From IMG/VR virus record IMGVR_UViG_3300029305_011788, positions 1 through 64,000 of that record: a stretch of DNA of 64,000 nucleotides; one strand, written 5' to 3'. Both the position numbers and the translations under genes were made by a program. Source of the stretch: a virus. Lineage: Duplodnaviria; Caudoviricetes. How positions within the stretch are numbered: the stretch's first letter is position 1; the number at the start of each line of letters is the position of its first letter. Shown here piece by piece: positions 1 through 64,000 of this stretch. Under the pieces are notes generated by a model, which was not told the DNA's origin, did no database searches, and saw only the letters and a list, made by a program, of their open reading frames with translations.

Positions 1-39
1 CGCATACCTCCTCACAGTTGATAAAGGGTTACAGTATAT

Positions 40-72
40 GAAAAAAAGAAGGGCAGAGAATCATCCCTGCCC
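40..72 (-). terminator. Intrinsic terminator after endolysin
   Basis: Minus strand GGGCAGGGATGATTCTCTGCCC followed by TTCTTTTTTT. An RBS+ATG (GAGGAGGTATG, ATG at 5) of a further gene runs off the left edge. Confidence 0.75.
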
Positions 73-82
73 CTCATGCGGA

Positions 83-1267
83 TCACGCTTTCACGAGCGT
101 ACCCTTGTAGGTGTCATCGCCAATCTTGATAGTTGCGGTCACGGTGGTGTCGGGCTTATCGGGCGCAGGCGTGGGAGTAGGTTCTGCCTTGCCCCAACCA
201 TTCAGCCCTTTGCCCTTGATGATAGTCGTGAAGTCCTTATAGCAGATATCCAGATCGACATTTCCGTTGATACCGTCAACCTTGCCCTTCTCGGAATACT
301 GCCAGATGCCGTATGCGCCGCTGTAATTGGTCTTGTCCACCCAGTGCGCCAGCCAGATCGTGTAGCGGGACTTGATGTCATCGGCAGTGTGCGTGGTGAG
401 AGAAGAAGCTGAGCCGTACAGACCGACAAAGTAACCGGCTTTCTCGACCTTTTCAAGAAATGCACGCATGATTGCGGATACCTTCTCCTTGCCGAGGTCG
501 AACTGCTTTTTTTCTTCCAGATCGAAGTACACAGGCATCTCGAACTGCTTTCCCTTGATGACCTTGAGGAACACATCCGCTTCCAGTCTTGCCTCGTCCT
601 CGTCCATCGCATAGGAGTACCAGTAAGCACCAACAGGGATACCGGCATTTTTAGCACCGGAATAGTTCTGCTCAAACTTCTCGTCCTTCTGCTTTTCGAG
701 TCTGCCGAAGCCTGCACGCAGGATCGCAAATTCGATGCCGTCAGCTTTGACCTTGTTCCAGTCGATATTGCCGTTGTGAACGCTCACATCAATCCCCTTC
801 ATATCCTCGCCTCCGAAATATTTGTAGAAATCATCTGTCACAGTGCTATTGCCATGCACTTCATCACCGTACCACTTGCCGTTCGGACGCACATCCACAT
901 GCGTGTAGATATATGCCGCAGTAATGTTGGCAATGCCTCTGAAACCGATGTCCTGTGCCTTACAGCAGACCACCTTAGAACTGATCGGCTGTCCGTCCTG
1001 CCCATAGCAGCAGATATCCGCTGCATTGCCGAGTGTGTGCTGACCAGTTCCGCTGCCGCCTACATTCTTATCATGTGCTGTGCATCTGTAACCAGAGGTC
1101 ACGATGATTTTACTGCAATTGAGGGCAGTGAACAGATTTTCGAGCTTTTCAATAAGCTCCGGATTGTTCAGCGTTTCATGTTCCTTACCGCACTTGCAGC
1201 GGAACTCGCTGATATTGAAATGCGGGGAAAGCTGTGTGGTATCGGAATACTCGTAGGTCTTACTCAT
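83..1267 (-). CDS. Endolysin: N-terminal peptidase M15-like domain + GH25 muramidase
   Basis: SGYRC...GQHTLGNAAD...HVD (M15 Zn motifs), then GIDVS..NG.IDW, AILRAG, YFDLE (GH25). Lies downstream of the holin. Confidence 0.9.
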   Translation of the reverse strand: MSKTYEYSDTTQLSPHFNISEFRCKCGKEHETLNNPELIEKLENLFTALNCSKIIVTSGYRCTAHDKNVGGSGTGQHTLGNAADICCYGQDGQPISSKVVCCKAQDIGFRGIANITAAYIYTHVDVRPNGKWYGDEVHGNSTVTDDFYKYFGGEDMKGIDVSVHNGNIDWNKVKADGIEFAILRAGFGRLEKQKDEKFEQNYSGAKNAGIPVGAYWYSYAMDEDEARLEADVFLKVIKGKQFEMPVYFDLEEKKQFDLGKEKVSAIMRAFLEKVEKAGYFVGLYGSASSLTTHTADDIKSRYTIWLAHWVDKTNYSGAYGIWQYSEKGKVDGINGNVDLDICYKDFTTIIKGKGLNGWGKAEPTPTPAPDKPDTTVTATIKIGDDTYKGTLVKA

Positions 1268-1725
1268 TTCTTATCATCCTCCATGTTATCAATCATTTCC
1301 TGAATTTCGTCATCAATATGAGATGCCCGTTTCTGAAGAACCTCGATAGCTTTCTTGATCGCTGGCGGATACGGGATGCCCATGAGACTGGTGTTCTCGA
1401 TAATCGAAAGCAGCTCGTTCACGCAGAAGCCGATACAGGTCGCATCACGGATGTAGGTCGTGCCAATGAGAATATCCATTCGGACAGCGACCACAACCAT
1501 GAGCAGGATGCAGAACTTTTTCGCAAGCCCTACCCAACCGGCTTTCGAGCTGAGTCTGCCGGTCTTACTGTGTTTCGATTTACCCATAGAAGCGGCAATT
1601 AGACCTGTCGTGAAGTCGATTGCCATGAACAGCACAAGCGTGATGAGAGCAGAATCCCATCCGCCGAGCAGTGCCGCAAAAAAGCCGCCGATCACTCCGG
1701 CGGCGGTACAGATATTTTCTTTCAT
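1264..1725 (-). CDS. Phage holin
   Basis: MKENIC start, hydrophobic helices, DFTTG..A and NELLSIIEN motifs of the toxin-secretion/phage-lysis holin type. Overlaps the endolysin start. Confidence 0.85.
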   Translation of the reverse strand: MKENICTAAGVIGGFFAALLGGWDSALITLVLFMAIDFTTGLIAASMGKSKHSKTGRLSSKAGWVGLAKKFCILLMVVVAVRMDILIGTTYIRDATCIGFCVNELLSIIENTSLMGIPYPPAIKKAIEVLQKRASHIDDEIQEMIDNMEDDKK

Positions 1726-1727
1726 AT

Positions 1728-2393
1728 TCAGACCTCCAATACTTTGATATTCCGGATATACGGATGTGTATTGTCTGTGACAGCTTTCCATGCAAGGTAA
1801 TAGTCGCCGGATGTGATGTTTCCGCAGTCAATCAGCACAGTGGCGTAATTGTCTCCCGTTTGCAGCCAGTTGAACGGAACTGTGACTGCCTGTCCTGCCG
1901 TGATCGTTTCGTGGATATATCTTGCAGTTTCCGCCGGGGACAGAGTACCTGCATTCTTCGGCACAAGCCACATTTCACCCACATCCGCAGCACCGGAGCG
2001 ATAACTGAACAGGATAGATTTTGCAGGCGTGAGTGCAACAGGTGTGACACACTGCGTATAAATGGTCGCACCCCAGTTGAAGTCCGGCTGGTTGTAATAC
2101 AGCGCATAGCCGTTCTCCTCCGAGCAGAAATTCGGATAGGATTCCGCAAAGCCCGAAAGACTGCGATAGCCGTCATTGTAGAAAGTGTAGACTTTTTCGC
2201 CGTAGTCGTGGAGCGTGTCGATGGATGCCTTGAACAGTGTGATATCCGGCTTTGTCTGCGGAATTTGCAGCACCTTCGACACAAGCGTATTCAGCTTTTC
2301 AGATTCCGATGCAGATACACCCATCGCCACAAGATTTCTTGCAAGCTGGTCACGCTGATTATCCAGCTCTGTCAGATAATTTGCAATGCTCAT
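1728..2393 (-). CDS. Hypothetical tail-associated protein
   Basis: 221-aa ORF tightly coupled between the fibre gene and the holin. Confidence 0.6.
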   Translation of the reverse strand: MSIANYLTELDNQRDQLARNLVAMGVSASESEKLNTLVSKVLQIPQTKPDITLFKASIDTLHDYGEKVYTFYNDGYRSLSGFAESYPNFCSEENGYALYYNQPDFNWGATIYTQCVTPVALTPAKSILFSYRSGAADVGEMWLVPKNAGTLSPAETARYIHETITAGQAVTVPFNWLQTGDNYATVLIDCGNITSGDYYLAWKAVTDNTHPYIRNIKVLEV

Positions 2394-3749
2394 TCAGTTC
2401 ACCTCCACGATAGCTGCCAGTGCATCCTCTACGCCAGAGAGAGCGTCCTCAACAGCGGCAAGCCTTGTATTGATTTCACTGATAGAAGTTTTCGCACCCT
2501 GCATATCATAGAGGATTTCCGTCTTAAAACGCTCAAATACACCCTCATTCACGCCCACACGCTCGTTCAGGTTCATAGCGGCAGTGTATGCCTCATTCCA
2601 TCTGCTCACATGGGACTCTGTGATGCTGTTCAGCGTTGTAAGGTTGTGATGCCAGTGCGCCTGACCGACCACAGTTGAAATGGAACCCATGTCGTCCAGC
2701 ATTTCCTGTGTAATGTTGTCAAGCACAGCCTTATTGGAATGAGAATGTGACTGTGCGGAAACCTCACTGAGACCTGTGGACAACCCGTGCAGGGCAGTGG
2801 CGGTCGATGCCTGAAATGTGGTCAGGTCACGGATATACTGCTCTGTGATGCTGTCAAGCACATCCTTGTTTTCATGCGTGTGTGCCGTATTGGAAAAGTT
2901 GTTGACGGATTCAAAGAGCGTGTGAATCTGCTCTCTTGTCCAGTCCTCAAAGGGCTGCCACTCGGCGATAGCATCGATCATTGCTTCGGTGATGCGGTCA
3001 AGCACTTCCTGATTATTATGGCGATGCTTGTACTGCTGAAGGTTCAGAATTTCCTCGTTGACCGTCTGAATGTCATAGATCGTGCTGTCCTCGAACTGCT
3101 GCAAACCCTGCAAATCTTCCAACAGAGCCGCAGTCAGGCTGTCAAGAACATCCTTGTTGGCGTGCGTATGCGCATCTTCAGCGACAGGTGCAATCTCACG
3201 CTCGATAATGGTTGTGACCTCAGTTGTCTTCGGATATTCGGACATATCCGGCGTGATGCCATCCTTGCCCTTCAGACTTTCGAGCCATTCTTCCTCTGTA
3301 CCAACATACCCATGCTCCACAGCGATCTCATACGCAGATTTGCCGTCAAGCCCGTGTTCTGCGTCCTCGATGCGTTTGAGAAGCTGTGTATACAGATCAG
3401 GAGTCGGCGGAATGGGCGGTTCTTCACCCTCAAAGCCGGATTCACGGATATTCAGTGTGACCGGAACTGTTGTCGCTCTCACAGTCGTATCCGATGCGGT
3501 ATCATAGCCGTAGATACCCATTTTTACCGCACCCACATGAAGCTCCGCAGGCAGATAACAGCTTGTACCATCTGTTCCGAGGACAATGCTGTACACCTCA
3601 TCACACTGCGAGAACTGCACGACCTTGTGAAAACGCTTCCAGTCGCCGTCAAAAGTGAATTTGAACTGTACATACTGGATCTGGTGATCCGCAAGCACCT
3701 CACGCTCCAGAATCTCGATGCTCTGGTTTTTAACAATAAACTTCCACAT
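2394..3749 (-). CDS. Tail fibre-like protein (BppU-like N-terminus, GKSAYEIA linker, five HxHxN repeats)
   Basis: GKSAYEIAVEHGYVGTEEEWLESLKG motif, repeats AHTHANK/KHRHNNQ/AHTHENK/SHSHSNK/AHWHHNL, and a coiled-coil C-terminus. Confidence 0.7.
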   Translation of the reverse strand: MWKFIVKNQSIEILEREVLADHQIQYVQFKFTFDGDWKRFHKVVQFSQCDEVYSIVLGTDGTSCYLPAELHVGAVKMGIYGYDTASDTTVRATTVPVTLNIRESGFEGEEPPIPPTPDLYTQLLKRIEDAEHGLDGKSAYEIAVEHGYVGTEEEWLESLKGKDGITPDMSEYPKTTEVTTIIEREIAPVAEDAHTHANKDVLDSLTAALLEDLQGLQQFEDSTIYDIQTVNEEILNLQQYKHRHNNQEVLDRITEAMIDAIAEWQPFEDWTREQIHTLFESVNNFSNTAHTHENKDVLDSITEQYIRDLTTFQASTATALHGLSTGLSEVSAQSHSHSNKAVLDNITQEMLDDMGSISTVVGQAHWHHNLTTLNSITESHVSRWNEAYTAAMNLNERVGVNEGVFERFKTEILYDMQGAKTSISEINTRLAAVEDALSGVEDALAAIVEVN

Positions 3750-5125
3750 TATTCCTCACCGACCTTCCACTCGTGATTTTCCTCATCCCATTCCATAAAT
3801 CCGTCAAGGCAGTTGATCCTTGTAAGACCGGAAACAGCAATGCCCTGACCGCCTTTACCGTCCCAGCTTGTACCCTTCGGGATTGCCTGCCACTGCTCAA
3901 GGCTGCCATCATAGGTGATCGTTTCAAGATTCTGACAGTAATTGAAGCAGTGTTCTCCGATTCGTGTGACGGTGTTTGCAATTGTAAAACTGTTCAGTGC
4001 TGTACAGCTTCCGAACATATACCCGCCGATCACTGAACCTTCATAGCGGACAGTTGTTAGTCTGGTACAGTCACGGCAGGCATAATTTCCAACGGTTGCA
4101 ACATTCGGCGGAATCGTGAGTGATGTGAGAGCTGCCCCCCAGAAACATCCGCCACCGATGGCAGTTACAGCCTGCGGAATCGTGATGCTTGTCAGCTTTC
4201 CGGCTGCACCCATCGTTTCATCTGCGGGCATAAATGCGGTGCTTCCGATAGAAGTTACTGTGGTAGGCAGCGATGCCGATTCAAGATTCAGACACCGGAT
4301 AAACAGATCATCACCGACACTTGTTACACCTTCTGAAATCACAACACTCTTGACATCATCATTTCTGTAGAACGGAGAACGGTTTGAACTGCCGTAGTCG
4401 TATGTGTCACCGGTACCTTTCAGCAGCACCTTGCCGTTGGAATACATAGCATAGAACACATTTTCGCCGCACTGACCGGCAGCAATAATGTCCCCGATAT
4501 CCTCAACCTCTGCTTCAAGCTGATCTACTTTATTGGTCAGTTCCTCGATGGTCTCATTGTTTTCCTGTACCTCAGCAATAAGCTGCGCCATCTGTGCCAT
4601 CAGGTCTGTGACTTTGCATTTGCCGAGAATACACTTGCAGTAGCCGCAGACATTTGCGTCCTCGCGGTAGTCATACCAGTCACGCTCCGTCAAGGATGTT
4701 GCACCCGGATTCAGACGCACAGCGTACATGAGCAGTCTCACATGATCGGCATCTTGCGGAATGGTCGGAAGCTGCGGACTCTCTGCCGGAGTGCCGGGAA
4801 AGAGCTTCAGCGTGACGCTGCGGACGGATTCTGTGGTGTCCAGATAAATCGCAATGCCGACATAGCGCGGCAGAGACTCGTCCATATAGTCGGAAAGATC
4901 AATGCTGTATCGGGCATCGTTGATGAAGTAGTGTCCGTTGATCCACGCTTTGCCGGTACCCAGAAGCACGCCGAGACCGCTGGACGCAGCCGTCAACTTG
5001 AAATTCTGCCCGTAGGTGTCAAGAATACCGTTGCAGATGATAGAGGACAGATATGAGGTGAAGTCCTCCGCTGTATAGGTGCGGTCAAGCCCCTTTGAAT
5101 TGAAAAAACCACTGTAAAAAGCCAT
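3749..5125 (-). CDS. Minor tail/baseplate protein with C-terminal BspA-type leucine-rich repeats
   Basis: N-terminus MAFYSGFFNS..DRTYTAEDF, a coiled coil, then repeats such as LTSITIPQAVTAIGGGCF and LNSFTIANTVTRIGEHCF. Confidence 0.75.
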   Translation of the reverse strand: MAFYSGFFNSKGLDRTYTAEDFTSYLSSIICNGILDTYGQNFKLTAASSGLGVLLGTGKAWINGHYFINDARYSIDLSDYMDESLPRYVGIAIYLDTTESVRSVTLKLFPGTPAESPQLPTIPQDADHVRLLMYAVRLNPGATSLTERDWYDYREDANVCGYCKCILGKCKVTDLMAQMAQLIAEVQENNETIEELTNKVDQLEAEVEDIGDIIAAGQCGENVFYAMYSNGKVLLKGTGDTYDYGSSNRSPFYRNDDVKSVVISEGVTSVGDDLFIRCLNLESASLPTTVTSIGSTAFMPADETMGAAGKLTSITIPQAVTAIGGGCFWGAALTSLTIPPNVATVGNYACRDCTRLTTVRYEGSVIGGYMFGSCTALNSFTIANTVTRIGEHCFNYCQNLETITYDGSLEQWQAIPKGTSWDGKGGQGIAVSGLTRINCLDGFMEWDEENHEWKVGEE

Positions 5126-5128
5126 AAG

Positions 5129-6241
5129 TTATCCCTCCTTGAATGTGGGCGTAAGACTGCGCCCGTTCTGGTCAAAGCCTTCAATCATGCCGACGAGCTG
5201 TATTTTCGGCTGAATCATGCCGAACCGCTTATGCTCCACAGTCACATAGTCACCGACATAATAATCACGGTTGTAGACATACTGCGAGTTGTTCGCAGCG
5301 ATCTCTGATTCCGAGGCTGTTTTCGGATCGACCAGGTTTTCCGAGCCTCTTGTCTTCAGCAGGTTGATATATTTCTCCTCTGGAATCGGAACGGTCTCGC
5401 CCTCGACCTGTTCTGTTTCGGAAATATCGTCAGCGTCCACATACAGCTCATAGCGATCAAGATAGGTCGGTTCTATGTCGATGAAGAATGTGGTGCGTTT
5501 GCGCTCCTCACCCTTGCCCTGACCGAAGATATATGCGAAATTGCGCTGCACAGAAGCATCGGCGGCATAGCTGAAGGACAGCAGATTGCTGTATGCGTCC
5601 GAGAAAATGATGTGGGGATTATCTTCCTGCATCAGACTTCTGTCCTCTCCCTGTACAAGATCAAACACCATGCGGTACTGCTCACCGGAATCTTTTACAA
5701 GCCGGATATTCGCAGTGCCGCCGATTTTCTCACAAATCGTATACACCCATTCCATCAGATTGGCATAGGATATTTGTAGTGTTGTGGTCTGCTCCCAACA
5801 GGTGCCAGATACAGTGCCGAGGGAAAGCCCCGGAATTTTCCGACTGTCAGATAATAATGTGTTCTGCGTGACAACCTCATGCACAATTTCTGAATACGCC
5901 TTTTCTGCGGTCACATTGTAGGTCGGATGAATGATGCGACGTTCCAGCAGACACATGAGGAATCTGCCTTTGACCGTCAGATAGTCGCCGTTTTCGACAT
6001 CTGTATTGATGAGAACGGATTCGATAATGCCGAAATGCTGACTGTCATCATCTCTGCCGACAATGCGCCCCGGCTGGAAGATGTCCACATTCTGCGGATT
6101 GGCGGCGATATACACTTCAAAGCTGCCGCATTTGTAGTATTCGATGTCCCACAACAGACTTGAAAATGTGTCGCATATCGCTTCAAGCGTGATCGTGAGG
6201 GTATCGTTCTCCGCTGTCATCTTGTAAACTTCAATCTGCAA
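5129..6241 (-). CDS. Siphovirus tail (Tal/hub-like, ReqiPepy6 gp37-like) protein
   Basis: Follows Dit; SLLWDIEYYKCGSFE and YVGDYVTV motifs. Confidence 0.7.
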   Translation of the reverse strand: MQIEVYKMTAENDTLTITLEAICDTFSSLLWDIEYYKCGSFEVYIAANPQNVDIFQPGRIVGRDDDSQHFGIIESVLINTDVENGDYLTVKGRFLMCLLERRIIHPTYNVTAEKAYSEIVHEVVTQNTLLSDSRKIPGLSLGTVSGTCWEQTTTLQISYANLMEWVYTICEKIGGTANIRLVKDSGEQYRMVFDLVQGEDRSLMQEDNPHIIFSDAYSNLLSFSYAADASVQRNFAYIFGQGKGEERKRTTFFIDIEPTYLDRYELYVDADDISETEQVEGETVPIPEEKYINLLKTRGSENLVDPKTASESEIAANNSQYVYNRDYYVGDYVTVEHKRFGMIQPKIQLVGMIEGFDQNGRSLTPTFKEG

Positions 6242-6243
6242 AA

Positions 6244-7101
6244 CTACACCCCCAGATACGCATTGGTGTGAATGATCTTCACACGCAGTTTTGTCAGTCC
6301 TGTGCCACGAAGATAAAAGCGGTTCTTGCCCTCACGCAGCGTCAGCCAAGTTGAGCCGGAAACAAGGCGGTTGATGATATTTGTCTTGACACCGCCCCTG
6401 TCGAGCGTTACCGTTTTGTTTCCTGTTTTGGTAGTAATCGTCACAATATCTCCTGCAAGAAGGTCGCCTGTGATCTGCAAGTATTCATCGGTGTCGGCAT
6501 TATACAGTGTCGGAGAACGGACATCTTCGAGGGCTTCAATTTCGAGCGTGAAGCCTGTCTCATCGCCGTCATTGATGATTTCCATGATATTCTGTGTGTT
6601 ATACTTGCCGAGGATAAAAGGCTCTGGATTGCTTTCTGTCGGGAACGGGAATGTGAATGCACCTGTGATCTGAGAATAATATGCCATGACAGATTCCGTG
6701 GAATACCAGTAGATGTCAGGACACAGAATAGAAATCTGCCCGGTTGTGAGCATCTCAAAATTCTGTACCTCGCAGGTTTCCACATAGCCGGTAGTAAAAA
6801 CATCGATGCCTGCGGTCTTGTAATAGACCTTGATAAATCGGCTCGGTTTCACCACCTTGTAGAGCTGATGCCGGCGCTTTTCTACACCGATTCCGCGCAT
6901 CTCAAAGGAAATGACCACATTCCGCTTCTCGATGAAGGCGTTGTTCAAATAGCTGCCGTCCATGCCTGCGTAGGAGGAGGTGCTGATCGTGCCGGGCGGC
7001 GGGGAAAGTCCTTCGATCTTTGAGGTCATATACTGGTTTGCTGTTGCCGTCATGTCGATCTGGTCTCCGGCTTCATTTTCTAAGATTAAGCTGAAAAACA
7101 T
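6244..7101 (-). CDS. Distal tail protein (Dit)
   Basis: First late gene after the tape measure; IEGLSPP...DGSYL..A.IEKRNVVI; C-terminal LREGKNRF. Confidence 0.8.
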   Translation of the reverse strand: MFFSLILENEAGDQIDMTATANQYMTSKIEGLSPPPGTISTSSYAGMDGSYLNNAFIEKRNVVISFEMRGIGVEKRRHQLYKVVKPSRFIKVYYKTAGIDVFTTGYVETCEVQNFEMLTTGQISILCPDIYWYSTESVMAYYSQITGAFTFPFPTESNPEPFILGKYNTQNIMEIINDGDETGFTLEIEALEDVRSPTLYNADTDEYLQITGDLLAGDIVTITTKTGNKTVTLDRGGVKTNIINRLVSGSTWLTLREGKNRFYLRGTGLTKLRVKIIHTNAYLGV

Positions 7102-7116
7102 AGCATCGCCTCCTTG

Positions 7117-7145
7117 CTTTTTCTATAGGATTGATGTATAATAAA
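7117..7145 (+). promoter_or_regulatory. Sigma-A promoter for the plus-strand moron
   Basis: TTGCTT-17 bp-TATAAT with an extended TG. Confidence 0.65.
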
Positions 7146-7164
7146 GAAAATATGTAAAAGGAAG

Positions 7165-7782
7165 ATGATTATGGGTGATGCATTTAAGTATCCGGCTATT
7201 CCGCCATGTCAGTTAAATGAGAATAGTCCTATCATTGGAGCTAATGGTAAACAGATATCCACCCTGACTGATTATTGGAAATGGGCGCATTCTGATTTGC
7301 TTGGTAACACTGAGCGTGGGATACTCGCTGAATACTTGGTTAAACTTGCTTTGGAAATTTCTGGTAACCGTCTTTCATGGGATAAATATGATTTGCTTTA
7401 TAAAGATCATATCAGAATTGAGGTTAAATCCTCTGCTTATATTCAGACATGGTCTCAAAAGGAACTCTCTGCAATATCTTTTAGCATTAGACCTTCTTTC
7501 GGTTGGAATGCCAATACCAATTCGTATGAAGATACTCAAAAGCGGCAATCAGATATTTATATATTCTGCCTCTTGACCAGCAAGGAGCAAGAAACGATTC
7601 AGCCAACGGATACATCACAGTGGGAGTTTTACATTTTGCCGACAAGAGTGTTGGATGAGCATAAGCCATCAGCGAAATCAATCTCACTGTCCGCATTGAC
7701 GAAACTCCCTGTTCGGAAATGCAGATTTGAAGAATTAAGACAGAATCTTGATGAAATGATAGAAGTAAGTTTAGGTGAATAG
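7165..7782 (+). CDS. Moron protein, probable PD-(D/E)XK nuclease fold
   Basis: AT-rich and opposite to the late genes; GILAEYLV...WDKYD...IEVKSS fits an E..D..EVK active-site pattern. Confidence 0.55.
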   Translation: MIMGDAFKYPAIPPCQLNENSPIIGANGKQISTLTDYWKWAHSDLLGNTERGILAEYLVKLALEISGNRLSWDKYDLLYKDHIRIEVKSSAYIQTWSQKELSAISFSIRPSFGWNANTNSYEDTQKRQSDIYIFCLLTSKEQETIQPTDTSQWEFYILPTRVLDEHKPSAKSISLSALTKLPVRKCRFEELRQNLDEMIEVSLGE

Positions 7783-7783
7783 A

Positions 7784-8248
7784 ATGGATAGATCATCAAA
7801 AATAGAACTCACAAATATGTGCCTGATTTATGATGACAAGCGTGTGCTTGTACAGGAAAAACAAGGTTTGAAAGAAAAGTATAAAGGCGGCCTTGTTTTT
7901 CCGGGCGGTCATGTTGAACCCGATGAATCACTGCTCGATTCCGTTATCCGTGAGATGAAGGAAGAAACAGGACTCACCATCCACAATCCGCAGCCGTGTG
8001 GCTTTAAGGATTGGATATTAGAGGATGGAACACGGTATATTGTTCTGTTATATAAAACGGATCAGTTTGAAGGAGAACTAAAAAGCTCCGAGGAAGGCAG
8101 AGTATTCTGGCTTGACAGAGATGAGATTGACAGTGCAAACCTGATCTGGAATATGCGTGAACTAATGCAAATATTTGAAACAGATAGTTTCAGCGAATTC
8201 TTTTTCAAAATACAGAATGGTACTTATGAAGGTCAGCTATTAGGATGA
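7784..8248 (+). CDS. NUDIX hydrolase (MutT-like)
   Basis: Nudix box GGHVEPDESLLDSVIREMKEETGL. Confidence 0.9.
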   Translation: MDRSSKIELTNMCLIYDDKRVLVQEKQGLKEKYKGGLVFPGGHVEPDESLLDSVIREMKEETGLTIHNPQPCGFKDWILEDGTRYIVLLYKTDQFEGELKSSEEGRVFWLDRDEIDSANLIWNMRELMQIFETDSFSEFFFKIQNGTYEGQLLG

Positions 8249-8281
8249 AATAAGTATAAGGGCAGGATTTCTCCCACCCCA

Positions 8282-11200
8282 TTACACATTCAGCGCATTC
8301 CGCGTCTGACGATAGATTTCCAGCCGTGACAGTGATTTCGGGCTATTATTCGTCTGATTCACTGTGCGGCTGTTGTCGTTGTTGTAGTAGTTGTTGACCA
8401 CACCGCCGCTGCCGCCGTCCAGCATTGCGCCCGAAATGCCGTCAAACTTCACATCAAAGCCCGATTGCATTGTGAGCGACATCGCATCGGCTACAGAGGA
8501 CACAGCCTTTTCCACATACTTCCTGCTTTTGTTGATACCCTGTGCAAGTCCCTTCATGAAGTCCGGCATCCAGCTCTCAAACTCGGAAAGCGGCCCTTTG
8601 TCCGGCACCGAGAAGTGCAGATAATCGCTGATTGCTCGTGCGACATCCGCAACTGTATTGATGAGACTGCCAAGCATATAGTTCAGACCGTTGATAAGAT
8701 TCTGCATGAGGTCGCGTCCCCAAGACCACGAGCTGTTGACCTTTTCCATGACCGCCTGATAAACAGAATTCATCGCACCGGATACTGCATCCCGCACACC
8801 GCCGAGCCTGTCATTGATGCCGTTTTTGATGTTATCCCAGATAGACAGCACAGCATCTTTGACCTGATTCATCGGCTGCCTAACAATATCCGGCATAGCG
8901 TTCCAGATGGTCGTAACAACGGATTTGATGCCGTTCAGGACTGTATTGACTACATCCTTTGCGGCACCCCATGTGGTAGTGATGACGGATTTGATGTCAA
9001 GCTGTCCGGTCTGGATCAGGTTTTTCAGTGCCGTCCATACTGCCGTGACGATCTTTTTAATGCCGTTCAAAGCGGATTCAATGACAGAAGATACAGCTTT
9101 CCATGTTGTGGTGATGATCTTGCGGATTTTCTCTAAAGCGGATGTGATTACAGATACAACTGCTTTCCAGCCGGAAGTAATACCGCTTTTGATCTGCGAC
9201 ATGGTTGTATCAATGGCTGCGTTGGCATTTGACCAGACGGTTTTGACCGTATCAAAGACCTGCGTCATGAAGCCCTGCACCGCAGTAACAACATTGGACA
9301 GTGCGCTCTGAATCACGCTGCTGATTTTTTCGGCAAGACCGCCGGCAAAATTATTGACCGCATCGCCGACAACACCTGCGTTTTCGTTGATACCGTCAGC
9401 CAATCCCTGCATGAAGTCGGGCATCCAGCTCTCAAAATCCGCAAGAGGTCCCTCATCAGGTACAGAGAAGTGCAGGAAGGACTTGATTTTGTTTGCAACA
9501 CCTTTGACAGCGTCTGCAACTTTATTGATACAGCCCTTGATGCCGTTCACGATTCCGTTGATGATGTCAGCACCCCACTGAAATGCCTGCGATGCAAGAT
9601 TCTTGATGAAGCTGACCGCAGCATTAAAGCCGTTTTCAATGGTTGTCTTGATTGCTGTGATCTTCTGAGATACAGCGGATTTCACGTTCTCCCAGATATT
9701 CGATACCGTCGTTTTTATGGCATTCATCACATTGGATACTGTATTTTTGATGCCGTTCCAGATGTTGCTGACCGTAGAGGAGATCGTATTCATGACGCTG
9801 CTGATAAATCCGCTGATAGCGTTCCATACAGAAGAAACGACAGCATGAATTGCATTCAGCACAGCCGAGATGTGTGCGCTGATGCTGTTCCAGATGCTGG
9901 ATACCACAGACCAGATCGCATTGAGAATACCGGAAATAAAGCCGGAGATTGCATTCCATACTGTAGAGATCACACTGCTGATTGCATCCATCACCGTGGT
10001 GATGGTCGTAGAAATCGCATTCCAGATCGTTTCAAAAAATGACCGGATCGCTTCGAGAACAGTTGAAACAACAGTTTTAATCGTTTCCCATGTTGTAGTG
10101 ATCTTTTCGTGAATCCAGTCCATCACACGGGAAATGATAATGTGGATCGCTTCAAAAATCGTCTCGAACAGATACCTGAATGCATCCAGCAGCGGAGAAA
10201 TGAAATCGTAGATCGTCTGCCAAACAGTAGAAATGACCGTCCAGATCGCATTCAGCACAGTGCTGATCGCTGTATGGATCGCATTCCATACGGTTGTGAT
10301 GACCGTTTTGATGAGGTTGATTTTTGTAGTTACATCATTGTAGATTGCCGTCCAGATGCCGACAAAGAAGTTCTTGATGCCTGTCCAGATCGTAGTGAAG
10401 AATGTTGCAATGCCGTTGATGACACCGGAAAAGAAGTTTTTAATACCATTCCAGATATTGACGAAAAAGTTCTTGATCGCCGTCCAGACATTTACCCAGA
10501 ACTCTTTCACTTCGTCAAGGCTTGTGCCGAAAATGTTGCACAGCACATTCATATAGTTTTTGAGCGTATCTTTCAGGAAATTCCAGACCGCTACAAAAAT
10601 GCCCTTAATGCCGTTCCAGACCTTGTCCCAGTCACCGGTGAAGATACCGATGAAAATATCCAGTACATTCAGAATGGTGTCTGTCACAAACTTGAAGATG
10701 TTAGCGATTTGCTGAAAAACGCCCTCAAAGACAGGTGCAAGGAATTTACAGAGTCCGTCCCATACAGCCTTGATGACCTCACCGATGTTTTTGAAATCAA
10801 AGCCGAGTGCATTGACTCGGTCAACGATTCCCTGACAGAAATTATTGAAAATACTCTTGATCTGTTCCCAGATCGCAGTGATCTTGTTTCGGAAGTCCTC
10901 ATTGGTACGCCACAGATGCACGAAAGCCGCCACCAAAGCGGCAATCACCGCAATGACAGCGACCACAGGCGCACTAATCCCGCCGATAGCGGCACCAAAG
11001 GAACTAAACGCCGCCTTTGCACCTGCGATGATAGTCGGAAGATTTGAGATAAACTGCATCAGCTTGCCGACTGTGACCATTGTTTTGCCGACAACCACAA
11101 GCAAAGGTCCCAGTGCCGCCGCTACAAGTGCGATTTTTACAATGGTTTCTTTGGTCGCCGGATCCATCTGATTCAGCTTATCCACAAGTGCCTGAATCTT

Positions 11201-12841
11201 ACTGACAATTGTACGAATCGCAGGCATCAGAATCTCACCGAAAGAGATAGCAAGCTCCTGTAGTTGCGATTTCAGGATGGTGAGCTGTCCGCCGAGGTTG
11301 TCCTGCATGACAGCAGCCATCTTTTCGGTCACGCCATTGTAGCCGTCGATTTCGTCTGAACAAGTGTTGATCGCACCTTCGAGCTTTTCGATGTCGCCCG
11401 GTGCAGCGTTCATAAGAGCCAAGAAGCCGGACATGGCATTTTTGCCGACCAGTGTCTGTGCGGCGTTTGCCTTTTCCGATTCCGACATCTGAGAGAATGC
11501 CACACGGCAGTCCGCAAGGATATCGTTCAGGTCACGCATCGAACCGTCAGCGTTTGTAGTTGCGATCTCGATCTCTCCGAAGCTCTCACCGCAGAATTTT
11601 ACCTCTCCGGCAAGCGCATTCATCATAGATCGAAGCGCCGTACCTGCCTGTGAACCCTTGATACCGCTGTTCGCCATGAGACCGATAGCTTCCGCCGTGT
11701 CCTCGCAGGAGAATCCCAATGCACCTGCAACAGGCGCACAATATTTGAAGGTTTCACCCATCATGGACACATTCGTGTTAGCATTCGAGCTTGCCGCCGC
11801 AAGTACATCTGCGAAATGTCCGGAGTCAGCCGCCGTCAGTCCGAAAGCGGTCAGAGCGTCAGTAACGATATCAGATGTGGTAGCCAAATCCTCACCGGAA
11901 GCGGCAGCAAGGTTCATAATACCTTCGATACCGTCAAGCATATCTCCAGTTTTCCAGCCTGCCATCGCCATATAGTTCATGGCTTCTGCGGCTTCGGATG
12001 CGGAGAATTTCGTCTTTGCACCCATCTCACGGGCTTTGTCTCTCAGGCCTTGCAGTTCATCACCGGTCGCACCGGATACAGCAGCGACCTTGCTCATGGC
12101 AGTATCGAAATCTGATGCTGTTTTCACAGCGGCAGTTCCGGCGGCGAGAATAGGCACAGTTACATGGGTTGTCAGTGTTTCACCGACATCGGCGATCTTG
12201 CCGCCGACCTTTTCAAGCGTTTCACCCGCCTGACCGATTTTCACCAGAGCCTCTTGGGATTTGCTTGCCTCCGTTTGCAGGCTCTGAAGCTCCTGCTCGG
12301 TCTCGATGATCTCACGCTGGAGTGCATCGTACTGCTCCGGGCTGATCGGATTACCGAATTCATCGGACACATCCTTTGCCTGCTGTTTCAGAGAGGTCAG
12401 TTCATCAGTCGTTTCCTTGATCTCACGCTGCAAAGAATCGTACTTCTCCTGTGAGATCTGTCCTTTAGAAAGCTGCTCATCGGCAGTTTTTGCCTGTTCC
12501 TTCAGCTCTTTCAGCTTGGTTTCGGTCTCACCGATCTTCTGTTTGATCGGATCATACTTTGCCTTCCAAGCATCGTAGTTGTCTTTGGTTTTGGCGGCTT
12601 CCTCGCTGGCTTTTTTCAGGGTATCCAGTCGTTCCTTTGTGCTTTTGACAGCATCACCGAGCAACTTCTGCTTCTGAGCAAGCAGCTCTGTATTTTTCGG
12701 ATCGAGCTTCAGCAGCTTTTCGACATCCTTGAGCTGCGTCTGCGTGTTCTTGATGTTTTTATCAACGGATTGCAGAGCCTTACTGAGTTTCGTAGTATCG
12801 CCGTTGATCTCGACTGTAATACCCTTAATTCTTCCTGCCAT
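8282..12841 (-). CDS. Tape measure protein (TP901-family core)
   Basis: 1519 aa; MAGRIKGITVEI start, FDTAMSKVAAVSGATG core, and 11-residue W/F periodic repeats. Confidence 0.95.
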   Translation of the reverse strand: MAGRIKGITVEINGDTTKLSKALQSVDKNIKNTQTQLKDVEKLLKLDPKNTELLAQKQKLLGDAVKSTKERLDTLKKASEEAAKTKDNYDAWKAKYDPIKQKIGETETKLKELKEQAKTADEQLSKGQISQEKYDSLQREIKETTDELTSLKQQAKDVSDEFGNPISPEQYDALQREIIETEQELQSLQTEASKSQEALVKIGQAGETLEKVGGKIADVGETLTTHVTVPILAAGTAAVKTASDFDTAMSKVAAVSGATGDELQGLRDKAREMGAKTKFSASEAAEAMNYMAMAGWKTGDMLDGIEGIMNLAAASGEDLATTSDIVTDALTAFGLTAADSGHFADVLAAASSNANTNVSMMGETFKYCAPVAGALGFSCEDTAEAIGLMANSGIKGSQAGTALRSMMNALAGEVKFCGESFGEIEIATTNADGSMRDLNDILADCRVAFSQMSESEKANAAQTLVGKNAMSGFLALMNAAPGDIEKLEGAINTCSDEIDGYNGVTEKMAAVMQDNLGGQLTILKSQLQELAISFGEILMPAIRTIVSKIQALVDKLNQMDPATKETIVKIALVAAALGPLLVVVGKTMVTVGKLMQFISNLPTIIAGAKAAFSSFGAAIGGISAPVVAVIAVIAALVAAFVHLWRTNEDFRNKITAIWEQIKSIFNNFCQGIVDRVNALGFDFKNIGEVIKAVWDGLCKFLAPVFEGVFQQIANIFKFVTDTILNVLDIFIGIFTGDWDKVWNGIKGIFVAVWNFLKDTLKNYMNVLCNIFGTSLDEVKEFWVNVWTAIKNFFVNIWNGIKNFFSGVINGIATFFTTIWTGIKNFFVGIWTAIYNDVTTKINLIKTVITTVWNAIHTAISTVLNAIWTVISTVWQTIYDFISPLLDAFRYLFETIFEAIHIIISRVMDWIHEKITTTWETIKTVVSTVLEAIRSFFETIWNAISTTITTVMDAISSVISTVWNAISGFISGILNAIWSVVSSIWNSISAHISAVLNAIHAVVSSVWNAISGFISSVMNTISSTVSNIWNGIKNTVSNVMNAIKTTVSNIWENVKSAVSQKITAIKTTIENGFNAAVSFIKNLASQAFQWGADIINGIVNGIKGCINKVADAVKGVANKIKSFLHFSVPDEGPLADFESWMPDFMQGLADGINENAGVVGDAVNNFAGGLAEKISSVIQSALSNVVTAVQGFMTQVFDTVKTVWSNANAAIDTTMSQIKSGITSGWKAVVSVITSALEKIRKIITTTWKAVSSVIESALNGIKKIVTAVWTALKNLIQTGQLDIKSVITTTWGAAKDVVNTVLNGIKSVVTTIWNAMPDIVRQPMNQVKDAVLSIWDNIKNGINDRLGGVRDAVSGAMNSVYQAVMEKVNSSWSWGRDLMQNLINGLNYMLGSLINTVADVARAISDYLHFSVPDKGPLSEFESWMPDFMKGLAQGINKSRKYVEKAVSSVADAMSLTMQSGFDVKFDGISGAMLDGGSGGVVNNYYNNDNSRTVNQTNNSPKSLSRLEIYRQTRNALNV

Positions 12842-12890
12842 GCGATATCACCTGCCTTTCAGGAAAAATAAAAATACCTACTGTGGTAGG

Positions 12891-12919
12891 TAGACAAGTA
12901 GGCTGGATAGGTGTATAAT
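12891..12919 (+). promoter_or_regulatory. Near-consensus sigma-A promoter pointing antisense into the membrane-protein gene
   Basis: TAGACA-17 bp-TATAAT with an extended TG. Confidence 0.5.
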
Positions 12920-12923
12920 ATGG

Positions 12924-13550
12924 CTATCTCCTGTGCAGTGTTTCGGCTATGCTTTTGTGATACAGTTCTCTCGGCTCAAAGCCGATTCCGACATAAAACA
13001 GATGCATCACAGCACCTGCACCGAAGGTAGAAATGAGTGTACCGATACCGACAGTGCCGCCGAGCAGCCAGCCAAACAATGTGACGAGTGCAAACAGCAA
13101 TATCTCAACCACACCTATTGGCATCTTCGGCAACCGCTTTCCGATGGCAATCAGCAGACCGTCTTTCGGGCCGCAGCCCTGTTCCGCCTTCATATACACA
13201 TACATTCCCAGAGCAATAAACAGAAATCCGAAAAGCATATATGCGATGCCAAGCCATACGCTGTGGTTTTCGGGATAGGGAGATATATTACACAATAGCT
13301 GTGTAAGATTTCCCGTAGTGACTGCATCAAACAGTGTTGCAAAGCCGATGCGCTCACGTAAGAGTAGCTGTAATATGACCGCCGTGAGAGATATCGCCAT
13401 CATTGTACCGCCATAATTCAGCGGCGTATGACAGGATATCCCCACAGCGAGGCAGTCCCACGGTGCCAGACCGATGTTTGCATATATCGTCAGATATACA
13501 CCGAAGGAATAAATGGTAAGTCCGAGAAGGATTTTCAGAAATTGCCGCAC
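12924..13550 (-). CDS. YczE/YyaS-like multi-pass membrane protein inserted in the tail operon
   Basis: Duplicated hydrophobic halves with IGLAPWD and GCGPKDGL motifs. The GTG start is estimated; the longer ORF-track start overlaps the chaperone. Confidence 0.7.
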   Translation of the reverse strand: MRQFLKILLGLTIYSFGVYLTIYANIGLAPWDCLAVGISCHTPLNYGGTMMAISLTAVILQLLLRERIGFATLFDAVTTGNLTQLLCNISPYPENHSVWLGIAYMLFGFLFIALGMYVYMKAEQGCGPKDGLLIAIGKRLPKMPIGVVEILLFALVTLFGWLLGGTVGIGTLISTFGAGAVMHLFYVGIGFEPRELYHKSIAETLHRR

Positions 13551-13605
13551 GATGATATCCGCACTTTTTCGGGATATTTTCCCAGAACTGCCGCGCTTTT
13601 TTGGC

Positions 13606-13800
13606 TTAGAAGGCGTCCATCTGCGCCTGAGTTGCCTTATACGGGTAATTATAGTCATCATTATCCCTTTCAATGAACATCTCATTGACCATCCCGATAG
13701 TGAGCAGATCAAGGTCGGATAAACTCAGCCCGATCTGCACACATCGGAGAAGGAACAGCGGCGTTGTCATCTCGCGGTCAACTGGGCGAGATTTTTTTTT
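13606..13800 (-). CDS. Tail assembly chaperone C-terminal extension (gpT-like, reached by -1 frameshift)
   Basis: The -1 frame after the A9 run gives KKSRPVDREMTTPLFLLRCVQIGLS...MDAF. Confidence 0.7.
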   Translation of the reverse strand, partial: KKKSRPVDREMTTPLFLLRCVQIGLSLSDLDLLTIGMVNEMFIERDNDDYNYPYKATQAQMDAF

Positions 13801-14147
13801 GACTCTGCCTGCGTCTCCAGATTCATGCCCCACAGTTCAAAAAGCTGCGGCAGCACCTCGTAGATCGAGAAGCAGTTGAACTGTTCGAGCCAGTCGTCCG
13901 GGCTGTCAGGAACATTCTCCGGATCAGCGTGCTTTGCCATCGTCCATGCGATGTTCTCGAACACCTCAAGGCTCTCGATGCCGAGACCGGAATCCTGCTC
14001 ATCGCTCTCGTCCACGGAGTCCTTCAGTGCCGCAAAATCCTTGAAGATGTCCTTGCGGAACTTTGCACGATAAAGGCGAGGCAGTGTTGCGCTCGCCTTG
14101 AAAGGAACCTCGATACCGTCAACAGTGATGATTTTCTTGATAGCCAT
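13767..14147 (-). CDS. Tail assembly chaperone (gpG-like)
   Basis: Lies between the major tail and tape measure genes; ends at a slippery A9 tract. Confidence 0.8.
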   Translation of the reverse strand: MAIKKIITVDGIEVPFKASATLPRLYRAKFRKDIFKDFAALKDSVDESDEQDSGLGIESLEVFENIAWTMAKHADPENVPDSPDDWLEQFNCFSIYEVLPQLFELWGMNLETQAESKKNLAQLTAR

Positions 14148-14165
14148 ATTCTTTCTCCTTCGTTA

Positions 14166-14813
14166 TCAGTCAGTTGTGGTTGCAGTGCCACCCTTTGTGG
14201 TACTTGCGGAACGAGTGCCGGTGCTGTTGTTTGTGGTAGCGGCGGCAGGGATATACACCGCATTATACCAGTTATCATAAGTGGTCTGGTCGGTGCTTTC
14301 GCAGGTTTTGGACTTCACCAGACCGGACGGGAGTGCCGATGCCTTGAGGGACAGCTTTTCCGTCTTGACGCTCTTGCTCTCCTCCGTGGTCTCGCCCTCG
14401 GTTGCAGGACGGGATGCCGAGCAGCAGTACAGCACATGACGGATGTGATTCTTGTCGCCGTCGAACTCAAACATCAGTGCAAACTGCGATGTTTCGGCAT
14501 CATTGCGTTCTACAAGTACGCCCTTGCTGTCGAGCTGTTCCCCGAGAATTGCAGTTGCAAAGTCGGTCGTAATGAGTGCAACTTCGAGATCACCGTCATA
14601 GCCTGCGTTGTTGTTGATGACGTAGTACACGCAGTTATCTGCGTAAAAGTTCTCGTTTTCGCCGTTGGCGTCAATGCTCAGCGAAACAGCACCGGGCAGA
14701 CGCACGGGCGTTGCAAATGTCGGCACACCGTCTTCAGACCATGCCGTGATCTTTGCCCAGTGAACCTTGTTCAGACCGAACTTGACCTTGTTTTTCTGAA
14801 GTGCCATATTCAT
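14166..14813 (-). CDS. Major tail protein (phi13 family)
   Basis: KNKVKFGLNKVH, PGAVSLS, FYADN motifs. Confidence 0.9.
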   Translation of the reverse strand: MNMALQKNKVKFGLNKVHWAKITAWSEDGVPTFATPVRLPGAVSLSIDANGENENFYADNCVYYVINNNAGYDGDLEVALITTDFATAILGEQLDSKGVLVERNDAETSQFALMFEFDGDKNHIRHVLYCCSASRPATEGETTEESKSVKTEKLSLKASALPSGLVKSKTCESTDQTTYDNWYNAVYIPAAATTNNSTGTRSASTTKGGTATTTD

Positions 14814-15127
14814 ACCTCCATGATATAGAGGACTTCATAGAGCCGTTCCGACTCAATCCATACCTCAGATTTTGTGTAATAAATGTTGTGCTGCAAGAGG
14901 ACGTCCTCCACACGCTGTTCCGTATCCGGCGATTTTTCATCCGTGTATAATTCAATGTGCAGCCGCTTGAAGCTGACATACATCAGATTATCCGCACCGA
15001 ATGTATTTTCACCGGGAGACAGAAACAGCGTGAATGGAGGATCCGGGCTTTCACCCTCTGCGAAGTGATGGTAAGCAAAGGGCAGCCCGATCTCCTGCAT
15101 CATTTCATTGATTTCCTCGTAGGTCAC
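14810..15127 (-). CDS. Tail terminator / tail completion protein
   Basis: Position; AYHHFAEGESP.PPF motif. Confidence 0.7.
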   Translation of the reverse strand: MTYEEINEMMQEIGLPFAYHHFAEGESPDPPFTLFLSPGENTFGADNLMYVSFKRLHIELYTDEKSPDTEQRVEDVLLQHNIYYTKSEVWIESERLYEVLYIMEV

Positions 15128-15139
15128 GAATATCCCTCC

Positions 15140-15508
15140 TTATGACAGTGCCTTTTCGATGAGAGATTCCAGCATCTCCTCACCATGCTGTTCCGCCGGT
15201 GCAATATGCGGGATAGCAGCTACACGACTGCCACCCCTTTTCGCATGACCGTGTTCCAGCAGATGTGCGATCTGGTAGCGGTTTTTGGAATGCACCGTCA
15301 TTTCGAGTGTATGGCTATTCTCCTTCACCTTTTTTGCCGCCCAGCTTTTCTGATACCGACCGGACTTTTTCGGAGCATTGGCGGAAATCTCGTTCTTGAC
15401 GGCGGTCGCTGTCTTTCTCACAGCCTTTTTCATCGCTGTGTCCGCAAGTTCAGCATACTCGGTCAGCCCCTTCATGACCTCCGATGCCAGATCATCAATA
15501 GATGTCAT
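15140..15508 (-). CDS. HK97 gp10-like neck/tail protein
   Basis: AHLLEHGHAKRGG..V...PHIAPA motif. Confidence 0.8.
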   Translation of the reverse strand: MTSIDDLASEVMKGLTEYAELADTAMKKAVRKTATAVKNEISANAPKKSGRYQKSWAAKKVKENSHTLEMTVHSKNRYQIAHLLEHGHAKRGGSRVAAIPHIAPAEQHGEEMLESLIEKALS

Positions 15509-15854
15509 CCTTTGCACCCGCCTTTCTGGATTCACAGATCAGTTTCATATAGTCCTGTGTCTGGAAATTCGGAACAATGCCTTTGATGTCGTAGTCCAGA
15601 CCGTCAAAACGGATTCTGTACACAGTTGACATCATCCGCTTTGTCTGAGGAGTTTGCCGGATAATGGCATCGATTTTCTGTATCGCTCTGGTCACGCCGG
15701 TGTCCGTCTCCTCTGATGCACCGTTATTGGATACAGTCACAGAAGCCCAGAGGGAGAACACCTCCTCCCACTGAGCCTTGTGATTGCCGATAGCATCCTT
15801 TTTGACATGATTTTCAAGGACAGCAATGCGCTGATTCAGTTTTCCGATCTCCAT
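15495..15854 (-). CDS. Head-closure (head-tail adaptor) protein
   Basis: IGKLNQRI...DAIGN; position after the connector. Confidence 0.8.
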   Translation of the reverse strand: MEIGKLNQRIAVLENHVKKDAIGNHKAQWEEVFSLWASVTVSNNGASEETDTGVTRAIQKIDAIIRQTPQTKRMMSTVYRIRFDGLDYDIKGIVPNFQTQDYMKLICESRKAGAKDDIY

Positions 15855-16132
15855 CAGACGATGCCCTCCCTCTGTGCGAACAGCAAAGCTCTGAGCGTTA
15901 GTGTCAGTGCATGATAATCAGCAGTATTGCGGTTTTCGTAGAGGTAAGAAACAGTGTACAGCATAGCCTGCCGGGAGGTTTCCTCATTTTCCGCGAGCTG
16001 CTTTTCATTCATACGCCCCACATCCATCACGAGCCGCTGCGCCGTATCGATCAGAGTGAGGATGAGCTTGTCATCCTCTGGGTGGTCAACACGGAGATAA
16101 TTCTTGGTTTCAGGTAGTGAGATCAGATTCAT
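15854..16132 (-). CDS. Head-tail connector (gp6-like)
   Basis: KNYLRVD..EDD.LI and LYENR motifs. Confidence 0.85.
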   Translation of the reverse strand: MNLISLPETKNYLRVDHPEDDKLILTLIDTAQRLVMDVGRMNEKQLAENEETSRQAMLYTVSYLYENRNTADYHALTLTLRALLFAQREGIV

Positions 16133-17394
16133 CAGCCGTTACCGCCAGTATTGCCGCCAGTCGTACCGCCGCTCGTGGTGTTGGACTTCGTGCCAGCCAT
16201 CTTCAGCACCTTCACGGACTCGGGAAGGATAAGACGACCGTCCACACGCTGAGTAGTGAGGAAACCGACCTGATCGGTACGGGCATACAGCTCGTTCAGA
16301 CGGCGGAAGGTACGGTTCTGTCTGTCAGCCACCCAGTAATTCTTCATGTCACCGAAGAGGAGAACACGCTCACCCTTGGCGATACCGGGCATGAAGGAAG
16401 ATGTGCGGATGGGGCGACCGAGGAGCGTGTCGGGCTTTGCGATATCAAGGGACGGCTTCCAGAGGTAGTTGTCGTTCTTGTCCTTCAGCTTCATGAGCTG
16501 AAGCAGGATGGTCTCATTGCAGACGAACTGTGCATTTCTGCGGTAGGGAGACTTGAGGCTGTAGTAGAGGTCGAACACCTCGTCAAAGGTGATCGCCGTC
16601 TGGGATGCCGCAGTAACACCAAGCTCTGCACCGCCTGTCTCATCGAGGATACCGAGAGGCTTTTTGTCGCCGTCACCGGTGAAAAACGCACGCTCCTCAG
16701 CATTGCCCATTGCAACACCGAAACGTGCAGCGATATAGCTTGCGAGGTCGAATGCGGAGTCGTGCAGAAGCTCGTTGCTGATCTTGATCATCGTACCGAG
16801 CTTGTATGCAGAGAGCGTGGTCTGACCGAATCTGGTGTCAGTCTCCGGGATCTCCTCGCCCTCGTCGATCCACTGTGCCTCCATCGTGTCGTTGGCGATA
16901 GGGATCTTGCGGGTACCGGAGTTGGTCTTGATGACCGTAGCCATCTGACGGAAGATGTTGTTCTCCTCCAGCGCCTGGATCAGTCTGCGCTCGAACTCAT
17001 CCGGCACAGTGTAGCCGCCCTCGGTGTCCTCACCGACAGAGAGTGCGTTGCGGACTGCAAGCTGGTCACCCTTGTTGCGGATCATATCCCAGAATGCGCC
17101 CTTGTACTCGTCGGTTGCGGTCGGGTTAGTGGGCGGCGTGTTCTTTGCGCCGGGAGCGTTGGTGACGGGACGGGAGGTCGGTGCGGACAGTGCGGCATCG
17201 AGGGCTGCCTGCTGTTCCAGACGCTCGATCTCTGCGCCGAGAGCCTGCACCTCGGATGCCATCTTGTTGTACTGCTCGACTGCGGATGCCTCAACGAGAC
17301 CGTTCTCACCACGGTGCTTTTCAAGAAATGCCTTAGTCTGCTCCCACAGGGTATTGCGCTTTGTGCGAAGTTCCATGATCTTGCTCATATTCAT
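16132..17394 (-). CDS. Major capsid protein, HK97 family
   Basis: N-terminal coiled-coil delta domain, GGYTVPDEFE, LLGRPI, FGD motifs. Confidence 0.95.
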   Translation of the reverse strand: MNMSKIMELRTKRNTLWEQTKAFLEKHRGENGLVEASAVEQYNKMASEVQALGAEIERLEQQAALDAALSAPTSRPVTNAPGAKNTPPTNPTATDEYKGAFWDMIRNKGDQLAVRNALSVGEDTEGGYTVPDEFERRLIQALEENNIFRQMATVIKTNSGTRKIPIANDTMEAQWIDEGEEIPETDTRFGQTTLSAYKLGTMIKISNELLHDSAFDLASYIAARFGVAMGNAEERAFFTGDGDKKPLGILDETGGAELGVTAASQTAITFDEVFDLYYSLKSPYRRNAQFVCNETILLQLMKLKDKNDNYLWKPSLDIAKPDTLLGRPIRTSSFMPGIAKGERVLLFGDMKNYWVADRQNRTFRRLNELYARTDQVGFLTTQRVDGRLILPESVKVLKMAGTKSNTTSGGTTGGNTGGNG

Positions 17395-17444
17395 TTCTCC
17401 ATTTCTCCGGATAAAATCCGGCGGTCATAAAAATAACAGCCTGC

Positions 17445-18377
17445 TTATCTCATAAAAGCAAGCTGCTGTTTCAAAATTTCATACGGCATTGCGCCGTCCT
17501 TTGTCCTGCCGTCCATGCCGATCACAGGCATATCGGGAACAGTCACAGTCAGTGCTGTATCCGTCAACCTTTTTTCGGCAGGTTTCGGTGCTTCAGTTTT
17601 GTCATCGGGAGTGTCGTCCGAGTCGGCGGTTTCTGCGCCTGCGGTGATCTTTCCCAAGATGGTCTGCCCCATGATACGGGTACTGTACTGCCAAAGGGCA
17701 TCGCCGGAGTCCAGCTTGAACGGCTTCTTTTCGGTTTCCTTCTTTTCATCCCCGTCCTCGTCACCGCCTTCCTCGTCGGGCTTTTCGGGATCGTCCGGAT
17801 TCTCAGGCTCATCCTCCTTCTTGTCCGGCGCAGGCTTTTCGTCAAAGAGGATCACATCGGCAAAGCCAAGCTCCACAGCCTTTTTCGCATTGATCCAAGT
17901 TTCATCGGACATGAGCTTGCTGATGCGGTTGTGAGAAAGCCCGGTTTTCGCCATATATGCGTTGATAATGCTCTCCTTGACCTCGTTGAGCGTTGCGATG
18001 GCTTTCTCCATATCACGCGCATTACCCATTGCAATTGTGCTGGGATCATGCACCATCAGCAAAGCCGTCGGGGACATCTCCACGGTGTTGCCGGCCATTG
18101 CGATCACGCTTGCCGCCGATGCTGCGATGCTTGCGATTTTTACAGTCACCTTGTGCGGATAATCACGAATCATCGTGTAAATCTCGGCAGCGGCGAACAC
18201 ATTCCCGCCTGGACTATTCAGCCAAAGTGTAATGTCGCCTTCCTCGGCATACAGCTCATCACGGAACGACTGAGGCGTGATCTCATCCCCCCAGAAGCTC
18301 TCCGAGTCGATAGGTCCTTCGAGCCGGAGGACTCTGCCGCCGCTGTCATCGTGAATCCAGTTCCAGAACTTTTCCAT
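17445..18377 (-). CDS. Prohead protease, ClpP (S14) type
   Basis: LNSPGGNVF, AASAAS, MVHDP, ETW..A..AVELGFAD; acidic low-complexity tail. Confidence 0.9.
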   Translation of the reverse strand: MEKFWNWIHDDSGGRVLRLEGPIDSESFWGDEITPQSFRDELYAEEGDITLWLNSPGGNVFAAAEIYTMIRDYPHKVTVKIASIAASAASVIAMAGNTVEMSPTALLMVHDPSTIAMGNARDMEKAIATLNEVKESIINAYMAKTGLSHNRISKLMSDETWINAKKAVELGFADVILFDEKPAPDKKEDEPENPDDPEKPDEEGGDEDGDEKKETEKKPFKLDSGDALWQYSTRIMGQTILGKITAGAETADSDDTPDDKTEAPKPAEKRLTDTALTVTVPDMPVIGMDGRTKDGAMPYEILKQQLAFMR

Positions 18378-19787
18378 TTACATACCCCCATTCTTGTACT
18401 TCTTCCTGCGTTTCTTCCGCAGGAATCTGTCATCGGTTTCCTCGTCCGGATTTTCATCCGGCTCATCCTGTTCCTCGGTGTCGGGCTGATCGTCCGTATC
18501 ATTACCGGACTGCTTCGGCTGATATGCCGCATACGCCGCACCTGCATCCTCCAGCTTGTTATACGAGCCGTTCAGGTAGTAGTCATTGCCGCCCTGATCA
18601 TCGGGAATCAAATCCATATTTTCCAGACGGCGCACATCGTTGGGAGACATAAAGCCGTTGCCGACACCGATGGCGTATGCGTTCATACGGCTCTGGTAGT
18701 CGCCGCGCATCAGACCGTCCACATTGAATTTCGGAAAATACACATCCTGTTCTTCCTCCAGAAGAAGGTCTTTCATGATGCCCTTTTCGATACGGATGAT
18801 CCACGGCATAAGAGAATACTGCACGAATGCGATGCCCTGATGCTCAATGTTATTGAAGGTGCTGCGTTTCAAATCCTGCACCAGATGTGGCGGAACCTGA
18901 AACATACGGCAGATTTCCTCCACATCGAACTCGCGGGTAGATAAAAACTGCGAATCCTCCGGCGGCAGGGAGATCGGCTTATACTGCATACCTTCTTCGA
19001 GGACTGCGATGCGGTGTGCGTTCCGTGCGCCGCCGTATGCCTTTGTCCAGTTGTCGCGGATCTTCTGCGGATCCTTCAGCACGCCCGGATGTTCGAGGAC
19101 TCCGGCAGGCTGCGCTCCGTTTTTGAAGAAGGCGCTGCCGTATCGCTCTACAGCCATGACAGCACCGAGCGCATTTTTCATCATTGCTATCGGTGAGAAT
19201 CCGACCAGTCCATTGAAGCCCAGACCGGGGATGTGCAGAATTTCATCCCTGCGAAAAATAATGTCCTTGTCATGCTCGCCCGGTTTTTCATCGGTGTAAG
19301 CGTGATAGGTGTAAATGAGGTCGCCGCTTTTCGGATCACGGTCGATTTCCACATTTTCCGGCAACAGCGGATACAGACCGAGGATACCATTCTTGCCGTC
19401 ACGGACGATTTGTGCATACGCATTTCCCCAAAGCAGCAAATGACACATCAGTGTCTCCCAGAATGAAAATGAACTCATTTCGGGATTTGGCTGCCGGTAT
19501 AGGATTTTGTACAGCGGATGGTCGGTCGCCAGTTCCTTATCCTCGCCCTCGCCGGTGTATCTGTATAGGTGCAGCGGTAGTCCTGCAATCGTATTGGAAA
19601 GCAGTCTCACGCAGGCATAAACGGTCACAATCTGCATTGCGGTGCGCTCATCCACACGTTCTCCGCTGTGCGTCATGCCGAATACGAACAGGTTTCCTGA
19701 ATCTCGGACATTGTCCTGAATATCCGGCAGCATCGGCGCGTCTCTTGGCTTGTTGATGCCAAGCCAGCTCAAAAAGCCCATAAACAT
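18378..19787 (-). CDS. Portal protein, HK97 family
   Basis: VYACVRLLS, LLWGNAY, GFSPI, EEICRMFQVPP motifs. Confidence 0.95.
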   Translation of the reverse strand: MFMGFLSWLGINKPRDAPMLPDIQDNVRDSGNLFVFGMTHSGERVDERTAMQIVTVYACVRLLSNTIAGLPLHLYRYTGEGEDKELATDHPLYKILYRQPNPEMSSFSFWETLMCHLLLWGNAYAQIVRDGKNGILGLYPLLPENVEIDRDPKSGDLIYTYHAYTDEKPGEHDKDIIFRRDEILHIPGLGFNGLVGFSPIAMMKNALGAVMAVERYGSAFFKNGAQPAGVLEHPGVLKDPQKIRDNWTKAYGGARNAHRIAVLEEGMQYKPISLPPEDSQFLSTREFDVEEICRMFQVPPHLVQDLKRSTFNNIEHQGIAFVQYSLMPWIIRIEKGIMKDLLLEEEQDVYFPKFNVDGLMRGDYQSRMNAYAIGVGNGFMSPNDVRRLENMDLIPDDQGGNDYYLNGSYNKLEDAGAAYAAYQPKQSGNDTDDQPDTEEQDEPDENPDEETDDRFLRKKRRKKYKNGGM

Positions 19788-19796
19788 TACCTCCTG

Positions 19797-22463
19797 TCAG
19801 ATGACCACAAGATCATGGTCGGGTTCATCATATACAGATCCCTGCATTTCGTGACGGATACATCTGTCAAGTGCCATGATCCAAGCCACAATGCCGTCAA
19901 TCTTTTCTGTCGATTTCTTTTTACTCGGTTTGATGTTCTCCGCCGCATCAATTTCAGCAACCACATTGCCCGCCATCCAGCGCAGGACAGGGTTGCCGCC
20001 GTGTATAAACTGCCCTTCGAGAATGAGCTTGTACAGTTCTTTCATCGGCGGGGACATATCCTTGAAGCCCATGCCCATCGGAACAACGGTAAAGCCGTCA
20101 CCCTCAAGGTCGGTGATAAGCTGTGTGGCATTCCAGCGGTCGGCAGCAATTTCCTTGATGTTGTACATCGTGTGCAGCTCGTTGATCGTTTTCCGCACGA
20201 AATTATAATCGACCACATTGCCCTCGGTGATATGAAATAATCCCATGCGCTCCCATACATCGTAGGGAACATGGTCTCGGCGCACTCGCAAATCAAGCGT
20301 TTCTCTTGGCAGCCAGAAGTGCGGGACAACGATGTATTTCTCGCCGTCATGCAGCGGAGGGAACACCAGCACAAATGCCGTGATGTCCGATGTGCTGGAC
20401 AGGTCAAGACCTGCGTAGCATTCCCGTCCCCGCAGTTTTTCAAGGTCGATAGGAAGATTGCCCCTGTCGTAGATATGCTCCGGAATCCATGCAACGATGC
20501 TACCAACCCACTGATCAAGACGTAGCTGACGGAATACATTTTCTTCCGCAGGATTCGTCAGTGCTTCACGGTGGGCATCACGCACTCGGTCAATGGTGAT
20601 TGTGTATCCGAGCGATGGATTTGCCTTGTACCAAGATTCCTCGGCATTCCAGTCATCGCCGTCATTCAGTCCGTAGATGACCGGATAAAAGGACGGATCA
20701 ATACGCCGTCCATCGAGAATGTCTTTTGCTTTGGTGTGATACTCGTAGCAGATGCTGTTGCGGTCAGTGCCGGCGGTTGTAATCAGGAAGTACAGCGGCT
20801 GAGTACGGGCATCGCCGGATCCCTTTGTCAGAACATCCACAAGGCTGCGGTTCGGCTGGGCATGAAGTTCATCCAAAACCAGACCGGATACATTCAGTCC
20901 GTGTTTTGTACCGACTTCTGCTGAAAGCACCTGATAGAATCCCACATTGCTGTAGTTCACCAGCCGTTTTGTCGCCGCCATGATCTTGGAGCGTTTCAGG
21001 AGCGCCGGTGTCATTTCCACCATTCGCTTTGCTACATCGAATACGATGGATGCCTGCTGTCGGTCGGCGGCTGCACCATAGACCTCAGCGGAAGGCTCAT
21101 TGTCGGCGTAAAGCAGATACAGTGCAATTGCCGCCGCAAGCTCACTGTTGTGCGTAGGCATAAACGATGTTCCTGCAAGATATTGGTGGCTCGGACTGTC
21201 CACCTGAATGCACTGCATTTTCACAGGATGATCCACAGGCTGAATGTCCAGTAAATAATGAAAACAGGAGCGAGTTTCTTCCACCCGCGCCCGTGTGCGT
21301 GTGTACTTTCGTTTCAGTCTTGATGTCGGCTGATCGTCAAAGGTAGTAAACCGGACGATATACAAAATCTCTCCGGTCGGCCACCCATGCCGAGTAGAAG
21401 GCTCACATTTCACTGCATTTTTGATACCGAGCGACCACAGCAGTTCTCTGACGGAAAGCGCCAGTTCTCGCAGTGTTGTGACATACACACTTTGCCCCTT
21501 TCGTTCGCCGATACAGCCGTCCGAATCCATCAGACCTTGCAGCAATGCCCACCGCTGCTCTGTGGATGCTCTCAGATATTCCGGTCGGATCTTTTTTTCA
21601 CGGAAGCTGTCAAGCAGGACCGCCTTCAGTTCACTGTACTTTATGATCTCACTGCCGCCGCATTTCTGCGGATAACGGTTGTGTACCTTATACGGAATAT
21701 TCGAGATGATGTCCTCGACATCCTCCGTCCGAACAGTAATCTCCGGCTTGGTGGCATTGCCGTTTCCGAGCCAGTAGCCGTACAGATATGGATCAATCGG
21801 TAAATCTGCCGCCTTTGTCTGAAGGACACCGCATACCGGAATTCGGATAAGGGAATCCCGCTTTGACTGCGGTCTGTCGGAAAAACGCTGTCTGTATTCC
21901 GAAGTCCTGCGATAGATCTCACCGGTTGTCCAGAGGACATCTTTGCACTTGCCGTAAATATACTGACAGTTCCACAGATGCCGTTCTCCGGCGATGATCG
22001 AAGTGCCGTCTTTGAAGGTCAGCTTGTAGGCTTGCTCTGTATCATCCACAGGGCTTTTCGCAACCACATGGCACGGATTTCCGTTCTCATCAAATACAGT
22101 ATCTCCGACCTTCAGATCGCCCATATTGGTGAATCCCTGCGGAGTCGGAATAGGCGTATCCAGAGCGAGCTGCTTTCCATTTTTCTTTGGAATTTCGACA
22201 TAGGCTGTGCGGAATTGCCTCGTATCATCCTCTTTGACGATGCCAAAAATGTCACGAATGATCTGTTCCTGCCACGGCAATAACCAGAACGGCTTTCCCG
22301 CCCATCTGCCTTTGGTATGGCACAGGTTTTCAATGAAGCGCACAGCCCTGTCCGCCTTCGCCGCATCGTAGTGCGATTCCGGCAGCATGAAGCGTGTCGG
22401 CTGGTAGTTCTTCAGCTTCGGATAGTTTTTCGGGCGCTCCCGCGCCCTTGCCGTTCCTGCCAT
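19797..22463 (-). CDS. terL: Terminase large subunit, interrupted by an intein
   Basis: Exteins join as YVEIPKKNGK|SELAA (Walker A); VLDELH Walker B; GLDLS and KIDG nuclease motifs. Confidence 0.95.
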   Translation of the reverse strand: MAGTARARERPKNYPKLKNYQPTRFMLPESHYDAAKADRAVRFIENLCHTKGRWAGKPFWLLPWQEQIIRDIFGIVKEDDTRQFRTAYVEIPKKNGKQLALDTPIPTPQGFTNMGDLKVGDTVFDENGNPCHVVAKSPVDDTEQAYKLTFKDGTSIIAGERHLWNCQYIYGKCKDVLWTTGEIYRRTSEYRQRFSDRPQSKRDSLIRIPVCGVLQTKAADLPIDPYLYGYWLGNGNATKPEITVRTEDVEDIISNIPYKVHNRYPQKCGGSEIIKYSELKAVLLDSFREKKIRPEYLRASTEQRWALLQGLMDSDGCIGERKGQSVYVTTLRELALSVRELLWSLGIKNAVKCEPSTRHGWPTGEILYIVRFTTFDDQPTSRLKRKYTRTRARVEETRSCFHYLLDIQPVDHPVKMQCIQVDSPSHQYLAGTSFMPTHNSELAAAIALYLLYADNEPSAEVYGAAADRQQASIVFDVAKRMVEMTPALLKRSKIMAATKRLVNYSNVGFYQVLSAEVGTKHGLNVSGLVLDELHAQPNRSLVDVLTKGSGDARTQPLYFLITTAGTDRNSICYEYHTKAKDILDGRRIDPSFYPVIYGLNDGDDWNAEESWYKANPSLGYTITIDRVRDAHREALTNPAEENVFRQLRLDQWVGSIVAWIPEHIYDRGNLPIDLEKLRGRECYAGLDLSSTSDITAFVLVFPPLHDGEKYIVVPHFWLPRETLDLRVRRDHVPYDVWERMGLFHITEGNVVDYNFVRKTINELHTMYNIKEIAADRWNATQLITDLEGDGFTVVPMGMGFKDMSPPMKELYKLILEGQFIHGGNPVLRWMAGNVVAEIDAAENIKPSKKKSTEKIDGIVAWIMALDRCIRHEMQGSVYDEPDHDLVVI
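21147..22172 (-). mobile_element. 342-aa class 3 intein with LAGLIDADG homing endonuclease
   Basis: Starts QLALDTPIP and ends PTHN followed by Ser; W in RHLW, C in MQCIQV, T in THN; endonuclease blocks YGYWLGNG and LQGLMDSDG. Confidence 0.9.
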
Positions 22464-22936
22464 CAGCCACCTCCGAGCAATTCATCCATATCGTCAACGG
22501 CAGCGTTTTTCATATCCGCACCGGCTGTGATACGGCTTCTTGCCGCCGGAGTCAGACCGAACTGCTCTGCGATCTTATTCATGATTTTCAGATAGGTCTG
22601 AGCAATGGACACCTGCGGAACCTGCTGCCAGTAGCCGGACTTCGTTTTTACAATCGTACCGTGCTGCGTCATAAATTCCTCGGCTTCCTTCCAACGGGCG
22701 TATGCCTGACAGTACGATGCGAATGCCGCCTGATCGACCTCGGTTAGCACACCGATCTGTTCGAGCTGTTTAGACAGCCTGCGCCATTCCTTTTTCGCTT
22801 CCGGCTCCAACCACTTCGGACAAGGCGGCGCTTTGCGTTCCGGCTTCGGCTCTGCATCATTCAGCGGACGCTTGCCCGGATTTCCTTCCAGCTCTTTGAT
22901 CGCTGTCGGCTTTGGTTTTCTGCCTCTCTGAGCCAT
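22463..22936 (-). CDS. terS: Terminase small subunit, P27 family
   Basis: MAQRGRKPKPTAIKELEGNPGKR and FGLTPAARSRI; TGATG overlap with terL. Confidence 0.92.
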   Translation of the reverse strand: MAQRGRKPKPTAIKELEGNPGKRPLNDAEPKPERKAPPCPKWLEPEAKKEWRRLSKQLEQIGVLTEVDQAAFASYCQAYARWKEAEEFMTQHGTIVKTKSGYWQQVPQVSIAQTYLKIMNKIAEQFGLTPAARSRITAGADMKNAAVDDMDELLGGG

Positions 22937-23021
22937 CCGCATCACTCCTTCCTCAAAAAATCTGCATAAAGAAAAGACCTGCATGCTGCAAGCCTCTCCT
23001 ATGTATAAAACCACCATGAAT

Positions 23022-23285
23022 TTATCCGTTCAGCATATCCAGCATCAGCCTTGCGCCGTCACGAAAGCCTCTCGTGTAGCTGTCCTCTGAGGTGATCGAT
23101 TCCATCTGTCGGTGAAGGTCGATCAATGCCTCGAATGCTTCCGCAGTATCCGCTTTCATTCCGTCAGCGATCTGATTGTGCAGATCTTCCGCGCGCCCGT
23201 TCAGGTTGTCGTAATCGTCCGCCCTGACCTTGATATCTGTAGGTGCGCTGATTCTGCCCCGGTATAACTCGCTGATTGCTCCCAT
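23022..23285 (-). CDS. Small hypothetical protein
   Basis: GGAGG RBS; ends YTRGFRDGARLM. Confidence 0.7.
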   Translation of the reverse strand: MGAISELYRGRISAPTDIKVRADDYDNLNGRAEDLHNQIADGMKADTAEAFEALIDLHRQMESITSEDSYTRGFRDGARLMLDMLNG

Positions 23286-23350
23286 CCGCTTCACCTCCTT
23301 GCCGTGGGGCGATGGGGCGGCTTTGTGCTGCCGCCCGCCGTCCGTTTTGT

Positions 23351-23575
23351 TCAGTTGAACTTGTCGAGGAGCATCCGAAGGACTGCCTTGGTGTCCTTGT
23401 CAGCCGCCCTGACATCCATGCCCCGGTCGTAGTTGAAAACCGTCTCGCCGTTGCGCTCAATCCAGATCTTCGAGGCTCTGCCCTCCTTGTAGCCGAACTC
23501 GCTGGGCTCCTCGAAGTGCTTCACGCTGTAGCGGTATTCCCTCCCGTTGTAGTTGATCGTGCCGTGTGTCCACAT
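23351..23575 (-). CDS. Array cargo: hypothetical 74 aa (MWTHGT...)
   Basis: Follows repeat promoter 1. Confidence 0.75.
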   Translation of the reverse strand: MWTHGTINYNGREYRYSVKHFEEPSEFGYKEGRASKIWIERNGETVFNYDRGMDVRAADKDTKAVLRMLLDKFN

Positions 23576-23861
23576 AGTGTTTACCTCGTTCTTTCGTAGT
23601 TTTCGGTAGGCTTTGCCCTTCCGTTGTACCCATATTACCATAGGTCGGCGGATATATCAAGCGGCTAAACTGCCAGAATGTGCAGGGCGATTTTTCGGCG
23701 TTTGTTGTACATATTATGCCTTTCCCCAGAAGGCGCACAGTCGCCCTGTGTGGGCGGCTTTCAGTGTGGGGCAAGTTATCCGCAGGAGCCTCAAAAGCCG
23801 CGACACAGGCGAACGTGGCGCGGAACAGCCCCTCCGCAGAAGGACTGCTCCGTTTTGGCAA

Positions 23862-24134
23862 TCAGCCGCCGTAGTACTCCTCGATGTACTGTGTGCCGTC
23901 CTCCTCGGTGACCACGCTGGGGAACCGTACCTTGTGTCCCTGCTCGGTCATGATGCCCGCGGCAAGGTCGGCGATCTCACCGAGGAATGCCATGTCCCAT
24001 TCGAGGTCGGGGTTCTCGGTCAGCACCTTGCAGAATTCAAAGGCTGCCTCGTAGATGTCATCGTTGCGGTCTGCTTGCGCATCGGTCAGTTCCAGATTCT
24101 CGGCTTCGCCGCACTTTGTAGTGTTCTCGTTCAT
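23862..24134 (-). CDS. Array cargo: acidic hypothetical 90 aa
   Basis: Follows repeat promoter 2; GGAGG RBS. Confidence 0.75.
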   Translation of the reverse strand: MNENTTKCGEAENLELTDAQADRNDDIYEAAFEFCKVLTENPDLEWDMAFLGEIADLAAGIMTEQGHKVRFPSVVTEEDGTQYIEEYYGG

Positions 24135-24381
24135 GTAGATTTCCTCCGTTTTTCGTTGTTTTCGGTTCGGTTTCCCGTTCCGTTGTACACACTATAACTC
24201 TTTTTTCGCACATTATCAAGCGTGAGTAATCACGATCATACCGGCTGTTTTTTGCACTGAATTGTGTACATTATAGCTTGCGGTAAATTGCGCCAGAACG
24301 CGCAGTGTGGGCGGCTTTTATCTCAGGGCAAGTGATCCGCAGGAAAGCCGTAAGCCACCACACAGGCGAACGTGGCGCAAG

Positions 24382-24561
24382 TCAGGGCTTGCTGTTTCTG
24401 CCCAGCTCGTAGGCTCTTGCCAGCATCATGCGGAGCGTCATTATGCTGACCTCGGTGGTATCCGCATCAATGCCCCGGAAGTCCAGCCCGCCGCGCTCAG
24501 CAAGCACAAGGCTTTCTTCCATTGCGATCTGCTCCAATGCCTTCTGGATTTCGGTATCCAT
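24382..24561 (-). CDS. Array cargo: 59-aa hypothetical, absent from the ORF track
   Basis: Hand-translated MDTEIQKALEQIAMEESLVLAERGGLDFRGIDADTTEVSIMTLRMMLARAYELGRNSKP with an AAAGGAG RBS; similar to the C-terminus of 26723-27088. Confidence 0.7.
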   Translation of the reverse strand: MDTEIQKALEQIAMEESLVLAERGGLDFRGIDADTTEVSIMTLRMMLARAYELGRNSKP

Positions 24562-24615
24562 GTATGCGCTCCTTTCGGTGGATGCCGCCCCTCCGGAGAA
24601 GGGCGGCTCGTTTTC

Positions 24616-24978
24616 TCAGCCTGCGAAGTTTTCAAGGTAGTCGCTGATCGCCTTTGCCGTTTTGGTGTAGTCCGCTGCGGTTGGGCGGTAGCCGTACCAC
24701 TTGGGGTCATTGTAAGCCGTCCAGACGTAAAGCCCGTCGTGCTTGCCCCAAAGGTCCTCGAACTTCACCGTCAGGCTGTCGATCTTGCCCTCGGTGCGGT
24801 TCAGCACCGTGATCAGGATGCCGTAGCGGCGGTCCGCCTCGATGCATCTTGCGAACTCGACCTTCACCGTGGTGGTGTCGGTCAGGCGGGCGATGCAGGC
24901 GCTTCCGACCAGCTTGGGGTTCTTCATGGCGGTGACCTTTGCGGTCATCTTCTTCAGTTCGGTTTCAAAAAAGTTCAT
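24616..24978 (-). CDS. Array cargo: hypothetical 120 aa (MNFFETELKK...)
   Basis: Follows repeat promoter 3; GGAGG RBS. Confidence 0.75.
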   Translation of the reverse strand: MNFFETELKKMTAKVTAMKNPKLVGSACIARLTDTTTVKVEFARCIEADRRYGILITVLNRTEGKIDSLTVKFEDLWGKHDGLYVWTAYNDPKWYGYRPTAADYTKTAKAISDYLENFAG

Positions 24979-25170
24979 GGTGGAATCCTCCGTTTGTTTT
25001 ATTCGGCGGGGCGTTTGCCCTTCCGTTGTGTCACATATTACCATGATCTCCCCGGAATAGCAAGCGGCTAAACTACCAGAATGTGCAAGGCGATTTTTCG
25101 CTGATTGTTGTACATATTATGCCGCCGCCCGAAGGCGCGGAGCAGAGCCGAAGCCCTGCCCCTGATGCGG

Positions 25171-25548
25171 TCAGAGCATTACGCGGATGCCTTCGACCTC
25201 GTAGTCGTCCATGACATGATAGTCGTTGTCGTTGCGGGTAATGGAATCAAGCCCATACACCGTACAGCCGAGCCGTCTCATCTGATGCAGTGCTTCAATC
25301 AGAACTGTGGTTTTTGCCGTTACCACAATGGTTGTGATATTGGCAATGCGGAGCGTGTTAAGAAAATCCTCCATGTCGCCCTCGTTCGGCAGGTCGGTCA
25401 CTTCGTACTTGCTGCTGTTGTGACGGCGGCTGTCCTTGTAGTTCCACAGTGCCTTCCTTGCACCGAGGCTGTAGCCCGACTTCTGACCGTTGCTCTTGCG
25501 TTCGTAGATTTTGCGATCCATCTGTTCAAACGTGTAAATGATATCCAT
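25171..25548 (-). CDS. Array cargo: hypothetical 125 aa
   Basis: AAAGGAG RBS before MDIIYT. Confidence 0.7.
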   Translation of the reverse strand: MDIIYTFEQMDRKIYERKSNGQKSGYSLGARKALWNYKDSRRHNSSKYEVTDLPNEGDMEDFLNTLRIANITTIVVTAKTTVLIEALHQMRRLGCTVYGLDSITRNDNDYHVMDDYEVEGIRVML

Positions 25549-25603
25549 GTATTTTCTCCTTTCGGCATTCGGCTGCCCGGTGAAGGGCAGCCCCGCCTTT
25601 GTT

Positions 25604-25960
25604 TTAGTCAATAATGTGCAGCACCACCATGCCATTCGGTGTCGGGATGAAGATTTCAGGCTCCCAGAAGATTGCCTTGTACTTTTCGATCTGCTCATCG
25701 GTCAGCCCTGTGAAATCCTCGAAGCCCAGTCCGCAGACGAAGAAGGTACCTTTGATCGGGCCGTATTTCTCAACCGTTCTGTTCCATGCAAGGTCATCGC
25801 GGAACAGCCCCTCCTCGTTGCACACAACGGCGATGTTGTCGGTTTCGCTCGGATACAAGGCCTGAATGTAGCCATCCACCTCCGCCTGAAGGTTCTCAAG
25901 GGTGTGTTCGATGTCCTTGACGTAGGGGCGCTTGCCGGGTTCGCATACCAGAATTTTCAT
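25604..25960 (-). CDS. Array cargo: DUF3846-like protein
   Basis: MKILVCEPGKRPY...LQAEVDGYIQ...CNEEG...NR...GTFFVCG. Confidence 0.7.
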   Translation of the reverse strand: MKILVCEPGKRPYVKDIEHTLENLQAEVDGYIQALYPSETDNIAVVCNEEGLFRDDLAWNRTVEKYGPIKGTFFVCGLGFEDFTGLTDEQIEKYKAIFWEPEIFIPTPNGMVVLHIID

Positions 25961-26196
25961 GTAGATTCGCTCCTTTTGTATGATTCCGCTTGTCTGGCGG
26001 TAGTGACATATTAACTCTTTTTCTGCGATAAGTCCACGCCTTTTCGCAAAATAAATGTACCAGACATGAGCCGATATTTCAGGCGGAATTGTACATCGCA
26101 AAGAACGCGCACAGTCGCGCCGTGTGGGGCGGTTTTCCGCAGTGGCAAGTTATCCGCTGTCGCCATGAAAAGCCCCACACAAGCGAACGTGGCGGC

Positions 26197-26475
26197 TTAT
26201 TCCGCCCTCTGCCGTGCAAGCTCTGCTCTGAGCTGTGTCAGTTCGCATAGCATCTCAAATGAGCGTCCGTACTGCTCCATGTATGCAGCGATGTCGTAGT
26301 CTGCGCAGCACAGCAGCTCGAACTTGTCGGTCACGCCGTTCTTTCCGACCGTGAACTTTGCCTTTCTCGGAAACTGCCGGTCGAGCGTGCCTTCAAAGCC
26401 GTGCTTGTTGAACCAGTCGATTGCGTACATCTCCTCGTTGGAAAGTACCCTTGTCGCTTTGATCAGGTCGATCAT
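26197..26475 (-). CDS. Array cargo: hypothetical 92 aa
   Basis: Coupled to the upstream ORF by a 4-nt overlap. Confidence 0.7.
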   Translation of the reverse strand: MIDLIKATRVLSNEEMYAIDWFNKHGFEGTLDRQFPRKAKFTVGKNGVTDKFELLCCADYDIAAYMEQYGRSFEMLCELTQLRAELARQRAE

Positions 26476-26660
26476 TCTTTCTCACCTCCGTATTCCTTAA
26501 GGTAGGCGTTCACGCGGTCGCCGTAGCCCATCTCAGCAAGCTCCTGCGGTTCAAGGACTTCCAGAAGTGCTTCCATTGCAATCCGCTCAGTGAGCAGTCC
26601 ATCCGTTGAAAGGTTCGCAATGATTGCGGTCAGGCATCTGACCTGTTCGTATGTATCCAT
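26472..26660 (-). CDS. Array cargo: hypothetical 62 aa
   Basis: GAAGGAG RBS. Confidence 0.65.
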   Translation of the reverse strand: MDTYEQVRCLTAIIANLSTDGLLTERIAMEALLEVLEPQELAEMGYGDRVNAYLKEYGGEKE

Positions 26661-26722
26661 GTTCTTTCCTCCTTCGGGTTTGGCAGCCCCTCCCTGCGGA
26701 AGGGCTGCGCTGCTCCGTTCGT

Positions 26723-27088
26723 TTACTTGCTCTTGCGTCCTGCCTCATAGGCTTCTTTCAGGGCTGCTTCCAGTCCCCAGACCGAAACCTCGATGAAGTC
26801 CTCGCGGTCGCAGTGGCGGGTTTCGAGGTCTCCGCGCTCGGCTACCAGAATCAGGTGCTTTGCGGCAATCTCGTAGACCTTCTTGTCGATGCCCTCCAGC
26901 GGATGCTCGGCTCTCTGCAGCTCGCGCTCGTATTTGGCGATGCTGCTGTCCATGTTCTTCAGTGCCTGCGCCTTTGAGATACCGTAGACCTCAAGGCAGA
27001 CCTCTTCGGTCATCTGCTCGGTGGCGGCTCTGCCGTTCCGCAGGAAGTTCAGGGTGGTCTTGATCTCGTTCAGCTTTTTCTTGGTCAT
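26723..27088 (-). CDS. Array cargo: hypothetical 121 aa with ERGDLETR..D..DF.EVSVW..ALKEAYEAG domain
   Basis: Follows repeat promoter 5. Confidence 0.75.
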   Translation of the reverse strand: MTKKKLNEIKTTLNFLRNGRAATEQMTEEVCLEVYGISKAQALKNMDSSIAKYERELQRAEHPLEGIDKKVYEIAAKHLILVAERGDLETRHCDREDFIEVSVWGLEAALKEAYEAGRKSK

Positions 27089-27372
27089 GGTGGTGTACCT
27101 CCGTTTTTTGTTTTCGGCTGGGCTGTCTGCCCTTCCGTTGTGTCACATATTACCATGATCTTTCCGGAATAGCAAGCGGCTAAATGTACAGAATGAAATC
27201 GGCGTATCTTCGTCATTTGTTGTACATAGTACACCATGCCCACAGGAAGTTCACAAATGCGCCAGAATGCGCCGTGTGGGGCGGTTTTCCGCAGGGGCAA
27301 GTTCATCGCTCACCGCAGGAAAACCGCACACAGGCGAACGTGGGGCAAGCCAGCCCCGCAGGGCTGAACTTG

Positions 27373-27756
27373 TCAGCCCTCGGTCGGCGGAATCCACTGT
27401 CCCGTCCTTTCATCGAAAAGGTAGTAATACGGGATGCCCCAGTCGTCTCTCATCAGCGAAACAACGCTCTTGTGGGTGACCGCAGGCTGCATCGGCTCGT
27501 TGCGGTCGCGGTGGTATGCAACCGTCACGCCCTCCGCGGGCTTCTCGAAGCTGTGCGGCTCGTCCGCATCCGGCGCAAGGCGCTCACCGAGGATGCTGAT
27601 GTCTCCGAGGGCAAGCAGCGCCTTGACCTTCTCTGCGGTGTTGTAATGCTCGGTGAGGATCGGCATCTGGTGGTCGGGGTAGCCGTCCCAGTGGCAGTAG
27701 ATCGTTTCCGTGGTGCCGTCCTCGTGCAGGATGCCGATTCTTGAATTCGTGCTCAT
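27373..27756 (-). CDS. Array cargo: hypothetical (MSTNSRIG...IYCHWDGYP)
   Basis: Follows repeat promoter 6. Confidence 0.75.
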   Translation of the reverse strand: MSTNSRIGILHEDGTTETIYCHWDGYPDHQMPILTEHYNTAEKVKALLALGDISILGERLAPDADEPHSFEKPAEGVTVAYHRDRNEPMQPAVTHKSVVSLMRDDWGIPYYYLFDERTGQWIPPTEG

Positions 27757-27958
27757 GTTCATAGACCTCCGTTTTTTTTGTTTTCGGCGGGCTGTCTGCC
27801 CTTGCCGTTGTGTCACATATTACCATGATCTAGCCGATAAGTCCACGTCTATGTGCAAAATAAATCGTAGAAGAATCGCCGTATTCACCCTTTCGTATTG
27901 TCGGATGTACACATGAGTGAAAGGGTGGAGCAGAGCCGAAGCCCTGCCCCTGTTGCGT

Positions 27959-28453
27959 TCACCCCTTCAGCTCATCCTCGGTCATCAGCCTGAAGTTTTT
28001 GTCCTGCCAGAAGGAAATGTAAACATCGTAGCGGACATCCCATTCGCTTTCGTAATATTCGTCTGCTTCCTCATCGTATTCCTCGCTGGTCTCGACCTCT
28101 GTATAGCTGTAGACCTCTCTCTGCTCGAAGCCCTCGCCCCAGCCGTCGCTGTACTGTCCGCTGAGGTATTCCTTGAGCTGTGCTGTGTCATCATCCGTCC
28201 AGTCGTCATCTACCTCGCAGGTGGCAAGTCCGTAGAGCTTTCTGCCAACCCACTCTGCGCTCATTGTGACCTTGTGGAGCTTTTTGTAGTAGGTTGCGCC
28301 GTGGTAGTCGTCTGCGTACTCGGCAAGGTCGGTATTGTCGTTCTCCAGTGTTTCGATAAGCTCTGCGGCGTACTCCTCGGCGGGGGCTGTGAAGCAGTTG
28401 CTTTCGCTTGCAATCTGGGCAATCAGCGGATTGTAAATTTTCAGGGTTTTCAT
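27959..28453 (-). CDS. Array cargo: acidic hypothetical (GQYSDGWGEGFEQ motif)
   Basis: Follows repeat promoter 7. Confidence 0.75.
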   Translation of the reverse strand: MKTLKIYNPLIAQIASESNCFTAPAEEYAAELIETLENDNTDLAEYADDYHGATYYKKLHKVTMSAEWVGRKLYGLATCEVDDDWTDDDTAQLKEYLSGQYSDGWGEGFEQREVYSYTEVETSEEYDEEADEYYESEWDVRYDVYISFWQDKNFRLMTEDELKG

Positions 28454-28709
28454 GGTGGTGTACCTCCGTTTTTGTTTTCGGCGGGCTGTCTGCCCTTCCG
28501 TTGTGTCACATATTACCGCCTTTTGCCTGAAAAGTCCACGCCTATGTGCAAAATAAATCGTAGAAGAATCGCCGATTTTCGCAGTTATAACTGGTACATA
28601 TACCAACGCCCCACAGGAGGCTCACAAACGCGCCGTGTCGCGCCCGAAATCCTCCCAACAAACAAGCGGCGCAGAGCCGTAGAGCCCCACACCGCCCGTT
28701 GTACGCCCC

Positions 28710-28913
28710 TTATTCGGGAATGTACTTGTCGTGGATGATGCCGAGGATCTTGTCCTGTTCATCGATGCTGATGCCCATGCTTTCGAGGGCTTCCCTCGTG
28801 CCGCAGTCGGGGCAGATCAGTGTATCGTTGTCGTAGCGGGACAGCGCCGGTCGCTCGGTGTAGGTGCGTCCGCACTTGGGGCATTTGCGTGGTTCGTTTA
28901 CTCGGTCTTTCAT
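28710..28913 (-). CDS. Array cargo: small Zn-ribbon protein
   Basis: CPKC...CPDC. Confidence 0.7.
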   Translation of the reverse strand: MKDRVNEPRKCPKCGRTYTERPALSRYDNDTLICPDCGTREALESMGISIDEQDKILGIIHDKYIPE

Positions 28914-28964
28914 TTGAATTCCTCCTATGTAGTTGGTGGTGTGCCGCCCGAAGGCGGCAGGCTG

Positions 28965-29228
28965 CTATTCTTCGGTTCGTTCGGTGTGGCTGAGGATCTC
29001 TGCGGCGCTGCCCGACTCTGCGTATCCGCAGTCCCAGATGGCGAGGAGCATCTCCTCGTCGGTTTCGGGAACCTTGATGCTGTAGGTGATCTTCCGTGCC
29101 CGAATGTCGATCAGCATCTTGGTGGTGATCTCAAGGAAGTCGGCGGGGATCTCTCTGGTCGTGCCGTCCTTTGCGATCAGGCGGACTCCGTGGCGGCGAA
29201 GGCTTTCAATATGTTCTTGGCTGGTCAT
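28965..29228 (-). CDS. Array cargo: hypothetical 87 aa
   Basis: Follows repeat promoter 8. Confidence 0.65.
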   Translation of the reverse strand: MTSQEHIESLRRHGVRLIAKDGTTREIPADFLEITTKMLIDIRARKITYSIKVPETDEEMLLAIWDCGYAESGSAAEILSHTERTEE

Positions 29229-29513
29229 GTTCAGGACTCCTTTGCGTTATTTTCCCTTGCGGTAGTGACATATTAACTCTTTTCGGGGCTGATTGCAAGC
29301 GGCTAAATGTACAGATCATGATGGGCGATTTTTCGGCAGTCATTGTTCAATTTATGCCTTGCCCACATTTGCGCCGTGTCGCGCTGTGTGGCGCGGTTGA
29401 CTGAGATGGGATAACCGTTCGGAGGATACCCCTTCCGCCCCACACGGGGCGACGTGGGCGCTGTGTGTGCGCCCGTGCCGTTCCGCTTTGCATCCGCCCC
29501 GCAGGGCAGGCCG

Positions 29514-30458
29514 TTAAGGCCTGCCGAAGCGGAATGCGTTGTCGCCAGTCAGGTTTTCAGTTAAAACCGTTCTGGCAGTCTCGAACTCGGCTCCGATAAA
29601 GCCCATTCTCATCAGCCAAGTCCGCATTGCGAACTTTTTGTTTTCCTTCTGCTGTTCCTTGGGGCTTGCGCTTCTGAGGTCCTTTGCCATCTGGCTCATT
29701 GCGAGGCAAAGCTGAATGTAGCTCTTGAGCTTGCCTGCGTGGAGTCCGTTCTGCTTGCCGTTGGAAGGCGGTGCGAACTGGAAAAGTCTGAACTCGACCG
29801 TGCCTTTTGTGAAGGTCGCGTGCAGGTTGAGCATGTGGTATCGGCTGCCGTTGTAGTGGTGCGTTCTGCCGCTGCTGTAGCCCTGCGAACCGTACCAGAT
29901 GTCCGCAAGCTGTGCCATCGTGCGGGGCTTTCTGCGGTTGAGCTGTTCAAGGAATCGCGGGTCAACCGTTCTGCAATACTGGCTCATTCTGTAGCTGTCA
30001 ACCTTGATTGCCTCGGCGATCAGCGTTTCGTGGCTTGCCATGATGTTCGCAAGGTTTCTGAGGCTCTGCGGTGTGTGTCCCTGTGCGCCGATGTGAATGT
30101 GGACTCCGCATCCTCTTGTGTAGTCGCTCTTTGCGCCTGCCTTGCGGAGTCTTCTCACAAGCTCCTGCAGGGTTTCGATGTCTGCGTAGTGCAGGATCGG
30201 TGTGACCAGTTCGCACTTTTCGCTGTCGGAGCCTGCGATGCTGACATCCTTCTGGAACTTCCACTCGCGTCCCTGTGCGTCCCATGCGCTGTAGGTTTCG
30301 TAGCCGTTGCGGTGGCCTGTGTACTCGGTGCGGTCTGTGCCGAAGAACTCGGCGGCAAGCTGTGCGGCAGCCTTGCGGGTGATGTTGTTCATCTCGATCT
30401 CAACCCCAATGGTCTGCTCCTTCATTCTGTTGATCTGCTGTGCGGTCTTCTCAGTCAT
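29514..30458 (-). CDS. Amidoligase (COOH-NH2 ligase type 2)
   Basis: TIGVEIE, KDVSI, CELVTP, CGVHIHIG, RYHMLN, TVEFRLF motifs. Confidence 0.85.
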   Translation of the reverse strand: MTEKTAQQINRMKEQTIGVEIEMNNITRKAAAQLAAEFFGTDRTEYTGHRNGYETYSAWDAQGREWKFQKDVSIAGSDSEKCELVTPILHYADIETLQELVRRLRKAGAKSDYTRGCGVHIHIGAQGHTPQSLRNLANIMASHETLIAEAIKVDSYRMSQYCRTVDPRFLEQLNRRKPRTMAQLADIWYGSQGYSSGRTHHYNGSRYHMLNLHATFTKGTVEFRLFQFAPPSNGKQNGLHAGKLKSYIQLCLAMSQMAKDLRSASPKEQQKENKKFAMRTWLMRMGFIGAEFETARTVLTENLTGDNAFRFGRP

Positions 30459-30603
30459 TTTTGTATCCTCCGTTTCGGTTTTCGGTGGGCTGTCTGCCCT
30501 TCCGTTGTGTCACATATTACCGTCTTTCGGAGGATATATCAAGCGGCTAAATGTACAGATCATTTCGGTGTATTTTTCCCGTATCTCTGGTACTTTTACA
30601 TAC

Positions 30604-30738
30604 TTGATAAACTTGCAATTCTATGGTAAACTTGGATACGATGGAATAGGTTCTCACATTTTCGGGAGCCCCAGTGCGGTATAAAATCGGCGGTCGGGAA
30701 GGCAGAAATCCAGCCCTGCCATTCCGCCGTTTTTTCTT
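30604..30738 (+). ncRNA. Candidate ~100-nt small RNA with its own promoter and terminator
   Basis: TTGATA-17-TAAACT with TG at 30604-30632; GGTTCTC/GGGAGCC stem; long CGGCGG...CCGCCG stem + T-tract; no ORF beyond M-E-stop. Confidence 0.45.
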
Positions 30739-31208
30739 TATCTATACAGATGCCTTGTGCTTTGCTCGTAGGCTTCGTAGAGGAATTCGGGATCGAATCC
30801 GAATGACCGATAACCTGTCACGCAAGTCCAGAAGTATCGGGGTGTCGGTTCTCCGAGCCGTCGCTTTTCATTCATGATGTACAGAAAGCCGTTTGTCATC
30901 ACCGTCCTGCCGCTTGCAGTGCGGAACACCGGGAGTCTGATCTCCTTTTTATAGTAGCAGACCGGGCAGCCTTCGTAGCGATCGAGCATCTTCTCATGCT
31001 CCGCTGTGACCTCCCAGACCGCGATTGGAACAACGCCGTCCGGCTTCGGCTCGATGGTCAGGTAGAATCCGGTCTTGCTGCCTTTGAAGAGCAGCTCGTA
31101 ACCTTCGAGCAGCGCCGTTCCTACCGGCTTTGCACCGGGGCATCGCATCTGCATCTGTCTGCGGTTGAGGTTGCTCCCGTAGGCGAGGTAGTATCTTTTC
31201 TTGCTCAT
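30738..31208 (-). CDS. Gamma-glutamylcyclotransferase-family protein
   Basis: YLAYGSNL and LDRYEG motifs. Confidence 0.85.
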   Translation of the reverse strand: MSKKRYYLAYGSNLNRRQMQMRCPGAKPVGTALLEGYELLFKGSKTGFYLTIEPKPDGVVPIAVWEVTAEHEKMLDRYEGCPVCYYKKEIRLPVFRTASGRTVMTNGFLYIMNEKRRLGEPTPRYFWTCVTGYRSFGFDPEFLYEAYEQSTRHLYR

Positions 31209-31464
31209 GTGATCTCCTCCGTTCAGGGTATTTGGCGGGCATCCTGCCTTGCCGTTGTGTAGCATATTACCATACCCTGCGGAGGTTATCAAGCGGGTAA
31301 ATGTACAGATCATAACGGGCGATTCCTCGCCGTTTGTTGTGCATATTACGCCTTGCCGTAAAACGCGCCGTGTCGCGCTGTGTGGGGCATAAACCGTAAC
31401 GGAGTAACTGTCGGAGGATACCCGCAAAGCCCCACACAGGCGAGCGTGGCGCATTTGTGCGCGT

Positions 31465-31881
31465 TCAGCGGCCGGACAGAGATTCCTGCCGAGCCTGTTC
31501 GAGAAAGGTCATTTCAAGACCGTTCATTTCATATCCCTCGCGGATGATGCTGTAGTAGCCGGGGCTGGGCGGTCGGACTCCCTTGCTGTTCATAATGTAG
31601 ACCATCGCATCAACGGTCTTGCCGTTCAGCTCGACCTGCACTGTCTCCCTGCGGTAAAGGTGCGGGTAGCCCTCGTAGCGGTCAAGCGGAATCTCATCCG
31701 CAGGCTTGATGTTCCAGAGCAGAACGGGAACGCTGCGGTCGGGATCGGGCTCGATGGTCGCCACGCCGTTGAATACCAGCCGGTAGCCGTAGAGCGTACT
31801 TGTGCCGAGGACTTCGGCTGTGGGGCAGCGCCGCTGCATCTGCCCGATGTGAAGGTTTGAGCCATAGGCTAAGTAGATCAT
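31465..31881 (-). CDS. Gamma-glutamylcyclotransferase-family protein (second paralogue)
   Basis: YLAYGSNL and LDRYEGYP motifs. Confidence 0.85.
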   Translation of the reverse strand: MIYLAYGSNLHIGQMQRRCPTAEVLGTSTLYGYRLVFNGVATIEPDPDRSVPVLLWNIKPADEIPLDRYEGYPHLYRRETVQVELNGKTVDAMVYIMNSKGVRPPSPGYYSIIREGYEMNGLEMTFLEQARQESLSGR

Positions 31882-32120
31882 GATTTTTCCTCCTCGTTGG
31901 TGATGATTGTGAATTCGTCTGCGCCTTCGATCAGGGAAAGCGTTCTGCCGTTGTCCCATTTCATATGGACATTGCCGGCATCGTCAATATAATCAACGGA
32001 ACCGGTCGTTCCGGGCGGAATGGGTGCGTAGGGATCGTCCATGTGATTCAGGCGGATGCGGGTGCCTGCGGGATAACGCTCCCGCAGGGCTTTCAGTTCA
32101 TGTTCATTCGGAAACCGCAT
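31878..32120 (-). CDS. DUF4314-like small protein
   Basis: YPAGTRIRL..MDDP...IPPGT.G.V..IDDAG..H..WDNG..L.LI.G.D. Confidence 0.75.
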   Translation of the reverse strand: MRFPNEHELKALRERYPAGTRIRLNHMDDPYAPIPPGTTGSVDYIDDAGNVHMKWDNGRTLSLIEGADEFTIITNEEEKS

Positions 32121-33096
32121 CGTACTCTTCCTCCTCGGTGGTCTGTGCGGCTGCCTTTGCCGCCTCACGCTTTGCCTTTTGGCGCTCCGTCCATTTTGCC
32201 TTTTCCTCATCGTTGCGGAAAGCGGTATGCCCGGTCAGATGCTCCAGAAGGATGCGGCGGTCGGTCTTGTGGTCTGCGCCGCCGAAGCCGATGCGTACCA
32301 GCCAGACGCGCATTGCGTACTTCTCGTTGCTGTCATCGACATCCTTTGCCTGCACGCGCTTCTGCGTCAGTGCCATGCTGTTCATCGCTGCGGCGAGGTT
32401 CGTGAATGCCTGCACATGGTCGGCATCCGGCGCTTCACCAAAACCGTCAAAGATGAGCTTGTCATCGGCAAATCGGATGCCCTTCAGTTCAGGGTTCGTT
32501 TCTTCCCATTCTCTGATAAAGGCGATCAGCTCGTAAGTGCTGCGGAACTCATGTCCGCCAATCTCATCCACAAGGCTCTTATCGGCGGCGAATGCTCCGC
32601 AGGTCGCCTTGCTGAGAAGTGCGCCCCTTGCGTGGATCATGCAGATGAGGTTCGTGAGGCTCTGCACCGTGTGGTCAGCCAGCGGAAGTGCGACCGTTAC
32701 CGCAATCGGGAAGCCGTCCGTTTCGGTCTCCGGCTCATTGTCATTGGTGACCTCTTCATCGGTGTCCGGCGTATCCTCCTCGGTGTCGGAAATGATGGTC
32801 ACATCAATCTCGACATAGTCCTCTTCGGCTTCCGTTACGGTATCCGTTCCTGCCGGCGGAGTGATTGTCTCGCCGTTGTAGCCTGCATCGGCAAGTCCGT
32901 CCAGCACCTTCTCCACGATCTCGGTGTCGCTGCGGTCGGTGAAGCTGAGGACCGCGTCCTTGCCGAGGGTAAAGATGTCGATCTGGTAGGCGCAGCTCGG
33001 AACGCCGAGGTACTTGACCTCTGCACCGATGATCTCTGCGATTTTCTGTGCCAGTGCCTTGCGCTGGCTCTTTTCGATATTGTACTTGATTTCCAT
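32104..33096 (-). CDS. Conserved phage protein (often labelled 'virulence-related protein'; function unknown)
   Basis: KYLGVPSCAYQI and NEKYAMRVWLVRIGFGG motifs; first gene after repeat promoter 11. Confidence 0.7.
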   Translation of the reverse strand: MEIKYNIEKSQRKALAQKIAEIIGAEVKYLGVPSCAYQIDIFTLGKDAVLSFTDRSDTEIVEKVLDGLADAGYNGETITPPAGTDTVTEAEEDYVEIDVTIISDTEEDTPDTDEEVTNDNEPETETDGFPIAVTVALPLADHTVQSLTNLICMIHARGALLSKATCGAFAADKSLVDEIGGHEFRSTYELIAFIREWEETNPELKGIRFADDKLIFDGFGEAPDADHVQAFTNLAAAMNSMALTQKRVQAKDVDDSNEKYAMRVWLVRIGFGGADHKTDRRILLEHLTGHTAFRNDEEKAKWTERQKAKREAAKAAAQTTEEEEYDAVSE

Positions 33097-33331
33097 AATA
33101 AAACCTCCGTTTTTACTGCCGCCCCTTGCGCCTTGTGCGCTTGGGCTGCGGCGTTTTCGTAGTCACATATTACCGCCTTTTGCCCCGGAATGCAAGACTG
33201 TAAAACGGAGAATGTACGGGGCATATCCGCCCCTGTGATTGTGCATAATACGAGTGTAAAAAAGAAGCCTGCGGCAGAACATCTGATTTAGTATCAGAAC
33301 GTTCACAATTTGCTGCAAGGCTTCTTTATTA

Positions 33332-33670
33332 CTATTTCTTTCTCGGTGCGAAAACCCTGACCGGAACACGCTGTTCCCGGCAGTGGTCGATCACATATTT
33401 TGTACCGCGGGACTGTCCGTCCCAGAATGCGAGAACCACATCGGCATAGGCGATGATCTCCAGATTCCTTTTCAGCGGGGCGCTCCTGCCGAAGCGTTCA
33501 TAATCCGGCAGAAACTCCTTCAGCGGAATGCCGTGTGCCTGTGCATATGCCCGCGCATCCGAATCAATGCCCCTTGCTCCTCCGCTGACGATTTCTGTGA
33601 CATCTTCCGGAAGATACCGTTCAAGGTCATTCACATGAAGTCCCCGTGAGCCAATAATTGCTATTTTCAT
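33332..33670 (-). CDS. SLOG-superfamily (DprA/YspA-like) protein
   Basis: IAIIGSR, IVSGGARGID, APLKRN, FWDGQSRGT motifs. Confidence 0.75.
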   Translation of the reverse strand: MKIAIIGSRGLHVNDLERYLPEDVTEIVSGGARGIDSDARAYAQAHGIPLKEFLPDYERFGRSAPLKRNLEIIAYADVVLAFWDGQSRGTKYVIDHCREQRVPVRVFAPRKK

Positions 33671-33783
33671 ACCGCACAACTCCTGATAGATATATTTTAG
33701 ATACACTTTATATCCATTTCAAACATTATACCACAAAACAGGTCTAAAATAAAGTCATAATATATCTGAAAGGAAGTTATTTT

Positions 33784-33966
33784 ATGGCTATCAAAAGTGT
33801 ATCCATCCGTATCGAACAGGAGATGCTTGATAAACTTCACGTTGTTGCTGACTACGAAGGTCGTTCTGCCAACAGTCAGGTTCTTATCCTGATTCGTGAC
33901 TGTATCGAACAGTACGAGGAAAAGCACGGAAAGATCGAGCTTGGCGGGGATAAGAAATCTGAATGA
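33784..33966 (+). CDS. Arc/ribbon-helix-helix DNA-binding protein
   Basis: SVSIRIEQEMLDKLHVVADYEGRSANSQV; GAAAGGAAG RBS. Confidence 0.8.
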   Translation: MAIKSVSIRIEQEMLDKLHVVADYEGRSANSQVLILIRDCIEQYEEKHGKIELGGDKKSE

Positions 33967-34043
33967 GTGTATCTCTGCGAAATCAAAGTAACGCAGATTC
34001 GGGAGTTTTCGTTTCATCGTTTCAAAACGGGCACGTTATGCGT

Positions 34044-36515
34044 TCACTTTTGTGTATCTCTCTGCGCTGCCCATGCGATGCCGGAAAGCACGAAGTATAC
34101 GACCGGCTCTGAGACACCGTTGCCCCACAGCTTGTACTCCGCTGAATCCGTGTACGGATCAGCCAGCCATTTTCTGATCTGCTTTTCCGTTTTCGGCTTG
34201 CCCTTGGGATTGGTGATTTGCCGCCATGTTTCCCAGACCTCCGTCCAGAAAGCGATCTCCTCATCGGAAGGATCAGTAATTGCAAGGTCGGCACACCACC
34301 AGTCAGGGAATCCCTGTAATCGTGCACATTCAACGGGAGTCAAGCGGCGTACAATATATACCGGCTCGTCATTCGGAAGGTCGTTTACAAGCGGAGGATC
34401 CTTCCTGTCGGAAGCGACAAGCGTGTTTGCTTGTTCATGCGCAGCGACCGTGTGGTGTGAATTCTTGCTTGTGCAGTAATGATCTGCGGGGGCTGCGACT
34501 GTTGCAGTTCCTCTTGCAACAGCCGTAACGGATACATCCTCCGAAACGGCGAAGTGATTGTCGCGGGAGATTGTGAAGGAGGGATCAGGCGCGGCTACGC
34601 AATGGCGATCTGCGGTATTCAACGTGAAACATACATCCTCGTTGATGCCATCACCCTGCGGACCGTTTTGATCGGCACGACCGATCATTGAGCCTTGCAG
34701 AGCGTAGGTCTCCGGCTCAGCTACCACAACAGCCTGCTGATTATCCCCGGCATTTGCACGGAGCGTACCACTTTTGCCGTCACTATATACATGACCGCCG
34801 ATGCGGGATGCCGCCCCCGGTTCGAGAGCGACCACCGCAACTCCTCCATGATTCGAGTCTGGCGATCCCTCGCCGGTATCAAGGCATCGTGAAATCTGCG
34901 TCGGGTAGCAATGCCCACGAGCGTTTTTCGTGCCGTCCGATGTGAAACGCACATCGAATGTTTCCGGCGCAGGTGCTACCACGCAGATGCCGCCCTGATT
35001 CGATGTGACCGAATTTCCGCCGCTTTGGTCGAGTGTCCTGCTTGTGGTCGCTTCATAGAAACCGCTGTGCGGATTGTCCGACATCATCGCATTGGAATGC
35101 TTGCTGCATACACCGAAGGCATGGATATCCGGCTGGAAGAGCGTCTGGTCATTATTCGTACCGAGCGTTGCTGACTTGTCGGTCTGCCAGAGAGCGCCCT
35201 TGCCTCCACCGCTGCACCCCGCCCTTATCTTCAGCGTGACAGGTTCAGCGACAAGTGGCGTATTGTTTCCGCCTGTTCCGGCTCGTCCGCAGAGCGTCTG
35301 AAACACACCGTCGGGATTGATTTTCGCTCTTCCGTCCGTGGGATTATTCTCCACCACAAGCGGCTGATTGTTGCCGCCCATGCCGTAGGTAGCAGTCACA
35401 GGCTGGGCTACTTCCAGAGGTCCTCTGAATCGGCTGTCTTGCCCGTGATTTTCATAAAGTTCCATTGCCGCCGGAACGACACCGGCTCTCAGCGTCGGGG
35501 AGACTTCCTCCTCGTAACCGATGCTCCGAGCCTTTGCGCTGTGTTCGGTTGAGAATCCCGCCGCCTGCAGGACACCGTTTCTGCCGGTTGACATTCCGCA
35601 GTTCACACCGAGCGTTGCTGCGGTATCATCTGTAACCGCAGCATTGTAGCCGTCAATGCCGACCGCATGAAGCACCGCCGGATGATTGCCGTGATCCTGT
35701 GCGACCAGAGCGAGCGCCTTGTCCTCGGTGATGCCGACACCGGAATTGCCCTGCGGATTCAGGCAGAGGGTTCCACCTCCAGCGTCAGACCGCCCGCCTG
35801 TCTCTCCAGCGCTTTCCGCAGCACCTCCGGCAGTTCCTTGCCACGAACGGAAGCCCTGCGGAGTATACCCAGACACGCCTTCGGACTTAAATAGTATTTC
35901 TCCGGCACTTCCGCCAGCAAAATCTGCGACAAGGTAGATTCTTGCTCTGCGCTGGGGGACACCCCAGTATTGAGCGTCGAAAACTCGGTAAGCCACGCTC
36001 CATCCGTTTCCCAGATATACGTCTGATTTTGCCCATCTGTGATTCTCAGGCGCAGGCACCTCGATCCCTTTTTCTTTAACTCCGATAACTGCTTCGAGGA
36101 CAGCTTTGAAATCGTCTCCTCCGTTGGAGGAGAAAGCGCCGGGGACGTTCTCCCAGACGCAGTATCGCGGGTATTGTCCATTTGTTGCATCCCTCATTTC
36201 TTTGATGATGCGAATCGCCTGAAAGAACAGGTTCGACCGATCACCGTCATGGATTCCGGCACGCTTGCCCGCAATGGACAGGTCCTGACACGGGCTGCCG
36301 AAGGTGATGATATCCACCGGCGGAAGCTCCGCACCGTTCAGCGTAGATACATCGCCGTAGTGCTTCACCTGTGGAAGCCGTCTGTGCGTGACAAGTACCG
36401 GAAAAGGTTCAATTTCGCTGCTCCACTTCGGCTCGATCCCTGCGAGGATGCCGCCAAGCGGAAAACCGCCGGAGCCGTCAAACAGGCTGCCGAGCGTCAG
36501 ATGTTTTGTTTTCAT
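34044..36515 (-). CDS. Cytosine-C5 DNA methyltransferase with very long variable region
   Basis: FDGSGG (I), GSPCQ (IV), ENVPG (VI), QRRAR (VIII), RRLTPVECARLQGFP (IX), GNGV (X). Confidence 0.92.
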   Translation of the reverse strand: MKTKHLTLGSLFDGSGGFPLGGILAGIEPKWSSEIEPFPVLVTHRRLPQVKHYGDVSTLNGAELPPVDIITFGSPCQDLSIAGKRAGIHDGDRSNLFFQAIRIIKEMRDATNGQYPRYCVWENVPGAFSSNGGDDFKAVLEAVIGVKEKGIEVPAPENHRWAKSDVYLGNGWSVAYRVFDAQYWGVPQRRARIYLVADFAGGSAGEILFKSEGVSGYTPQGFRSWQGTAGGAAESAGETGGRSDAGGGTLCLNPQGNSGVGITEDKALALVAQDHGNHPAVLHAVGIDGYNAAVTDDTAATLGVNCGMSTGRNGVLQAAGFSTEHSAKARSIGYEEEVSPTLRAGVVPAAMELYENHGQDSRFRGPLEVAQPVTATYGMGGNNQPLVVENNPTDGRAKINPDGVFQTLCGRAGTGGNNTPLVAEPVTLKIRAGCSGGGKGALWQTDKSATLGTNNDQTLFQPDIHAFGVCSKHSNAMMSDNPHSGFYEATTSRTLDQSGGNSVTSNQGGICVVAPAPETFDVRFTSDGTKNARGHCYPTQISRCLDTGEGSPDSNHGGVAVVALEPGAASRIGGHVYSDGKSGTLRANAGDNQQAVVVAEPETYALQGSMIGRADQNGPQGDGINEDVCFTLNTADRHCVAAPDPSFTISRDNHFAVSEDVSVTAVARGTATVAAPADHYCTSKNSHHTVAAHEQANTLVASDRKDPPLVNDLPNDEPVYIVRRLTPVECARLQGFPDWWCADLAITDPSDEEIAFWTEVWETWRQITNPKGKPKTEKQIRKWLADPYTDSAEYKLWGNGVSEPVVYFVLSGIAWAAQRDTQK

Positions 36516-36529
36516 TTATTCCTCCTGAC

Positions 36530-37165
36530 TCAGACGTACTCGATGCGCCTGTCAGATTTTTGAAGCACGATAAAATACGCATGATACTTGCGGCTGTGCT
36601 TCTGATTCCGCTTTTGCCAGTCAGCTACCAGTCGGCTTTTCGCAAGCAGTACAAACAGGTCTTTCGGATAAAAGCCGATCTTCACCGCCTCGTTGATGAT
36701 ATACACATGGCTCAGATGCTGCCTGCCGCTGCTGACCTTGTCCTGACACTTGAAGATCAGGATGCCGTCCGGTTTCAGAACTCTGTATGCCTCGGAAAGC
36801 ATATCCGAATAGCATCGGTGCAGGCTCTTTTCATCGGGATATACACCGAAACGCCTGTTGATAATGTTGCCATCAGTTCCGTTCAGCGATTTCCCTTTGG
36901 TCGCCAGAAACGGCGGATCGAGCATCATGCACGAAATACTACTGTCCGCAAGCGGAAGATGCCTTGCATCCGCCTGTACCACATCGCTCCGCTGCGGAGA
37001 TATGTCAAATCGGTACTGTGGCAGAGCGATGTCCGTTCCGTTGTAGAAAGTCCCTGTGCTGAAGGTCGGATCGCAATCGATCTTTCCCTCCGGCACATGG
37101 AGCTTTAGAATGTTACGGATGATCTCGCCCTGATCGTAGCCGATGCTTTTTACAAGGTCAGGCAT
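36530..37165 (-). CDS. Amino (N6-A/N4-C) DNA methyltransferase
   Basis: DPTFSTG SAM-loop-like motif and LDPPF catalytic motif. Confidence 0.75.
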   Translation of the reverse strand: MPDLVKSIGYDQGEIIRNILKLHVPEGKIDCDPTFSTGTFYNGTDIALPQYRFDISPQRSDVVQADARHLPLADSSISCMMLDPPFLATKGKSLNGTDGNIINRRFGVYPDEKSLHRCYSDMLSEAYRVLKPDGILIFKCQDKVSSGRQHLSHVYIINEAVKIGFYPKDLFVLLAKSRLVADWQKRNQKHSRKYHAYFIVLQKSDRRIEYV

Positions 37166-37364
37166 CGGTCGCATTCCTGCATATCACAAGGAAATCCTCT
37201 CTGATCTGTTCTCTGTAGGCTGCCGCCACCGCAGGAATCTCATGCGTATACACTGGTCTGCCGATAAAGCCGGAAAGGTAATCGTACAGATATTTCAGAT
37301 CATCGCCTTTCAGCATCGAAATCTCTGTGTACGCGGTCACGACCGCACATTCATGCTTTGTCAT
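37158..37364 (-). CDS. Hypothetical 68 aa
   Basis: Translationally coupled between the methyltransferases. Confidence 0.65.
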   Translation of the reverse strand: MTKHECAVVTAYTEISMLKGDDLKYLYDYLSGFIGRPVYTHEIPAVAAAYREQIREDFLVICRNATDA

Positions 37365-38130
37365 CCAGCGCCTCCCCAAGCATCTGCTTACAGGCTTTCG
37401 TGTAAAAATCCCTGCTGACTTCAAAGCCGTAGCTGTGTCTGCCAAGTTCCCTCGCAGCGCGGAGCGTTGAGCCGGAACCGGCGCAGGGATCGATGACCAC
37501 ATCACCCTCATCGGTGAAAATACCGATCAGCCGCTTCAGCAGATTCACCGGCTTTTGGCTCGGATGTATCTTCGGGATATCCTTGCCGTCACGCACCCAA
37601 TCGAAGTGGTCGAAGATCATGTGCCGTCTGCCGTTCGCATCGGTATTGCGGAACTTCGGAAGCTTGCCGCGATACAGTACAAGAGCATATTCGGTAGCAC
37701 CCACGATCCTCATGTTTGCCTTCAGCACCTGCGGACTGTAATTCTTCATGAAGCACAAAAACTGATACTTCTTGAAGCCGTATTTCTCCGCCTGCCGGAT
37801 GACCTCCGGTATCTGCTGAAAGGCACAGAACACGATCATACACGGAGCGTCCTTTTCACCTTTGGACGGCTCTTTTTTGAGCAGCCGGTTACAGAAAGCA
37901 AAGTATTCCGCAATGTTGAAGGTGTAGTCCGTGTGGAATGCCGCCTTGTGTGCTTTGCTGCTTTCGCCGTTCTGATTGTCACCGTCTACATACCAGTCGG
38001 GACGGCTGGCATAAAAATCGCCGCCGATGTTATACGGGATGTCTGCGATGACAAGCTGCGCCTTCGGGATGTTGTAGCCTTTGAAGTTTTGGAAATTATC
38101 ATGCAGTAAAACGCATTTCACATCAGCCAT
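37351..38130 (-). CDS. Beta-class amino DNA methyltransferase
   Basis: IADIPY, HPSQKP, VIDPCAGSGST motifs. Confidence 0.85.
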   Translation of the reverse strand: MADVKCVLLHDNFQNFKGYNIPKAQLVIADIPYNIGGDFYASRPDWYVDGDNQNGESSKAHKAAFHTDYTFNIAEYFAFCNRLLKKEPSKGEKDAPCMIVFCAFQQIPEVIRQAEKYGFKKYQFLCFMKNYSPQVLKANMRIVGATEYALVLYRGKLPKFRNTDANGRRHMIFDHFDWVRDGKDIPKIHPSQKPVNLLKRLIGIFTDEGDVVIDPCAGSGSTLRAARELGRHSYGFEVSRDFYTKACKQMLGEALDDKA

Positions 38131-38926
38131 CGACACCCTCCAGTCTCTTTTTCAGTGCCTTGCGGAATTCCTTTGTGCCGAGCTGATTGCCGTCCGTCTG
38201 CCATTCCAGCTCAAAATCAAAACGCGCCTCCAGTTTCCGGACTGACCAGCCGGGCTTGAAGGTGCGCCATGTCGCATCGTCCCACTCTCTGAGTTGTTTC
38301 CAAAGGTCGGGGAAATCGTAGTAAAGAACACGCAGCTCGTTCAGCGGCTGCAGCGGGCAGCACCAACAGGATACCCGTCCGAATTTCTCATACAGACCGC
38401 CCCAGTCATAGCCGCGTTCCCTGCAGTATTGCAGGCAGTCAGCTTCGGTCATGCCCCACTCCACAAGCGGCAGCCGGACATTCGGTCGGCAGTTGCATTT
38501 GTGCGTAATGCGTTCCGTTTCATCGGCGGCGATGCCGATGTACTCGATCACCGTGTACTTCTTTCGCAGTTCGCTGAGGAATTTCTCGCGGGGTACTGTT
38601 TTCAGAAGATTGGTACACCACCGCATCAGCGGTCCCGCCCAACTGTATCCGGTCTTGCCGCGCATTTCCGGCTTTTTCCGTTTGATTGGCTTATGGAGCA
38701 TGAGATATTCAAAGGTATATTCGCTCTTGACAGTCGTAACCTTCATGCCGGTATCCTGCTCAACTTTGTGTACATGGTCATACAGTGCCGGGAATTCCAA
38801 ACCGGTATCGCAGAACAGTACCACATCGACCTGCATACCCATTTCGAGCATTTTCAGGAGCATTGCAGTGCTGTCTTTTCCACCGCTGAAGGAGACCATA
38901 TGGAGCAGAGGTTTCATCTCATCCAT
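38123..38926 (-). CDS. PAPS reductase-family (PP-loop) protein
   Basis: SFSGGKDS, FCDTGLEF, WCT..LK, GIAADE, RVSCWCCP motifs. Confidence 0.85.
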   Translation of the reverse strand: MDEMKPLLHMVSFSGGKDSTAMLLKMLEMGMQVDVVLFCDTGLEFPALYDHVHKVEQDTGMKVTTVKSEYTFEYLMLHKPIKRKKPEMRGKTGYSWAGPLMRWCTNLLKTVPREKFLSELRKKYTVIEYIGIAADETERITHKCNCRPNVRLPLVEWGMTEADCLQYCRERGYDWGGLYEKFGRVSCWCCPLQPLNELRVLYYDFPDLWKQLREWDDATWRTFKPGWSVRKLEARFDFELEWQTDGNQLGTKEFRKALKKRLEGVDG

Positions 38927-40190
38927 TCGCGTCACCGTCCTGCGGCATCGCTGCGACCGCTTCATCGAAGGAGAGCTTCTGACCGCCACGGATAACATAT
39001 GCGACCTCGGCAGTCTGCTTTTCGTGACACCATGCGAGATACCGCTTGACGATGACATCCACAAATTTCGGATCAAGCTCAATGCCACGGCAGACACGGT
39101 CTGTCTCGCAGCAAGCGATCAGCGTGGAGCCGCTGCCGAGGAACGGATCGAGGACGATGCCGTTTGTCATGGTGCTGTTTTTGATCGGGTATGCCATCAG
39201 CGGGATCGGTTTTGTGGTCGGATGGTCGGGACTGCTCTTGGGCTTGTCGTATTCCCATACAGTCGTCTGCTTGCGGTCGGCGTACCACTGATGCTTGCCC
39301 TTCTGTTTCCAGCCGAACAGACACGGCTCGTGAATCCACTGGTACGGACTCCTGCCCAGCACCAGAGAATTCTTCTTCCAGATACAGCAGCCGGAAAGCT
39401 GGAATCCCGCCTCCTTGAATGCTCTGCGGAAGTTCAGCCCTTCGGTGTCGGCGTGCCATACATAGATGCTGCCGTCATCGGCAAGGTTGTCATACATACA
39501 CTTATAAGCGGCAAGCAGGAAGTTATAGAAATCGCTGTCACTCATGTTATCGTTCATAATCTTGCCGGCGGTCTCCTCAACGTCCACATTATAAGGGGGA
39601 TCGGTCAGGACGAGGTTTGCCTTCTGATCGTCCATCAGCTTTGTGTATGTCTCTGCGACTGTACTGTCGCCGCAGATGACTTTGTGCCTGCCGAGAATCC
39701 AGATGTCTCCCGGCTGTGAGAAGGTCGGCTTTTGCAGTTCTTCCTCCACATCGAAGCTGTCCTCTTTGACCTGCTTGTCGTGTACTTGATTGAAAAGCTG
39801 CTCGATCTCCGGCGGATCAAAGCCGGTCTTGCCGAGGTCGAAATCGCTGTTCTGGATATCTTCGAGCAGTTCTGCCAGAAGGCTCTCGTCCCATGCGCCG
39901 GTAATTTTGTTGAGCGCAATGTTCAGAGCCTTTTCACGCACCTTGTCGATGTCCACCACGGCGCAGGGTACCTCGGTGTATCCGAGCGCCATCGCTACGG
40001 TCAGTCTTTGGTGTCCGCCGATGATCGTCATATCGGCATTGACAACAAGCGGATCGGCAAAGCCGAATTCGTCGATGCTGTTTTTAATTTTCTCGTATTC
40101 CTTATCGCCGGGCTTCAGATTTTTACGGGGGTTATATTCCGCAGGCTTCAGTTCCGAGACAGGGATCATACGAAGTTCTGCTGTTTTCAT
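38919..40190 (-). CDS. ParB-N-domain-fused amino DNA methyltransferase
   Basis: YNPRK..IDEFGFADPL..IIGGHQR (ParB-N); TDPPYN, HPTTKP, LDPFLGSGST. Confidence 0.9.
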   Translation of the reverse strand: MKTAELRMIPVSELKPAEYNPRKNLKPGDKEYEKIKNSIDEFGFADPLVVNADMTIIGGHQRLTVAMALGYTEVPCAVVDIDKVREKALNIALNKITGAWDESLLAELLEDIQNSDFDLGKTGFDPPEIEQLFNQVHDKQVKEDSFDVEEELQKPTFSQPGDIWILGRHKVICGDSTVAETYTKLMDDQKANLVLTDPPYNVDVEETAGKIMNDNMSDSDFYNFLLAAYKCMYDNLADDGSIYVWHADTEGLNFRRAFKEAGFQLSGCCIWKKNSLVLGRSPYQWIHEPCLFGWKQKGKHQWYADRKQTTVWEYDKPKSSPDHPTTKPIPLMAYPIKNSTMTNGIVLDPFLGSGSTLIACCETDRVCRGIELDPKFVDVIVKRYLAWCHEKQTAEVAYVIRGGQKLSFDEAVAAMPQDGDANG

Positions 40191-40191
40191 C

Positions 40192-40527
40192 TCATCCCTC
40201 CACATAGTACAATTGCCGCAGCTTTGCGGCTCGCTTTAAGTTCTGCTCCTTCAGTGCAGCCATCTCACGGAGCGCCTGTTCACTCAGGGGCTTGATCTTG
40301 TGCTTTTCCGCAAGCGTTCTGTATCTGCGGATATCTTTGCGGAGGTCTGCATCTGTCACGGATATGAGATACGCCTTGCCGCAGTAGTCGCAGCGGAAGA
40401 AGCTGTATTCAATCTCACCCTCACGCTGTGTCAGCGTTTCAGGGACAAAAGCACATCCGCACTTATCACACCGCACTGCATTTTTCAGCACGATGCGAGG
40501 TTTGTTCTTCTTTGTTTTCCGGCTCAT
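40192..40527 (-). CDS. Hypothetical Zn-ribbon protein
   Basis: CDKC and CDYC. Confidence 0.7.
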   Translation of the reverse strand: MSRKTKKNKPRIVLKNAVRCDKCGCAFVPETLTQREGEIEYSFFRCDYCGKAYLISVTDADLRKDIRRYRTLAEKHKIKPLSEQALREMAALKEQNLKRAAKLRQLYYVEG

Positions 40528-40577
40528 ACGGCTCCTTTCCCGGTCATGATCTGCACAAGGAATGTGCGTTATCTGCG

Positions 40578-40690
40578 CCCGATGTTCTGTACATTTAGCC
40601 GCTTGCTATTACCCCGATAACGTGGTAATATGGGTACAACGGAACGAGGGGAAACCCCACCGAATACAGAACGCGGAGGACACAGCTATG
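40578..40690 (+). promoter_or_regulatory. Twelfth, inverted copy of the array promoter-leader
   Basis: TCTGTACATTTAGCCGC-TTGCTA-17-TAATAT-GGGTACAACGGAA...GGAGG. Confidence 0.85.
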
Positions 40691-40876
40691 AAGTACGAGG
40701 TTACCATCAACAACTACCAGAAGGGCGCGCAGCTCAAGACCGCCATGCCGGATCATGTGCTCCTGCTCGAAAAGATCGACCGGAATCACCATCGGGTGGT
40801 CTACGAGCTGGAGAACGAACGCCAGCGGCAGTTCATCGAGAAGGTGTATGCCCGGAAGCTCCGCCCCCTCGACTGA
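40688..40876 (+). CDS. 62-aa hypothetical (MKYEVTINNY...) driven by the array-type promoter
   Basis: GGAGG RBS; opposite strand to its neighbours. Confidence 0.75.
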   Translation: MKYEVTINNYQKGAQLKTAMPDHVLLLEKIDRNHHRVVYELENERQRQFIEKVYARKLRPLD

Positions 40877-41354
40877 GGGCGGGTTGCCCGACCGCCTCGC
40901 CGCCGCGCAAGCGGAGGATGCGCTGATTCCGGCTGCCCCGGAAGGCAAGCGAGATGTCCTTCTGTTCCAGCAGGAACGGACCGTCTACAAGCACATCGAC
41001 ATAGCGGAGGATTTCCTCACCCCGAAGCATCTCGTAGGTGTATCCGGAGAACAACCAGATATCCTTCTCCGGCATCTCCCACCAGATCTTCTTCAGCAGC
41101 GGCAGCAGCACACACTCGTTCTCCTCCTCGCAGGGTTCGCCGCCGAGTATGGAAATGCCCTGAATCCAAGAAGGACGCAGGGCATTGATGATCTCTTTTT
41201 CGGTTTCGGAAGTGAACGGCTGACCGTAGTTGAAGTCCCATGTCTCCGGGTTATGACAACCCTTGCAGTGATTCCGGCATCCGCTGACGAACAGCGACAC
41301 ACGCACACCCTCGCCGTTGGCAATGTCATTCTTATTCAGACCGCAGTAGTTCAC
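40833..41354 (-). CDS. nrdG: Anaerobic RNR-activating radical SAM enzyme
   Basis: ANGEGVRVSLFVSGCRNHCKGC, LGGEP, DVLVDG, FRGSRNQR; GTG start overlaps the nrdD stop. Confidence 0.92.
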   Translation of the reverse strand: MNYCGLNKNDIANGEGVRVSLFVSGCRNHCKGCHNPETWDFNYGQPFTSETEKEIINALRPSWIQGISILGGEPCEEENECVLLPLLKKIWWEMPEKDIWLFSGYTYEMLRGEEILRYVDVLVDGPFLLEQKDISLAFRGSRNQRILRLRGGEAVGQPALSRGGGASGHTPSR

Positions 41355-43492
41355 AGGTGCATCACCCGATCCTTGATCTCTGCCGTCCTGCCTTGATTCC
41401 AGAATTGCGTGCCGAGGTAGCCGCAGGTACGGCGGCAGACATTCAGCGTCCGCTGATCGCGGTTGCCGCAGTTCGGACATTCCCAGATCAGCTTGCCGTC
41501 TACTTCCACGATCCCGATCTCGCCGTCATAGCCGCAAGCCTGACAATAGTCGGATTTGGTATTCAGTTCGGCGTACAGGATCGTTTCATAAATGTGCCGC
41601 ATCAGCGCAAGCACCGCAGGAATGTTGTTTTGAAGGTTCGGCACTTCCACATACGAAATCGCGCCGCCGGGAGAAAGCTCCTGAAATTCGGACTCAAAGG
41701 TCAGCTTGCTGAAGGCATCAATCGGCTCGGTCACATGGACATGATAAGAATTAGTGATATAGCTTTTATCCGTCACATGGGGAATGATGCCGTGTCTGCG
41801 CTGAAGGCACTGTGCAAATTTGTAGGTGACGGATTCCATCGGTGTACCGTACAGCGAAAAGCTGATGTTTGTTTCGGAGCGCCACTTGCTGCACTTGTCA
41901 TTTAGGAATCGCATCACCGAAATGGCGAAGGCTTTTCCCGCCGGTTCTGTATGCGAACAGCCTGTCATGCGGTAGGTCATTTCTGCGATACCGGCATAGC
42001 CGAGCGAGATCGTGCTGTAATTGTTATACAGCAGGTCATCAATGACCTCGCCGTTCTTCAGTCTTGCCAGTGCGCCGTACTGCCAGAGGATCGGCGCAAC
42101 ATCGGACGGAGTTCCTTTCAATCGCTCATGCCTGCACATTAGCGCCTTGCGGCACAGTTCGCAGCGTTCATCAAGAAGCTGCCAGAACTTGTCAGTATCG
42201 CCGTCAGCGGAACACGCTACATCCACAAGATTGATGGTAACGACACCCTGATTGAAGCGACCGTAATACTTGTGGTCAGCGGAAGGTGTCAGGAAAGATC
42301 GGCAGCCCATGCAGGCATACACATCGCCTTTGAGCTGTTTCATGATCTTGGCAGAGATATAATCGGGAACCATGCGCTTTGCCGTACACTTGGCGGCAAG
42401 TTCGGTGAGGTAGTAATACTTGGAGCCGGGCTGAATATTGTCCTCATCGAGAACATAGATCAGCTTCGGGAATGCCGGTGTGATCCACACGCCCTTCTCG
42501 TTTTTTACGCCCTCGATACGCTGCAACAGCGTTTCCTCGATGATAAGCGCAAGGTCATCTCTGGTCTGTCCCTCCGGTACCTCGTCCAGATACATGAACA
42601 CTGTCACAAACGGAGTCTGTCCGTTGGTGGTAAGCAGTGTATTGATCTGGTACTGGATGGTCTGTACGCCTCGCTTGACTTCCCGGCGCACACGCTTTTC
42701 AACGATATGGTCGAGTTCTTCCTCGGACAGCTTTGCACCGCAGTCGCAGTTCACATCCTCGAACACCTCGGCTCGTATCTTCTGGCGGCTGACATCCACA
42801 AAAGGTGCGAGGTGCGCCAACGACACTGTCTGTCCGCCGTACTGGTTCGATGCCACCTGTGCAATGATCTGCGTTGCGATGTTGCAGGCAGTCGAAAAGC
42901 TGTGCGGCTTCTCGATCATTGTACCGGATACCACAGTACCGTTCTGAAGCATATCTGCCAGATTCACCAGACAGCAATTGTGCATCGGCTCTGCGATGTA
43001 GTCGAGGTCATGCACATGAATGATGCCGTCATCATGGGCGGCGATCACATCCTCCGGAAACAGAAAGCGGCGGCAGATGTCTCTGCTGACTTCACCCGCC
43101 ATATAGTCGCGGAGTGTGCTGTTGATGATTGGATTCTTGTTGGAATTCTCCTGCTTGGCTTCCTCGTTGTTGCGCTCCAGCAAACTGAGGATTTTGCCGT
43201 CCGTCGTATTTATCCGACGCTGCTGCTCATGACGCAGACGGTACTCGCTGTAGTGGCGTGCAAGTTTGTACGCTTCGGCCTTGTCCAGTTCATCGAGGAC
43301 CATGTCCTGGACTTCTTCGACATGGACAGGTCTTGCAAGCGCCTCACACCGCTGCTCGACTCTGCCGACAATGAAGCCGATAGCCGTATCAGATATCTTC
43401 TCCGACACCTCATCATTTGCCGCTGATATTGCGGCTCTTATCTTTTCGCAGTTATACGGCACTTCCGCACCGTTGCGTTTTATAATTCTCAT
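41351..43492 (-). CDS. nrdD: Class III (anaerobic) ribonucleotide reductase with ATP cone
   Basis: IKRNG ATP cone, HNCCL, YACMGCR, TNSYH, CxxC...CPNC, RRTCGYLG glycyl-radical motif. Confidence 0.95.
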   Translation of the reverse strand: MRIIKRNGAEVPYNCEKIRAAISAANDEVSEKISDTAIGFIVGRVEQRCEALARPVHVEEVQDMVLDELDKAEAYKLARHYSEYRLRHEQQRRINTTDGKILSLLERNNEEAKQENSNKNPIINSTLRDYMAGEVSRDICRRFLFPEDVIAAHDDGIIHVHDLDYIAEPMHNCCLVNLADMLQNGTVVSGTMIEKPHSFSTACNIATQIIAQVASNQYGGQTVSLAHLAPFVDVSRQKIRAEVFEDVNCDCGAKLSEEELDHIVEKRVRREVKRGVQTIQYQINTLLTTNGQTPFVTVFMYLDEVPEGQTRDDLALIIEETLLQRIEGVKNEKGVWITPAFPKLIYVLDEDNIQPGSKYYYLTELAAKCTAKRMVPDYISAKIMKQLKGDVYACMGCRSFLTPSADHKYYGRFNQGVVTINLVDVACSADGDTDKFWQLLDERCELCRKALMCRHERLKGTPSDVAPILWQYGALARLKNGEVIDDLLYNNYSTISLGYAGIAEMTYRMTGCSHTEPAGKAFAISVMRFLNDKCSKWRSETNISFSLYGTPMESVTYKFAQCLQRRHGIIPHVTDKSYITNSYHVHVTEPIDAFSKLTFESEFQELSPGGAISYVEVPNLQNNIPAVLALMRHIYETILYAELNTKSDYCQACGYDGEIGIVEVDGKLIWECPNCGNRDQRTLNVCRRTCGYLGTQFWNQGRTAEIKDRVMHL

Positions 43493-43974
43493 GCTGTATC
43501 CATCAGCTCCTTTTCGGACTCTGCCAGAAGTGTGGCACAGTCTTTTTCGTGATATCTCCGGCACTGCCGGTTCAGTATTTCATACACACATTCCTTTTCG
43601 GATTCCGTCAGGTCAATTGTATACATATCCTCATTGTCATCCGAATCCGAATTAACGACCACAAAGCTGATGCTGCTGTCAAGCTGGCACCGCTGATGGT
43701 CGCCGGGAAGTTTTGATATCCCGACATAGAAATCATACCAGCCGTCATTGTCAACATCGTCTGTTCTGCTGTCTCGCGGATGCATCGGGAGGTAGCCTTT
43801 CTCCATACGGATTCTGTCAGCGACCTCAACAAGTGCATCCGTTGCCGCAAGCTGAAACTCGACAGTCGGAAAGCGGCAGGGATAGGTGTCATAGATCTGG
43901 TCGCTGCCGTACATGACCTCCGCACCGCTGTCAAGCTGAATGGCATCAGTGATGAACTTTTCAGTCAGCGTCAT
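43489..43974 (-). CDS. Hypothetical 161 aa
   Basis: Coupled (ATGA) on both sides. Confidence 0.65.
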   Translation of the reverse strand: MTLTEKFITDAIQLDSGAEVMYGSDQIYDTYPCRFPTVEFQLAATDALVEVADRIRMEKGYLPMHPRDSRTDDVDNDGWYDFYVGISKLPGDHQRCQLDSSISFVVVNSDSDDNEDMYTIDLTESEKECVYEILNRQCRRYHEKDCATLLAESEKELMDTA

Positions 43975-44225
43975 GACTTGCCCTCCTGCTTTCCGAGGTA
44001 CTCAATGTAGCGGTTGATATACCAGATCGCTTTGCGGAGGTCTTCGGAGGTCTTGCTCTTATCTTTCCGCCCTGCGCGGCAGATGTATTTTATCGCGTTC
44101 GCCAGATGGAACGGGAAGTTCCACGATTCCAGAAAGTCGATGACCTCGATGCCGCCAGCAGTGTAATGTGACGGATGATTCACGGGATCGTTCTGCACCA
44201 CAGACTGATTATTGTTTTCTGTCAT
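43971..44225 (-). CDS. DUF3310-like protein
   Basis: DPVNHPSHYT.GGIEVID...NAIKYI.RAG.K...EDL.KA.WY. Confidence 0.8.
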   Translation of the reverse strand: MTENNNQSVVQNDPVNHPSHYTAGGIEVIDFLESWNFPFHLANAIKYICRAGRKDKSKTSEDLRKAIWYINRYIEYLGKQEGKS

Positions 44226-44397
44226 GACGTTTTCTCCTCTCTTCCTGAATCGGACACCAGCCATCGTAGAAACAATGCTTGCAGTCCGTGTAGTGGCATT
44301 TGCCGTCATGATTCAGAATGCTGTGAATCCAGACCGCCTGAAAAACGATCATAAACAACATCAGAATCCAGTTCAGAATCGCTAAGACCATGTTCAT
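44209..44397 (-). CDS. Small membrane-anchored Cys-rich protein
   Basis: N-terminal hydrophobic helix, then CxxxxCxxCxxxxxC. Confidence 0.55.
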   Translation of the reverse strand: MNMVLAILNWILMLFMIVFQAVWIHSILNHDGKCHYTDCKHCFYDGWCPIQEERRKRHDRKQ

Positions 44398-44693
44398 ACC
44401 TCCGTATCTTTTCTCATAATGCAGTATCTCGTGCGGCAGCTACCAGAACAGAAACGTCTGCGTCTGCCGCGCCGCGGCTGTTTCAGCTTTATGCCGCAGA
44501 AGGCGCAGCGGTTATTCTCTCGGCACCAGACATCGTGGTTTAGCCTGACAAGACCAGCATCTCCGGCAAGCCCATGCGACTTGCAGTAGAGCTGTACCAA
44601 ATGCTCGTCCAGATTCAGTGTCTTGCCGATGACGTGATATCCGATGCCCTGCATCCGCATACTGAGGATCTGCTGCTTTTGTGTGTCGGTCAT
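44394..44693 (-). CDS. HTH + Zn-finger protein
   Basis: N-terminal HTH-like segment; CAFC...FCSGSCR. Confidence 0.65.
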   Translation of the reverse strand: MTDTQKQQILSMRMQGIGYHVIGKTLNLDEHLVQLYCKSHGLAGDAGLVRLNHDVWCRENNRCAFCGIKLKQPRRGRRRRFCSGSCRTRYCIMRKDTEV

Positions 44694-44974
44694 ATCCTCA
44701 CATCCTCAAAATGGCTTTACTACGCACCTTTTCGGTATCCACACGGGCTGCGCCCAGTGAAAAACGGCGGAAGCATAAAAACGCTGAAAATGATGTTTTT
44801 CGCTTGTTTTTTGCGTGAAAAATCGTCGTTTTTCACCGTTTTCATTAACGAAATAGCGCAGTGCCGCTTTGAAAGGAGAAGATGTAGTATGCCATCTGAA
44901 ATATCGCATAGAATCAAGATTTTCCGTTGCCGCCGTTTCCGTTGGCGGCTCTATTTTTTTCAACTGTCAGGGTC

Positions 44975-45110
44975 CCAGACGGGCGGGGGGCCTTCAATTT
45001 CGCGTTTTTTAACACGAGAGGGGCCGACGGTCTTGTGCTGCCCTCATTTTAGAGATTTCGACCCGCCCCGGGGCAGCCCCAGCCCCCAGCCCCCGCCCCA
45101 TAGGTACACC
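44975..45110 (-). other. Probable cos/packaging region
   Basis: Non-coding, G/C-run-rich tract directly downstream of HNH, the usual cos position in HK97/P27-type phages. The exact nick site was not determined. Confidence 0.5.
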
Positions 45111-45153
45111 CCTGAGCCAAGTCTGAATCGCAGAGTAGGTCGGTGAGCCGCAT

Positions 45154-45522
45154 TCAGTACTTGTACTCAGGGGTGTGATCTTCGTTTCGGGTCTTGATGC
45201 TGTGGTGACGGTGGCAAAGGCTCTGCCAGTTGCTTTGATCCCAGAAGAGAACGCTGTCTCCTCGGTGCGGCTTGATGTGATCCACATCAGTCGCCTTGAC
45301 GTAGCGTCCCTGCTTCAAGCACTCCACACACAGCGGATGGGTCTCAAGGTAACGCTTGCGGGCTTTGTTCCACGCTGTGCCGTAGCCTCGGCTGCCTGCG
45401 GAACGTGTATCCTCCGGATGAAGGGAACGATGCTTGTCACAGTACTTCGTACCATAAGGAACGAGCGCCGCACAGCCGGGATGCCGGCATGGAGTATTTG
45501 GTCTCTTAGGCATTGGCTTCAC
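45154..45522 (-). CDS. HNH endonuclease (terminase accessory type)
   Basis: HPLCVEC...DVDHIKPH...NWQSLCHRHHSIKT. Confidence 0.9.
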   Translation of the reverse strand: MKPMPKRPNTPCRHPGCAALVPYGTKYCDKHRSLHPEDTRSAGSRGYGTAWNKARKRYLETHPLCVECLKQGRYVKATDVDHIKPHRGDSVLFWDQSNWQSLCHRHHSIKTRNEDHTPEYKY

Positions 45523-45625
45523 CTCCGCTTGCCAGCTCTTGTAAAAGAGCCTCTACTATATACCGTTTCAGGGGGGCAAAATGGCGGGGTGGTTTGGAAA
45601 TTTTTTTCAAAAACCTCAAAATTTT

Positions 45626-46720
45626 TCAGTACTCCCACGGAAGCCCCTGCTTTCCGAAGTGTCCGTAGGCGGAAACCTTGTTATAATCTACATCCAGCAG
45701 ACCAAGGCTCTCGATGATGCCCCTCGGCGTAAGGTCGTAGTTTTCACGGACATACTGGTTGATAAACTCAGCGTCCTGATGCTCCGTACCGAAGGTCTCC
45801 ACATAGACCGACACGGGCTCTGCCACACCGATGGCGTATGAAATCTGCACCTCTGCCTTGTCTGCGTATCCGGCACTGACGATGTCCCTTGCGATCTTGC
45901 GGGCGGCATACGCACCGCTGCGGTCGACCTTGGACGGATCCTTGCCGGACATTGCACCGCCGCCGATGTGTCCGATGCCGCCGTAGGTGTCGCAGGCGAG
46001 CTTGCGCCCGGTCACACCGCAGTCAGCAAAAGAGCTGCCGAGGACAAAACGGCCGGTCGGATTCACGAGCTTTGTGAAGTCGGTGTTCAGCCCGTATTCA
46101 GTGGCAGTTCGGATCATGATGCTCTCGATGATCTCACGGAAGTCATCAACCTCAACATCACGGAGATGCTGTACCGAACAGAGGAAGGTCGTGATCCTGC
46201 CGGTATCATAATCAAAGCTGACCTGCGCCTTGGCATCGGCTTTGAGCATACGACAGGGGTAGGCTTTCAGCAGTTCCAGAGATCTGGTCGCCAGCGCGAA
46301 GGGGATCGGGAGCAGTTCCGGCGTTTCGTTGGTCGCATAACCGTACATCATACCCTGATCTCCTGCACCGCCGGTATTCACACCGAGAGCAATATCGTTG
46401 CTCTGGTGATCGATCAGAATGGCGATGTCAAGATCATCTGCTGTGAAGTCCAGCTTATAGTCAAGTCCTGCATCTGCGCTCTCTGCACCGCCGTTGTTGA
46501 TGCAGTCAAACACCTGCTGCACAAGTGCCTTATAATCCGGCTCATGTGTGCTTATCAGTTCACCGGCGATCACAAGGCAGCGGTTCTTGAAAAGGCACTC
46601 GATTGCAACACGGCTACTACGGTCATGGCGAAGGCAGTCGGTCACAATGGCATCTGCGATCTGGTCACAGATCTTGTCGGGGTGTCCAGCGGATACCTGT
46701 TCACTTGTAATGATTCTCAT
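45626..46720 (-). CDS. metK: S-adenosylmethionine synthetase
   Basis: SEQVSAGHPDKICDQI, GAGDQG, GRKLACDTYGG, GGGAMSGKDPSKVDRS, SAYGHFG. Confidence 0.95.
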   Translation of the reverse strand: MRIITSEQVSAGHPDKICDQIADAIVTDCLRHDRSSRVAIECLFKNRCLVIAGELISTHEPDYKALVQQVFDCINNGGAESADAGLDYKLDFTADDLDIAILIDHQSNDIALGVNTGGAGDQGMMYGYATNETPELLPIPFALATRSLELLKAYPCRMLKADAKAQVSFDYDTGRITTFLCSVQHLRDVEVDDFREIIESIMIRTATEYGLNTDFTKLVNPTGRFVLGSSFADCGVTGRKLACDTYGGIGHIGGGAMSGKDPSKVDRSGAYAARKIARDIVSAGYADKAEVQISYAIGVAEPVSVYVETFGTEHQDAEFINQYVRENYDLTPRGIIESLGLLDVDYNKVSAYGHFGKQGLPWEY

Positions 46721-46870
46721 ATTCTTGTTCCTCCTGAATGATTGATCGTTGGATTTTGACCTTGCCACGCTTTGTCGCTTACACACTCTTTGTCAGTGAC
46801 AGCATCGGGCAAGGTTCAAAACATGATTTTTCCCTATTCTTCTTATCTTTTCTATTATTTTTATTTATTT

Positions 46871-46958
46871 GGGGCAAGTAGGGGCAAGTAAAAATAGTAA
46901 TATATATAAGAGAAGTAATAATAATAACCACCGAAAAAACTTGCCCCACGCTGCCCCA
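46871..46958. repeat. Candidate replication origin: GGGGCAAGTA x2, AT-rich core, inverted CTTGCCCC/CTGCCCC
   Basis: Direct and inverted repeats flank an AT-rich core immediately downstream of the primase-helicase. Confidence 0.5.
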
Positions 46959-46997
46959 ACTGCGGAAAACAGCGTAAATACGGAGAAAAGTCTGCGT

Positions 46998-49427
46998 TCA
47001 CTCTAAAGCTGCAAACTCCTCCGGCTCGTCAGCTTCGCCGTTTTCATGATCCAGGAAACGACAGCCCACAAGCATCGTTGTTTTCTGCGCACCCTTTGTA
47101 TCGTTCGGGCGCTTGCGGATAATCGGGAAAAAACGCTGGATCGCGTTATTGAAGTTGGTGCTGTTCTCCTTGCGGTAGCCATACTTATCGCACCATTCAC
47201 CGTACAGCTTATATGCCGCAGAGGTTCGGACTTCAAATGCTTCGCCTTCTTCGAGCCACGCATCCACAAACTGCCCGATGCGGTCAGACTCCTCCTGATA
47301 CTCCTTGGTTGCCTGAGATACAGCAGCCGGATCTTCCAGACCTTCGGAACGGAACCGCTTATATCCCTCATAGCACCAGTTGAAGATGGCAGAGAGACAG
47401 ACATCCGTACTGAAAAACGCCTTCAATCCCTTGTCCTGCTCATGTTCCTCGAAATGACGTTTGAATGGGATGAGCTTTAGACGATTGGAATAAAACAGCG
47501 TCATATCGGACACGGACGGTTTGTAATTCGTATTGATGAAGATCTTGAAATTCGGTCGGAAGTCAAAAGAATTCTCGTGCAGGAAGCGGGCATTCAGTGT
47601 ATCGTTACCTGTCATTCTCTTGACAAGTGCTGCATTGAAGGTGATCTTCTTCTCCGGCTCGGAGATATTGACAAAACGGACACCCGCAAGGCGAGCAATC
47701 TCCTCAGACGGTCCGGACGCATTGGTGTTGCCGAATTTTGTAGACAGCATTTCCGGATTGGAGGTCTTGCCGTAATCACCCATAATTTTGAGAAAGGTCT
47801 CCATTGTGGTACCTTTACCGTTTCGGGAGGTAGCACCGTAGAGGATGAACAGGCATTCAAGCGATGTGTCGCCTGTGAGAGCATAGCCGAGAGCCTTCTG
47901 CAAGTATAATGCGAGGTCAGCATCGTTACACATAACTTCGGAAATGAACTGCTCCCATCTCGGACAGGTGGCATTCGGATCATAAGTGACGCCGGACATC
48001 ATGGTGAGAAAGTCTGCCGGATCGTGCGGACGGAATTCACCTGTGGTGAGGTTCAGTGTACCGTTCTGACAGTTGAACAGATCAGTATTGCGGTCAAAGA
48101 TAGCGTGCGGCACAGGATACACGGATTTCGCATCTTCAATCATGGTGCGGCGGTTCTTCCGCATCTGCAGCTTTTGAACACGCTTGATGTAACGGTTGCG
48201 GGTGTCCTCATCCTTGATCTGAAGGGCAAAGGTATACAGCCTGTCTGCCAGACGCTTTGCAAGCTCCGCCACAGCAAGCGCGTTCTCATCCGGCTGCCAC
48301 ACCTTTCCGTCAAAGACATACCAGATGCCGCGTTCACGGTCGAAACGAGCGATGGGCTTATAATAATCTGCAAAAGCATAGCCGATGCCGATCTCGTCAC
48401 GCTGATAGCGGGGATTCGTGTGCGGCTGCATTTCTTCCAATGTCAGAGAAACATGGGTGAGATCCGGCTCAAACATAAGCTGCTCATTTTCCGCATCGCC
48501 CTCGATATCGTCAAAGTCATCCTCTGCCGTAGAATCTGCAATTGGTGTATAGACAGCGGAATTGGTAGCGACAGCATTGCGAATAGTGATCTGTCCGTAG
48601 GTCGCATCACCGGTCTTGCGATCCCACTTATCACGCATAAGTCCAGAGGTGCGGAAGATACGGTCGATCTGCTCCTCCACATTGCCGCACCAGAAGCAGA
48701 GCATGGACACGAATGCCATATCTGCATCGGACTGCGAATCATAGCCTTCCTCCCAGTTGCCCTCGTAAAGCGCTTTGAACTTGTCGCCGGATTCAGATGC
48801 CAGTGCATGAGCGATCACGCCATCGTCATCCAGATAAGACGATGCTTCAATGGTTTTTGCAGACATACGAGTGCTGCGCTTCATGAAGGTGTCAAGCAGA
48901 TTGCGGAGCGCATCATCGTCACGCTCCACTGTGCCGGGGCGGAACATATCGCCCGTAACGGTTACAAAGCGGTTGGTCGTTCCCGGCAGATAGACCTCCA
49001 GTCCGTGCTTGCGATTGTTGATGTAGTACACGGTCTTATCGTAGGCGAAATCAGGGCTGAGTTTGAAGAAGCCTCGCAGTCCGGTACCGGAGGGAGAGCG
49101 TTCAAAGTAAGCAGTTGAGAAGATACCGAGAATGGATGCAGCCACATCATTCAGGCTTCCGTCTTCACGGATACAGTGGTCAATATCAATGGCACCGATA
49201 CCCTCGCTGACACGGTAGCCGATGCCGTCCCATCCGCCGATGGCGTACGCCTTCATTGCGGTCTTGAAGTCAGTGAAGGTAGACGGATCGTTGGTTCTCG
49301 CCATTGCGCCAGTGCGTGGATTATACGGCACTTTGGTGGGGCGACCGCTGCGCTTCTCCATCTTCCATACACAGAACGATGCAGACTGTTTCAGCACATC
49401 GGGGATATTCACGAAATTTACAGACAT
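46998..49427 (-). CDS. Primase-polymerase (NrS-1-like) fused to D5/P4-type SF3 helicase
   Basis: IDIDHC and SPSGTGLR (prim-pol), SQSDADM helix bundle, SRNGKGT Walker A, LIPF. Confidence 0.88.
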   Translation of the reverse strand: MSVNFVNIPDVLKQSASFCVWKMEKRSGRPTKVPYNPRTGAMARTNDPSTFTDFKTAMKAYAIGGWDGIGYRVSEGIGAIDIDHCIREDGSLNDVAASILGIFSTAYFERSPSGTGLRGFFKLSPDFAYDKTVYYINNRKHGLEVYLPGTTNRFVTVTGDMFRPGTVERDDDALRNLLDTFMKRSTRMSAKTIEASSYLDDDGVIAHALASESGDKFKALYEGNWEEGYDSQSDADMAFVSMLCFWCGNVEEQIDRIFRTSGLMRDKWDRKTGDATYGQITIRNAVATNSAVYTPIADSTAEDDFDDIEGDAENEQLMFEPDLTHVSLTLEEMQPHTNPRYQRDEIGIGYAFADYYKPIARFDRERGIWYVFDGKVWQPDENALAVAELAKRLADRLYTFALQIKDEDTRNRYIKRVQKLQMRKNRRTMIEDAKSVYPVPHAIFDRNTDLFNCQNGTLNLTTGEFRPHDPADFLTMMSGVTYDPNATCPRWEQFISEVMCNDADLALYLQKALGYALTGDTSLECLFILYGATSRNGKGTTMETFLKIMGDYGKTSNPEMLSTKFGNTNASGPSEEIARLAGVRFVNISEPEKKITFNAALVKRMTGNDTLNARFLHENSFDFRPNFKIFINTNYKPSVSDMTLFYSNRLKLIPFKRHFEEHEQDKGLKAFFSTDVCLSAIFNWCYEGYKRFRSEGLEDPAAVSQATKEYQEESDRIGQFVDAWLEEGEAFEVRTSAAYKLYGEWCDKYGYRKENSTNFNNAIQRFFPIIRKRPNDTKGAQKTTMLVGCRFLDHENGEADEPEEFAALE

Positions 49428-49924
49428 TCAGGTTCGCTCCTTTCCATAATTTTTTCCAGCGCAAACTGTGACAGCACCGCATTCTCGATGCGGTTCATCG
49501 CTTCATCATCGGAAATATGCCCTGCATAGGTTCTCAGTGCATACTTACTGATGGTGGTAAGCTGCTCTGCCAACACCATTGACGGTGCGAGAAGCTGACT
49601 GCCGCCGGTGACGCTGTGCGGATCAAGCTGTGTATGACAGGGCAGCTCCGGCTTCTTCAGATGCTTGGTCATCGGAAGCACATTGACGGTGTCAGCGTGA
49701 GCGTTGCCGATGTTGTTGGAGATAATAACAACGGGGCGTGTGCCGGACTGCACACTGGAATTGGGATGTGCGCCGAGGTTGGCAAACCAGACGTCTCCGC
49801 GCTGCGGCGTGCGGTCTGGGAGAACATATCCCGTGCGCTGCACTGGTGCAGAGATATACTTCCTCGGATCAAAGCCGAGCCCTCTGTGGTATTCGATTTT
49901 CATACGGTTATTCTTTCGAGCCAT
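49418..49924 (-). CDS. MazF/PemK-family protein
   Basis: RGDVWFANL....VQSGTRPVVIISNN...VNVLPMT...EQLTTISK. Confidence 0.8.
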   Translation of the reverse strand: MARKNNRMKIEYHRGLGFDPRKYISAPVQRTGYVLPDRTPQRGDVWFANLGAHPNSSVQSGTRPVVIISNNIGNAHADTVNVLPMTKHLKKPELPCHTQLDPHSVTGGSQLLAPSMVLAEQLTTISKYALRTYAGHISDDEAMNRIENAVLSQFALEKIMERSEPECL

Positions 49925-50067
49925 ATAATTTTCACCTCCACATTGTCATTTTTCACAATCACGAATCTGCGATATTTTTGTGAAAAAGTTGCTTTGAAAA
50001 AATTTCGGTTTTTTGCTATAATAGAAATACAGCGAAAGCTGAATAAATACGGAGTGAGTGTGCAGTT

Positions 50068-50316
50068 ATGAAAAGGATTCAGGCGGCCTGCATCCTGCAG
50101 ACACTCAGATTTCAGCAGAAGGAAGACAGCGGTCTTTCCGTTGAAGCTATGCTGAAGCTGAATCGTTCTGAGGTGCAGAAATACAAGGCGCAGTTAGACA
50201 AGAACAAGACAAGATATAAGATCGATGAGGAAAGCGAACAGCCGGACGGCGCGATCATTGTTCGTATCCGCAAGGAATACAACAACGGTGCCGCTGTCGG
50301 CGAATACTTCGACTAA
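50068..50316 (+). CDS. 82-aa hypothetical moron with own promoter and terminator
   Basis: TTGAAA-17-TATAAT upstream; GAGAGCAG/CTGCTCTC-TTTTT downstream. Confidence 0.75.
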   Translation: MKRIQAACILQTLRFQQKEDSGLSVEAMLKLNRSEVQKYKAQLDKNKTRYKIDEESEQPDGAIIVRIRKEYNNGAAVGEYFD

Positions 50317-50433
50317 TCGATATCACCCGGAGAGCAGTCCACAGTGGCTGCTCTCTTTTTCGTTACCGATTTGTCGCCGCTTTGCCGTCTTTCTGTCGTC
50401 AATAAAGGGCAGATCATACGGACTGTATATTGG

Positions 50434-51804
50434 TTACAATCTTGCTTTGACCGCTGCGATCAGCTTCTCCTGCGTCACATCCTTTGAAGCAAGTGCTTTG
50501 AGTACATCCTCGTCCACAGTGTCTTTTGTTACGATGTGGTGGATCGTGACAGTGTTCTGCTGTCCCTGCCGCCAGAGTCTTGCGTTGGTCTGCTGATAAA
50601 GCTCCAGACTCCACGTCAGTCCGAACCAGATCAGGATATGACCGCCGGACTGAATATTGAGTCCATGTCCTGCCGATGCAGGGTGTATCAGAGCAACAGC
50701 AATCTTTCCGGCGTTCCAGTCTGTAATATCGTCGGAATCCTTAATATCCCTCGGAGCATAACCACAGGCGGTCAGATGCTCTATAATTCGGGTGCGGTCA
50801 TGCTTGAACCAGTAACCGATCAGCACAGGCTGTCCATTTGCTGCTTCGATCAGATCTTCCAGCATTTCCAGCTTTCGACTGTGAATGGTGCGCGCTTCCT
50901 TATTTTCGTCATAGACAGCACCGTTCGCCATTTGCAGGAGCTTATTACTGAGACTCGCAGCGTTGGCAGCATCAATATCGCCGTCCTCAAGTGGAATAAT
51001 AAGGTCGTGCTTCATTTGATCGTAGAGCTTTCGCTCCGCCGCATTCATCTCGACCTCATGATTGACATACACGCACTCCGGCATATCCAGATAATCCAGT
51101 GCTTTCATGGATATTGTAATATCAGAAATTTTCTGATATATCTGTTCTTCTGCTCCGGGACGGGGTGTATACGAGAACACCACACCCGTACTCGGATTCA
51201 TGCTGCCGGGTTTGAAGTAGCTTTCACGAAAGCGCCCGATGAATCGTCCGAGCCTTTCGCCGCCGTCAAGGATACCGATTTCCGCCCACAGATCCATCAG
51301 ACCGTTGGATGTCGGCGTTCCTGTCAGCCCGACCCAGCGTTTCACGAACGGGCGCACCTTCCGAAGCCACTTGAAACGCTGTGACTGATAATTTTTGAAG
51401 GAACTCAGCTCGTCAATGACGATCATGTCAAAATCCCAGCGCAGGCCGTTTTTCTCGTAATACTCCACAAGCCATTTCACGTTCTCACGATTCACGATGT
51501 AAATAAAAGCATTATGATTGACTGCGGCGGTGCGCTCCTTGACGCTGCCGACAATGACAGATATTTCAAGATTCTGCAAATGATCCCACTTTTTCACTTC
51601 GGCAGGCCATGTGTCACGGGCTACTCTAAGGGGTGCGATCACAAGCACCTTGTTCACTTTCAGCTCGTCAAACATCAGGGCGTTGAGGGCTGTCAGCGTG
51701 ATGATCGTCTTGCCGAGTCCCATGTCCAGGAATAATGCCGAAACAGGATGCTCTCGAATATATTCGATACAGTACTTCTGGTAATCGTGGGGTGTGTATT
51801 TCAT
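50434..51804 (-). CDS. SNF2-family helicase
   Basis: DMGLGKT, VIDELS, GLTGTP, GHGLNIQ, ARLWRQGQ motifs. Confidence 0.92.
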   Translation of the reverse strand: MKYTPHDYQKYCIEYIREHPVSALFLDMGLGKTIITLTALNALMFDELKVNKVLVIAPLRVARDTWPAEVKKWDHLQNLEISVIVGSVKERTAAVNHNAFIYIVNRENVKWLVEYYEKNGLRWDFDMIVIDELSSFKNYQSQRFKWLRKVRPFVKRWVGLTGTPTSNGLMDLWAEIGILDGGERLGRFIGRFRESYFKPGSMNPSTGVVFSYTPRPGAEEQIYQKISDITISMKALDYLDMPECVYVNHEVEMNAAERKLYDQMKHDLIIPLEDGDIDAANAASLSNKLLQMANGAVYDENKEARTIHSRKLEMLEDLIEAANGQPVLIGYWFKHDRTRIIEHLTACGYAPRDIKDSDDITDWNAGKIAVALIHPASAGHGLNIQSGGHILIWFGLTWSLELYQQTNARLWRQGQQNTVTIHHIVTKDTVDEDVLKALASKDVTQEKLIAAVKARL

Positions 51805-52268
51805 CCGGTATCATCCTCCAACTCATAGAATCCTGCCAGATCGTCCGGATCAATCGGTTCCAGTGTCTCTCCGAAATCGTCCATCTCCGATGGCAGCGTT
51901 GTGATCTCCAGATCAGGTATCTTTGCTCCGATACCCTCCGAAAACGGTTCACCGGGTGTCCAAGTAAGGATCGCATCAATGCAGGGTCTGATCTGATACA
52001 GCTTGTCAATGCAGAGAACCGGAAAGCCCAGCTTCATAAGCTGGTATCTCCGTTTTCTTTGCAGCGGGCGCATCATTTTGCCCGGTGCTTTCAGCTCGAC
52101 AAACACTGTCTTTGCAGGAAAGAACAGAACGAGTCTGTCCGGCAGCCCGTTCGCTGTCTGCGATGTCAGCTTATATGCCACACCACCCGCGGCCTTGACT
52201 GCCTTGACAAACTCGTTCTCAACAACATATTCTCTCAATGCCTGCCGTCCTTCCAGTATTCGCACCAT
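51801..52268 (-). CDS. VRR-NUC nuclease
   Basis: GLPDRLV...FVELKAPG..MRPLQ; the exact start is uncertain. Confidence 0.8.
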   Translation of the reverse strand: MVRILEGRQALREYVVENEFVKAVKAAGGVAYKLTSQTANGLPDRLVLFFPAKTVFVELKAPGKMMRPLQRKRRYQLMKLGFPVLCIDKLYQIRPCIDAILTWTPGEPFSEGIGAKIPDLEITTLPSEMDDFGETLEPIDPDDLAGFYELEDDTG

Positions 52269-52468
52269 CCGGACGGGAACGGCGTATGACAGCAGTTTCC
52301 GTAGAAGCGACAGTTCTCACAGCACTGGTCGTCTACATACAGTTCCTCGTCGCTGTGGTCGTAATCGTCATAGCCGCCGCGGGTGTAATTACAGATCTCC
52401 GGCACAGGATATCCGCGGCGTTTCCTGCGTGTTTTATATCCTTTTCTGTCTTTCCAAGTTCTGCTCAT
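52235..52468 (-). CDS. Small Cys-rich hypothetical
   Basis: CCENCRFYGNC...WCEYW. Confidence 0.6.
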   Translation of the reverse strand: MSRTWKDRKGYKTRRKRRGYPVPEICNYTRGGYDDYDHSDEELYVDDQCCENCRFYGNCCHTPFPSGWCEYWKDGRH

Positions 52469-53514
52469 GCGTTGATCTCCTTCCACTGTGTTTTCGGCAT
52501 GGTCGCTACCTGCCAGCCGATACCTTCCAGCGCAGTGGCTCTGTCGTAGGACTCTACATCCTGCGAAGCACGCGTGATGGCATTGCTCAGACCGTAGAGG
52601 GAGAGATCGCCGCCCTGAATCAGGTAATTGAGAATGCTGTCCTGTTCCGGCTGATTGAGGTCATACGCCTTACCGGTCAGTTCAATGACATCCTGCACAC
52701 GTCCTGTGATCTTTGCGCCGTGACTCTGCTCTAGTACGCCGACGATCTGAGTGAATCTTGCTTCTTCAATCGCGGCAAGCGTTGTGTCACGGAGTTTCAG
52801 CATAAATGCGTGGTCTTCCGCTTCAAGCGTTTCATCTGTATAGATATTGAAGCTGTCTTCCAGCGCCTTCGCAGCTCTGCCCACATGGGTACGGCGTTCG
52901 CCCATACTGTTGACCACCATACCATTGGTGCAGGCAAGCGTATAAACAAGCGGCTGCACGGAAACTGCGCCGAGTCCGACTTCGGAATTGGAAATGATAA
53001 CGCCCGCCTGAACTCTGTCTCCGACACACGCCATTTCAAGGCGGTGATTGACGATCTTCAGATACAGCTTGTTCTCCGTGACCTCACAGCTCATGACCTC
53101 CATACCGTCCTGACCTGCGAACAACGGCAACACCGCCGATGCAATTTCCAGATTGTCGATGCGGCGATAGCGGTCAGAGAGGAGCGCACGGGCGACCTGT
53201 CCGCTGCCGTAGTCAAGCGTTCTGACCATGTAGCTGTTGCCCTTGTCGGAGAACCATGCGTTCACGTTATCTGCCAGAAGCTCCGGCTTCTGTTTCTGCA
53301 TCATATCATAATATCTCGCGGGGATACCGAGTGCCGATGCCACCTGACGGTGAAAAAGCTGTGTAGTGCCGAAGCTGTGATCGTCTCCGATGTGGAAGGT
53401 GCTGCCGTCCTCGTCCAGACGGAATGCCTCCGCCGCACCGATATAGTCCTGCTTTGCCGAATTCTGACGCTGAAGCTCTGTCAGAACCTCCGGTAATGCT
53501 CGTCCCTGTTTCAT
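52465..53514 (-). CDS. DUF932-like phage protein
   Basis: RALLSDRYRRIDN, ISNSEVG.G, LACTNG motifs. Confidence 0.7.
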   Translation of the reverse strand: MKQGRALPEVLTELQRQNSAKQDYIGAAEAFRLDEDGSTFHIGDDHSFGTTQLFHRQVASALGIPARYYDMMQKQKPELLADNVNAWFSDKGNSYMVRTLDYGSGQVARALLSDRYRRIDNLEIASAVLPLFAGQDGMEVMSCEVTENKLYLKIVNHRLEMACVGDRVQAGVIISNSEVGLGAVSVQPLVYTLACTNGMVVNSMGERRTHVGRAAKALEDSFNIYTDETLEAEDHAFMLKLRDTTLAAIEEARFTQIVGVLEQSHGAKITGRVQDVIELTGKAYDLNQPEQDSILNYLIQGGDLSLYGLSNAITRASQDVESYDRATALEGIGWQVATMPKTQWKEINA

Positions 53515-53526
53515 AGAAATATCCTC

Positions 53527-55482
53527 CTAGTCTTTGAAATAGTAATTGCCTGTATATCCTGCAGAGGACAGCGGAAGGCCGTCCGCCCATGCCGGATTCC
53601 GGTTCATGATACTGCAAACCTCGTCCACAGTGATACTGCCCTTCGGCACTTCCAGAATAACCTCGTCATGCACATGGCCGACGATACCGAGCCCTGCAAG
53701 CTCCATCCGGCGCATTGCCTCCGCAAGCAGGTCACGGGCGGTCGCCTGTGTGATGTTCTCGGTCAATTTTCCGCTGTAGGTCTCGCCGCGTGTCCACTTG
53801 TTGTTTGCACCGAGCCCTTCAAAGGTCAGTGCCATGCGCCCGAAACGGTTCGGCTGTAATTTCGGTTTGATGTAGGCAAGCCTGCGACCTGACGGCAGCA
53901 CGATCCACAGTGTATTTGCAGAAAACTGAAAACCGATCCTGCCAACGGTTCTGTCCGTATGGTCCTTTACTGTTTCGATCGCCGCTTTTTCCACGGCATA
54001 CCAGAATTTCACGATCTCCGGGTTTGCATCGCGCCAGCTTGAAATGATGTCGGGAAGTTCGTCCTCTTTCAAACCCATATCCAGTGCGCCCATTGAGATC
54101 AGCGCACCTGCACCTCCGCCGTAACCGCAGGCCAGTTCTGCGACCTTACCTTTCTGCCGCAGTTCACCGTTGATACCGTGCTTCACAACAGGCACTCCAA
54201 ACATTTGCGATGCCGATGCACAGTAGATGTCTTTGCCTTCAGTGAATGCATCCAGCCGCCATTGCTCTCCGGCAAGCCATGCAAGCACACGAGCCTCGAT
54301 AGCAGAGAAGTCAGCCACGATAAACTCACAGCCATCTTTCGGAATGAGCATCGTGCGGATCAGCTGTGACAGAATATCCGGCGTATTGCCATACAGTGCT
54401 TCGATCATATCGAAACAGTCCATTTTCACAAGCTCTCTTGCTTCATCGAGGGTAGAGATATGATTCTGCGGCAGATTCTGCAATTGAATCCCGCGTCCTG
54501 CCCAGCGCTGTGTGCGGTTCGCACCGGAGAACTGAAACAGTCCGTGTGCTCTGCCGTCCTCGCAGATATATCTCTCCGCCGCCTGATACTTTTTCACAGA
54601 GGACTTTGCCATCTGCAATCGCAGCTTCATCATATCCAGAGCTTCACCGTCTGCGCTGTGCTTGTCAAGGTCTGTGATAAGAGAAGCGACATTCTTTTTG
54701 CCGAGGGAATCCACCTCGATGCCGCGTTCTTCCAGCCAGCCCTTCAGCTGAGATACAGAATTCGGGTTTTCAAGTCCTGTCAGAGCGTAGGCGCGTTTCG
54801 TCATTTCCTCAGACATTGCCATATTGCAGATGATTGCCTGCTGCACCAGTTCTTTGTCGATCAGGATGCCGCGGTCATTGATACGCTGATCCATGTGGTA
54901 GTAGTCCCATTCCTGCGGGAGCAGGGGGAACTTTTCAAGTCTACGACGGATATCCCGCTCGGTCTCCACGTCCTGTATGCAGTAGCTTTTGAACAGCTTC
55001 CAGTCCTCTGGGGCGTGCTCAGGCAGATTCCTTGTTCTGCCGCCGTTTGCTTTGGTGGGCTTACAGGGCAGAGAGAAATAACGGATAAGACGCTCACCGA
55101 CAGCGTCCTTCTGCTGTGCGGTCTTCAGAGCCTGTGCCGCAGTTGCCAGCTTCAGCGGCAGGGACAGCGATGCCGCCCAGACCATCGTGCATTGCCAACT
55201 GTCCGGGGAAAGCTGTGTGCCGAGATACTTCGACAAACAGGTGCGCTCAAATTGCGCGTTCCATGCCGATTTGATAATATTGTCATCCTGCAGCGCATCC
55301 ACGACATCTGCCGGGAGCTGCTCCCCGCAGGCCATATCCACACATTTTGTTTCTTCATCGTCAAAGGCGTATGCGAACAGCAGAATATGAAAGTCGCCCT
55401 CAACATAGCGGTACACGCCGCAGTTCGGGAGGTCAACATCCGAATAGGTTTCTAAGTCGATGGAAAGTACACGTCTGCTCAA
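53527..55482 (-). CDS. Family A DNA polymerase
   Basis: DLETYS exonuclease I, DFSAIEARV (A), RQKGKVAELACGYG (B), HVHDE (C). Confidence 0.93.
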   Translation of the reverse strand: MSRRVLSIDLETYSDVDLPNCGVYRYVEGDFHILLFAYAFDDEETKCVDMACGEQLPADVVDALQDDNIIKSAWNAQFERTCLSKYLGTQLSPDSWQCTMVWAASLSLPLKLATAAQALKTAQQKDAVGERLIRYFSLPCKPTKANGGRTRNLPEHAPEDWKLFKSYCIQDVETERDIRRRLEKFPLLPQEWDYYHMDQRINDRGILIDKELVQQAIICNMAMSEEMTKRAYALTGLENPNSVSQLKGWLEERGIEVDSLGKKNVASLITDLDKHSADGEALDMMKLRLQMAKSSVKKYQAAERYICEDGRAHGLFQFSGANRTQRWAGRGIQLQNLPQNHISTLDEARELVKMDCFDMIEALYGNTPDILSQLIRTMLIPKDGCEFIVADFSAIEARVLAWLAGEQWRLDAFTEGKDIYCASASQMFGVPVVKHGINGELRQKGKVAELACGYGGGAGALISMGALDMGLKEDELPDIISSWRDANPEIVKFWYAVEKAAIETVKDHTDRTVGRIGFQFSANTLWIVLPSGRRLAYIKPKLQPNRFGRMALTFEGLGANNKWTRGETYSGKLTENITQATARDLLAEAMRRMELAGLGIVGHVHDEVILEVPKGSITVDEVCSIMNRNPAWADGLPLSSAGYTGNYYFKD

Positions 55483-55534
55483 TAATGATCACCACCTCTT
55501 GTGTATGTAAAAGGGAGGACACACCTCCCTTGTC

Positions 55535-56116
55535 TCAGTTCAGAAAATCCATATCATCATCGTCAAGCTCGTCGGCATCATCGCCCTCGACCTCCACAAA
55601 ATCGGATGCCGCAGTCGGTCTGCCGGCAAGACGCTCGCCGTGACGGACAAGCTGGATGTTCTGGAGTCCTGCCGCGATGCCCTTGTTGCCGGATGCTGCG
55701 AAACCGTAGAAATTGACGGACACATTGCAGTAGTCGCCGCTGCCGCACTCCATAGGATCCAGGATCGGCTGCACATGACGGTCAACGATCTGCGGTGCGT
55801 CCTTGCTCGTTGCGTTGAAGAAGAAATGACCAGCATAGTTCTCATCGTCCGGACGGTCGATGTCGCCGTCGTGCATCGGCAGCTTGAGATTTGCGGGGAT
55901 CTTGCCGTTCCACTTCTTCTCCTTGGCGGCTTCCTTCGCAGCCTCGATCGCCTTCTTGATCTTGGCGAGGGTAGCCTTGTCATCCTTGGGGATCAGCAGA
56001 GAGACGGAATACTTCTCATCGCTGCCGTTGATGCTCTTGGGCTCCCAGATGTTTGCAAAAGAGATGCGGCAGGGCACGATGACCTTGGTTGCGGGTGCTG
56101 TATTGTTGTTTGCCAT
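55535..56116 (-). CDS. ssDNA-binding protein (DUF2815-like)
   Basis: KYSVSLLIPK, GNKGIAAGLQNIQ, acidic C-tail. Confidence 0.85.
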   Translation of the reverse strand: MANNNTAPATKVIVPCRISFANIWEPKSINGSDEKYSVSLLIPKDDKATLAKIKKAIEAAKEAAKEKKWNGKIPANLKLPMHDGDIDRPDDENYAGHFFFNATSKDAPQIVDRHVQPILDPMECGSGDYCNVSVNFYGFAASGNKGIAAGLQNIQLVRHGERLAGRPTAASDFVEVEGDDADELDDDDMDFLN

Positions 56117-56142
56117 TGTTTTTTCCTCCTGTAATGTAGTTT

Positions 56143-57393
56143 TTATTCCTCGTCAGGCAGTACCGAAAACTCCTGATCGGGTGCTGATGTGAGATCGACA
56201 GGCTCTCTCGGGTCGCTCTCCGGCACAAGCGCCAGCTTTCCGGGCGGCTTGGCGACATATTCACCGAGCAGCTCATTGAACTTTTTCTTGCCCATCATCT
56301 TCTCAAATTCGGTCAGTGTGATGAGTGACTGTTTGTAAAGATCGGTGTAGCCGTTCTCGACAGCGACATCGACCACCGCCTTGGTGTCTGTGAAAACACG
56401 CTTGCTTCGTCCCTCTACCACCTTATAGCCGGGAATGGGAACACCGTGGTTGATCGCTTCAGAGGAGACGAATGCAAACACCGCTTCGATCCACGAGGAT
56501 ATCCTGTTCAGCGTCGGCAGTATCTCCGCCAGTTCTGCTATAGGGATCAGACCCGGCTGCTTGAATACGGCTGTATTTGTATCCGCTTCGTAGGGTGCTG
56601 TCATATCGCTTTCCTCTGCGGTTTCATCAAAAGCCCCGGCATCAAGATCAAGGAAATCCTCACGGCAGAGCGCCAGCGCTTCATCGGCACACGCCTTGCA
56701 GACCGGCTTTGCACGGCAGAAGCGGCACCAGTCACCGGGATGCTGTTCGCCTTTGCCCTCGAAAGCAAGCAGTGCGGTCGGTTTGATGCTCTCGCCCCAG
56801 TCCTCAAGCTCCTGACGGGAGCATTCAAACGTGCTGATATTGTCAAGACGAGGCTGGATGATGCTCATACGAACGATCTCGATATCATACAAAAAGCCAT
56901 AGGCGGCTAAACCTCCGAGTGCATACAGCATCATCTGGCTGTTGTGGTCTGCGTCCACAAACACGCCTTTGCCCGTCTTGAAGTCGCACACATGAAGCAG
57001 ACCTCTGCCATCAGCATCCTTGCCGATGATAAGCATATCTGCGGTGCCGAATCCGGAAGGGGCAATGTGGCTGTAATCCACACGCTCCTCCACAAAGGCA
57101 AGCGGTTCACAGCCATTTTCCCGCATCTGCTCGATGATGGAAATGACGAATTCAGCATACACGTCGGTGATCTGCTCAATTTCCTCAGTGTCGAACTCCT
57201 CGGACTGCGGTCGCTTCACACGCTCATGCAGATACTTTCGGACCTTGTACTCACAGATCTCATGGGCGAAAGTGCCTTCCTCGGCATAGACGGAGCTTTC
57301 GTTCGGGAAGTTCTCCTGCAGGCGAACGGAAGGCGGACAGTGCAGCCACTGCTTGGAACTGGATGCGCTCAGAAGCGCGTGTACATCCGGCAT
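56143..57393 (-). CDS. DUF2800-like Cas4-type PD-(D/E)XK nuclease
   Basis: HALLSASS..WL.CPPS, FGTAD, DFKTGKG, CRFCRAKPVC. Confidence 0.85.
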   Translation of the reverse strand: MPDVHALLSASSSKQWLHCPPSVRLQENFPNESSVYAEEGTFAHEICEYKVRKYLHERVKRPQSEEFDTEEIEQITDVYAEFVISIIEQMRENGCEPLAFVEERVDYSHIAPSGFGTADMLIIGKDADGRGLLHVCDFKTGKGVFVDADHNSQMMLYALGGLAAYGFLYDIEIVRMSIIQPRLDNISTFECSRQELEDWGESIKPTALLAFEGKGEQHPGDWCRFCRAKPVCKACADEALALCREDFLDLDAGAFDETAEESDMTAPYEADTNTAVFKQPGLIPIAELAEILPTLNRISSWIEAVFAFVSSEAINHGVPIPGYKVVEGRSKRVFTDTKAVVDVAVENGYTDLYKQSLITLTEFEKMMGKKKFNELLGEYVAKPPGKLALVPESDPREPVDLTSAPDQEFSVLPDEE

Positions 57394-57407
57394 CCAATCA
57401 CCTCCGG

Positions 57408-57896
57408 TCAGAGCTGGGACACATCGGTGAGAAATGCCTCGTACTTGTCCTGCGGAATATCGCTGACCTTCGCTGCACCATACGATTTCAACAGGGCGAG
57501 AACCTTGTCCTTGTTGGCTCTGTTCTGCTTGATCTTGCCGGTCACAACCTTAATAAGGTCATCGGCGGTCAGCTCCGATGCAGGCTCCTGTTTCTTTGCA
57601 GGGGCTTTCTTTTTCGGCTGCTCCTTCGGCTTTTCCTCCGGTTCAGTGTCCCACGGCAGATCATCTGCCGAAATGATCTCCTCAAAATCGTCAATGTTCA
57701 GGTTCTGCGGAGCCGTGTCCGCCGCAGGCTTCGGTACGCCATTGATTGCCATGTCTGCAAGCTGCTGCGCCATGCTCGGCTCCATTGAATTCAGAAGCTG
57801 GATAACACCGCCAAAGATCGTACCGAGCCCGTCGATCAGCTTCTTTGCGTCCACCGGGATCGGCTCCGGCAGCTTGTTCTTCTCAGTCTCCGTCAT
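57408..57896 (-). CDS. Hypothetical 162 aa
   Basis: In the early operon; C-terminal V.ALLKSYGA.KVSDI. Confidence 0.7.
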   Translation of the reverse strand: MTETEKNKLPEPIPVDAKKLIDGLGTIFGGVIQLLNSMEPSMAQQLADMAINGVPKPAADTAPQNLNIDDFEEIISADDLPWDTEPEEKPKEQPKKKAPAKKQEPASELTADDLIKVVTGKIKQNRANKDKVLALLKSYGAAKVSDIPQDKYEAFLTDVSQL

Positions 57897-58245
57897 AGAT
57901 CAGTCCCTCCTCGTCATCATCATCATCATTTTCAGGCATCTTCCCGCTGACACCGCTGTCGCTGCGGAGCTTCTTTCTGAAATCGTCCGGGTAGCGGATC
58001 TCGAAGAAAACGCCCTCATCATCGATTTTCAGGCGGAACACACCGACATCCAGTTCCATGTTCGGGAGCATAGCCGATGCCATCGACATGAAACGGAACA
58101 TATCCGTTGCGGTCTGTGCGATGTCTCCGGCACGCTTGTCCATTGCCGTTTCAAGCAGCTTCAGGGCATCCGGTTTACCTGCGGACTTGCCGGGATCGGG
58201 GGCGGCGGCGCCGTTGTAGCGGTTCTTCGGGGTTCTGTTTTCCAT
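57883..58245 (-). CDS. Hypothetical 120 aa
   Basis: GAAAGGA RBS before MENRT. Confidence 0.65.
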   Translation of the reverse strand: MENRTPKNRYNGAAAPDPGKSAGKPDALKLLETAMDKRAGDIAQTATDMFRFMSMASAMLPNMELDVGVFRLKIDDEGVFFEIRYPDDFRKKLRSDSGVSGKMPENDDDDDEEGLIYDGD

Positions 58246-58345
58246 AGGCTTTTCCTTTCTGTGCGACCTTGCGGCCAATGTATTATCGTGAGGAGCATCA
58301 TGGCCTCTCATATACTGTCGTGGGAGCGTTTATTTTGGTAGTATC

Positions 58346-59050
58346 TCAGAAAAATTTTTTTGCTTTTTTAAGAGCTCCTTCCAATCTGAAGCCGACTGCT
58401 CTGTGGTTGATGCCCAGCACAGCAGCAATTTCCTCCAAAGTCATGCAGTCTCTGTAATACATAATAAATGCTTCACGTTGCTTGTCTGTCATGTCTGCAA
58501 GCATCTCTTCGCGTGTCTCTCTGCGCTCCACAGCATCCTGCGGATTCTCACCCATGCGTCCGTCATACCAGTTGAAGGCTCTGCGATAGGGATCTGCCAA
58601 AGCCTGCTCCGCATCGCCGTCCTTATCTCCGTTGTCTGCACTGTCATAGTCAGTGGTGTCTCTGCGGCTGCCGGTACGATTCATGCTGTTTGCCTCGATG
58701 CGGTGGTCACCGATCAGAGTAACTGCAAGGATCCAGGGCTGCGCGGCGAGAAAGCCGTCCGGCAGTTCATAGGACTCTCTGAAGGTGTCCTTTTCTGAAT
58801 CTCTCAGTTTGGTAAAGTAGAATGTGAAGTTCTTGCAGTACGGCAGCCACACAACGGTACGCCCGGTGATGTTCTGGTAGATCGCAAAACCGTTGCTGAA
58901 CAGTGTGCAGTCATTTGTTTCTGCTATCGGGTCGCCGGCGGTCTCAAACAGCTCTCTTGGTGTAGGTGTCTTTCCGGACTTCTCTGCAAGGTTCAGGAGT
59001 GTGAGCAGTTCGCCAAGGGTGGTCTTTTCTGTAATCGTGATTGTTTCCAT
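58346..59050 (-). CDS. Protein with C-terminal sigma-70 region-4 HTH
   Basis: MTDKQREAFIMYYRDCMTLEEIAAVLGINHRAV.FRL..ALKK. Confidence 0.75.
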   Translation of the reverse strand: METITITEKTTLGELLTLLNLAEKSGKTPTPRELFETAGDPIAETNDCTLFSNGFAIYQNITGRTVVWLPYCKNFTFYFTKLRDSEKDTFRESYELPDGFLAAQPWILAVTLIGDHRIEANSMNRTGSRRDTTDYDSADNGDKDGDAEQALADPYRRAFNWYDGRMGENPQDAVERRETREEMLADMTDKQREAFIMYYRDCMTLEEIAAVLGINHRAVGFRLEGALKKAKKFF

Positions 59051-59852
59051 AATCGTTCCTTTCTGCAAGGAACGCACCAAGCGGCAGATGCTCTTACTGC
59101 GAAAAGGGCACGCAGGCAGACAATGTCCACACGGAAATTCGTTCATGATACCTGTTCCGGTCAATACTGACCGCAGGCATTGTTTTCCGTTATGAGCATC
59201 TGTCCGCCAGTGCGCGCCCTGACTAACAAATGTATTATTACTTCTTGATAATGGTGGCATAAAAACAGCCGGCTGCATACGAGTTGGATGCAGATACAGC
59301 TATACCCGTGCTTATGGTTATAGTTCGAGCCTGTGACCACAAGATATAGTTCTGTATGAACATCCATCCGCCGTATGCATCCGGCAAAGAGTGTTATTTT
59401 GAGTAAGGCGATCATTCGGCAACCCATGAAAAAGTTGCACAAATCCACATTTCAGGTCTTGACATTTAGATAAACGGTGTTCTGAGCGTTTTCTCTCAAG
59501 CTGAAACGATTCTCTGAAAATATCGTATCTATGCCAATTTTAGCAATATCCTTACTCTTGTTTGTCCGGGAGGTTGTCCCCCTTACAAGTATTAGTTTAT
59601 CATATTTTTTCGGGCTTGTAAGCCAACCGGAGGGGTTGCCGAATGTTTTGGCTATTTTACGTGCTTTTTGTAAAACGGCGAAAACTGTCCGCCCGTAGCG
59701 GACAAATTATCTAAGAAAACGCCGATTCTACGTTTGCATAAAACCAATTGTATTTTTATTCTGACAACCAAATGATTGCCGAAATGCGATGAAAAATTTT
59801 TTGATTCGTCATTTTGCACAATAGCAAGAGCTATCCATATATCTGAAAAGAG

Positions 59853-59890
59853 CATAAAAAAAGACCAGCGGTAACAACCGCCGGTCTGGG
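59853..59890 (-). terminator. Intrinsic terminator after the 840-aa ORF
   Basis: AGACCGGCGG-TTGTTA-CCGCTGGTCT followed by TTTTTT. Confidence 0.75.
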
Positions 59891-59903
59891 CAATGTGATT
59901 ATC

Positions 59904-62363
59904 CTATTTTTCGTCTGCAATACCGTACTTTCTTCTCAGTTCTTCCTGTGTCATCGGATCAAAATCCAGAAGGTCAAATTCAAACTGTCTGCCGTCATTC
60001 AGCTTTTTATAGTTTTGAGCCACCAGAATGTCGTTGCCTCGCTCAACAGTCATATTTCGGTCACACAGCAGATGCAGATATATCGGATCAGGACCATAGC
60101 AGCCTAAACGAAGAGTCGCAAGTTCGATCATCTTCAGACTTACTCCCATATCCAACCGCAAAGCGATACAGATACCAACAACATGACGTTTCAGCATTAA
60201 ATCCCTTTTCAGCCATTTCTGGAAAGCCTGTCGGGACACGCCCATACGGGAGGCAAGTGTTGTCTGAGACACTCCTATTTCATCCAACACCATCTGCAAG
60301 GCATCATGGAAAGTTCCGTGAAGTGAGCCTGCCAACTCGCCCCAAAGCTGTGCATTATCCGAAAAACTCATGTTTTCTGAATCATAGTCTGCATCGCCGG
60401 GTTCACTTACAAGTTCAACCGTCTTGTACTTATCATTGCCTTCTTTCTTTGTGCGGGCTGCCGCACCACAGGAGTACTCATAATACTTTCTCCTGCGCCG
60501 GGGTCTGAATGCCAGACAGCACTCCTCAATATGCTCATGTGCGTAAGGAGTAAGGCTCAATGTACCGTCTGATGCTGTTTCGACATATTTTGGCCTGTTC
60601 AGAACATAGTGTCCCTCAAGATAGATGTACTTTCCACTGAGAAGCACCTGTGCGAATCTCTGTGAGCTGCCGGTCAGCGCAATCGCATCCGGTGTATCTA
60701 TCGTGTACACAATACCGCTGCTCCATACGCCGCTGACTGCGTGATCCGGTACACGAATTCTGTTGCCGATGAAGTTCCAGATGCCTTCTGCCTGCGGGAT
60801 ACCAACTTCTTTCATGTGTATTTTGGTCATCTGCATGGAGGCGCCAAATGTAGCTGAAAGGTTTTCCAGCATCCACATCAGTGCAGGCGGTGTTCTGTCA
60901 TTGCCAGTCATTGCAAACATACGGTCGCACTCACTGCGGAAAACGCCTTCTTCCATCATAACATAGGCGGTCAACTTCTCATCCTGTTTCTCCATTTCCT
61001 CTATCAGTTCCATCTGATAGTCGCTGCCCTGACGCTTCCTTTCGCTTTTCAGCCATCTGCTTGTTCTGTCTATGAAGCTGTAGTGCGGTTTTCCTGCCAT
61101 AAGCTGCAGCATGAAAAACGGCAGGTCAATATAAACATGAACACATTCATGAACGATCGTTACAAGAACGTCCGTATCAAATCTCATCTCGTCCAGATTT
61201 ACAACAATGTCTCCGGCTTTGAACTTGATCGGCTCTCCGTCTCCATCCAGCACTTCCATATCCGAAAAGATGATCCGTCCCTTTACACCGTCACCCTTGC
61301 CAAGATGCTCTTTACGGAGGCGCAGCTTCATGCGACTGTACCGTTTTTTCAGCCATCTGCTCAGTCTTTTTACGAGCAGCTCTCCGTCAAGTCTGGTAGG
61401 GGTTTCCAAAGCCTCCGGGTAAATATCCTGCAGCATTTTTCTCGCAAGGATCGGGAAATCCTTTGCTGTCAGGTTCGGTCTGAGTATCCGGTTGGTCGTC
61501 CATTCCCTCTGTGCTGTAATGCGGTCTTCCGGAAAATACTGTACGGGTGCCGTAATCGGACCGCTGCAGGTCTTATAGCCATTCACACCATAGAGGTCAA
61601 AAGTGTAACGAAACCGATAATCGATAGTCCTGCGAGTATCCCGATACACGAGCATTGTTTTGTCACCGCAGTAATGCTCCGCAGGGACTTTGAGCATAAA
61701 ATCAGCACTGACGATCACATCAACCTTGAAGTCATCAAGCCGCTGTTCCCATGAGCTTTCCACACGCTTCACATAGCCCCCCTCAAATTCAACGGAAAGA
61801 GCGTCCGTCATACCGAGAGCCTCTGTAATATCCGTGGGGCAAGTCTGTGCCAGGAAACGCAGTGCTTCCCCGAAATCCTCATGGAGATTGTTCTGAAGCA
61901 CGTCCAAAACTGTATGCACTTTCTCAGCACTATCCTCATCAATATTGATATCCGGTGTGGCTGTCGGCATCATTACAAGCGAACTTCTGCCGTTCATTTC
62001 CAGAACAGTAGAGGCATAACCTTCGCTGTATCCGTGGTTCAATCCTCTGTCGGACGAACTGAAAAGACTGGCAATGCCGATGCAGTCATGCAGCGCACAA
62101 AAGCGTTCCAGCTCAGCAAGCTCGAACGGTGTGCAGGTGCGCCGATAGTATGCTGCTTCCTCCTTCGAGACAAAGGCACCAGCCCCCAGTCTTGCGCGGA
62201 TATTGGCTCTGTCTCTGGAAGGTTTGAATCCTGTAGTCCTTTTGCATCTTCTCGCTTTCTTTGCTTTTTCCTCCTGTTCAATGATATCCAGGATATCGGG
62301 GTACTGGTAAGTATCCTGAATCCAGTCCGGTGTACTGCCAAAGTTATAGTATTTCGATCTCAT
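59904..62363 (-). CDS. Large ImmA/IrrE-like HExxH metallopeptidase with C-terminal XRE HTH
   Basis: TIVHECVH; GVSQTTLASRMGVSRQAFQKW; start set at MRSKYY after a GGGGAAAG RBS. Confidence 0.6.
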   Translation of the reverse strand: MRSKYYNFGSTPDWIQDTYQYPDILDIIEQEEKAKKARRCKRTTGFKPSRDRANIRARLGAGAFVSKEEAAYYRRTCTPFELAELERFCALHDCIGIASLFSSSDRGLNHGYSEGYASTVLEMNGRSSLVMMPTATPDINIDEDSAEKVHTVLDVLQNNLHEDFGEALRFLAQTCPTDITEALGMTDALSVEFEGGYVKRVESSWEQRLDDFKVDVIVSADFMLKVPAEHYCGDKTMLVYRDTRRTIDYRFRYTFDLYGVNGYKTCSGPITAPVQYFPEDRITAQREWTTNRILRPNLTAKDFPILARKMLQDIYPEALETPTRLDGELLVKRLSRWLKKRYSRMKLRLRKEHLGKGDGVKGRIIFSDMEVLDGDGEPIKFKAGDIVVNLDEMRFDTDVLVTIVHECVHVYIDLPFFMLQLMAGKPHYSFIDRTSRWLKSERKRQGSDYQMELIEEMEKQDEKLTAYVMMEEGVFRSECDRMFAMTGNDRTPPALMWMLENLSATFGASMQMTKIHMKEVGIPQAEGIWNFIGNRIRVPDHAVSGVWSSGIVYTIDTPDAIALTGSSQRFAQVLLSGKYIYLEGHYVLNRPKYVETASDGTLSLTPYAHEHIEECCLAFRPRRRRKYYEYSCGAAARTKKEGNDKYKTVELVSEPGDADYDSENMSFSDNAQLWGELAGSLHGTFHDALQMVLDEIGVSQTTLASRMGVSRQAFQKWLKRDLMLKRHVVGICIALRLDMGVSLKMIELATLRLGCYGPDPIYLHLLCDRNMTVERGNDILVAQNYKKLNDGRQFEFDLLDFDPMTQEELRRKYGIADEK

Positions 62364-62582
62364 GTCTTTCCCCCTGTTTACTGTTATAGTCCTGTGTCTC
62401 CTGATATGCTCTCTTGTTCTCTTCACATCTGTAGTTTCAACAGCAGTAAATACCTTTTGGCGAAGGCGGGGTCACAACCATAGAACAGAAACAGTATGCG
62501 GTGATTGTTCATATGTCATATAAGCCTGACAAAGCTTCCGCGCCGAATCGTTCATATGTTCGTTTTTGTCTGCGTGTTTCCC

Positions 62583-62674
62583 ATTATACACCATCAGGAA
62601 CTTCTTGTCAATAGCTTTTGCAAAGAATTTCTTTTCTTTTTTCTATTGACAGAAAAGCTATTGTATGCTATAAT
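62583..62674. promoter_or_regulatory. Back-to-back consensus sigma-A promoters with an 11-bp inverted-repeat operator candidate
   Basis: Minus TTGACA-17-TATAAT at 62611-62583; plus TTGACA-17-TATAAT at 62646-62674; CAATAGCTTTT (62609-62619) and AAAAGCTATTG (62653-62663). Confidence 0.75.
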
Positions 62675-62799
62675 GTATTCAACAAGTGTTCTGAATACAG
62701 GCAAAGTGTATCAGGACGATGCTGCGAAGCGGTCGCTGCAGCTTTTGGCATAGCACCGCTGTGCATTTTTGAGTCATAATTGGAACGGAGGATGTTGTT

Positions 62800-63789
62800 A
62801 TGAGTACCGATGATAAGCAACTCAGGAAAACAACAAGTAAAACAAAACGAACCGGAGGAGAGGAAACGGCACCTAAGAAACCGGTCGAACCCAAGGCTGC
62901 CAATGCAGCTCTGACTACTGATGCACAGCTTCACTTGGCAGATTCCGGCATAAAAGCACCATCTGCCAGCAGCGTAGACGAAACTGTGAAGTTCGGAGCT
63001 GCTATAAAGGCCTTCAGAGCCAAAGCAGGCTTTTCACAAGCTGAACTTGCTGAGATCGTTCATGTCAGCCGAAACACGGTAGTGAAATGGGAAAATGATG
63101 GGTACAAGCCGGATCACGATACGATCATCGAGTTATGCAAGATTCTGGGTATGTCTCTGGATGAGTTGTACGGCATCGCCACAGCCTCAGTTTCTCAGCA
63201 GGAACTTCGGATGATCCGTGAATTTCGCCGCATCAGTCCGGTCGGACAGAAGGTCATCGAGAAAATGATCTATCATATGCTTGATGAGGAACTGAAAGCG
63301 AAGGATGAGCTGATGAAAGCGTCCTTTGAACTTTTCGAGACACCGTACACGAAAGCAGCGGCGGGATCGGGTACACCATATTCCGATGAGGAACTGACAT
63401 ACTGCTTTATGAGGAAAACCGACAGAAACCGTGCGGCTGATGCAGTGGTCGGTGTTGTCGGTGACAGTATGCTGCCCGTCTATCACGATGGTGACAGCGT
63501 TTACATAGAATACTGCGATGATGCCTATCCGGGTGAGGATGTGGTCTGCAACACACCGGACGGACTGATCATCAAGAGGCTTTCTGCCGACCACAAGCTG
63601 TTTTCTGTCAATCCGAAGATCCCATACACCAAGAAGGATGACAGCTATAAGATTCAGATCGTTGGCAGAGTGCTTGGAATTGCAGAAACATCCGATTTCC
63701 CGGCTGAGGGCGAAGATAAGATACTTGAAATGCTGTTTGCCAGAGAAATTCGCCTGTTCAAGCAGGAACACAGAATATATGAGGACTGA
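62800..63789 (+). CDS. CI/LexA-like repressor (XRE HTH + S24 peptidase)
   Basis: [21 protein letters not shown]; AAAG cleavage site, GDSM (Ser) and IIKRL (Lys). Confidence 0.88.
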
Positions 63790-63795
63790 TAACGA

Positions 63796-64000
63796 ATGGC
63801 AAAACTGATATTTCGATACGGTGCGATGGGCAGCTCCAAGACCGCCAATGCGCTGATGGTACGGTATAACTATGTGGAGAAAGGCAAGAAGGTCGTTCTG
63901 CTGAAGCCGAGATGCGAGGACAGGGATGGCGCAAAAGCGATCAAGTCCCGTATCGGCTTGGAGGAACCCTGCGAGTTTGCGGAGGACTTCCTTGCAGACT
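63796..64000 (+). CDS. tdk: Thymidine kinase (partial, runs off the window)
   Basis: MAKLIFRYGAMGSSKTANALMVRYNY...KP..EDR...IKSRIGL; missing from the ORF track because there is no stop. Confidence 0.85.
   Translation, partial: MAKLIFRYGAMGSSKTANALMVRYNYVEKGKKVVLLKPRCEDRDGAKAIKSRIGLEEPCEFAEDFLAD

Follow-up and report, generated by a model that had tools for sequence, protein, structure and literature searches.

A shared promoter-leader unit opens the small-gene cassettes of a modular accessory region in a temperate rumen phage

Why should the same leader stand before one group of small, unrelated genes after another in a phage genome, and does it serve their expression, their exchange, or both? 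This question is raised by the DNA stretch of 64,000 nt analyzed here (the window), which is part of a 72-kb temperate, HK97-like provirus from IMG/VR. Relatives of this provirus were found in rumen Oscillospiraceae/Ruminococcus MAGs, consistent with a lineage of temperate HK97-like siphophages of these bacteria. About 20 small accessory genes are carried by 11 cassettes, which form an array between the DNA-methylase genes and terS, and by one stray cassette outside it (Table 1). Upstream of the array are four to five DNA methylases, a SAM synthetase, NrdDG, D5 primase, PolA and a CI-like repressor, and downstream of it are terS (whose true start is probably near 22937), terL, portal, ClpP protease, capsid and tape measure genes. 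The explanation preferred here, with a probability of about 0.65, is a hyperplastic accessory region of modular expression cassettes, in which the repeated units would serve as recombination linkers.

Table 1. Coordinates of the cassettes, their flanks and related features in the window; hairpin A is the ~90-nt hairpin described in the text.
Feature	Positions	Strand	Hairpin A	Promoter	Leader	ORFs and remarks
Sigma-70-family-like phage protein	58346..59278	-				Region 4 at residues 258-305
Cassette 12 (stray, inverted)	40482..40908	+		40603-40631	Hairpin	40688-40876 (62 aa)
C5 DNA methyltransferase	34044..36515	-				Upstream flank; conserved left border of array in relatives
SLOG/YAcAr-like gene	33332-33670	-				Own promoter; between C5 DNA methyltransferase and cassette 1
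Cassette 1	31465..33331	-		33167-33195	Variant	Unit 33097-33331; 33096-32104 (330 aa, acidic, C-terminal part like amidoligase); 32120-31878 (DUF4314); 31881-31465 (GGACT)
Cassette 2	30738..31464	-	31365-31453	31264-31292	Hairpin	31208-30738 (GGACT paralogue)
Cassette 3	29514..30737	-		30514-30542	Hairpin	30458-29514 (Amidoligase_2)
Cassette 4	28710..29513	-	29370-29458	29270-29298	Variant	29228-28965 (87 aa); 28913-28710 (67-aa zinc ribbon)
Cassette 5	27959..28709	-		28510-28538 (TGGACT type)	Hairpin	28453-27959 (164 aa, net charge -28)
Cassette 6	27373..27958	-		27817-27845 (TGGACT type)	Hairpin	27756-27373 (127 aa, phrog_1987)
Cassette 7	26197..27372	-	27258-27347	27147-27175	Hairpin	27088-26723 (DUF6900); 26660-26472; 26475-26197
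Cassette 8	25171..26196	-	26107-26195	26008-26036 (TGGACT type)	Variant	25960-25604 (DUF3846); 25548-25171 (DUF7698)
Cassette 9	24382..25170	-		25035-25063	Hairpin	24978-24616 (120 aa); 24561-24382 (DUF6900)
Cassette 10	23862..24381	-	24289-24379	24191-24219 (TATAGT -10)	Hairpin	24134-23862 (90 aa, net charge -17)
Cassette 11	23022..23861	-	23733-23821	23632-23660	Hairpin	23575-23351 (DUF7678); 23285-23022 (DUF6809); terS directly after
Small terminase terS (Terminase_4)	22463..23017	-				Downstream flank; conserved right border of array

The leaders were read on the minus strand, because all array genes lie on it. Eleven copies of the promoter-leader unit were found there between 23.5 and 33.3 kb, the number given by the sequence-only reading, which had missed a twelfth, inverted copy at 40.6 kb. 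The leader HMM that it had proposed and a covariance model each recovered 12 copies in the window, the 11 array copies and a plus-strand one (40592-40690), and 286 copies were found in relatives. All 11 array units have a -35-like hexamer (TTGATA in four, TGGACT in three, TTGCTA in two, TTGCAA and TTGCAT in one each), exactly 17 nt, and a -10 hexamer that is TAATAT in 10/11 and TATAGT in 1/11, as had been described. The pattern TTG(A/C)WW-N17-TAATAT occurred eight times in the window, always within array units, against 0.02 expected, and a 20-mer around -10/+1 occurred six times at ≤2 mismatches against 0 expected. The leader of ACAACGG and a GC hairpin, earlier assigned to most copies, is present in 8/11 array units and in the stray copy, while units 1, 4 and 8 have a different leader; the GGAG/GAGG Shine-Dalgarno (SD) site claimed for every copy was confirmed in all units. 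Exact repeats between units reach 36 nt, and many units also hold, between the ~90-nt hairpin and the promoter, a look-alike of the -10 plus hairpin with no -35, which the sequence-only reading had not mentioned. When scanned strictly against the consensus, no more than five units on the minus strand reached ≥9/12, namely four cassette units and the promoter of the SLOG-like gene. No copy of the array motif precedes terS, capsid or any other gene, and an Rfam search of positions 22000-35000 gave, as its sole match at E≤1, a chance match to a plastid intron.

To analyze its conservation, the unit was compared in 115 distinct copies taken from some 50 related contigs. The 17-nt spacer was kept in 114/115, GGAGG in 104/115 and TAATAT in 101/115; the -35 box, the -10, the leader and the SD site carried much information and the spacer little. 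Beyond the hexamers, an upstream box, a G before and after TAATAT and about 12 nt past the -10 were also conserved. In the 5'-UTR hairpin, 93% of cells were paired, with compensatory changes in four of seven pairs, and none of 500 shuffles was as good; the hairpin is predicted to start 2-4 nt from the predicted +1 and to leave the SD site free. Moreover, all 286 copies in relatives (286/286) lie in gene orientation just upstream of a start codon. Across some 50 diverged relatives, promoter-type conservation, a freely varying spacer and compensatory changes in the stem point to purifying selection on function.

Concerning the cargo, several types from the group of amidoligase/GGACT, DUF3846, DUF4314, DUF6900 and very acidic small proteins also occur on conjugative elements. 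A confident structure model was obtained for the 164-aa protein of cassette 5, for which no match to a known fold was found. The cargo gave no matches to defence families, and the families that it partly has in common with conjugative elements are the only hint of the anti-defence or host-takeover role suggested earlier.

Comparison of the array among relatives showed a strong variation of content. While terS, terL and portal are 89–98% identical, the cargo is 30–100% identical and many cassettes are absent or replaced. The array ORFs fall into 62 families, 33 of which recur in at least two loci; 16 of these 33 are absent from the window. Cassette order is mostly colinear with few relocations, so that cassettes are gained, lost and replaced within a colinear frame rather than freely shuffled; one family (F16) was found at three different array positions. 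The idea of a bank rearranged through its repeats stood up as regards the variable content, the crossovers inside some units and one unit relocated outside the array, but not as regards order, which is mostly fixed.

Individual junctions were also examined. Cassette 10 is missing in several relatives, and in one of them (L020) a single chimeric unit matches unit 10 as far as the leader hairpin and unit 11 from that point; this crossover lies inside the leader. When the two halves of 252 units in relatives were assigned separately, they matched the same window unit in 125 cases and two different units in 13, and one half was novel in 68, so that 81/206 assignable units had discordant halves; sub-segments of the units were found in all four combinations. 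The site of cassette 12, compared in 27 relatives, was filled in five and empty in 21. At this site a 427-bp segment takes the place of about 46 bp of the empty-site relatives and gives a new C-terminal tail to nrdG and a new N-terminus to the downstream gene, and no terminator was identified in the cassette. The expectation that breakpoints map to the leaders was borne out in part: units hold 61% of the homology endpoints in 29% of the positions, but leaderless gene junctions hold 19% in 5%, an enrichment per nucleotide at least that at units. In this comparison an HSP end within a repeat does not mark the place of a crossover, and the loci do not count as independent samples. Much of the pattern could be due to selection against broken genes.

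According to the preferred explanation, each cassette would open with a conserved unit of 195-290 bp made of three components. The first would be a sigma-A-type promoter, of predicted activity and timing, formed by the -35 with its conserved upstream box, the 17-nt spacer and TAATAT. The second, a two-tier GC hairpin in the first ~25 nt of the 5' UTR, may act as a 5' mRNA stabilizer, and the third would be an A-rich, unstructured linker leading to the consensus GGAGG site. Each cassette has a unit with its own signals, and therefore its one to three small ORFs could be expressed independently. Homologous recombination between units, within a genome or between co-infecting relatives, would then delete, insert or replace cassettes and leave genes and regulation intact, and a unit with its ORF may also land elsewhere as a moron.

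Judging from their sequence, host RNAP alone could plausibly transcribe the cassettes, but the phage has a sigma-70-family-like protein of its own, which is a candidate for acting in trans on the array promoters; a dedicated factor instead of sigma-A could lie behind both the near-invariant TAATAT and the extra conserved boxes. A rival explanation, which we hold to be rather unlikely, goes further and proposes that the units are conserved mainly since a phage factor reads them, either this protein or an activator or repressor at the upstream box or the -10/+1 block. On this view the array genes would form a co-timed middle or early class, with turnover by gene-boundary and illegitimate recombination and with incidental repeats. 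Conservation well past the two hexamers agrees with this, as do the breakpoint richness of leaderless junctions, the prevalence of TAATAT as compared with the perfect TTGACA-17-TATAAT at the phage's own cI promoter, and the location in the early region of the sigma region-4 protein, whose nearest Atlas clusters are viral sigma-70-family factors. By contrast, host sigma-A requires just such hexamers and a 17-nt spacing, sigma region 2 was not detected in the phage protein, the putative CI operator is not within the units, and clean unit-unit chimeras exist; as the motif is absent upstream of all other genes, a sigma factor for accessory genes alone would be unusual. The rival bears on the identity of the factor that reads the promoter, and recombination at units could take place under it as well.

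A bolder proposal makes the units a dedicated exchange platform, whose ~90-nt hairpin and boxes would recruit a phage recombination function, with cassettes circling out and being traded among co-infecting phages and maybe with conjugative elements that have cargo families in common with them. The array, at the genome end by terS, would perhaps enter the cell ahead of the remaining DNA and form a bank of establishment or counter-defence genes, switched on immediately by promoters of its own. We regard this as quite improbable. No recombinase gene was noticed in the 64-kb window, in keeping with the earlier remark that it has no integrase; one tyrosine recombinase lies 5.6 kb past its end (provirus 69.6-70.1 kb).

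Additionally, an imperfect hairpin of about 90 nt, absent from the earlier description, follows the last ORF in six cassettes. Its six clear copies have folding energies of -41 to -48 kcal/mol (z from -2.1 to -4.9) and primary sequence conserved on both arms, but no canonical U-tract (mean of 3 T in 10 nt), the tail often being TCCTG-like. It may be a transcript-end, insulator or attenuator element; no terminator was found in the window between cassette 11 and terS. The promoter-less copy of the -10 and hairpin inside many units, together with paralogous cargo (two GGACT, two DUF6900 and an amidoligase-like C-terminus in two ORFs), would also fit units that are leftovers of ancestral-cassette duplications or MITE-like insertions with no present role in expression or exchange. 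Most of the cargo is unrelated, however, and the selection described above and the uniform placement of the units before start codons make this highly improbable.

The system had been presented as undescribed, a claim that does not hold, since the promoter-early stem-loop (PeSL) cassettes of T4-type myoviruses share its logic (Arbiol et al. 2010, PMC2839356; Comeau et al. 2014, PMC4122927). For PeSLs, promoter and terminator activity and mini-circles were shown experimentally (PMC2839356, PMC4122927). PeSL-mediated modular shuffling is the closest known system, and morons, contrasted with PeSLs in PMC2839356, come second. In both PeSLs and the present units, a conserved intergenic motif of ~100 bp or more with a sigma-70-type promoter and GC stem-loop(s) is densely repeated in a hyperplastic region rich in small ORFans, expression signals come with each cassette, close relatives differ by ORF insertion, deletion or replacement bounded by the motifs, and crossovers fall, as in L020, between the -10 and the SD/ATG. 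A promoter motif, a stem-loop, a variable ORFan region and inter-motif recombination are all found here, with leaderless junctions equally rich in breakpoints. The differences are a temperate HK97-like siphophage of Gram-positive rumen anaerobes instead of a lytic T4-like phage of Proteobacteria, one contiguous array between DNA-modification and packaging modules, a longer three-part unit (90-nt hairpin, promoter-less look-alike, promoter with 5'-UTR hairpin), and a conserved GC-containing upstream box in place of the AT-rich UP region. The units have no sequence similarity to PeSLs, and the likeness is one of functional class, known here from sequence alone.

Morons, known from temperate phages such as the lambdoid ones (Juhala et al. 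2000, Hendrix et al. 2000), are genes that bring a promoter along, stand between two phage genes and are present in some relatives and missing in others. Cassette 12, lying in opposite orientation between nrdG and its neighbor, fits this description exactly. Morons are, however, mutually unrelated and lack common flanks, whereas the 12 units share a promoter-leader that provides homology for targeted exchange. Early-gene clusters with repeated strong promoters also occur in the SPO1 host-takeover module, the T5 pre-early region and the T4 early regions. These resemble the array in their many small genes of unknown function, short operons, strong host-type promoters and strong RBSs, but their phages are lytic, their early timing is defined and their shut-off functions are known, whereas the present phage is temperate and has a CI-like repressor.

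Integron arrays also consist of small, unrelated, variable cassettes, many with an imperfect palindrome at the 3' end, but have IntI, attI and Pc, which are missing here. Membership was rejected, as there is no adjacent IntI, the hairpin is in about half of the cassettes, and these have their own promoters. The least credible of the rivals, in which the ~90-nt hairpins are attC-like sites where a dedicated recombinase excises cassettes as circles and inserts them site-specifically, can draw on the attC-like size, 3' position and conserved arms of these palindromes, on homology blocks that often begin or end within a few nt of the hairpin 5' edge and on the tyrosine recombinase of the provirus, but block ends at a repeat edge are expected from the repeat alone, the hairpins lack attC core sites and stand in only about 6/12 cassettes, the junctions seen so far are scattered and not at one fixed hairpin position, the documented crossover is homologous and within the leader, there is no serine recombinase, and the single recombinase lies 36 kb away near the prophage end and scores 37.7 bits against the TIGR02249 integron-integrase cut-off of 265, below the cut-off of every Xer/IntI model.

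So far, lytic T4-like phages of Gram-negative hosts were the only ones with documented shuffling by PeSL-type linkers, and the same logic appears here in a temperate siphophage of Gram-positive rumen anaerobes, where about 50 natural variants already picture cassette gain, loss, replacement and relocation. The unit, with its promoter, 5' hairpin and strong SD site, is a compact candidate expression module for Clostridia, and the amidoligase/GGACT, DUF3846, DUF4314, DUF6900 and very acidic small proteins are candidates for helping incoming DNA to establish. These results suggest that phages may quite generally use conserved promoter-leader linkers to maintain a set of exchangeable, independently expressed accessory genes.

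The leader recurs in 11 intergenic units of 195-289 bp on the minus strand, each located ahead of one to three ORFs (about 20 ORFs in total). In all 11 array units, just as the sequence-only reading had described, a -35-like hexamer was followed, after exactly 17 nt, by TAATAT (TATAGT once). A GGAG or GAGG site was present 6-10 nt before the ATG at the end of every unit. The statement in that reading that most leaders continue into an ACAACGG block and a GC hairpin was borne out in 8 of the 11 units, while units 1, 4 and 8 carry another leader. In the region of the -10, the +1 and the hairpin the units have exact runs in common, the longest of 36 nt. The 20-mer around the -10 occurred six times in the window (0 expected) and the degenerate promoter pattern eight times (0.02 expected), and a chance origin of the repeats is excluded. 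The same 11 units were found by a profile HMM and by a covariance model, together with a twelfth copy on the other strand. The repeat observation was confirmed and then extended by this copy, by an imperfect hairpin of ~90 nt lying 3' of six cassettes, and by a -10-plus-small-hairpin look-alike without a -35, located between the ~90-nt hairpin and the promoter. No family was matched in an Rfam scan of 22-35 kb, nor was any GenBank phage matched by megablast with the array. A weak covariance-model match upstream of the capsid gene was rejected as not being a genuine unit copy.

The provirus record in IMG/VR is 72,226 bp long, the window being its first 64 kb, and nearly all of the window genes lie on the minus strand. 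MAG contigs with the leader 18-mer carry the titles Ruminococcus sp., Oscillospiraceae and rumen Clostridia, which makes a rumen bacterium of this group the most likely host. Two short leader-bearing contigs were assigned to Bacteroidales and Chlorobiota bins, probably in error. A location of the array at the first-injected end of the genome is speculative, because neither a cos nor a pac site was located. The LAGLIDADG_3 domain of the large terminase points to an intein or to fusion with a homing endonuclease; the terL ORFs of the relatives, from rough gene calls, span 546-703 aa.

Features of the provirus and of the cassette array
Feature	Position	Strand	Remarks
Tyrosine recombinase	provirus 69591-70133 (L146:1459-2532)	minus	5.6 kb past window end
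CI-like repressor	62800-63789	plus	HTH + S24 peptidase; faces early region
Consensus cI promoter	~62646-62674		TTGACA-17-TATAAT
Two exact copies of GTTCATATGT	62500-62560	plus	43 nt apart; upstream of consensus cI promoter
Sigma-like protein	58346-59278	minus	310 aa; early region
Early region			sigma-70-region-4 protein, DUF2800 nuclease, Enc34-type SSB, PolA, SNF2 helicase, MazF/PemK-like protein, D5 primase, SAM synthetase, NrdD/NrdG, four or five DNA methyltransferases
PemK/MazF-like toxin domain protein	49418-49924	minus	E 2e-21; directly downstream of D5 primase
DNA modification genes (heavily represented)	34044-40205 and 45626-46786	minus	C5 methylase (823 aa), three N6/N4 methylases (one fused to ParB-N), PAPS-reductase-like protein, phage SAM synthetase
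Segment carrying cassette 12	40482-40908		427 bp
Twelfth unit copy	40592-40690	plus
Cassette array	33.3 to 23.0 kb	minus	between early region and packaging genes
Short GC hairpins between genes within cassettes	25560-25600, 26690-26735, 24590-24625, 28955-28975	minus	just before next SD
Genes past array			terS (Terminase_4), terL (LAGLIDADG insert), HK97-type portal, ClpP protease, capsid, tape measure
Large terminase	19797-22463	minus	888 aa; LAGLIDADG_3 (residues 303-370) precedes ATPase domain

With the leader 18-mer, 51 stretches of IMG/VR contigs were retrieved, many of them holding 2-4 copies; these loci are non-independent, since a single contig, or a set of near-identical ones, accounts for several of them. 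A scan of these stretches with the profile HMM recovered 286 unit copies, all oriented as the genes. When 115 distinct copies were aligned, the spacer was 17 nt in 114, the -10 was TAATAT in 101, the -35 was TTGATA, TTGCTA or TGGACT in 103, and the SD was GGAGG in 104. The spacer carried little information, in contrast to an upstream box, the two hexamers (-35 and -10), the initial ~12 transcribed nt and the SD, where information content was high. Such a pattern is what a functioning promoter and leader would leave, beyond mere recent duplication. The 5' hairpin begins 2-4 nt past the predicted +1. It has 93% of cells paired and compensatory changes in four of its seven pairs, values reached by 0 of 500 shuffles. 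Individual leaders were predicted to fold into this hairpin with the SD left open. Given that 5'-terminal stem-loops shield Firmicute mRNA from 5'-end-dependent RNases, the leader hairpin may act as a 5' stabiliser of the message.

The hexamers and the spacing of the units are compatible with the host sigma-A. It is possible that a phage factor acts on their conserved boxes. The sigma-like protein of the early region matched sigma-70 region 4 (PF08281 and PF04545, both above cut-offs) and its nearest Atlas clusters were viral sigma-70-family factors; sigma region 2 was detected neither in this protein nor in the provirus, and a PDB sequence search with it was uninformative. A search of the provirus for an ArpU-type late regulator found none. 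A sigma dedicated to the unit motif would be odd, because no gene outside the cassettes, terS and capsid included, was preceded by the motif. A CI operator within the units was rejected, since the putative operator GTTCATATGT, whose two copies are probably bound by CI, is confined to the cI switch.

The relatives form one lineage, with protein identities of 90-98% for terS, 94-98% for terL and 89-98% for the portal. In the interval bounded by the conserved C5 methylase and terS, the cassette content differs widely among them: some arrays (L019) are cut down to four or five genes, and others carry cassettes missing from the window. On rough gene calls, 62 ORF families were counted within the arrays, 33 of them in at least two loci, and 16 of those 33 are not in the window. 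The predicted variability of content was thus observed, but free reordering was not, the order being colinear for the most part. Genuine exceptions were found. The ORF family F16 follows cassette 8 in 13 loci, precedes terS in two and follows the second ORF of cassette 4 in one; in the displaced copies the homologous block starts ~100 nt ahead of the -10 and ends at the stop codon. Both orders of family F15 and c5, the 164-aa ORF of cassette 5, were observed (8 vs 2). In a 5-kb contig (L009:198-1800) the portal gene comes next after a GGACT cassette and its leader, and neither terS nor terL was matched in between; this reflects either a chimeric assembly or rearrangement in a relative.

Breakpoints were surveyed as 338 ends of long homology blocks; ends that fall inside repeats do not give the crossover position. 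The units hold 61% of the ends in 29% of positions, and leaderless gene junctions 19% in 5%. Because ORF interiors hold only 20% of the ends in 66% of positions, gene interiors are avoided, and leaders have no privilege over other gene borders. Leaderless junctions with short GC hairpins were as rich in breakpoints as the leader units. One relative (L020) lacks cassette 10 and has only one unit between the second ORF of cassette 9 and the first of cassette 11. The first part of this unit, which runs from the stop codon past the promoter as far as the leader hairpin, corresponds to unit 10; the second part, starting within the following few nt and continuing across the SD into the ORF, corresponds to unit 11. 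This is the product that would be expected from a crossover between two leaders or from the reverse insertion. Among 252 units in relatives, both halves matched the same window unit in 125 and two different units in 13, and in 68 only one half had a match, the other being novel. The sub-segments (-35 box type, spacer end and +1 block) were found in all four combinations.

Cassette 12 consists of a unit and a 62-aa ORF in inverted orientation, placed between nrdG and its neighbour in the window and in five relatives. In 21 relatives these two genes abut, and the inserted segment stands in place of ~46 bp of the empty site, extending NrdG by a new 20-residue tail and giving the downstream gene a new N-terminus. 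No homologue of the 62-aa ORF was found among the array ORFs of the relatives. Cassette 12 is a textbook moron bearing the promoter-leader of the array itself.

The ~90-nt hairpin lies directly after the last stop codon of its six cassettes. The folding energy of the six clear copies is -41 to -48 kcal/mol (z -2.1 to -4.9) and the primary sequence of the arms is conserved; with RNAalifold and pair counting the core was invariant and the alignment out of register. Its candidate roles are an attenuator, a 3' stabiliser or a DNA-level site. A canonical terminator appears unlikely, as the tail lacks a canonical U-tract and looks too weak, and the terminator scan was not above shuffles.

In T4-type phages, PeSLs combine conserved promoter and stem-loop motifs in hyperplastic regions; recombination takes place between the motifs, the crossovers falling in the stretch from the -10 to the SD/ATG (PMC2839356, PMC4122927). 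This parallel held, the array being alike in architecture and behaviour, with promoter activity predicted here from sequence. The parallel with integrons failed and membership was rejected: the array has no IntI-type integrase and no attC, and its cassettes are not promoterless. The only tyrosine recombinase of the record is Xer-like, below all curated cut-offs. Shuffling through the repeats is supported in a weaker form, as a putative linker-mediated gain, loss and replacement of cassettes, with nothing beyond rare relocation.

The cargo proteins with Pfam or PHROG names were Amidoligase_2, two GGACT proteins, DUF4314, DUF3846, two DUF6900, DUF7698, DUF7678, DUF6809 and a zinc ribbon, the remainder being orphans. 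Three are very acidic (net charge -33, -28 and -17). Ten cargo proteins gave no match to PADLOC defence-family models, and functional data were not found in the literature on the cargo DUFs. The structure of c5 was modelled confidently (pLDDT 87), with nothing in the PDB at E<=0.001 by Foldseek and no meaningful structural neighbour in VIA-align (best Z 5.5, inside noise). Distant homologues of c5 were detected in two conjugative elements (L150:1-16534 and L149:1-11463), neither locus having repeated leaders, with a TraG-type coupling protein/ATPase, MobL relaxase, YodL, NlpC/P60, Fic, Amidoligase_2, DUF3846 and SAM synthetase as neighbours. On this basis, the cargo is part of an accessory gene pool common to phages and conjugative elements. 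Although no proof of anti-defence, such a common pool is consistent with functions that would help incoming DNA.

Follow-up and report, generated by a model that had tools for sequence, protein, structure and literature searches.

Imperfect hairpins coupled to promoters at cassette junctions in temperate phages of Firmicutes gut bacteria

The attC sites of integrons carry an inverse core RYYYAAC at the 5' end and a core GTTRRRY at the 3' end, which pair with each other, and integron cassettes are mostly promoterless and expressed from a common promoter. REP and BIME elements associated with a RAYT are 20-40-nt palindromes with a conserved GTAG-type head, found in genomes that also encode the RAYT, a Y1 transposase. 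The early genes of phage T7 have RNase III processing hairpins between them and one shared promoter region. Promoter-early stem-loop (PeSL) cassettes are found in T4-type myoviruses (Arbiol, Comeau and Krisch 2010, PMC2839356; Comeau et al. 2014, PMC4122927), and both transcription termination and recombination have been demonstrated for PeSL stem-loops (PMC2839356, PMC4122927).

The window analysed here is the 64,000-nt stretch at positions 1 to 64,000 of IMG/VR record IMGVR_UViG_3300029305_011788, a 72-kb provirus of a Ruminococcus/Oscillospiraceae host; the phage is of the temperate siphophage type and has a P27-type terS, a CI-like repressor and an integrase. A covariance-model search of the window placed six imperfect hairpins of ~95 nt on the minus strand (E-values 1e-14 to 1e-20; Table 1), all in the orientation of the minus-strand provirus genes and each within 4 nt of the position given in the original prediction. 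Each copy folds as a single long irregular hairpin of -41 to -48 kcal/mol, and its stability stands out from that of dinucleotide shuffles (z-scores of -3.2 to -5.4). The 3'-arm motif occurs seven times in the window, where 0.19 occurrences are expected, and the 5'-arm motif is found there only inside the hairpins. The divergent seventh element that had also been pointed out is degenerate, retaining GUGUGGGGC and the 3'-arm block GCGCGACACGGCGCG while missing the 5'-arm CCACGUUCGCC, and it gave no covariance-model match at E<=0.01.

Table 1. Hairpins of the array and their associated promoters in the window (promoters given as -35 box, spacer and -10 box).
Feature	Positions	Strand	Covariance model (bits)	Fold (kcal/mol)	Fold z-score	Location or basis
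Hairpin copy 1, GGAUAAC class	23729..23825	-	90.6	-41.1	-3.2	g90 on one side, DUF7678-DUF6809-terS unit on the other; small GC hairpin precedes
Promoter of copy 1, TTGATA, 17 nt, TG-TAATAT	23632..23660	-				Sigma-70-like, ~69 nt downstream of hairpin
Hairpin copy 2, GGAUCAC class	24286..24382	-	97.1	-41.8	-4.0	Directly 3' of the stop codon of the short DUF6900 gene
Promoter of copy 2, TTGATA, 17 nt, TATAGT	24191..24219	-				Downstream of hairpin
Hairpin copy 3, GGAUAAC class	26103..26199	-	93	-44.3	-3.3	Overlaps g92 stop codon; DUF3846 promoter downstream
Promoter of copy 3, TGGACT, 17 nt, TAATAT	26008..26036	-				Read from sequence/module layout
Hairpin copy 4, GAUGAAC variant	27255..27350	-	81.2	-43.8	-4.4	Between g127 and the long DUF6900 gene
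Promoter of copy 4, TTGCTA, 17 nt, TG-TAATAT	27147..27175	-				Read from sequence/module layout
Degenerate seventh hairpin	28604..28702	-				Partial arms (alignment); fold differs
Hairpin copy 5, CCUCC-loop class	29367..29464	-	71.5	-46.9	-5.0	Downstream of amidoligase gene
Promoter of copy 5, TTGCAA, 17 nt, TAATAT	29270..29298	-				Read from sequence/module layout
Hairpin copy 6, CCUCC-loop class	31361..31456	-	93.8	-47.7	-5.4	Two GGACT genes, one on each side
Promoter of copy 6, TTGATA, 17 nt, TG-TAATAT	31264..31292	-				Downstream of hairpin

The array occupies the accessory-gene region that extends from the DNA-methylase genes to terS, and the cargo genes of its cassettes are mostly without known function. 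At these junctions the window hairpins lie, as had been proposed, between the stop codon of the upstream cassette and the next promoter with its conserved leader. In 48 of 50 distinct copies a sense-strand ORF ends ahead of the hairpin, which starts a median of 10 nt past its stop codon, and the promoter, a near-consensus sigma-70 type, follows ~70 nt downstream, with a spacing to the -35 box of 67-80 nt. Other modules of the array have the hairpin slot filled by canonical terminators with U-tracts (30459-30737 and 33097-33340) or by small GC hairpins (25131-25173 and 27919-27961). A separate small GC hairpin precedes three of the six window copies, so that a terminator role is perhaps redundant there.

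The best explanation of this layout, which we hold with moderate confidence, is a composite boundary in which a terminator or insulator hairpin is joined to a promoter and doubles as a recombination linker. Hairpin, promoter and leader, in that order, would separate self-contained expression cassettes. In the sense transcript the long GC-rich stem would fold immediately behind the upstream cassette's stop codon, where it most likely halts or attenuates read-through and shields the 3' end of the mRNA; with read-through blocked at the stem, each cassette would be driven by its own promoter.

Absence of U-tracts had earlier been taken to mean that the hairpins are not ordinary terminators. That absence holds roughly for the window copies, which show GUUUU or UUCUUU at most, a run of five or more U occurring in none of the six, and it does not hold for lower-GC homologues, in which T-runs are present. 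On the sense side, 22 of 115 copies have TTTT after the 3' arm, and on the antisense side none do (0/115); among relatives below 53% GC the corresponding counts are 15 and 0 of 42, and at least five T within 9 nt past the stem are found in three of the 50 copies of the close set. The window copies do lack a proper U-tract, but the argument built on this is weakened by three results: the sense-only T-runs in relatives, the canonical terminators in the same slot and the termination by PeSL stem-loops (PMC2839356). Like an intrinsic terminator, the element has its GC-rich stem, read on the sense strand, directly behind the stop codon, and in a subset of homologues T-runs come next, on that side only; it differs in that most copies, including all those in the window, have no run of five or more U and in that the stem is 3-4 times the usual length and conserved in sequence. 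We infer that the hairpins act as terminators or mRNA stabilisers. Two other transcript-level roles were considered and rejected: an antisense small RNA, for which a plus-strand -10-like box, the hairpin and a U-tract terminator suit copy 1 only, and an attenuator switch built from local hairpins within the arms, whose stems of 4-6 bp are weak.

Covariance-model matches extend the family to 152 copies (~113 distinct) on ~100 IMG/VR contigs. A sigma-70-like promoter is present on exactly one side of 145 of the 152 copies, always the sense side of the model; copies were oriented by this adjacent promoter, as orientation by ORF length failed in GC-rich DNA. A search of cultured phages found only promoter and leader similarity, in two Ruminococcus phages. 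Weak copies in one annotated Ruminococcus phage suggest a relationship between the phages of this family and Ca. Heliusvirales, a lineage of gut phages that is widespread in humans and animals; the Heliusvirales paper mentions neither hairpins nor promoters.

Pairing within the hairpin is maintained above shuffled controls, as was also seen with a smaller set of copies. The covariation score of the wider family is 0.185, compared with 0.130 when shuffled (0.185 is reached by 0 of 500 shuffles) and 0.02-0.11 for slid controls, and 11 of 18 pairs have changed on both sides. The compensatory changes described for the window itself are weak when its six copies are taken alone, with a both-side change in one of 18 pairs, and become evident in the wider family. 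Plain MAFFT alignments of the apical region yielded almost no signal with RNAalifold, since the helix register differs between subtypes, and a blind search of column pairs for covariation returned much noise. Rfam 15 gave no match in the window at the gathering score and chance-level matches only at E<=10. With covariation above shuffles and no matching Rfam family, the original prediction is partly borne out, namely as regards a real family of hairpins at cassette junctions that Rfam lacks.

It is highly improbable that the hairpin is a neutral or selfish palindromic repeat that gene conversion has carried along with the promoter module and that lacks a function of its own. High identity among copies and the shuffling of arms and apical parts between positions would fit such a repeat, but all 145 oriented copies face the same way, the elements consistently follow stop codons, compensatory changes maintain the pairs, and the hairpins persist in distant lower-GC phages with diverged flanks.

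The same pairing data do not single out RNA, because the sense strand has no stability advantage (mean -41.1 kcal/mol, versus -42.1 for the antisense strand) and the excess of G-U pairs over A-C mismatches is small (52 versus 38). A strand test by stability or wobble pairs was accordingly set aside, there being no usable asymmetry by which RNA and DNA could be separated. This lack of strand bias in the fold would suit a double-stranded DNA site, an imperfect palindrome bound by a phage regulator or extruded as a cruciform ~115 bp upstream of the promoter that it controls, as would the near-constant spacing to the -35 box. In human-gut relatives the canonical arm sequence lies on the opposite arm as its exact complement, which fits a motif read in the duplex or a former perfect palindrome. 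We nevertheless regard such a site as unlikely: 45 nt between the arms is an unusual geometry for a dimeric regulator, half-sites never occur alone, the compensatory changes point to pairing between the arms and not to two independent binding sites, and some copies have no promoter, the ribosome-binding site following directly (L023, L025 and L008). Operator sharing with CI was also rejected, as the operators of the early promoter region (62560-62700) are of a different kind and TGTACA boxes are absent there.

Sequence conservation in the hairpin goes beyond pairing. Two apical classes are present, in agreement with the original prediction, GCGGAUAACUUGCC in four window copies and GGGUAUCCUCCGA in two, and the motif of each class is conserved while the adjacent helix varies. 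An internal loop and a bulged C are retained across the alignments, and the arm sequences and within-class apical motifs are conserved even in distant low-GC relatives. This conservation of arms and apices is tighter than a plain terminator would require, which hints at sequence-specific recognition. Among candidate functions for the loops, a pseudoknot between CUUGCC of the class-1 loop and the GGCAAG box behind the hairpin was discarded, since the box also follows class-2 hairpins, which have no complement to it, and is missing after copy 3; a plus-strand DnaA box in the loop of class 1 (TTATCCGCA) was discarded as well, since it has 8/9 matches in one copy and varies in the others.

Such conservation leaves a modest possibility that the element is a regulatory RNA, a 3'-UTR hairpin recognised by another RNA or by a factor from the phage or the host and serving as an RNase III site, as an antitermination signal or through pairing of its loop with ribosome-binding sites. 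Besides the class-conserved apical motifs, the internal loop and the bulged C, the CCUCC class is suggestive: UCCUCCG is exposed in the predicted loop of 27 of 44 copies, the motif is retained in the distant Ruminococcus phage NatCom_23091, and the amidoligase ribosome-binding site (30463-30472) is the exact complement of its 10-nt core GUAUCCUCCG. By a rough estimate, however, such a match over 10 nt, with ~20 ribosome-binding sites to choose from, would arise by chance with a probability of a few per cent. Because the two apical classes are unrelated, no single ligand can account for both; the lack of an Rfam match, the absence of strand bias in stability and the weak G-U excess also count against a regulatory RNA, and the shared orientation of the motif stems from common descent and is not independent evidence.

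Exchange of cassettes at the hairpins is visible among related phages, which differ by whole cassettes at these positions. In one of them (L022) a single hairpin corresponds to window copy 2 on its left and to copy 1 on its right, and the intervening gene g90 is missing. The 3'-arm variants look mosaic, with arms and apical parts shuffled between positions, and the breakpoints are variable, some of them at the 5' edge of the hairpin, some 15 nt beyond it and some in other parts of the module. Position, orientation and pairing are conserved across the family, and copies recombine with one another. Since the 95 nt, the promoter and the leader are repeated within and between phage genomes, they would together form a homology patch for cassette deletion, insertion and exchange. 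The hairpins most likely insulate adjacent transcripts and act as crossover points between phages.

A single-strand recombination site, attC-like or of HUH type and used by a dedicated recombinase, is a considerably less probable account of this exchange, although the location at cassette junctions, the conserved mismatches and bulge, the chimeric hairpin at a cassette loss and the mosaic 3'-arm variants are what it would lead one to expect. Like attC sites, including the highly similar VCR-type repeats of chromosomal integrons, the elements are imperfect hairpins of similar length at the 3' ends of cassettes, with conserved unpaired bases and an arrangement in arrays. Unlike them, they have no core sites and no integron integrase, and they are accompanied by their own promoters and by variable breakpoints. 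Neither RYYYAAC nor GTTRRRY is present in the aligned copies, whose arms, GCGCCACGTTCGCC...GGCGCGAC/GTT..GCGC, have a GTT in the 5' arm and do not show the attC order on either strand. The 72-kb record encodes a single tyrosine recombinase, which reaches 37.7 bits with TIGR02249, for which the cut-off is 265, and is an ordinary phage integrase at the prophage end, ~40 kb from the hairpins. A search for RAYT/Y1 transposases (PF01797) found none in the 72-kb record, with positive controls, and the ~95-nt elements lack a GTAG-type REP head. The suggestion that the hairpins are attC or REP elements is thus not upheld.

Tight conservation of arms and loops across distant gut phages nonetheless keeps alive, as a tentative second reading, a specific, structured recognition element and not a passive terminator, serving either cassette exchange by a phage factor, integron-like in manner with no integron integrase, or, as a 3'-UTR RNA with conserved loops (exposed CCUCC in one class, GGAUAACUUGCC in the other), the control of translation or decay of messages from the phage or the host.

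The composite boundary of hairpin and promoter would explain how the region can vary without regulatory breakage. As a searchable element, it could be used to delimit and catalogue accessory-region cassettes across metagenomes, most of which carry small unknown genes that are candidates for host takeover or anti-defence, and to flag spurious ORF calls over hairpins in deposited genomes.

With the T7 RNase III hairpins the elements share a long irregular intergenic form, internal loops and the lack of a U-tract, and in both cases the upstream message would keep a protective stem at its 3' end; the difference is that each cassette here has its own promoter. The closest analogue of the junctions appears to be the PeSL. 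Each system is built on a composite intergenic motif that pairs a stem-loop with a strong sigma-70-like promoter; the motif recurs many times across a plastic region rich in small ORFans and follows the orientation of the genes, and in both recombination between copies removes or swaps the flanked genes; here the insertions, deletions and replacements at the motifs have left chimeric copies, of which the hairpin that marks the g90 loss in L022 is one and the other mosaics are further examples. There are also clear differences. The hairpin here is ~95 nt long, with conserved irregularities and two apical classes, whereas PeSLs have short G/C stems; it stands ~70 nt upstream of the -35 box, whereas the PeSL stem-loop lies within or next to the promoter; and promoter and terminator activity, which along with circular excision products characterise PeSLs, are in this case sequence-based predictions. 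As there is no sequence relationship between the two and the carriers here are temperate siphophages of Firmicutes gut bacteria and not T4-type phages, the hairpin is best regarded as an analogue of the PeSL and not as a member of that family. The PeSL principle of lytic T4-type phages with Gram-negative hosts would thereby reach temperate Firmicutes phages as well.

The ~95-nt hairpin that recurs at cassette junctions in the window belongs to a family of at least 152 non-overlapping copies, at least ~113 of them distinct, found by exact-pattern scans and then with a covariance model built from the six window copies. These copies lie on at least roughly 100 IMG/VR contigs, a typical contig carrying several, and on several Ruminococcus, Oscillospiraceae and Clostridia MAG contigs. 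Weak copies occur 3' of the amidoligase gene of Ruminococcus phage NatCom_23091, which derives from human faeces and is annotated as Ca. Heliusvirales, a lineage whose describing paper makes no mention of the hairpins or promoters. The 44-aa 'hypothetical protein' XTK83484.1 of this phage overlies a hairpin copy and is probably not a gene.

The IMG/VR provirus record spans 72,226 bases, the first 64 kb of which form the window, and its Pfam content places it as a temperate siphophage. Minus-strand early genes assigned by Pfam encode a sigma-70 region-4 protein, a DUF2800 nuclease, a family-A polymerase, an SNF2 helicase, a D5-type primase-helicase, NrdD, SAM synthetase and several DNA methylases, and are followed by Pfam-assigned packaging and structural genes (terS, terL, portal, tape measure and lysin). 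The terL product (888 aa) carries a LAGLIDADG insert at residues 303-370, upstream of its ATPase and nuclease domains, which is probably an intein. Past the window lie a phage-type tyrosine integrase and a restriction-modification pair; in this prophage arm a C5 methylase stands with an NgoMIV-type restriction enzyme, and an NYN-domain protein, a thymidine kinase and a SRAP protein are also encoded, all before the integrase. The hairpin array is located between the methylases and terS among ~20 small minus-strand genes, including DUF7678, two DUF6900, DUF7698, DUF3846, a zinc ribbon, Amidoligase_2, two GGACT, DUF4314 and several genes without any family assignment. A 330-aa protein that found no match in a Pfam search matches the PHROG 'amidoligase enzyme' family (phrog_2443, E 1e-49), giving the array two amidoligase-related and two GGACT genes.

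Positions of features in the window unless another contig is named
Feature	Position	Strand
Hairpin copies 1-6	23729-23825, 24286-24382, 26103-26199, 27255-27350, 29367-29464, 31361-31456	minus
Paired TGTACA boxes	23700-23715 and 23668-23680; modules 27181-27230, 29304-29350, 31298-31345	
Leader 5' hairpin	27105-27140, 24993-25030, 28469-28505, 30473-30510	minus
Small GC hairpins within shared-promoter units	24562-24615, 25552-25603, 26661-26722, 28914-28964, 23295-23350	
Small GC hairpin GGGGCAGGGCUUCGGCUCUGCUCC	25131-25173, 27919-27961	
Canonical U-tract terminators in hairpin slot	30600-30740, 33250-33300	
Terminator with tracts on both sides	~30680-30737	
Promoter-like site	30604-30632	plus
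Class-2 loop core	29420-29429, 31412-31421	
Amidoligase RBS	30463-30472	
330-aa amidoligase-related protein	32104-33096	
P27-type terS	22463-23017	
terL	19797-22463	
CI-regulated early promoter region	62560-62700	
CI-like repressor	62800-63789	
C5 methylase with restriction enzyme, NYN-domain protein, thymidine kinase and SRAP protein	L111 (arm past window) 2094-3912, 4250-5599; record ~65.1-68.6 kb	
XTK83484.1 over hairpin copy	L112 (PV036433.1 region) 6887-6964; PV036433.1 ~39213-39347	

The six window hairpins have folding energies of -41 to -48 kcal/mol (z-scores -3.2 to -5.4) and align with a mean column identity of 74%, and their arms GCGCCACGUUCGCCUGUGUGGGGC and GCCCCACACRGCGCG occur far above chance, with no isolated half-sites. 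Both apical classes of the original prediction are present, the GGAUAAC-type apex in copies 1-4 (class 1) and the CCUCC loop in copies 5 and 6 (class 2). A degenerate relative lies near 28650; an Rfam search of the window hairpins gave no family match. In model-fitted alignments 79-82% of basal-stem cells are paired. Covariation was 0.133 against 0.103 shuffled in the close set (1 of 500 shuffles reaching the observed score) and 0.185 against 0.130 in the wider set (0 of 500), with slid controls of the wider set at 0.02-0.11 and both-sided changes at 11 of its 18 pairs; since the alignments are biased toward the model and built from related sequences, this gives moderate support, short of proof, for maintained pairing. 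The apical helix differs among subtypes in register and sequence (e.g. GGCUUU/AAAGCC vs GGCAUU/AAUGCC) around constant tip motifs. Sense and antisense strands are equally stable and G-U pairs exceed A-C mismatches only modestly, so the pairing data do not tell whether the hairpin folds as RNA or as DNA.

The position of the hairpin is strongly oriented. Of 50 distinct copies in the close set, 48 follow an open sense frame whose end lies a median of 10 nt before the hairpin (range -3 to 58), and 145 of the 152 matches listed have a one-sided promoter (-35/16-18-nt/-10, at most 190 nt away), on the model's sense side in all 145. In a few copies a ribosome-binding site or unrelated AT-rich DNA comes immediately afterwards, indicating that the hairpin is separable from the promoter. 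Coding-strand intergenic regions are modular, running from the stop codon through, sometimes, a small GC hairpin, then the ~95-nt hairpin, the box TAATATGTACAACAA, a second TGTACA box, a -35 (TTGATA, TTGCTA, TTGCAA or TGGACT), 17 nt, (TG)nTAATAT, a leader containing a short GGGC-loop-GCCC hairpin, then ACGGAGG and ATG. The paired TGTACA boxes (ATGTACAACAA and CTGTACATTTAG, ~45 nt spacing, between hairpin and -35) are probably an operator, and differ from the repeats of the CI-regulated early promoter region (CAATAGCTTTT). All cassette leaders open with GUGACACAACGGAAGGGC, a 5-nt loop (e.g. AGACA) and GCCCGCCGAAAAC, a short 5' hairpin similar in size and loop to lambdoid boxB that could be a 5' stabiliser or an antiterminator site. 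Between genes under one common promoter there are also small GC hairpins, whose loops are of UUCG or CUGCGG type and which have no U-tract; the small GC hairpin GGGGCAGGGCUUCGGCUCUGCUCC forms G-U pairs only on its sense strand.

The lack of U-tracts roughly holds for the window copies, whose post-stem sequence reaches at most GUUUU or UUCUUU, but not for homologous copies in lower-GC relatives. Among distinct copies, TTTT lies no more than 12 nt from the 3' arm on the sense side in 22/115 and on the antisense side in 0/115; restricted to phages below 53% GC, this becomes 15/42 and 0/42, with mean T counts of 5.3 and 2.7. Elsewhere in the array the same slot holds canonical U-tract terminators (two modules) or small GC hairpins (two others). 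The sense-only T-runs and the elements found in the same slot favour, short of proof, a 3'-end, attenuator or insulator role, the U-tract having eroded in the GC-rich lineage under this reading. One canonical terminator, flanked on both sides by A- and U-tracts and adjoining a plus-strand promoter-like site, could be bidirectional.

Conservation of the arms and loop motifs is tighter than a terminator requires. In the human-gut branch the canonical arm sequence lies on the opposite arm as its exact complement, suggesting a perfect-palindrome ancestor or a motif read in duplex DNA. In the CCUCC class, UCCUCCG is exposed in the predicted loop, and all 10 nt of the class-2 loop core GUAUCCUCCG are complementary to the amidoligase RBS CGGAGGAUAC, which could reflect chance or an anti-RBS interaction. 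These features keep alive a hairpin that acts as a regulatory RNA or as a protein target and, with lower likelihood than either, as a structured recombination site.

Gene content does switch at the hairpins. Downstream of a short DUF6900 gene and hairpin, the window has cassette gene g90, the related viral contigs L022 and L006 have DUF7678, and L008 and L011 have unrelated genes; upstream of the DUF3846 promoter and hairpin, the window has g92 and seven other contigs have g62; and after the amidoligase hairpin comes g87, the zinc-ribbon gene or a GGACT gene. The clearest case is L022, whose single hairpin matches window copy 2 across the upstream gene, 5' arm and apical part, then switches inside the 3' arm to copy 1 and its downstream promoter, with g90 absent, as recombination between the two hairpins flanking g90 would leave it. 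Apical and 3'-arm types are reassorted among positions. Breakpoints vary (~15 nt past the hairpin, at its 5' edge or elsewhere in the module), and homology-driven exchange thus fits better than a site-specific cut.

The attC- and REP-like readings first proposed were not borne out: integron core sites are absent, the cassettes have their own promoters and the integrase scores 37.7 bits against the integron model, whose cut-off is 265; for REP/RAYT no Y1 transposase was found in the record and neither the length nor the head motif agrees. In T4-type phages, PeSLs join strong sigma-70-like promoters to transcription-terminating stem-loops; they cluster in hyperplastic regions beside ORFans, and through them modules are shuffled and mini-circles form (PMC2839356, PMC4122927). 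PeSLs offer the closest known logic to the window modules, although the window hairpins differ in sequence, occur in another phage type, are several times longer, keep a conserved sequence and fixed irregularities, and are placed upstream of the promoter rather than within it.

Follow-up and report, generated by a model that had tools for sequence, protein, structure and literature searches.

How did a single, inverted copy of a promoter/leader module that otherwise drives an array of minus-strand units come to lie at the 3' end of an anaerobic ribonucleotide reductase activase gene, and what does its presence there say about the mobility of such units? We addressed this question in a window of 64,000 nt, by which we mean the whole stretch of DNA that was analyzed (positions 1 to 64,000 of IMG/VR record IMGVR_UViG_3300029305_011788). 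IMG/VR classes the record as a provirus of 72 kb, and the bacterial contigs nearest to the window belong to Oscillospiraceae metagenome-assembled genomes (MAGs), of which several come from ruminant gut; the host of this provirus is an Oscillospiraceae bacterium of the ruminant gut. A first-pass annotation, made from the letters alone, had proposed that the lone unit was inserted here, that it replaced the native nrdG stop codon, and that it is evidence that the cassette unit can relocate.

The unit lies within a run of minus-strand genes at 39.8-41.4 kb that, read from the sequence, comprises nrdD, nrdG, a zinc-ribbon gene, a ParB-DNA-methyltransferase gene, and a PAPS-reductase-like gene. Relatives that have the unit at this position are called carriers below. 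The genes concerned are as follows.

41351-43564, minus strand: nrdD, anaerobic ribonucleotide reductase (PF13597, E=2e-191)
40890-41354, minus strand: nrdG core, codons 1-155, anaerobic ribonucleotide reductase activase (PF13353, E=7e-49; phrog_626)
40833-40889, minus strand: nrdG tail read through into the insert, GQPALSRGGGASGHTPSR (18 codons) and a stop, with its final 44 nt antisense to ORF62; not in non-carriers
ATG 40688 to TGA 40874-40876, plus strand: ORF62, 62 aa, between nrdG and the zinc-ribbon gene
40192-40527, minus strand: zinc-ribbon gene, 111 aa (phrog_1315)
38919-40205, minus strand: ParB-DNA-methyltransferase gene

NrdG contains the expected radical-SAM 4Fe-4S domain, with the PF13353 match covering residues 12-146 and the phrog_626 match (E=2e-53) covering residues 1-150. 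Directly upstream lies nrdD, the stop codon of which overlaps the nrdG start in the sequence GTGA. The nrdG start is most likely the GTG at 41354, which gives a protein of 173 aa ending ...FRGSRNQRILRLRGGEAVGQPALSRGGGASGHTPSR, with its stop codon at 40833-40835 on the minus strand; the 215-aa nrdG frame in the program-made list of open reading frames is an extension upstream of this GTG. On the opposite strand, the ORF62 start as first given has to be corrected to the ATG at 40688, which is preceded at a distance of 8 nt by a GGAGG ribosome-binding site (40675-40679, plus strand). The two genes converge and overlap by 44 nt (40833-40876), the length originally reported.

The remaining features belong to the promoter/leader module, to the end of the unit, and to the array.

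40552-40687, plus strand: full copy of the promoter/leader module, preceding ORF62
40552-40593, plus strand: paired boxes TGCACA (40552-57)-N30-TGTACA (40588-93), upstream of the -35 and in the geometry of the array units
40603-40631, plus strand: promoter-like site by sequence match, TTGCTA (40603-08)-17 nt-TGG-TAATAT (40623-31)
40640-40662, plus strand: leader ACAACGG with hairpin CGG..GGGG-AAA-CCCC..CCG
40861-40883, both strands: GC-rich hairpin spanning the ORF62 stop codon, with a T-run on neither strand
23600-33230, minus strand: array of 11 transcription units with the same promoter/leader module, the family of the lone unit

A regular-expression search of the window for the -35, the 17-nt spacing, and the -10 returned 12 family units and one stray match; 11 of the units lie on the minus strand at 23.6-33.2 kb and one on the plus strand. 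All 12 have in common the -35, the 17-nt spacing, TAATAT, ACAACGG, and the hairpin, and the box 18-mer TGTACATTTAGCCGCTTG occurs five times in the window compared to 0.04 occurrences expected by chance. Inverted-repeat matches place the lone unit at 70-89% identity to array units over 27-90 nt, which falls inside the range of the array units among themselves. By sequence, then, the lone promoter belongs to the array family, and the earlier statement that the same box, promoter, and leader precede a plus-strand 62-aa frame holds, as does the distance of about 7 kb from the array (the closest array unit, at 33195, is 7.4 kb away). The inner stem of the array leaders is GGGC/GCCC, whereas that of the lone unit is GGGG/CCCC; the outer CGG/CCG stem is identical. 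The 17 distinct leaders compared, taken from six genomes, each fold into a variable inner stem enclosed by an outer CGG/CCG stem, and comparable arrays are present in relatives G001 and G003-G005.

Aligned carriers have invariant boxes, invariant hexamers, and an invariant 17-nt spacing around three different spacer sequences, as would be expected for a promoter under selection, and the lone promoter is probably active. Against this, it matches only 8 of 12 positions of an E. coli-type consensus, which is below the threshold of a generic scan, and that scan did not list it. We found no T-run terminator after ORF62, and the terminator scan did not call the 40861-40883 hairpin; the unit is therefore incompletely self-contained at its 3' end. 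A 10-nt inverted repeat (TATTACCCCG / CGTGGTAATA) at 40607-40630 spans the promoter spacer of the lone unit and overlaps both hexamers; it is not obviously retained in L003 or L025. Directly upstream of some array modules, for example at 31330-31375 on the minus strand, there is a second, degenerate -10/leader-like stretch (GGCGTAATATGCACAACAAACGG...), and such stretches suggest tandem partial duplications of the module.

We then compared the locus with its relatives. An NrdG scan of viral contigs yielded 33 close loci. In five of these (L001, L002, L003, L025, and L038), nrdG and the zinc-ribbon gene are separated by ORF62, which the other 28 lack. The MAG loci included two carriers (NrdG of 173 aa) and four non-carriers (155/156 aa), and the same split is present in assemblies and JGI metagenomes. 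The arrangement and its NrdG tail are thus not common to all relatives: 32 of them, 28 viral contigs and 4 MAG contigs, have an empty site. A MAFFT alignment of 6 carriers and 10 non-carriers showed one clean gap with junctions identical across all carriers, and it defined the boundaries of the inserted segment to within approximately 3 nt, as follows.

40480-40889, no strand: inserted segment of 410 nt, in carriers only, with approximately 29 nt in its place in relatives such as L006

The segment runs from just after nrdG codon 155 to zinc-ribbon codon 16/17. The first 16 codons of the zinc-ribbon gene (40480-40527) and its ribosome-binding site are accordingly specific to carriers, and the N-terminus that they encode is rich in lysine (MSRKTKKNKPRIVLKN). 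Neither a scan nor inspection by eye found a promoter for the zinc-ribbon gene inside the insert, and we assume that this gene is transcribed by read-through from nrdDG. The GC content of the insert (0.546) does not deviate from that of its neighbors (0.53-0.57). The target duplication sought at the junctions was absent, as were direct or terminal inverted repeats at 40480 and 40889. The insertion was probably non-homologous.

Non-carriers show what the junction looks like when it is empty. Their NrdG has 155 aa (156 in L029 and L121), compared to 173 or 156 aa in carriers, and ends in ...RLRNGVRV, ...LKGGKPI, or similar. The nrdG stop codon and the start codon of the gene that follows overlap, in the form ATGA or ATGGTAA; at least 26 relatives have the ATGA overlap between nrdG and the zinc-ribbon gene, two genes that the unit splits in carriers. 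The overlap holds for any gene that comes next: it is seen with the zinc-ribbon gene in this place, with the ParB-methyltransferase gene there instead (L026 group), and with a 58-aa membrane ORF (L030). Because the overlap is kept with whichever gene lies downstream, and because it is not credible that deletions repeatedly remade a perfect start/stop overlap, the coupled state is ancestral.

The gene 3' of nrdG varies in other ways too. The L026 group (L026:4465-4600) has no zinc-ribbon gene, and nrdG is coupled directly to the ParB-methyltransferase gene, and L030 (4465-4640) has its extra 58-aa hydrophobic ORF after nrdG; the nrdG 3' junction is a modest hot spot for gene turnover. On the other side of nrdG, the frame that ends at the nrdG start has 1016 codons in L026, L027, L028, and L032 (upstream of 4001) compared to approximately 715-745 elsewhere, and this long NrdD frame of the L026 group could owe its length to an intein, to an insertion, or to a fusion at the N-terminus.

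What happened to NrdG differs in part from the original description, which took FRGS.NQR as the usual end of the protein. The NrdG of this clade runs 10-11 residues beyond NQ (...NQRILRLRNGVRV), and distant NrdGs mostly run 17-20 further, so that the non-native part amounts to the 18 residues of the tail rather than 23. NrdG has 173 aa in the window and in L001-L003, L088, L109, L110, L112, L116, and L117. In the carriers L025, L038, L089, and L108 it has 156 aa, as one extra base right after codon 156 creates a TAA, and translation stops at codon 157. The proposal of an insertion stands, given the 28 viral and four MAG empty sites and the junctions common to all carriers, and both the insertion and the read-through of nrdG into it are strongly supported, but the tail is not an obligatory result of the insertion. 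Since 156-aa carriers exist in several samples, the tail is dispensable.

Five sites vary within the 44-nt overlap. Three of them are synonymous for ORF62, and these three change the tail, as we read by hand from the tail sequences. The tail codons outside the overlap vary among carriers (GQPAL, GYPAL, GTHSL, and GNPSL). Given that the tail varies where ORF62 allows it to, we regard it as an unselected by-product and not as a new functional domain. The W-TAA end of L025 and L038 resembles that of the non-carriers L029 and L031, so the original insertion may have kept a stop codon that was lost later in the lineage of the window.

Carriers do not form one clade in a tree of NrdD and NrdG: L003 pairs with L011, which is a non-carrier (support 98/92), five changes in the segment are required on the maximum-likelihood tree, and a single change suffices in 0 of 200 bootstrap trees. 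The flanks are mosaic, in that the zinc-ribbon protein of the window is 93% identical to that of the non-carrier L006 and 71% identical to that of the carrier L003. The simplest reading is that one old insertion would have been moved subsequently between phage backbones by homologous recombination.

The cargo of the unit behaves as a gene. Pairwise dN/dS for ORF62 is 0.07-0.35 among carriers and 0.15-0.22 against L087, the homologue of which is 76-77% identical; the L086 homologue is 60-64% identical and comes from an AT-rich genome with saturated synonymous sites. Both of these homologues sit behind unrelated TTGACA-17-TATAAT-type promoters and are followed by other genes on the same strand. 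A profile search recovered 60 representative clusters of the family, mostly free-standing proteins of 60-70 aa, and the homologue in L113 lies in a run of small genes. To judge from its coding sequence, ORF62 is a real protein-coding gene. Its GC3 of 0.87, calculated over 62 codons, is raised relative to backbone genes (0.57-0.65) and to array cargo (0.69-0.79); the array cargo genes compared lie at 23609-33230 and the sampled replication and structural genes at 34000-52000.

The AlphaFold2 model of ORF62 has a pLDDT of 94.6 and a beta-alpha-beta-beta-alpha-beta topology. Neither Pfam nor PHROG contained a match to the protein, and a feature search of the ESM Atlas gave no usable match. Foldseek against the PDB and a fold search of BFVD returned generic ferredoxin-like folds only (best E 0.11 and 0.043, respectively), the best hit of a wide VIA-align search (Z 7.0) was to an uncharacterized protein, and a structure search of the Atlas returned unnamed clusters and EF-G C-terminal-type domains. 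Because these matches are only generic, a function cannot be drawn from them.

Several further loci bear on the family. In L109 (3390-3718) and L110 (1389-1717), a 1-nt deletion (GCC-GCTCATG) splits ORF62 into ORFs of 70 and 39 aa; both phages keep the promoter and a 173-aa NrdG, which indicates that the cargo is dispensable and decaying in some phages. The sole clear fusion in the family is P0018 (L114:1628-3298), a protein of 556 aa with no Pfam match and an ORF62-like domain at residues 156-214. The carrier L203 (335-520) has a promoter and leader almost identical to those of the window and an ORF62 that is just 69% identical, which suggests that an allele was replaced within the unit, in the stretch from the conserved leader to the conserved 3' end. 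In L111 (1-1023), the zinc-ribbon start, the module, and the first 32 or so ORF62 codons (84% identical to the window) give way abruptly to unrelated DNA with a hexapeptide-transferase-like gene. We considered L111 as a third, independent cassette site and rejected it; the left side is the zinc-ribbon context of L003 and the DNA is foreign only after ORF62 codon 32 or thereabouts, so L111 represents the truncated edge of a prophage or else a chimera of the assembly.

Where the unit came from is a separate question. For the promoter module, whether or not ORF62 came along with it, we put the odds of an origin in an array of this phage group at roughly even, and the choice between a unit born in the array and a small gene of foreign origin that took on the resident module is just as evenly balanced. 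The claim that the cassette unit can relocate went beyond what we found: ORF62 turned up in no array of the contigs and proteins searched, the module is one-sided, and the unit has no inter-cassette hairpin. In its full form, relocation would mean that the module and ORF62 once stood together in an array, either of this phage or of a sister phage, and were copied or moved as a unit; array cassettes would then be mobile. We regard it as plausible while placing it somewhat short of an even chance. It accounts for the completeness of the module, which comprises approximately 135 nt with the exact 30-nt box spacing, the 17-nt promoter spacing, and the leader hairpin, and for the 74-84% identity between the lone unit and the array units at 23619-23669, 27093-27193, and 30455-30563, within the inter-array range; the ORF62 GC3 is also nearer to that of array cargo than to that of the backbone, a weak indication given 62 codons. 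However, we did not find ORF62 inside any array in viral contigs, JGI metagenome contigs, or a protein set of 5.8 billion clusters. Within this phage group it was found solely at the nrdG/zinc-ribbon junction, and elsewhere solely behind unrelated promoters; an array origin thus lacks direct support. The inter-cassette hairpin motifs of the array (TGTGTGGGGC and GCGCGACACGGCGC) are present at 23.7-31.4 kb only and absent near 40.4-41 kb, and the lack of a target duplication also counts against relocation. With a module on one side only, the insert cannot be the product of recombination between two modules.

Alternatively, ORF62 could have arrived from an unrelated phage as a foreign moron with its own promoter, with recombination with an array unit later replacing the region upstream of it. 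The L086 and L087 homologues behind unrelated promoters agree with such a course, as do the approximately 60 family clusters, mostly free-standing genes amid small phage genes. L203, in which a near-identical promoter precedes a 69%-identical ORF62, indicates that module and cargo can have separate histories. Yet two events are required, and homologous recombination needs prior similarity between the foreign promoter and the module, of which L086 and L087 show none; we consider a promoter swap of this kind rather unlikely.

We also considered whether the ORF62 frame is incidental and the promoter serves to make a non-coding RNA antisense to nrdG/nrdD. Since the unit converges with nrdDG and is not followed by a T-run terminator, its transcripts could extend into nrdG, and L109 and L110 keep the promoter despite their frameshifted ORF62. 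This explanation is nevertheless highly improbable in view of the low dN/dS, the 60-64% conservation of the protein in an AT-rich genome the synonymous sites of which are saturated, the confident fold prediction, and the GGAGG at 8 nt before the ATG; an antisense effect could exist alongside the coding function of ORF62. Hardly credible is an ancestral segment that relatives lost by deletion, which would reproduce the scatter of carriers on the tree through repeated loss, but which has against it that all non-carriers combine a perfect overlap with an NrdG of 155/156 aa, across several sequence variants and three different genes downstream, that independent deletions would not remake this state, that the more distant outgroups (L026 group, L030, L122, and L123) lack the segment, and that remnants of the module or ORF62 (deletion scars) were not seen in the aligned non-carriers.

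The course that we favor begins with an ancestor in which nrdD, nrdG, the zinc-ribbon gene, and the ParB-methyltransferase gene would have formed one translationally coupled minus-strand operon, with the nrdG stop and the zinc-ribbon start having ATGA in common. A single non-homologous insertion would then have placed a self-contained unit exactly at this ATGA, in the opposite orientation; this unit would have begun with paired TGTACA-type boxes and a sigma-A-type promoter, continued through a leader hairpin and a ribosome-binding site to the 62-aa gene, and closed with a short GC hairpin. With the ATGA destroyed, nrdG would read into the insert and stop after 18 codons (window type) or after 1 (extra-base variant), the last 44 nt of the tail would end up antisense to ORF62, and the zinc-ribbon gene would have gained a new ribosome-binding site and N-terminus. 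Later, homologous recombination in the genes on either side would have carried the insertion allele to related phages. We consider this course as a whole, from the coupled operon through the single non-homologous insertion and the read-through to the spread by recombination, very probable.

Among known systems, the closest comparison is to the morons of lambdoid phages, which reportedly came to light in the comparison of HK97 and HK022 by Juhala, Hendrix, and co-workers. Like these, the lone unit is an extra gene with its own promoter (at the level of sequence) between genes that are adjacent in relatives, and it is dispensable (frameshifted in L109 and L110), patchy in distribution, and spread by recombination. 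Unlike these, it is not deviant in base composition and has no T-run terminator; it is opposite in orientation, sits exactly in a start/stop overlap, and lengthens the upstream protein; and its promoter is not foreign but a copy of the phage's own repeated module. The description of the lone unit as a moron-type insertion that uses the array-type promoter of the phage is well supported. The fate of NrdG recalls overprinting by stop-codon loss, in that a stop was lost and translation enters sequence constrained by a gene on the opposite strand; the difference is that the tail bears no sign of selection and a single base removes it in sister alleles.

The array of this provirus resembles integron cassettes (attC and IntI) in consisting of small, unrelated single-gene units with imperfect hairpins between them, but every unit has its own promoter module, and the lone unit is without an attC-type 3' hairpin. 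No integrase gene adjoins the array or the insert, and we saw no conserved recombination core site at the junctions. We rejected the lone unit as an integron cassette on the basis of its own promoter, the absence of an attC-type hairpin, and the absence of an adjoining integrase.

T4-type phages have PeSL (promoter-early stem-loop) regulatory cassettes, in which near-identical sigma-70-type promoters and a stem-loop precede small orphan genes in a plastic region (PMC2839356; Comeau et al. 2014, PMC4122927). A few PeSLs lie inside conserved replication modules, and Arbiol et al. 2010 (PMC2839356) name nrdD as one of the known genes that have PeSLs close by; recombination between two PeSLs is the mechanism shown for T4-type cassettes (PMC2839356). 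Similarly, the window has 12 copies of a sigma-70-like promoter with a stem-loop, mostly before small orphan genes and in a plastic region. The phage here, however, is a temperate provirus of a Gram-positive anaerobe and not a T4-like lytic phage, the stem-loop is in the transcribed leader with paired TGTACA boxes upstream, and the 410-nt indel has a module at one end and the ORF62 3' hairpin at the other, which does not correspond to PeSL-by-PeSL recombination. A more far-reaching idea, which we put forward only as a speculation with little chance of being correct, is that the module is a PeSL-like mobile regulatory element of temperate Oscillospiraceae phages, one that seeds co-regulated units outside the array without a second copy, and that the convergent lone unit without a terminator exerts antisense or collision control on nrdDG.

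The locus provides an unusually clean before/after pair for gene gain by a phage, with dozens of empty sites and junctions placed within a few bases. A unit was dropped into a start/stop overlap, with the result that the upstream protein was lengthened, translational coupling was broken, and the downstream gene received a new start; the read-through tail is tolerated, and one base removes it again. As an example of how phage genomes change, it is well documented but ordinary. The lone unit suggests that the module can work outside the array, but it is no proof that cassettes of the array are moved as units. ORF62 represents a widespread family of small phage proteins with a predicted ferredoxin-like fold, and it is a candidate for an early-gene or anti-defense screen.
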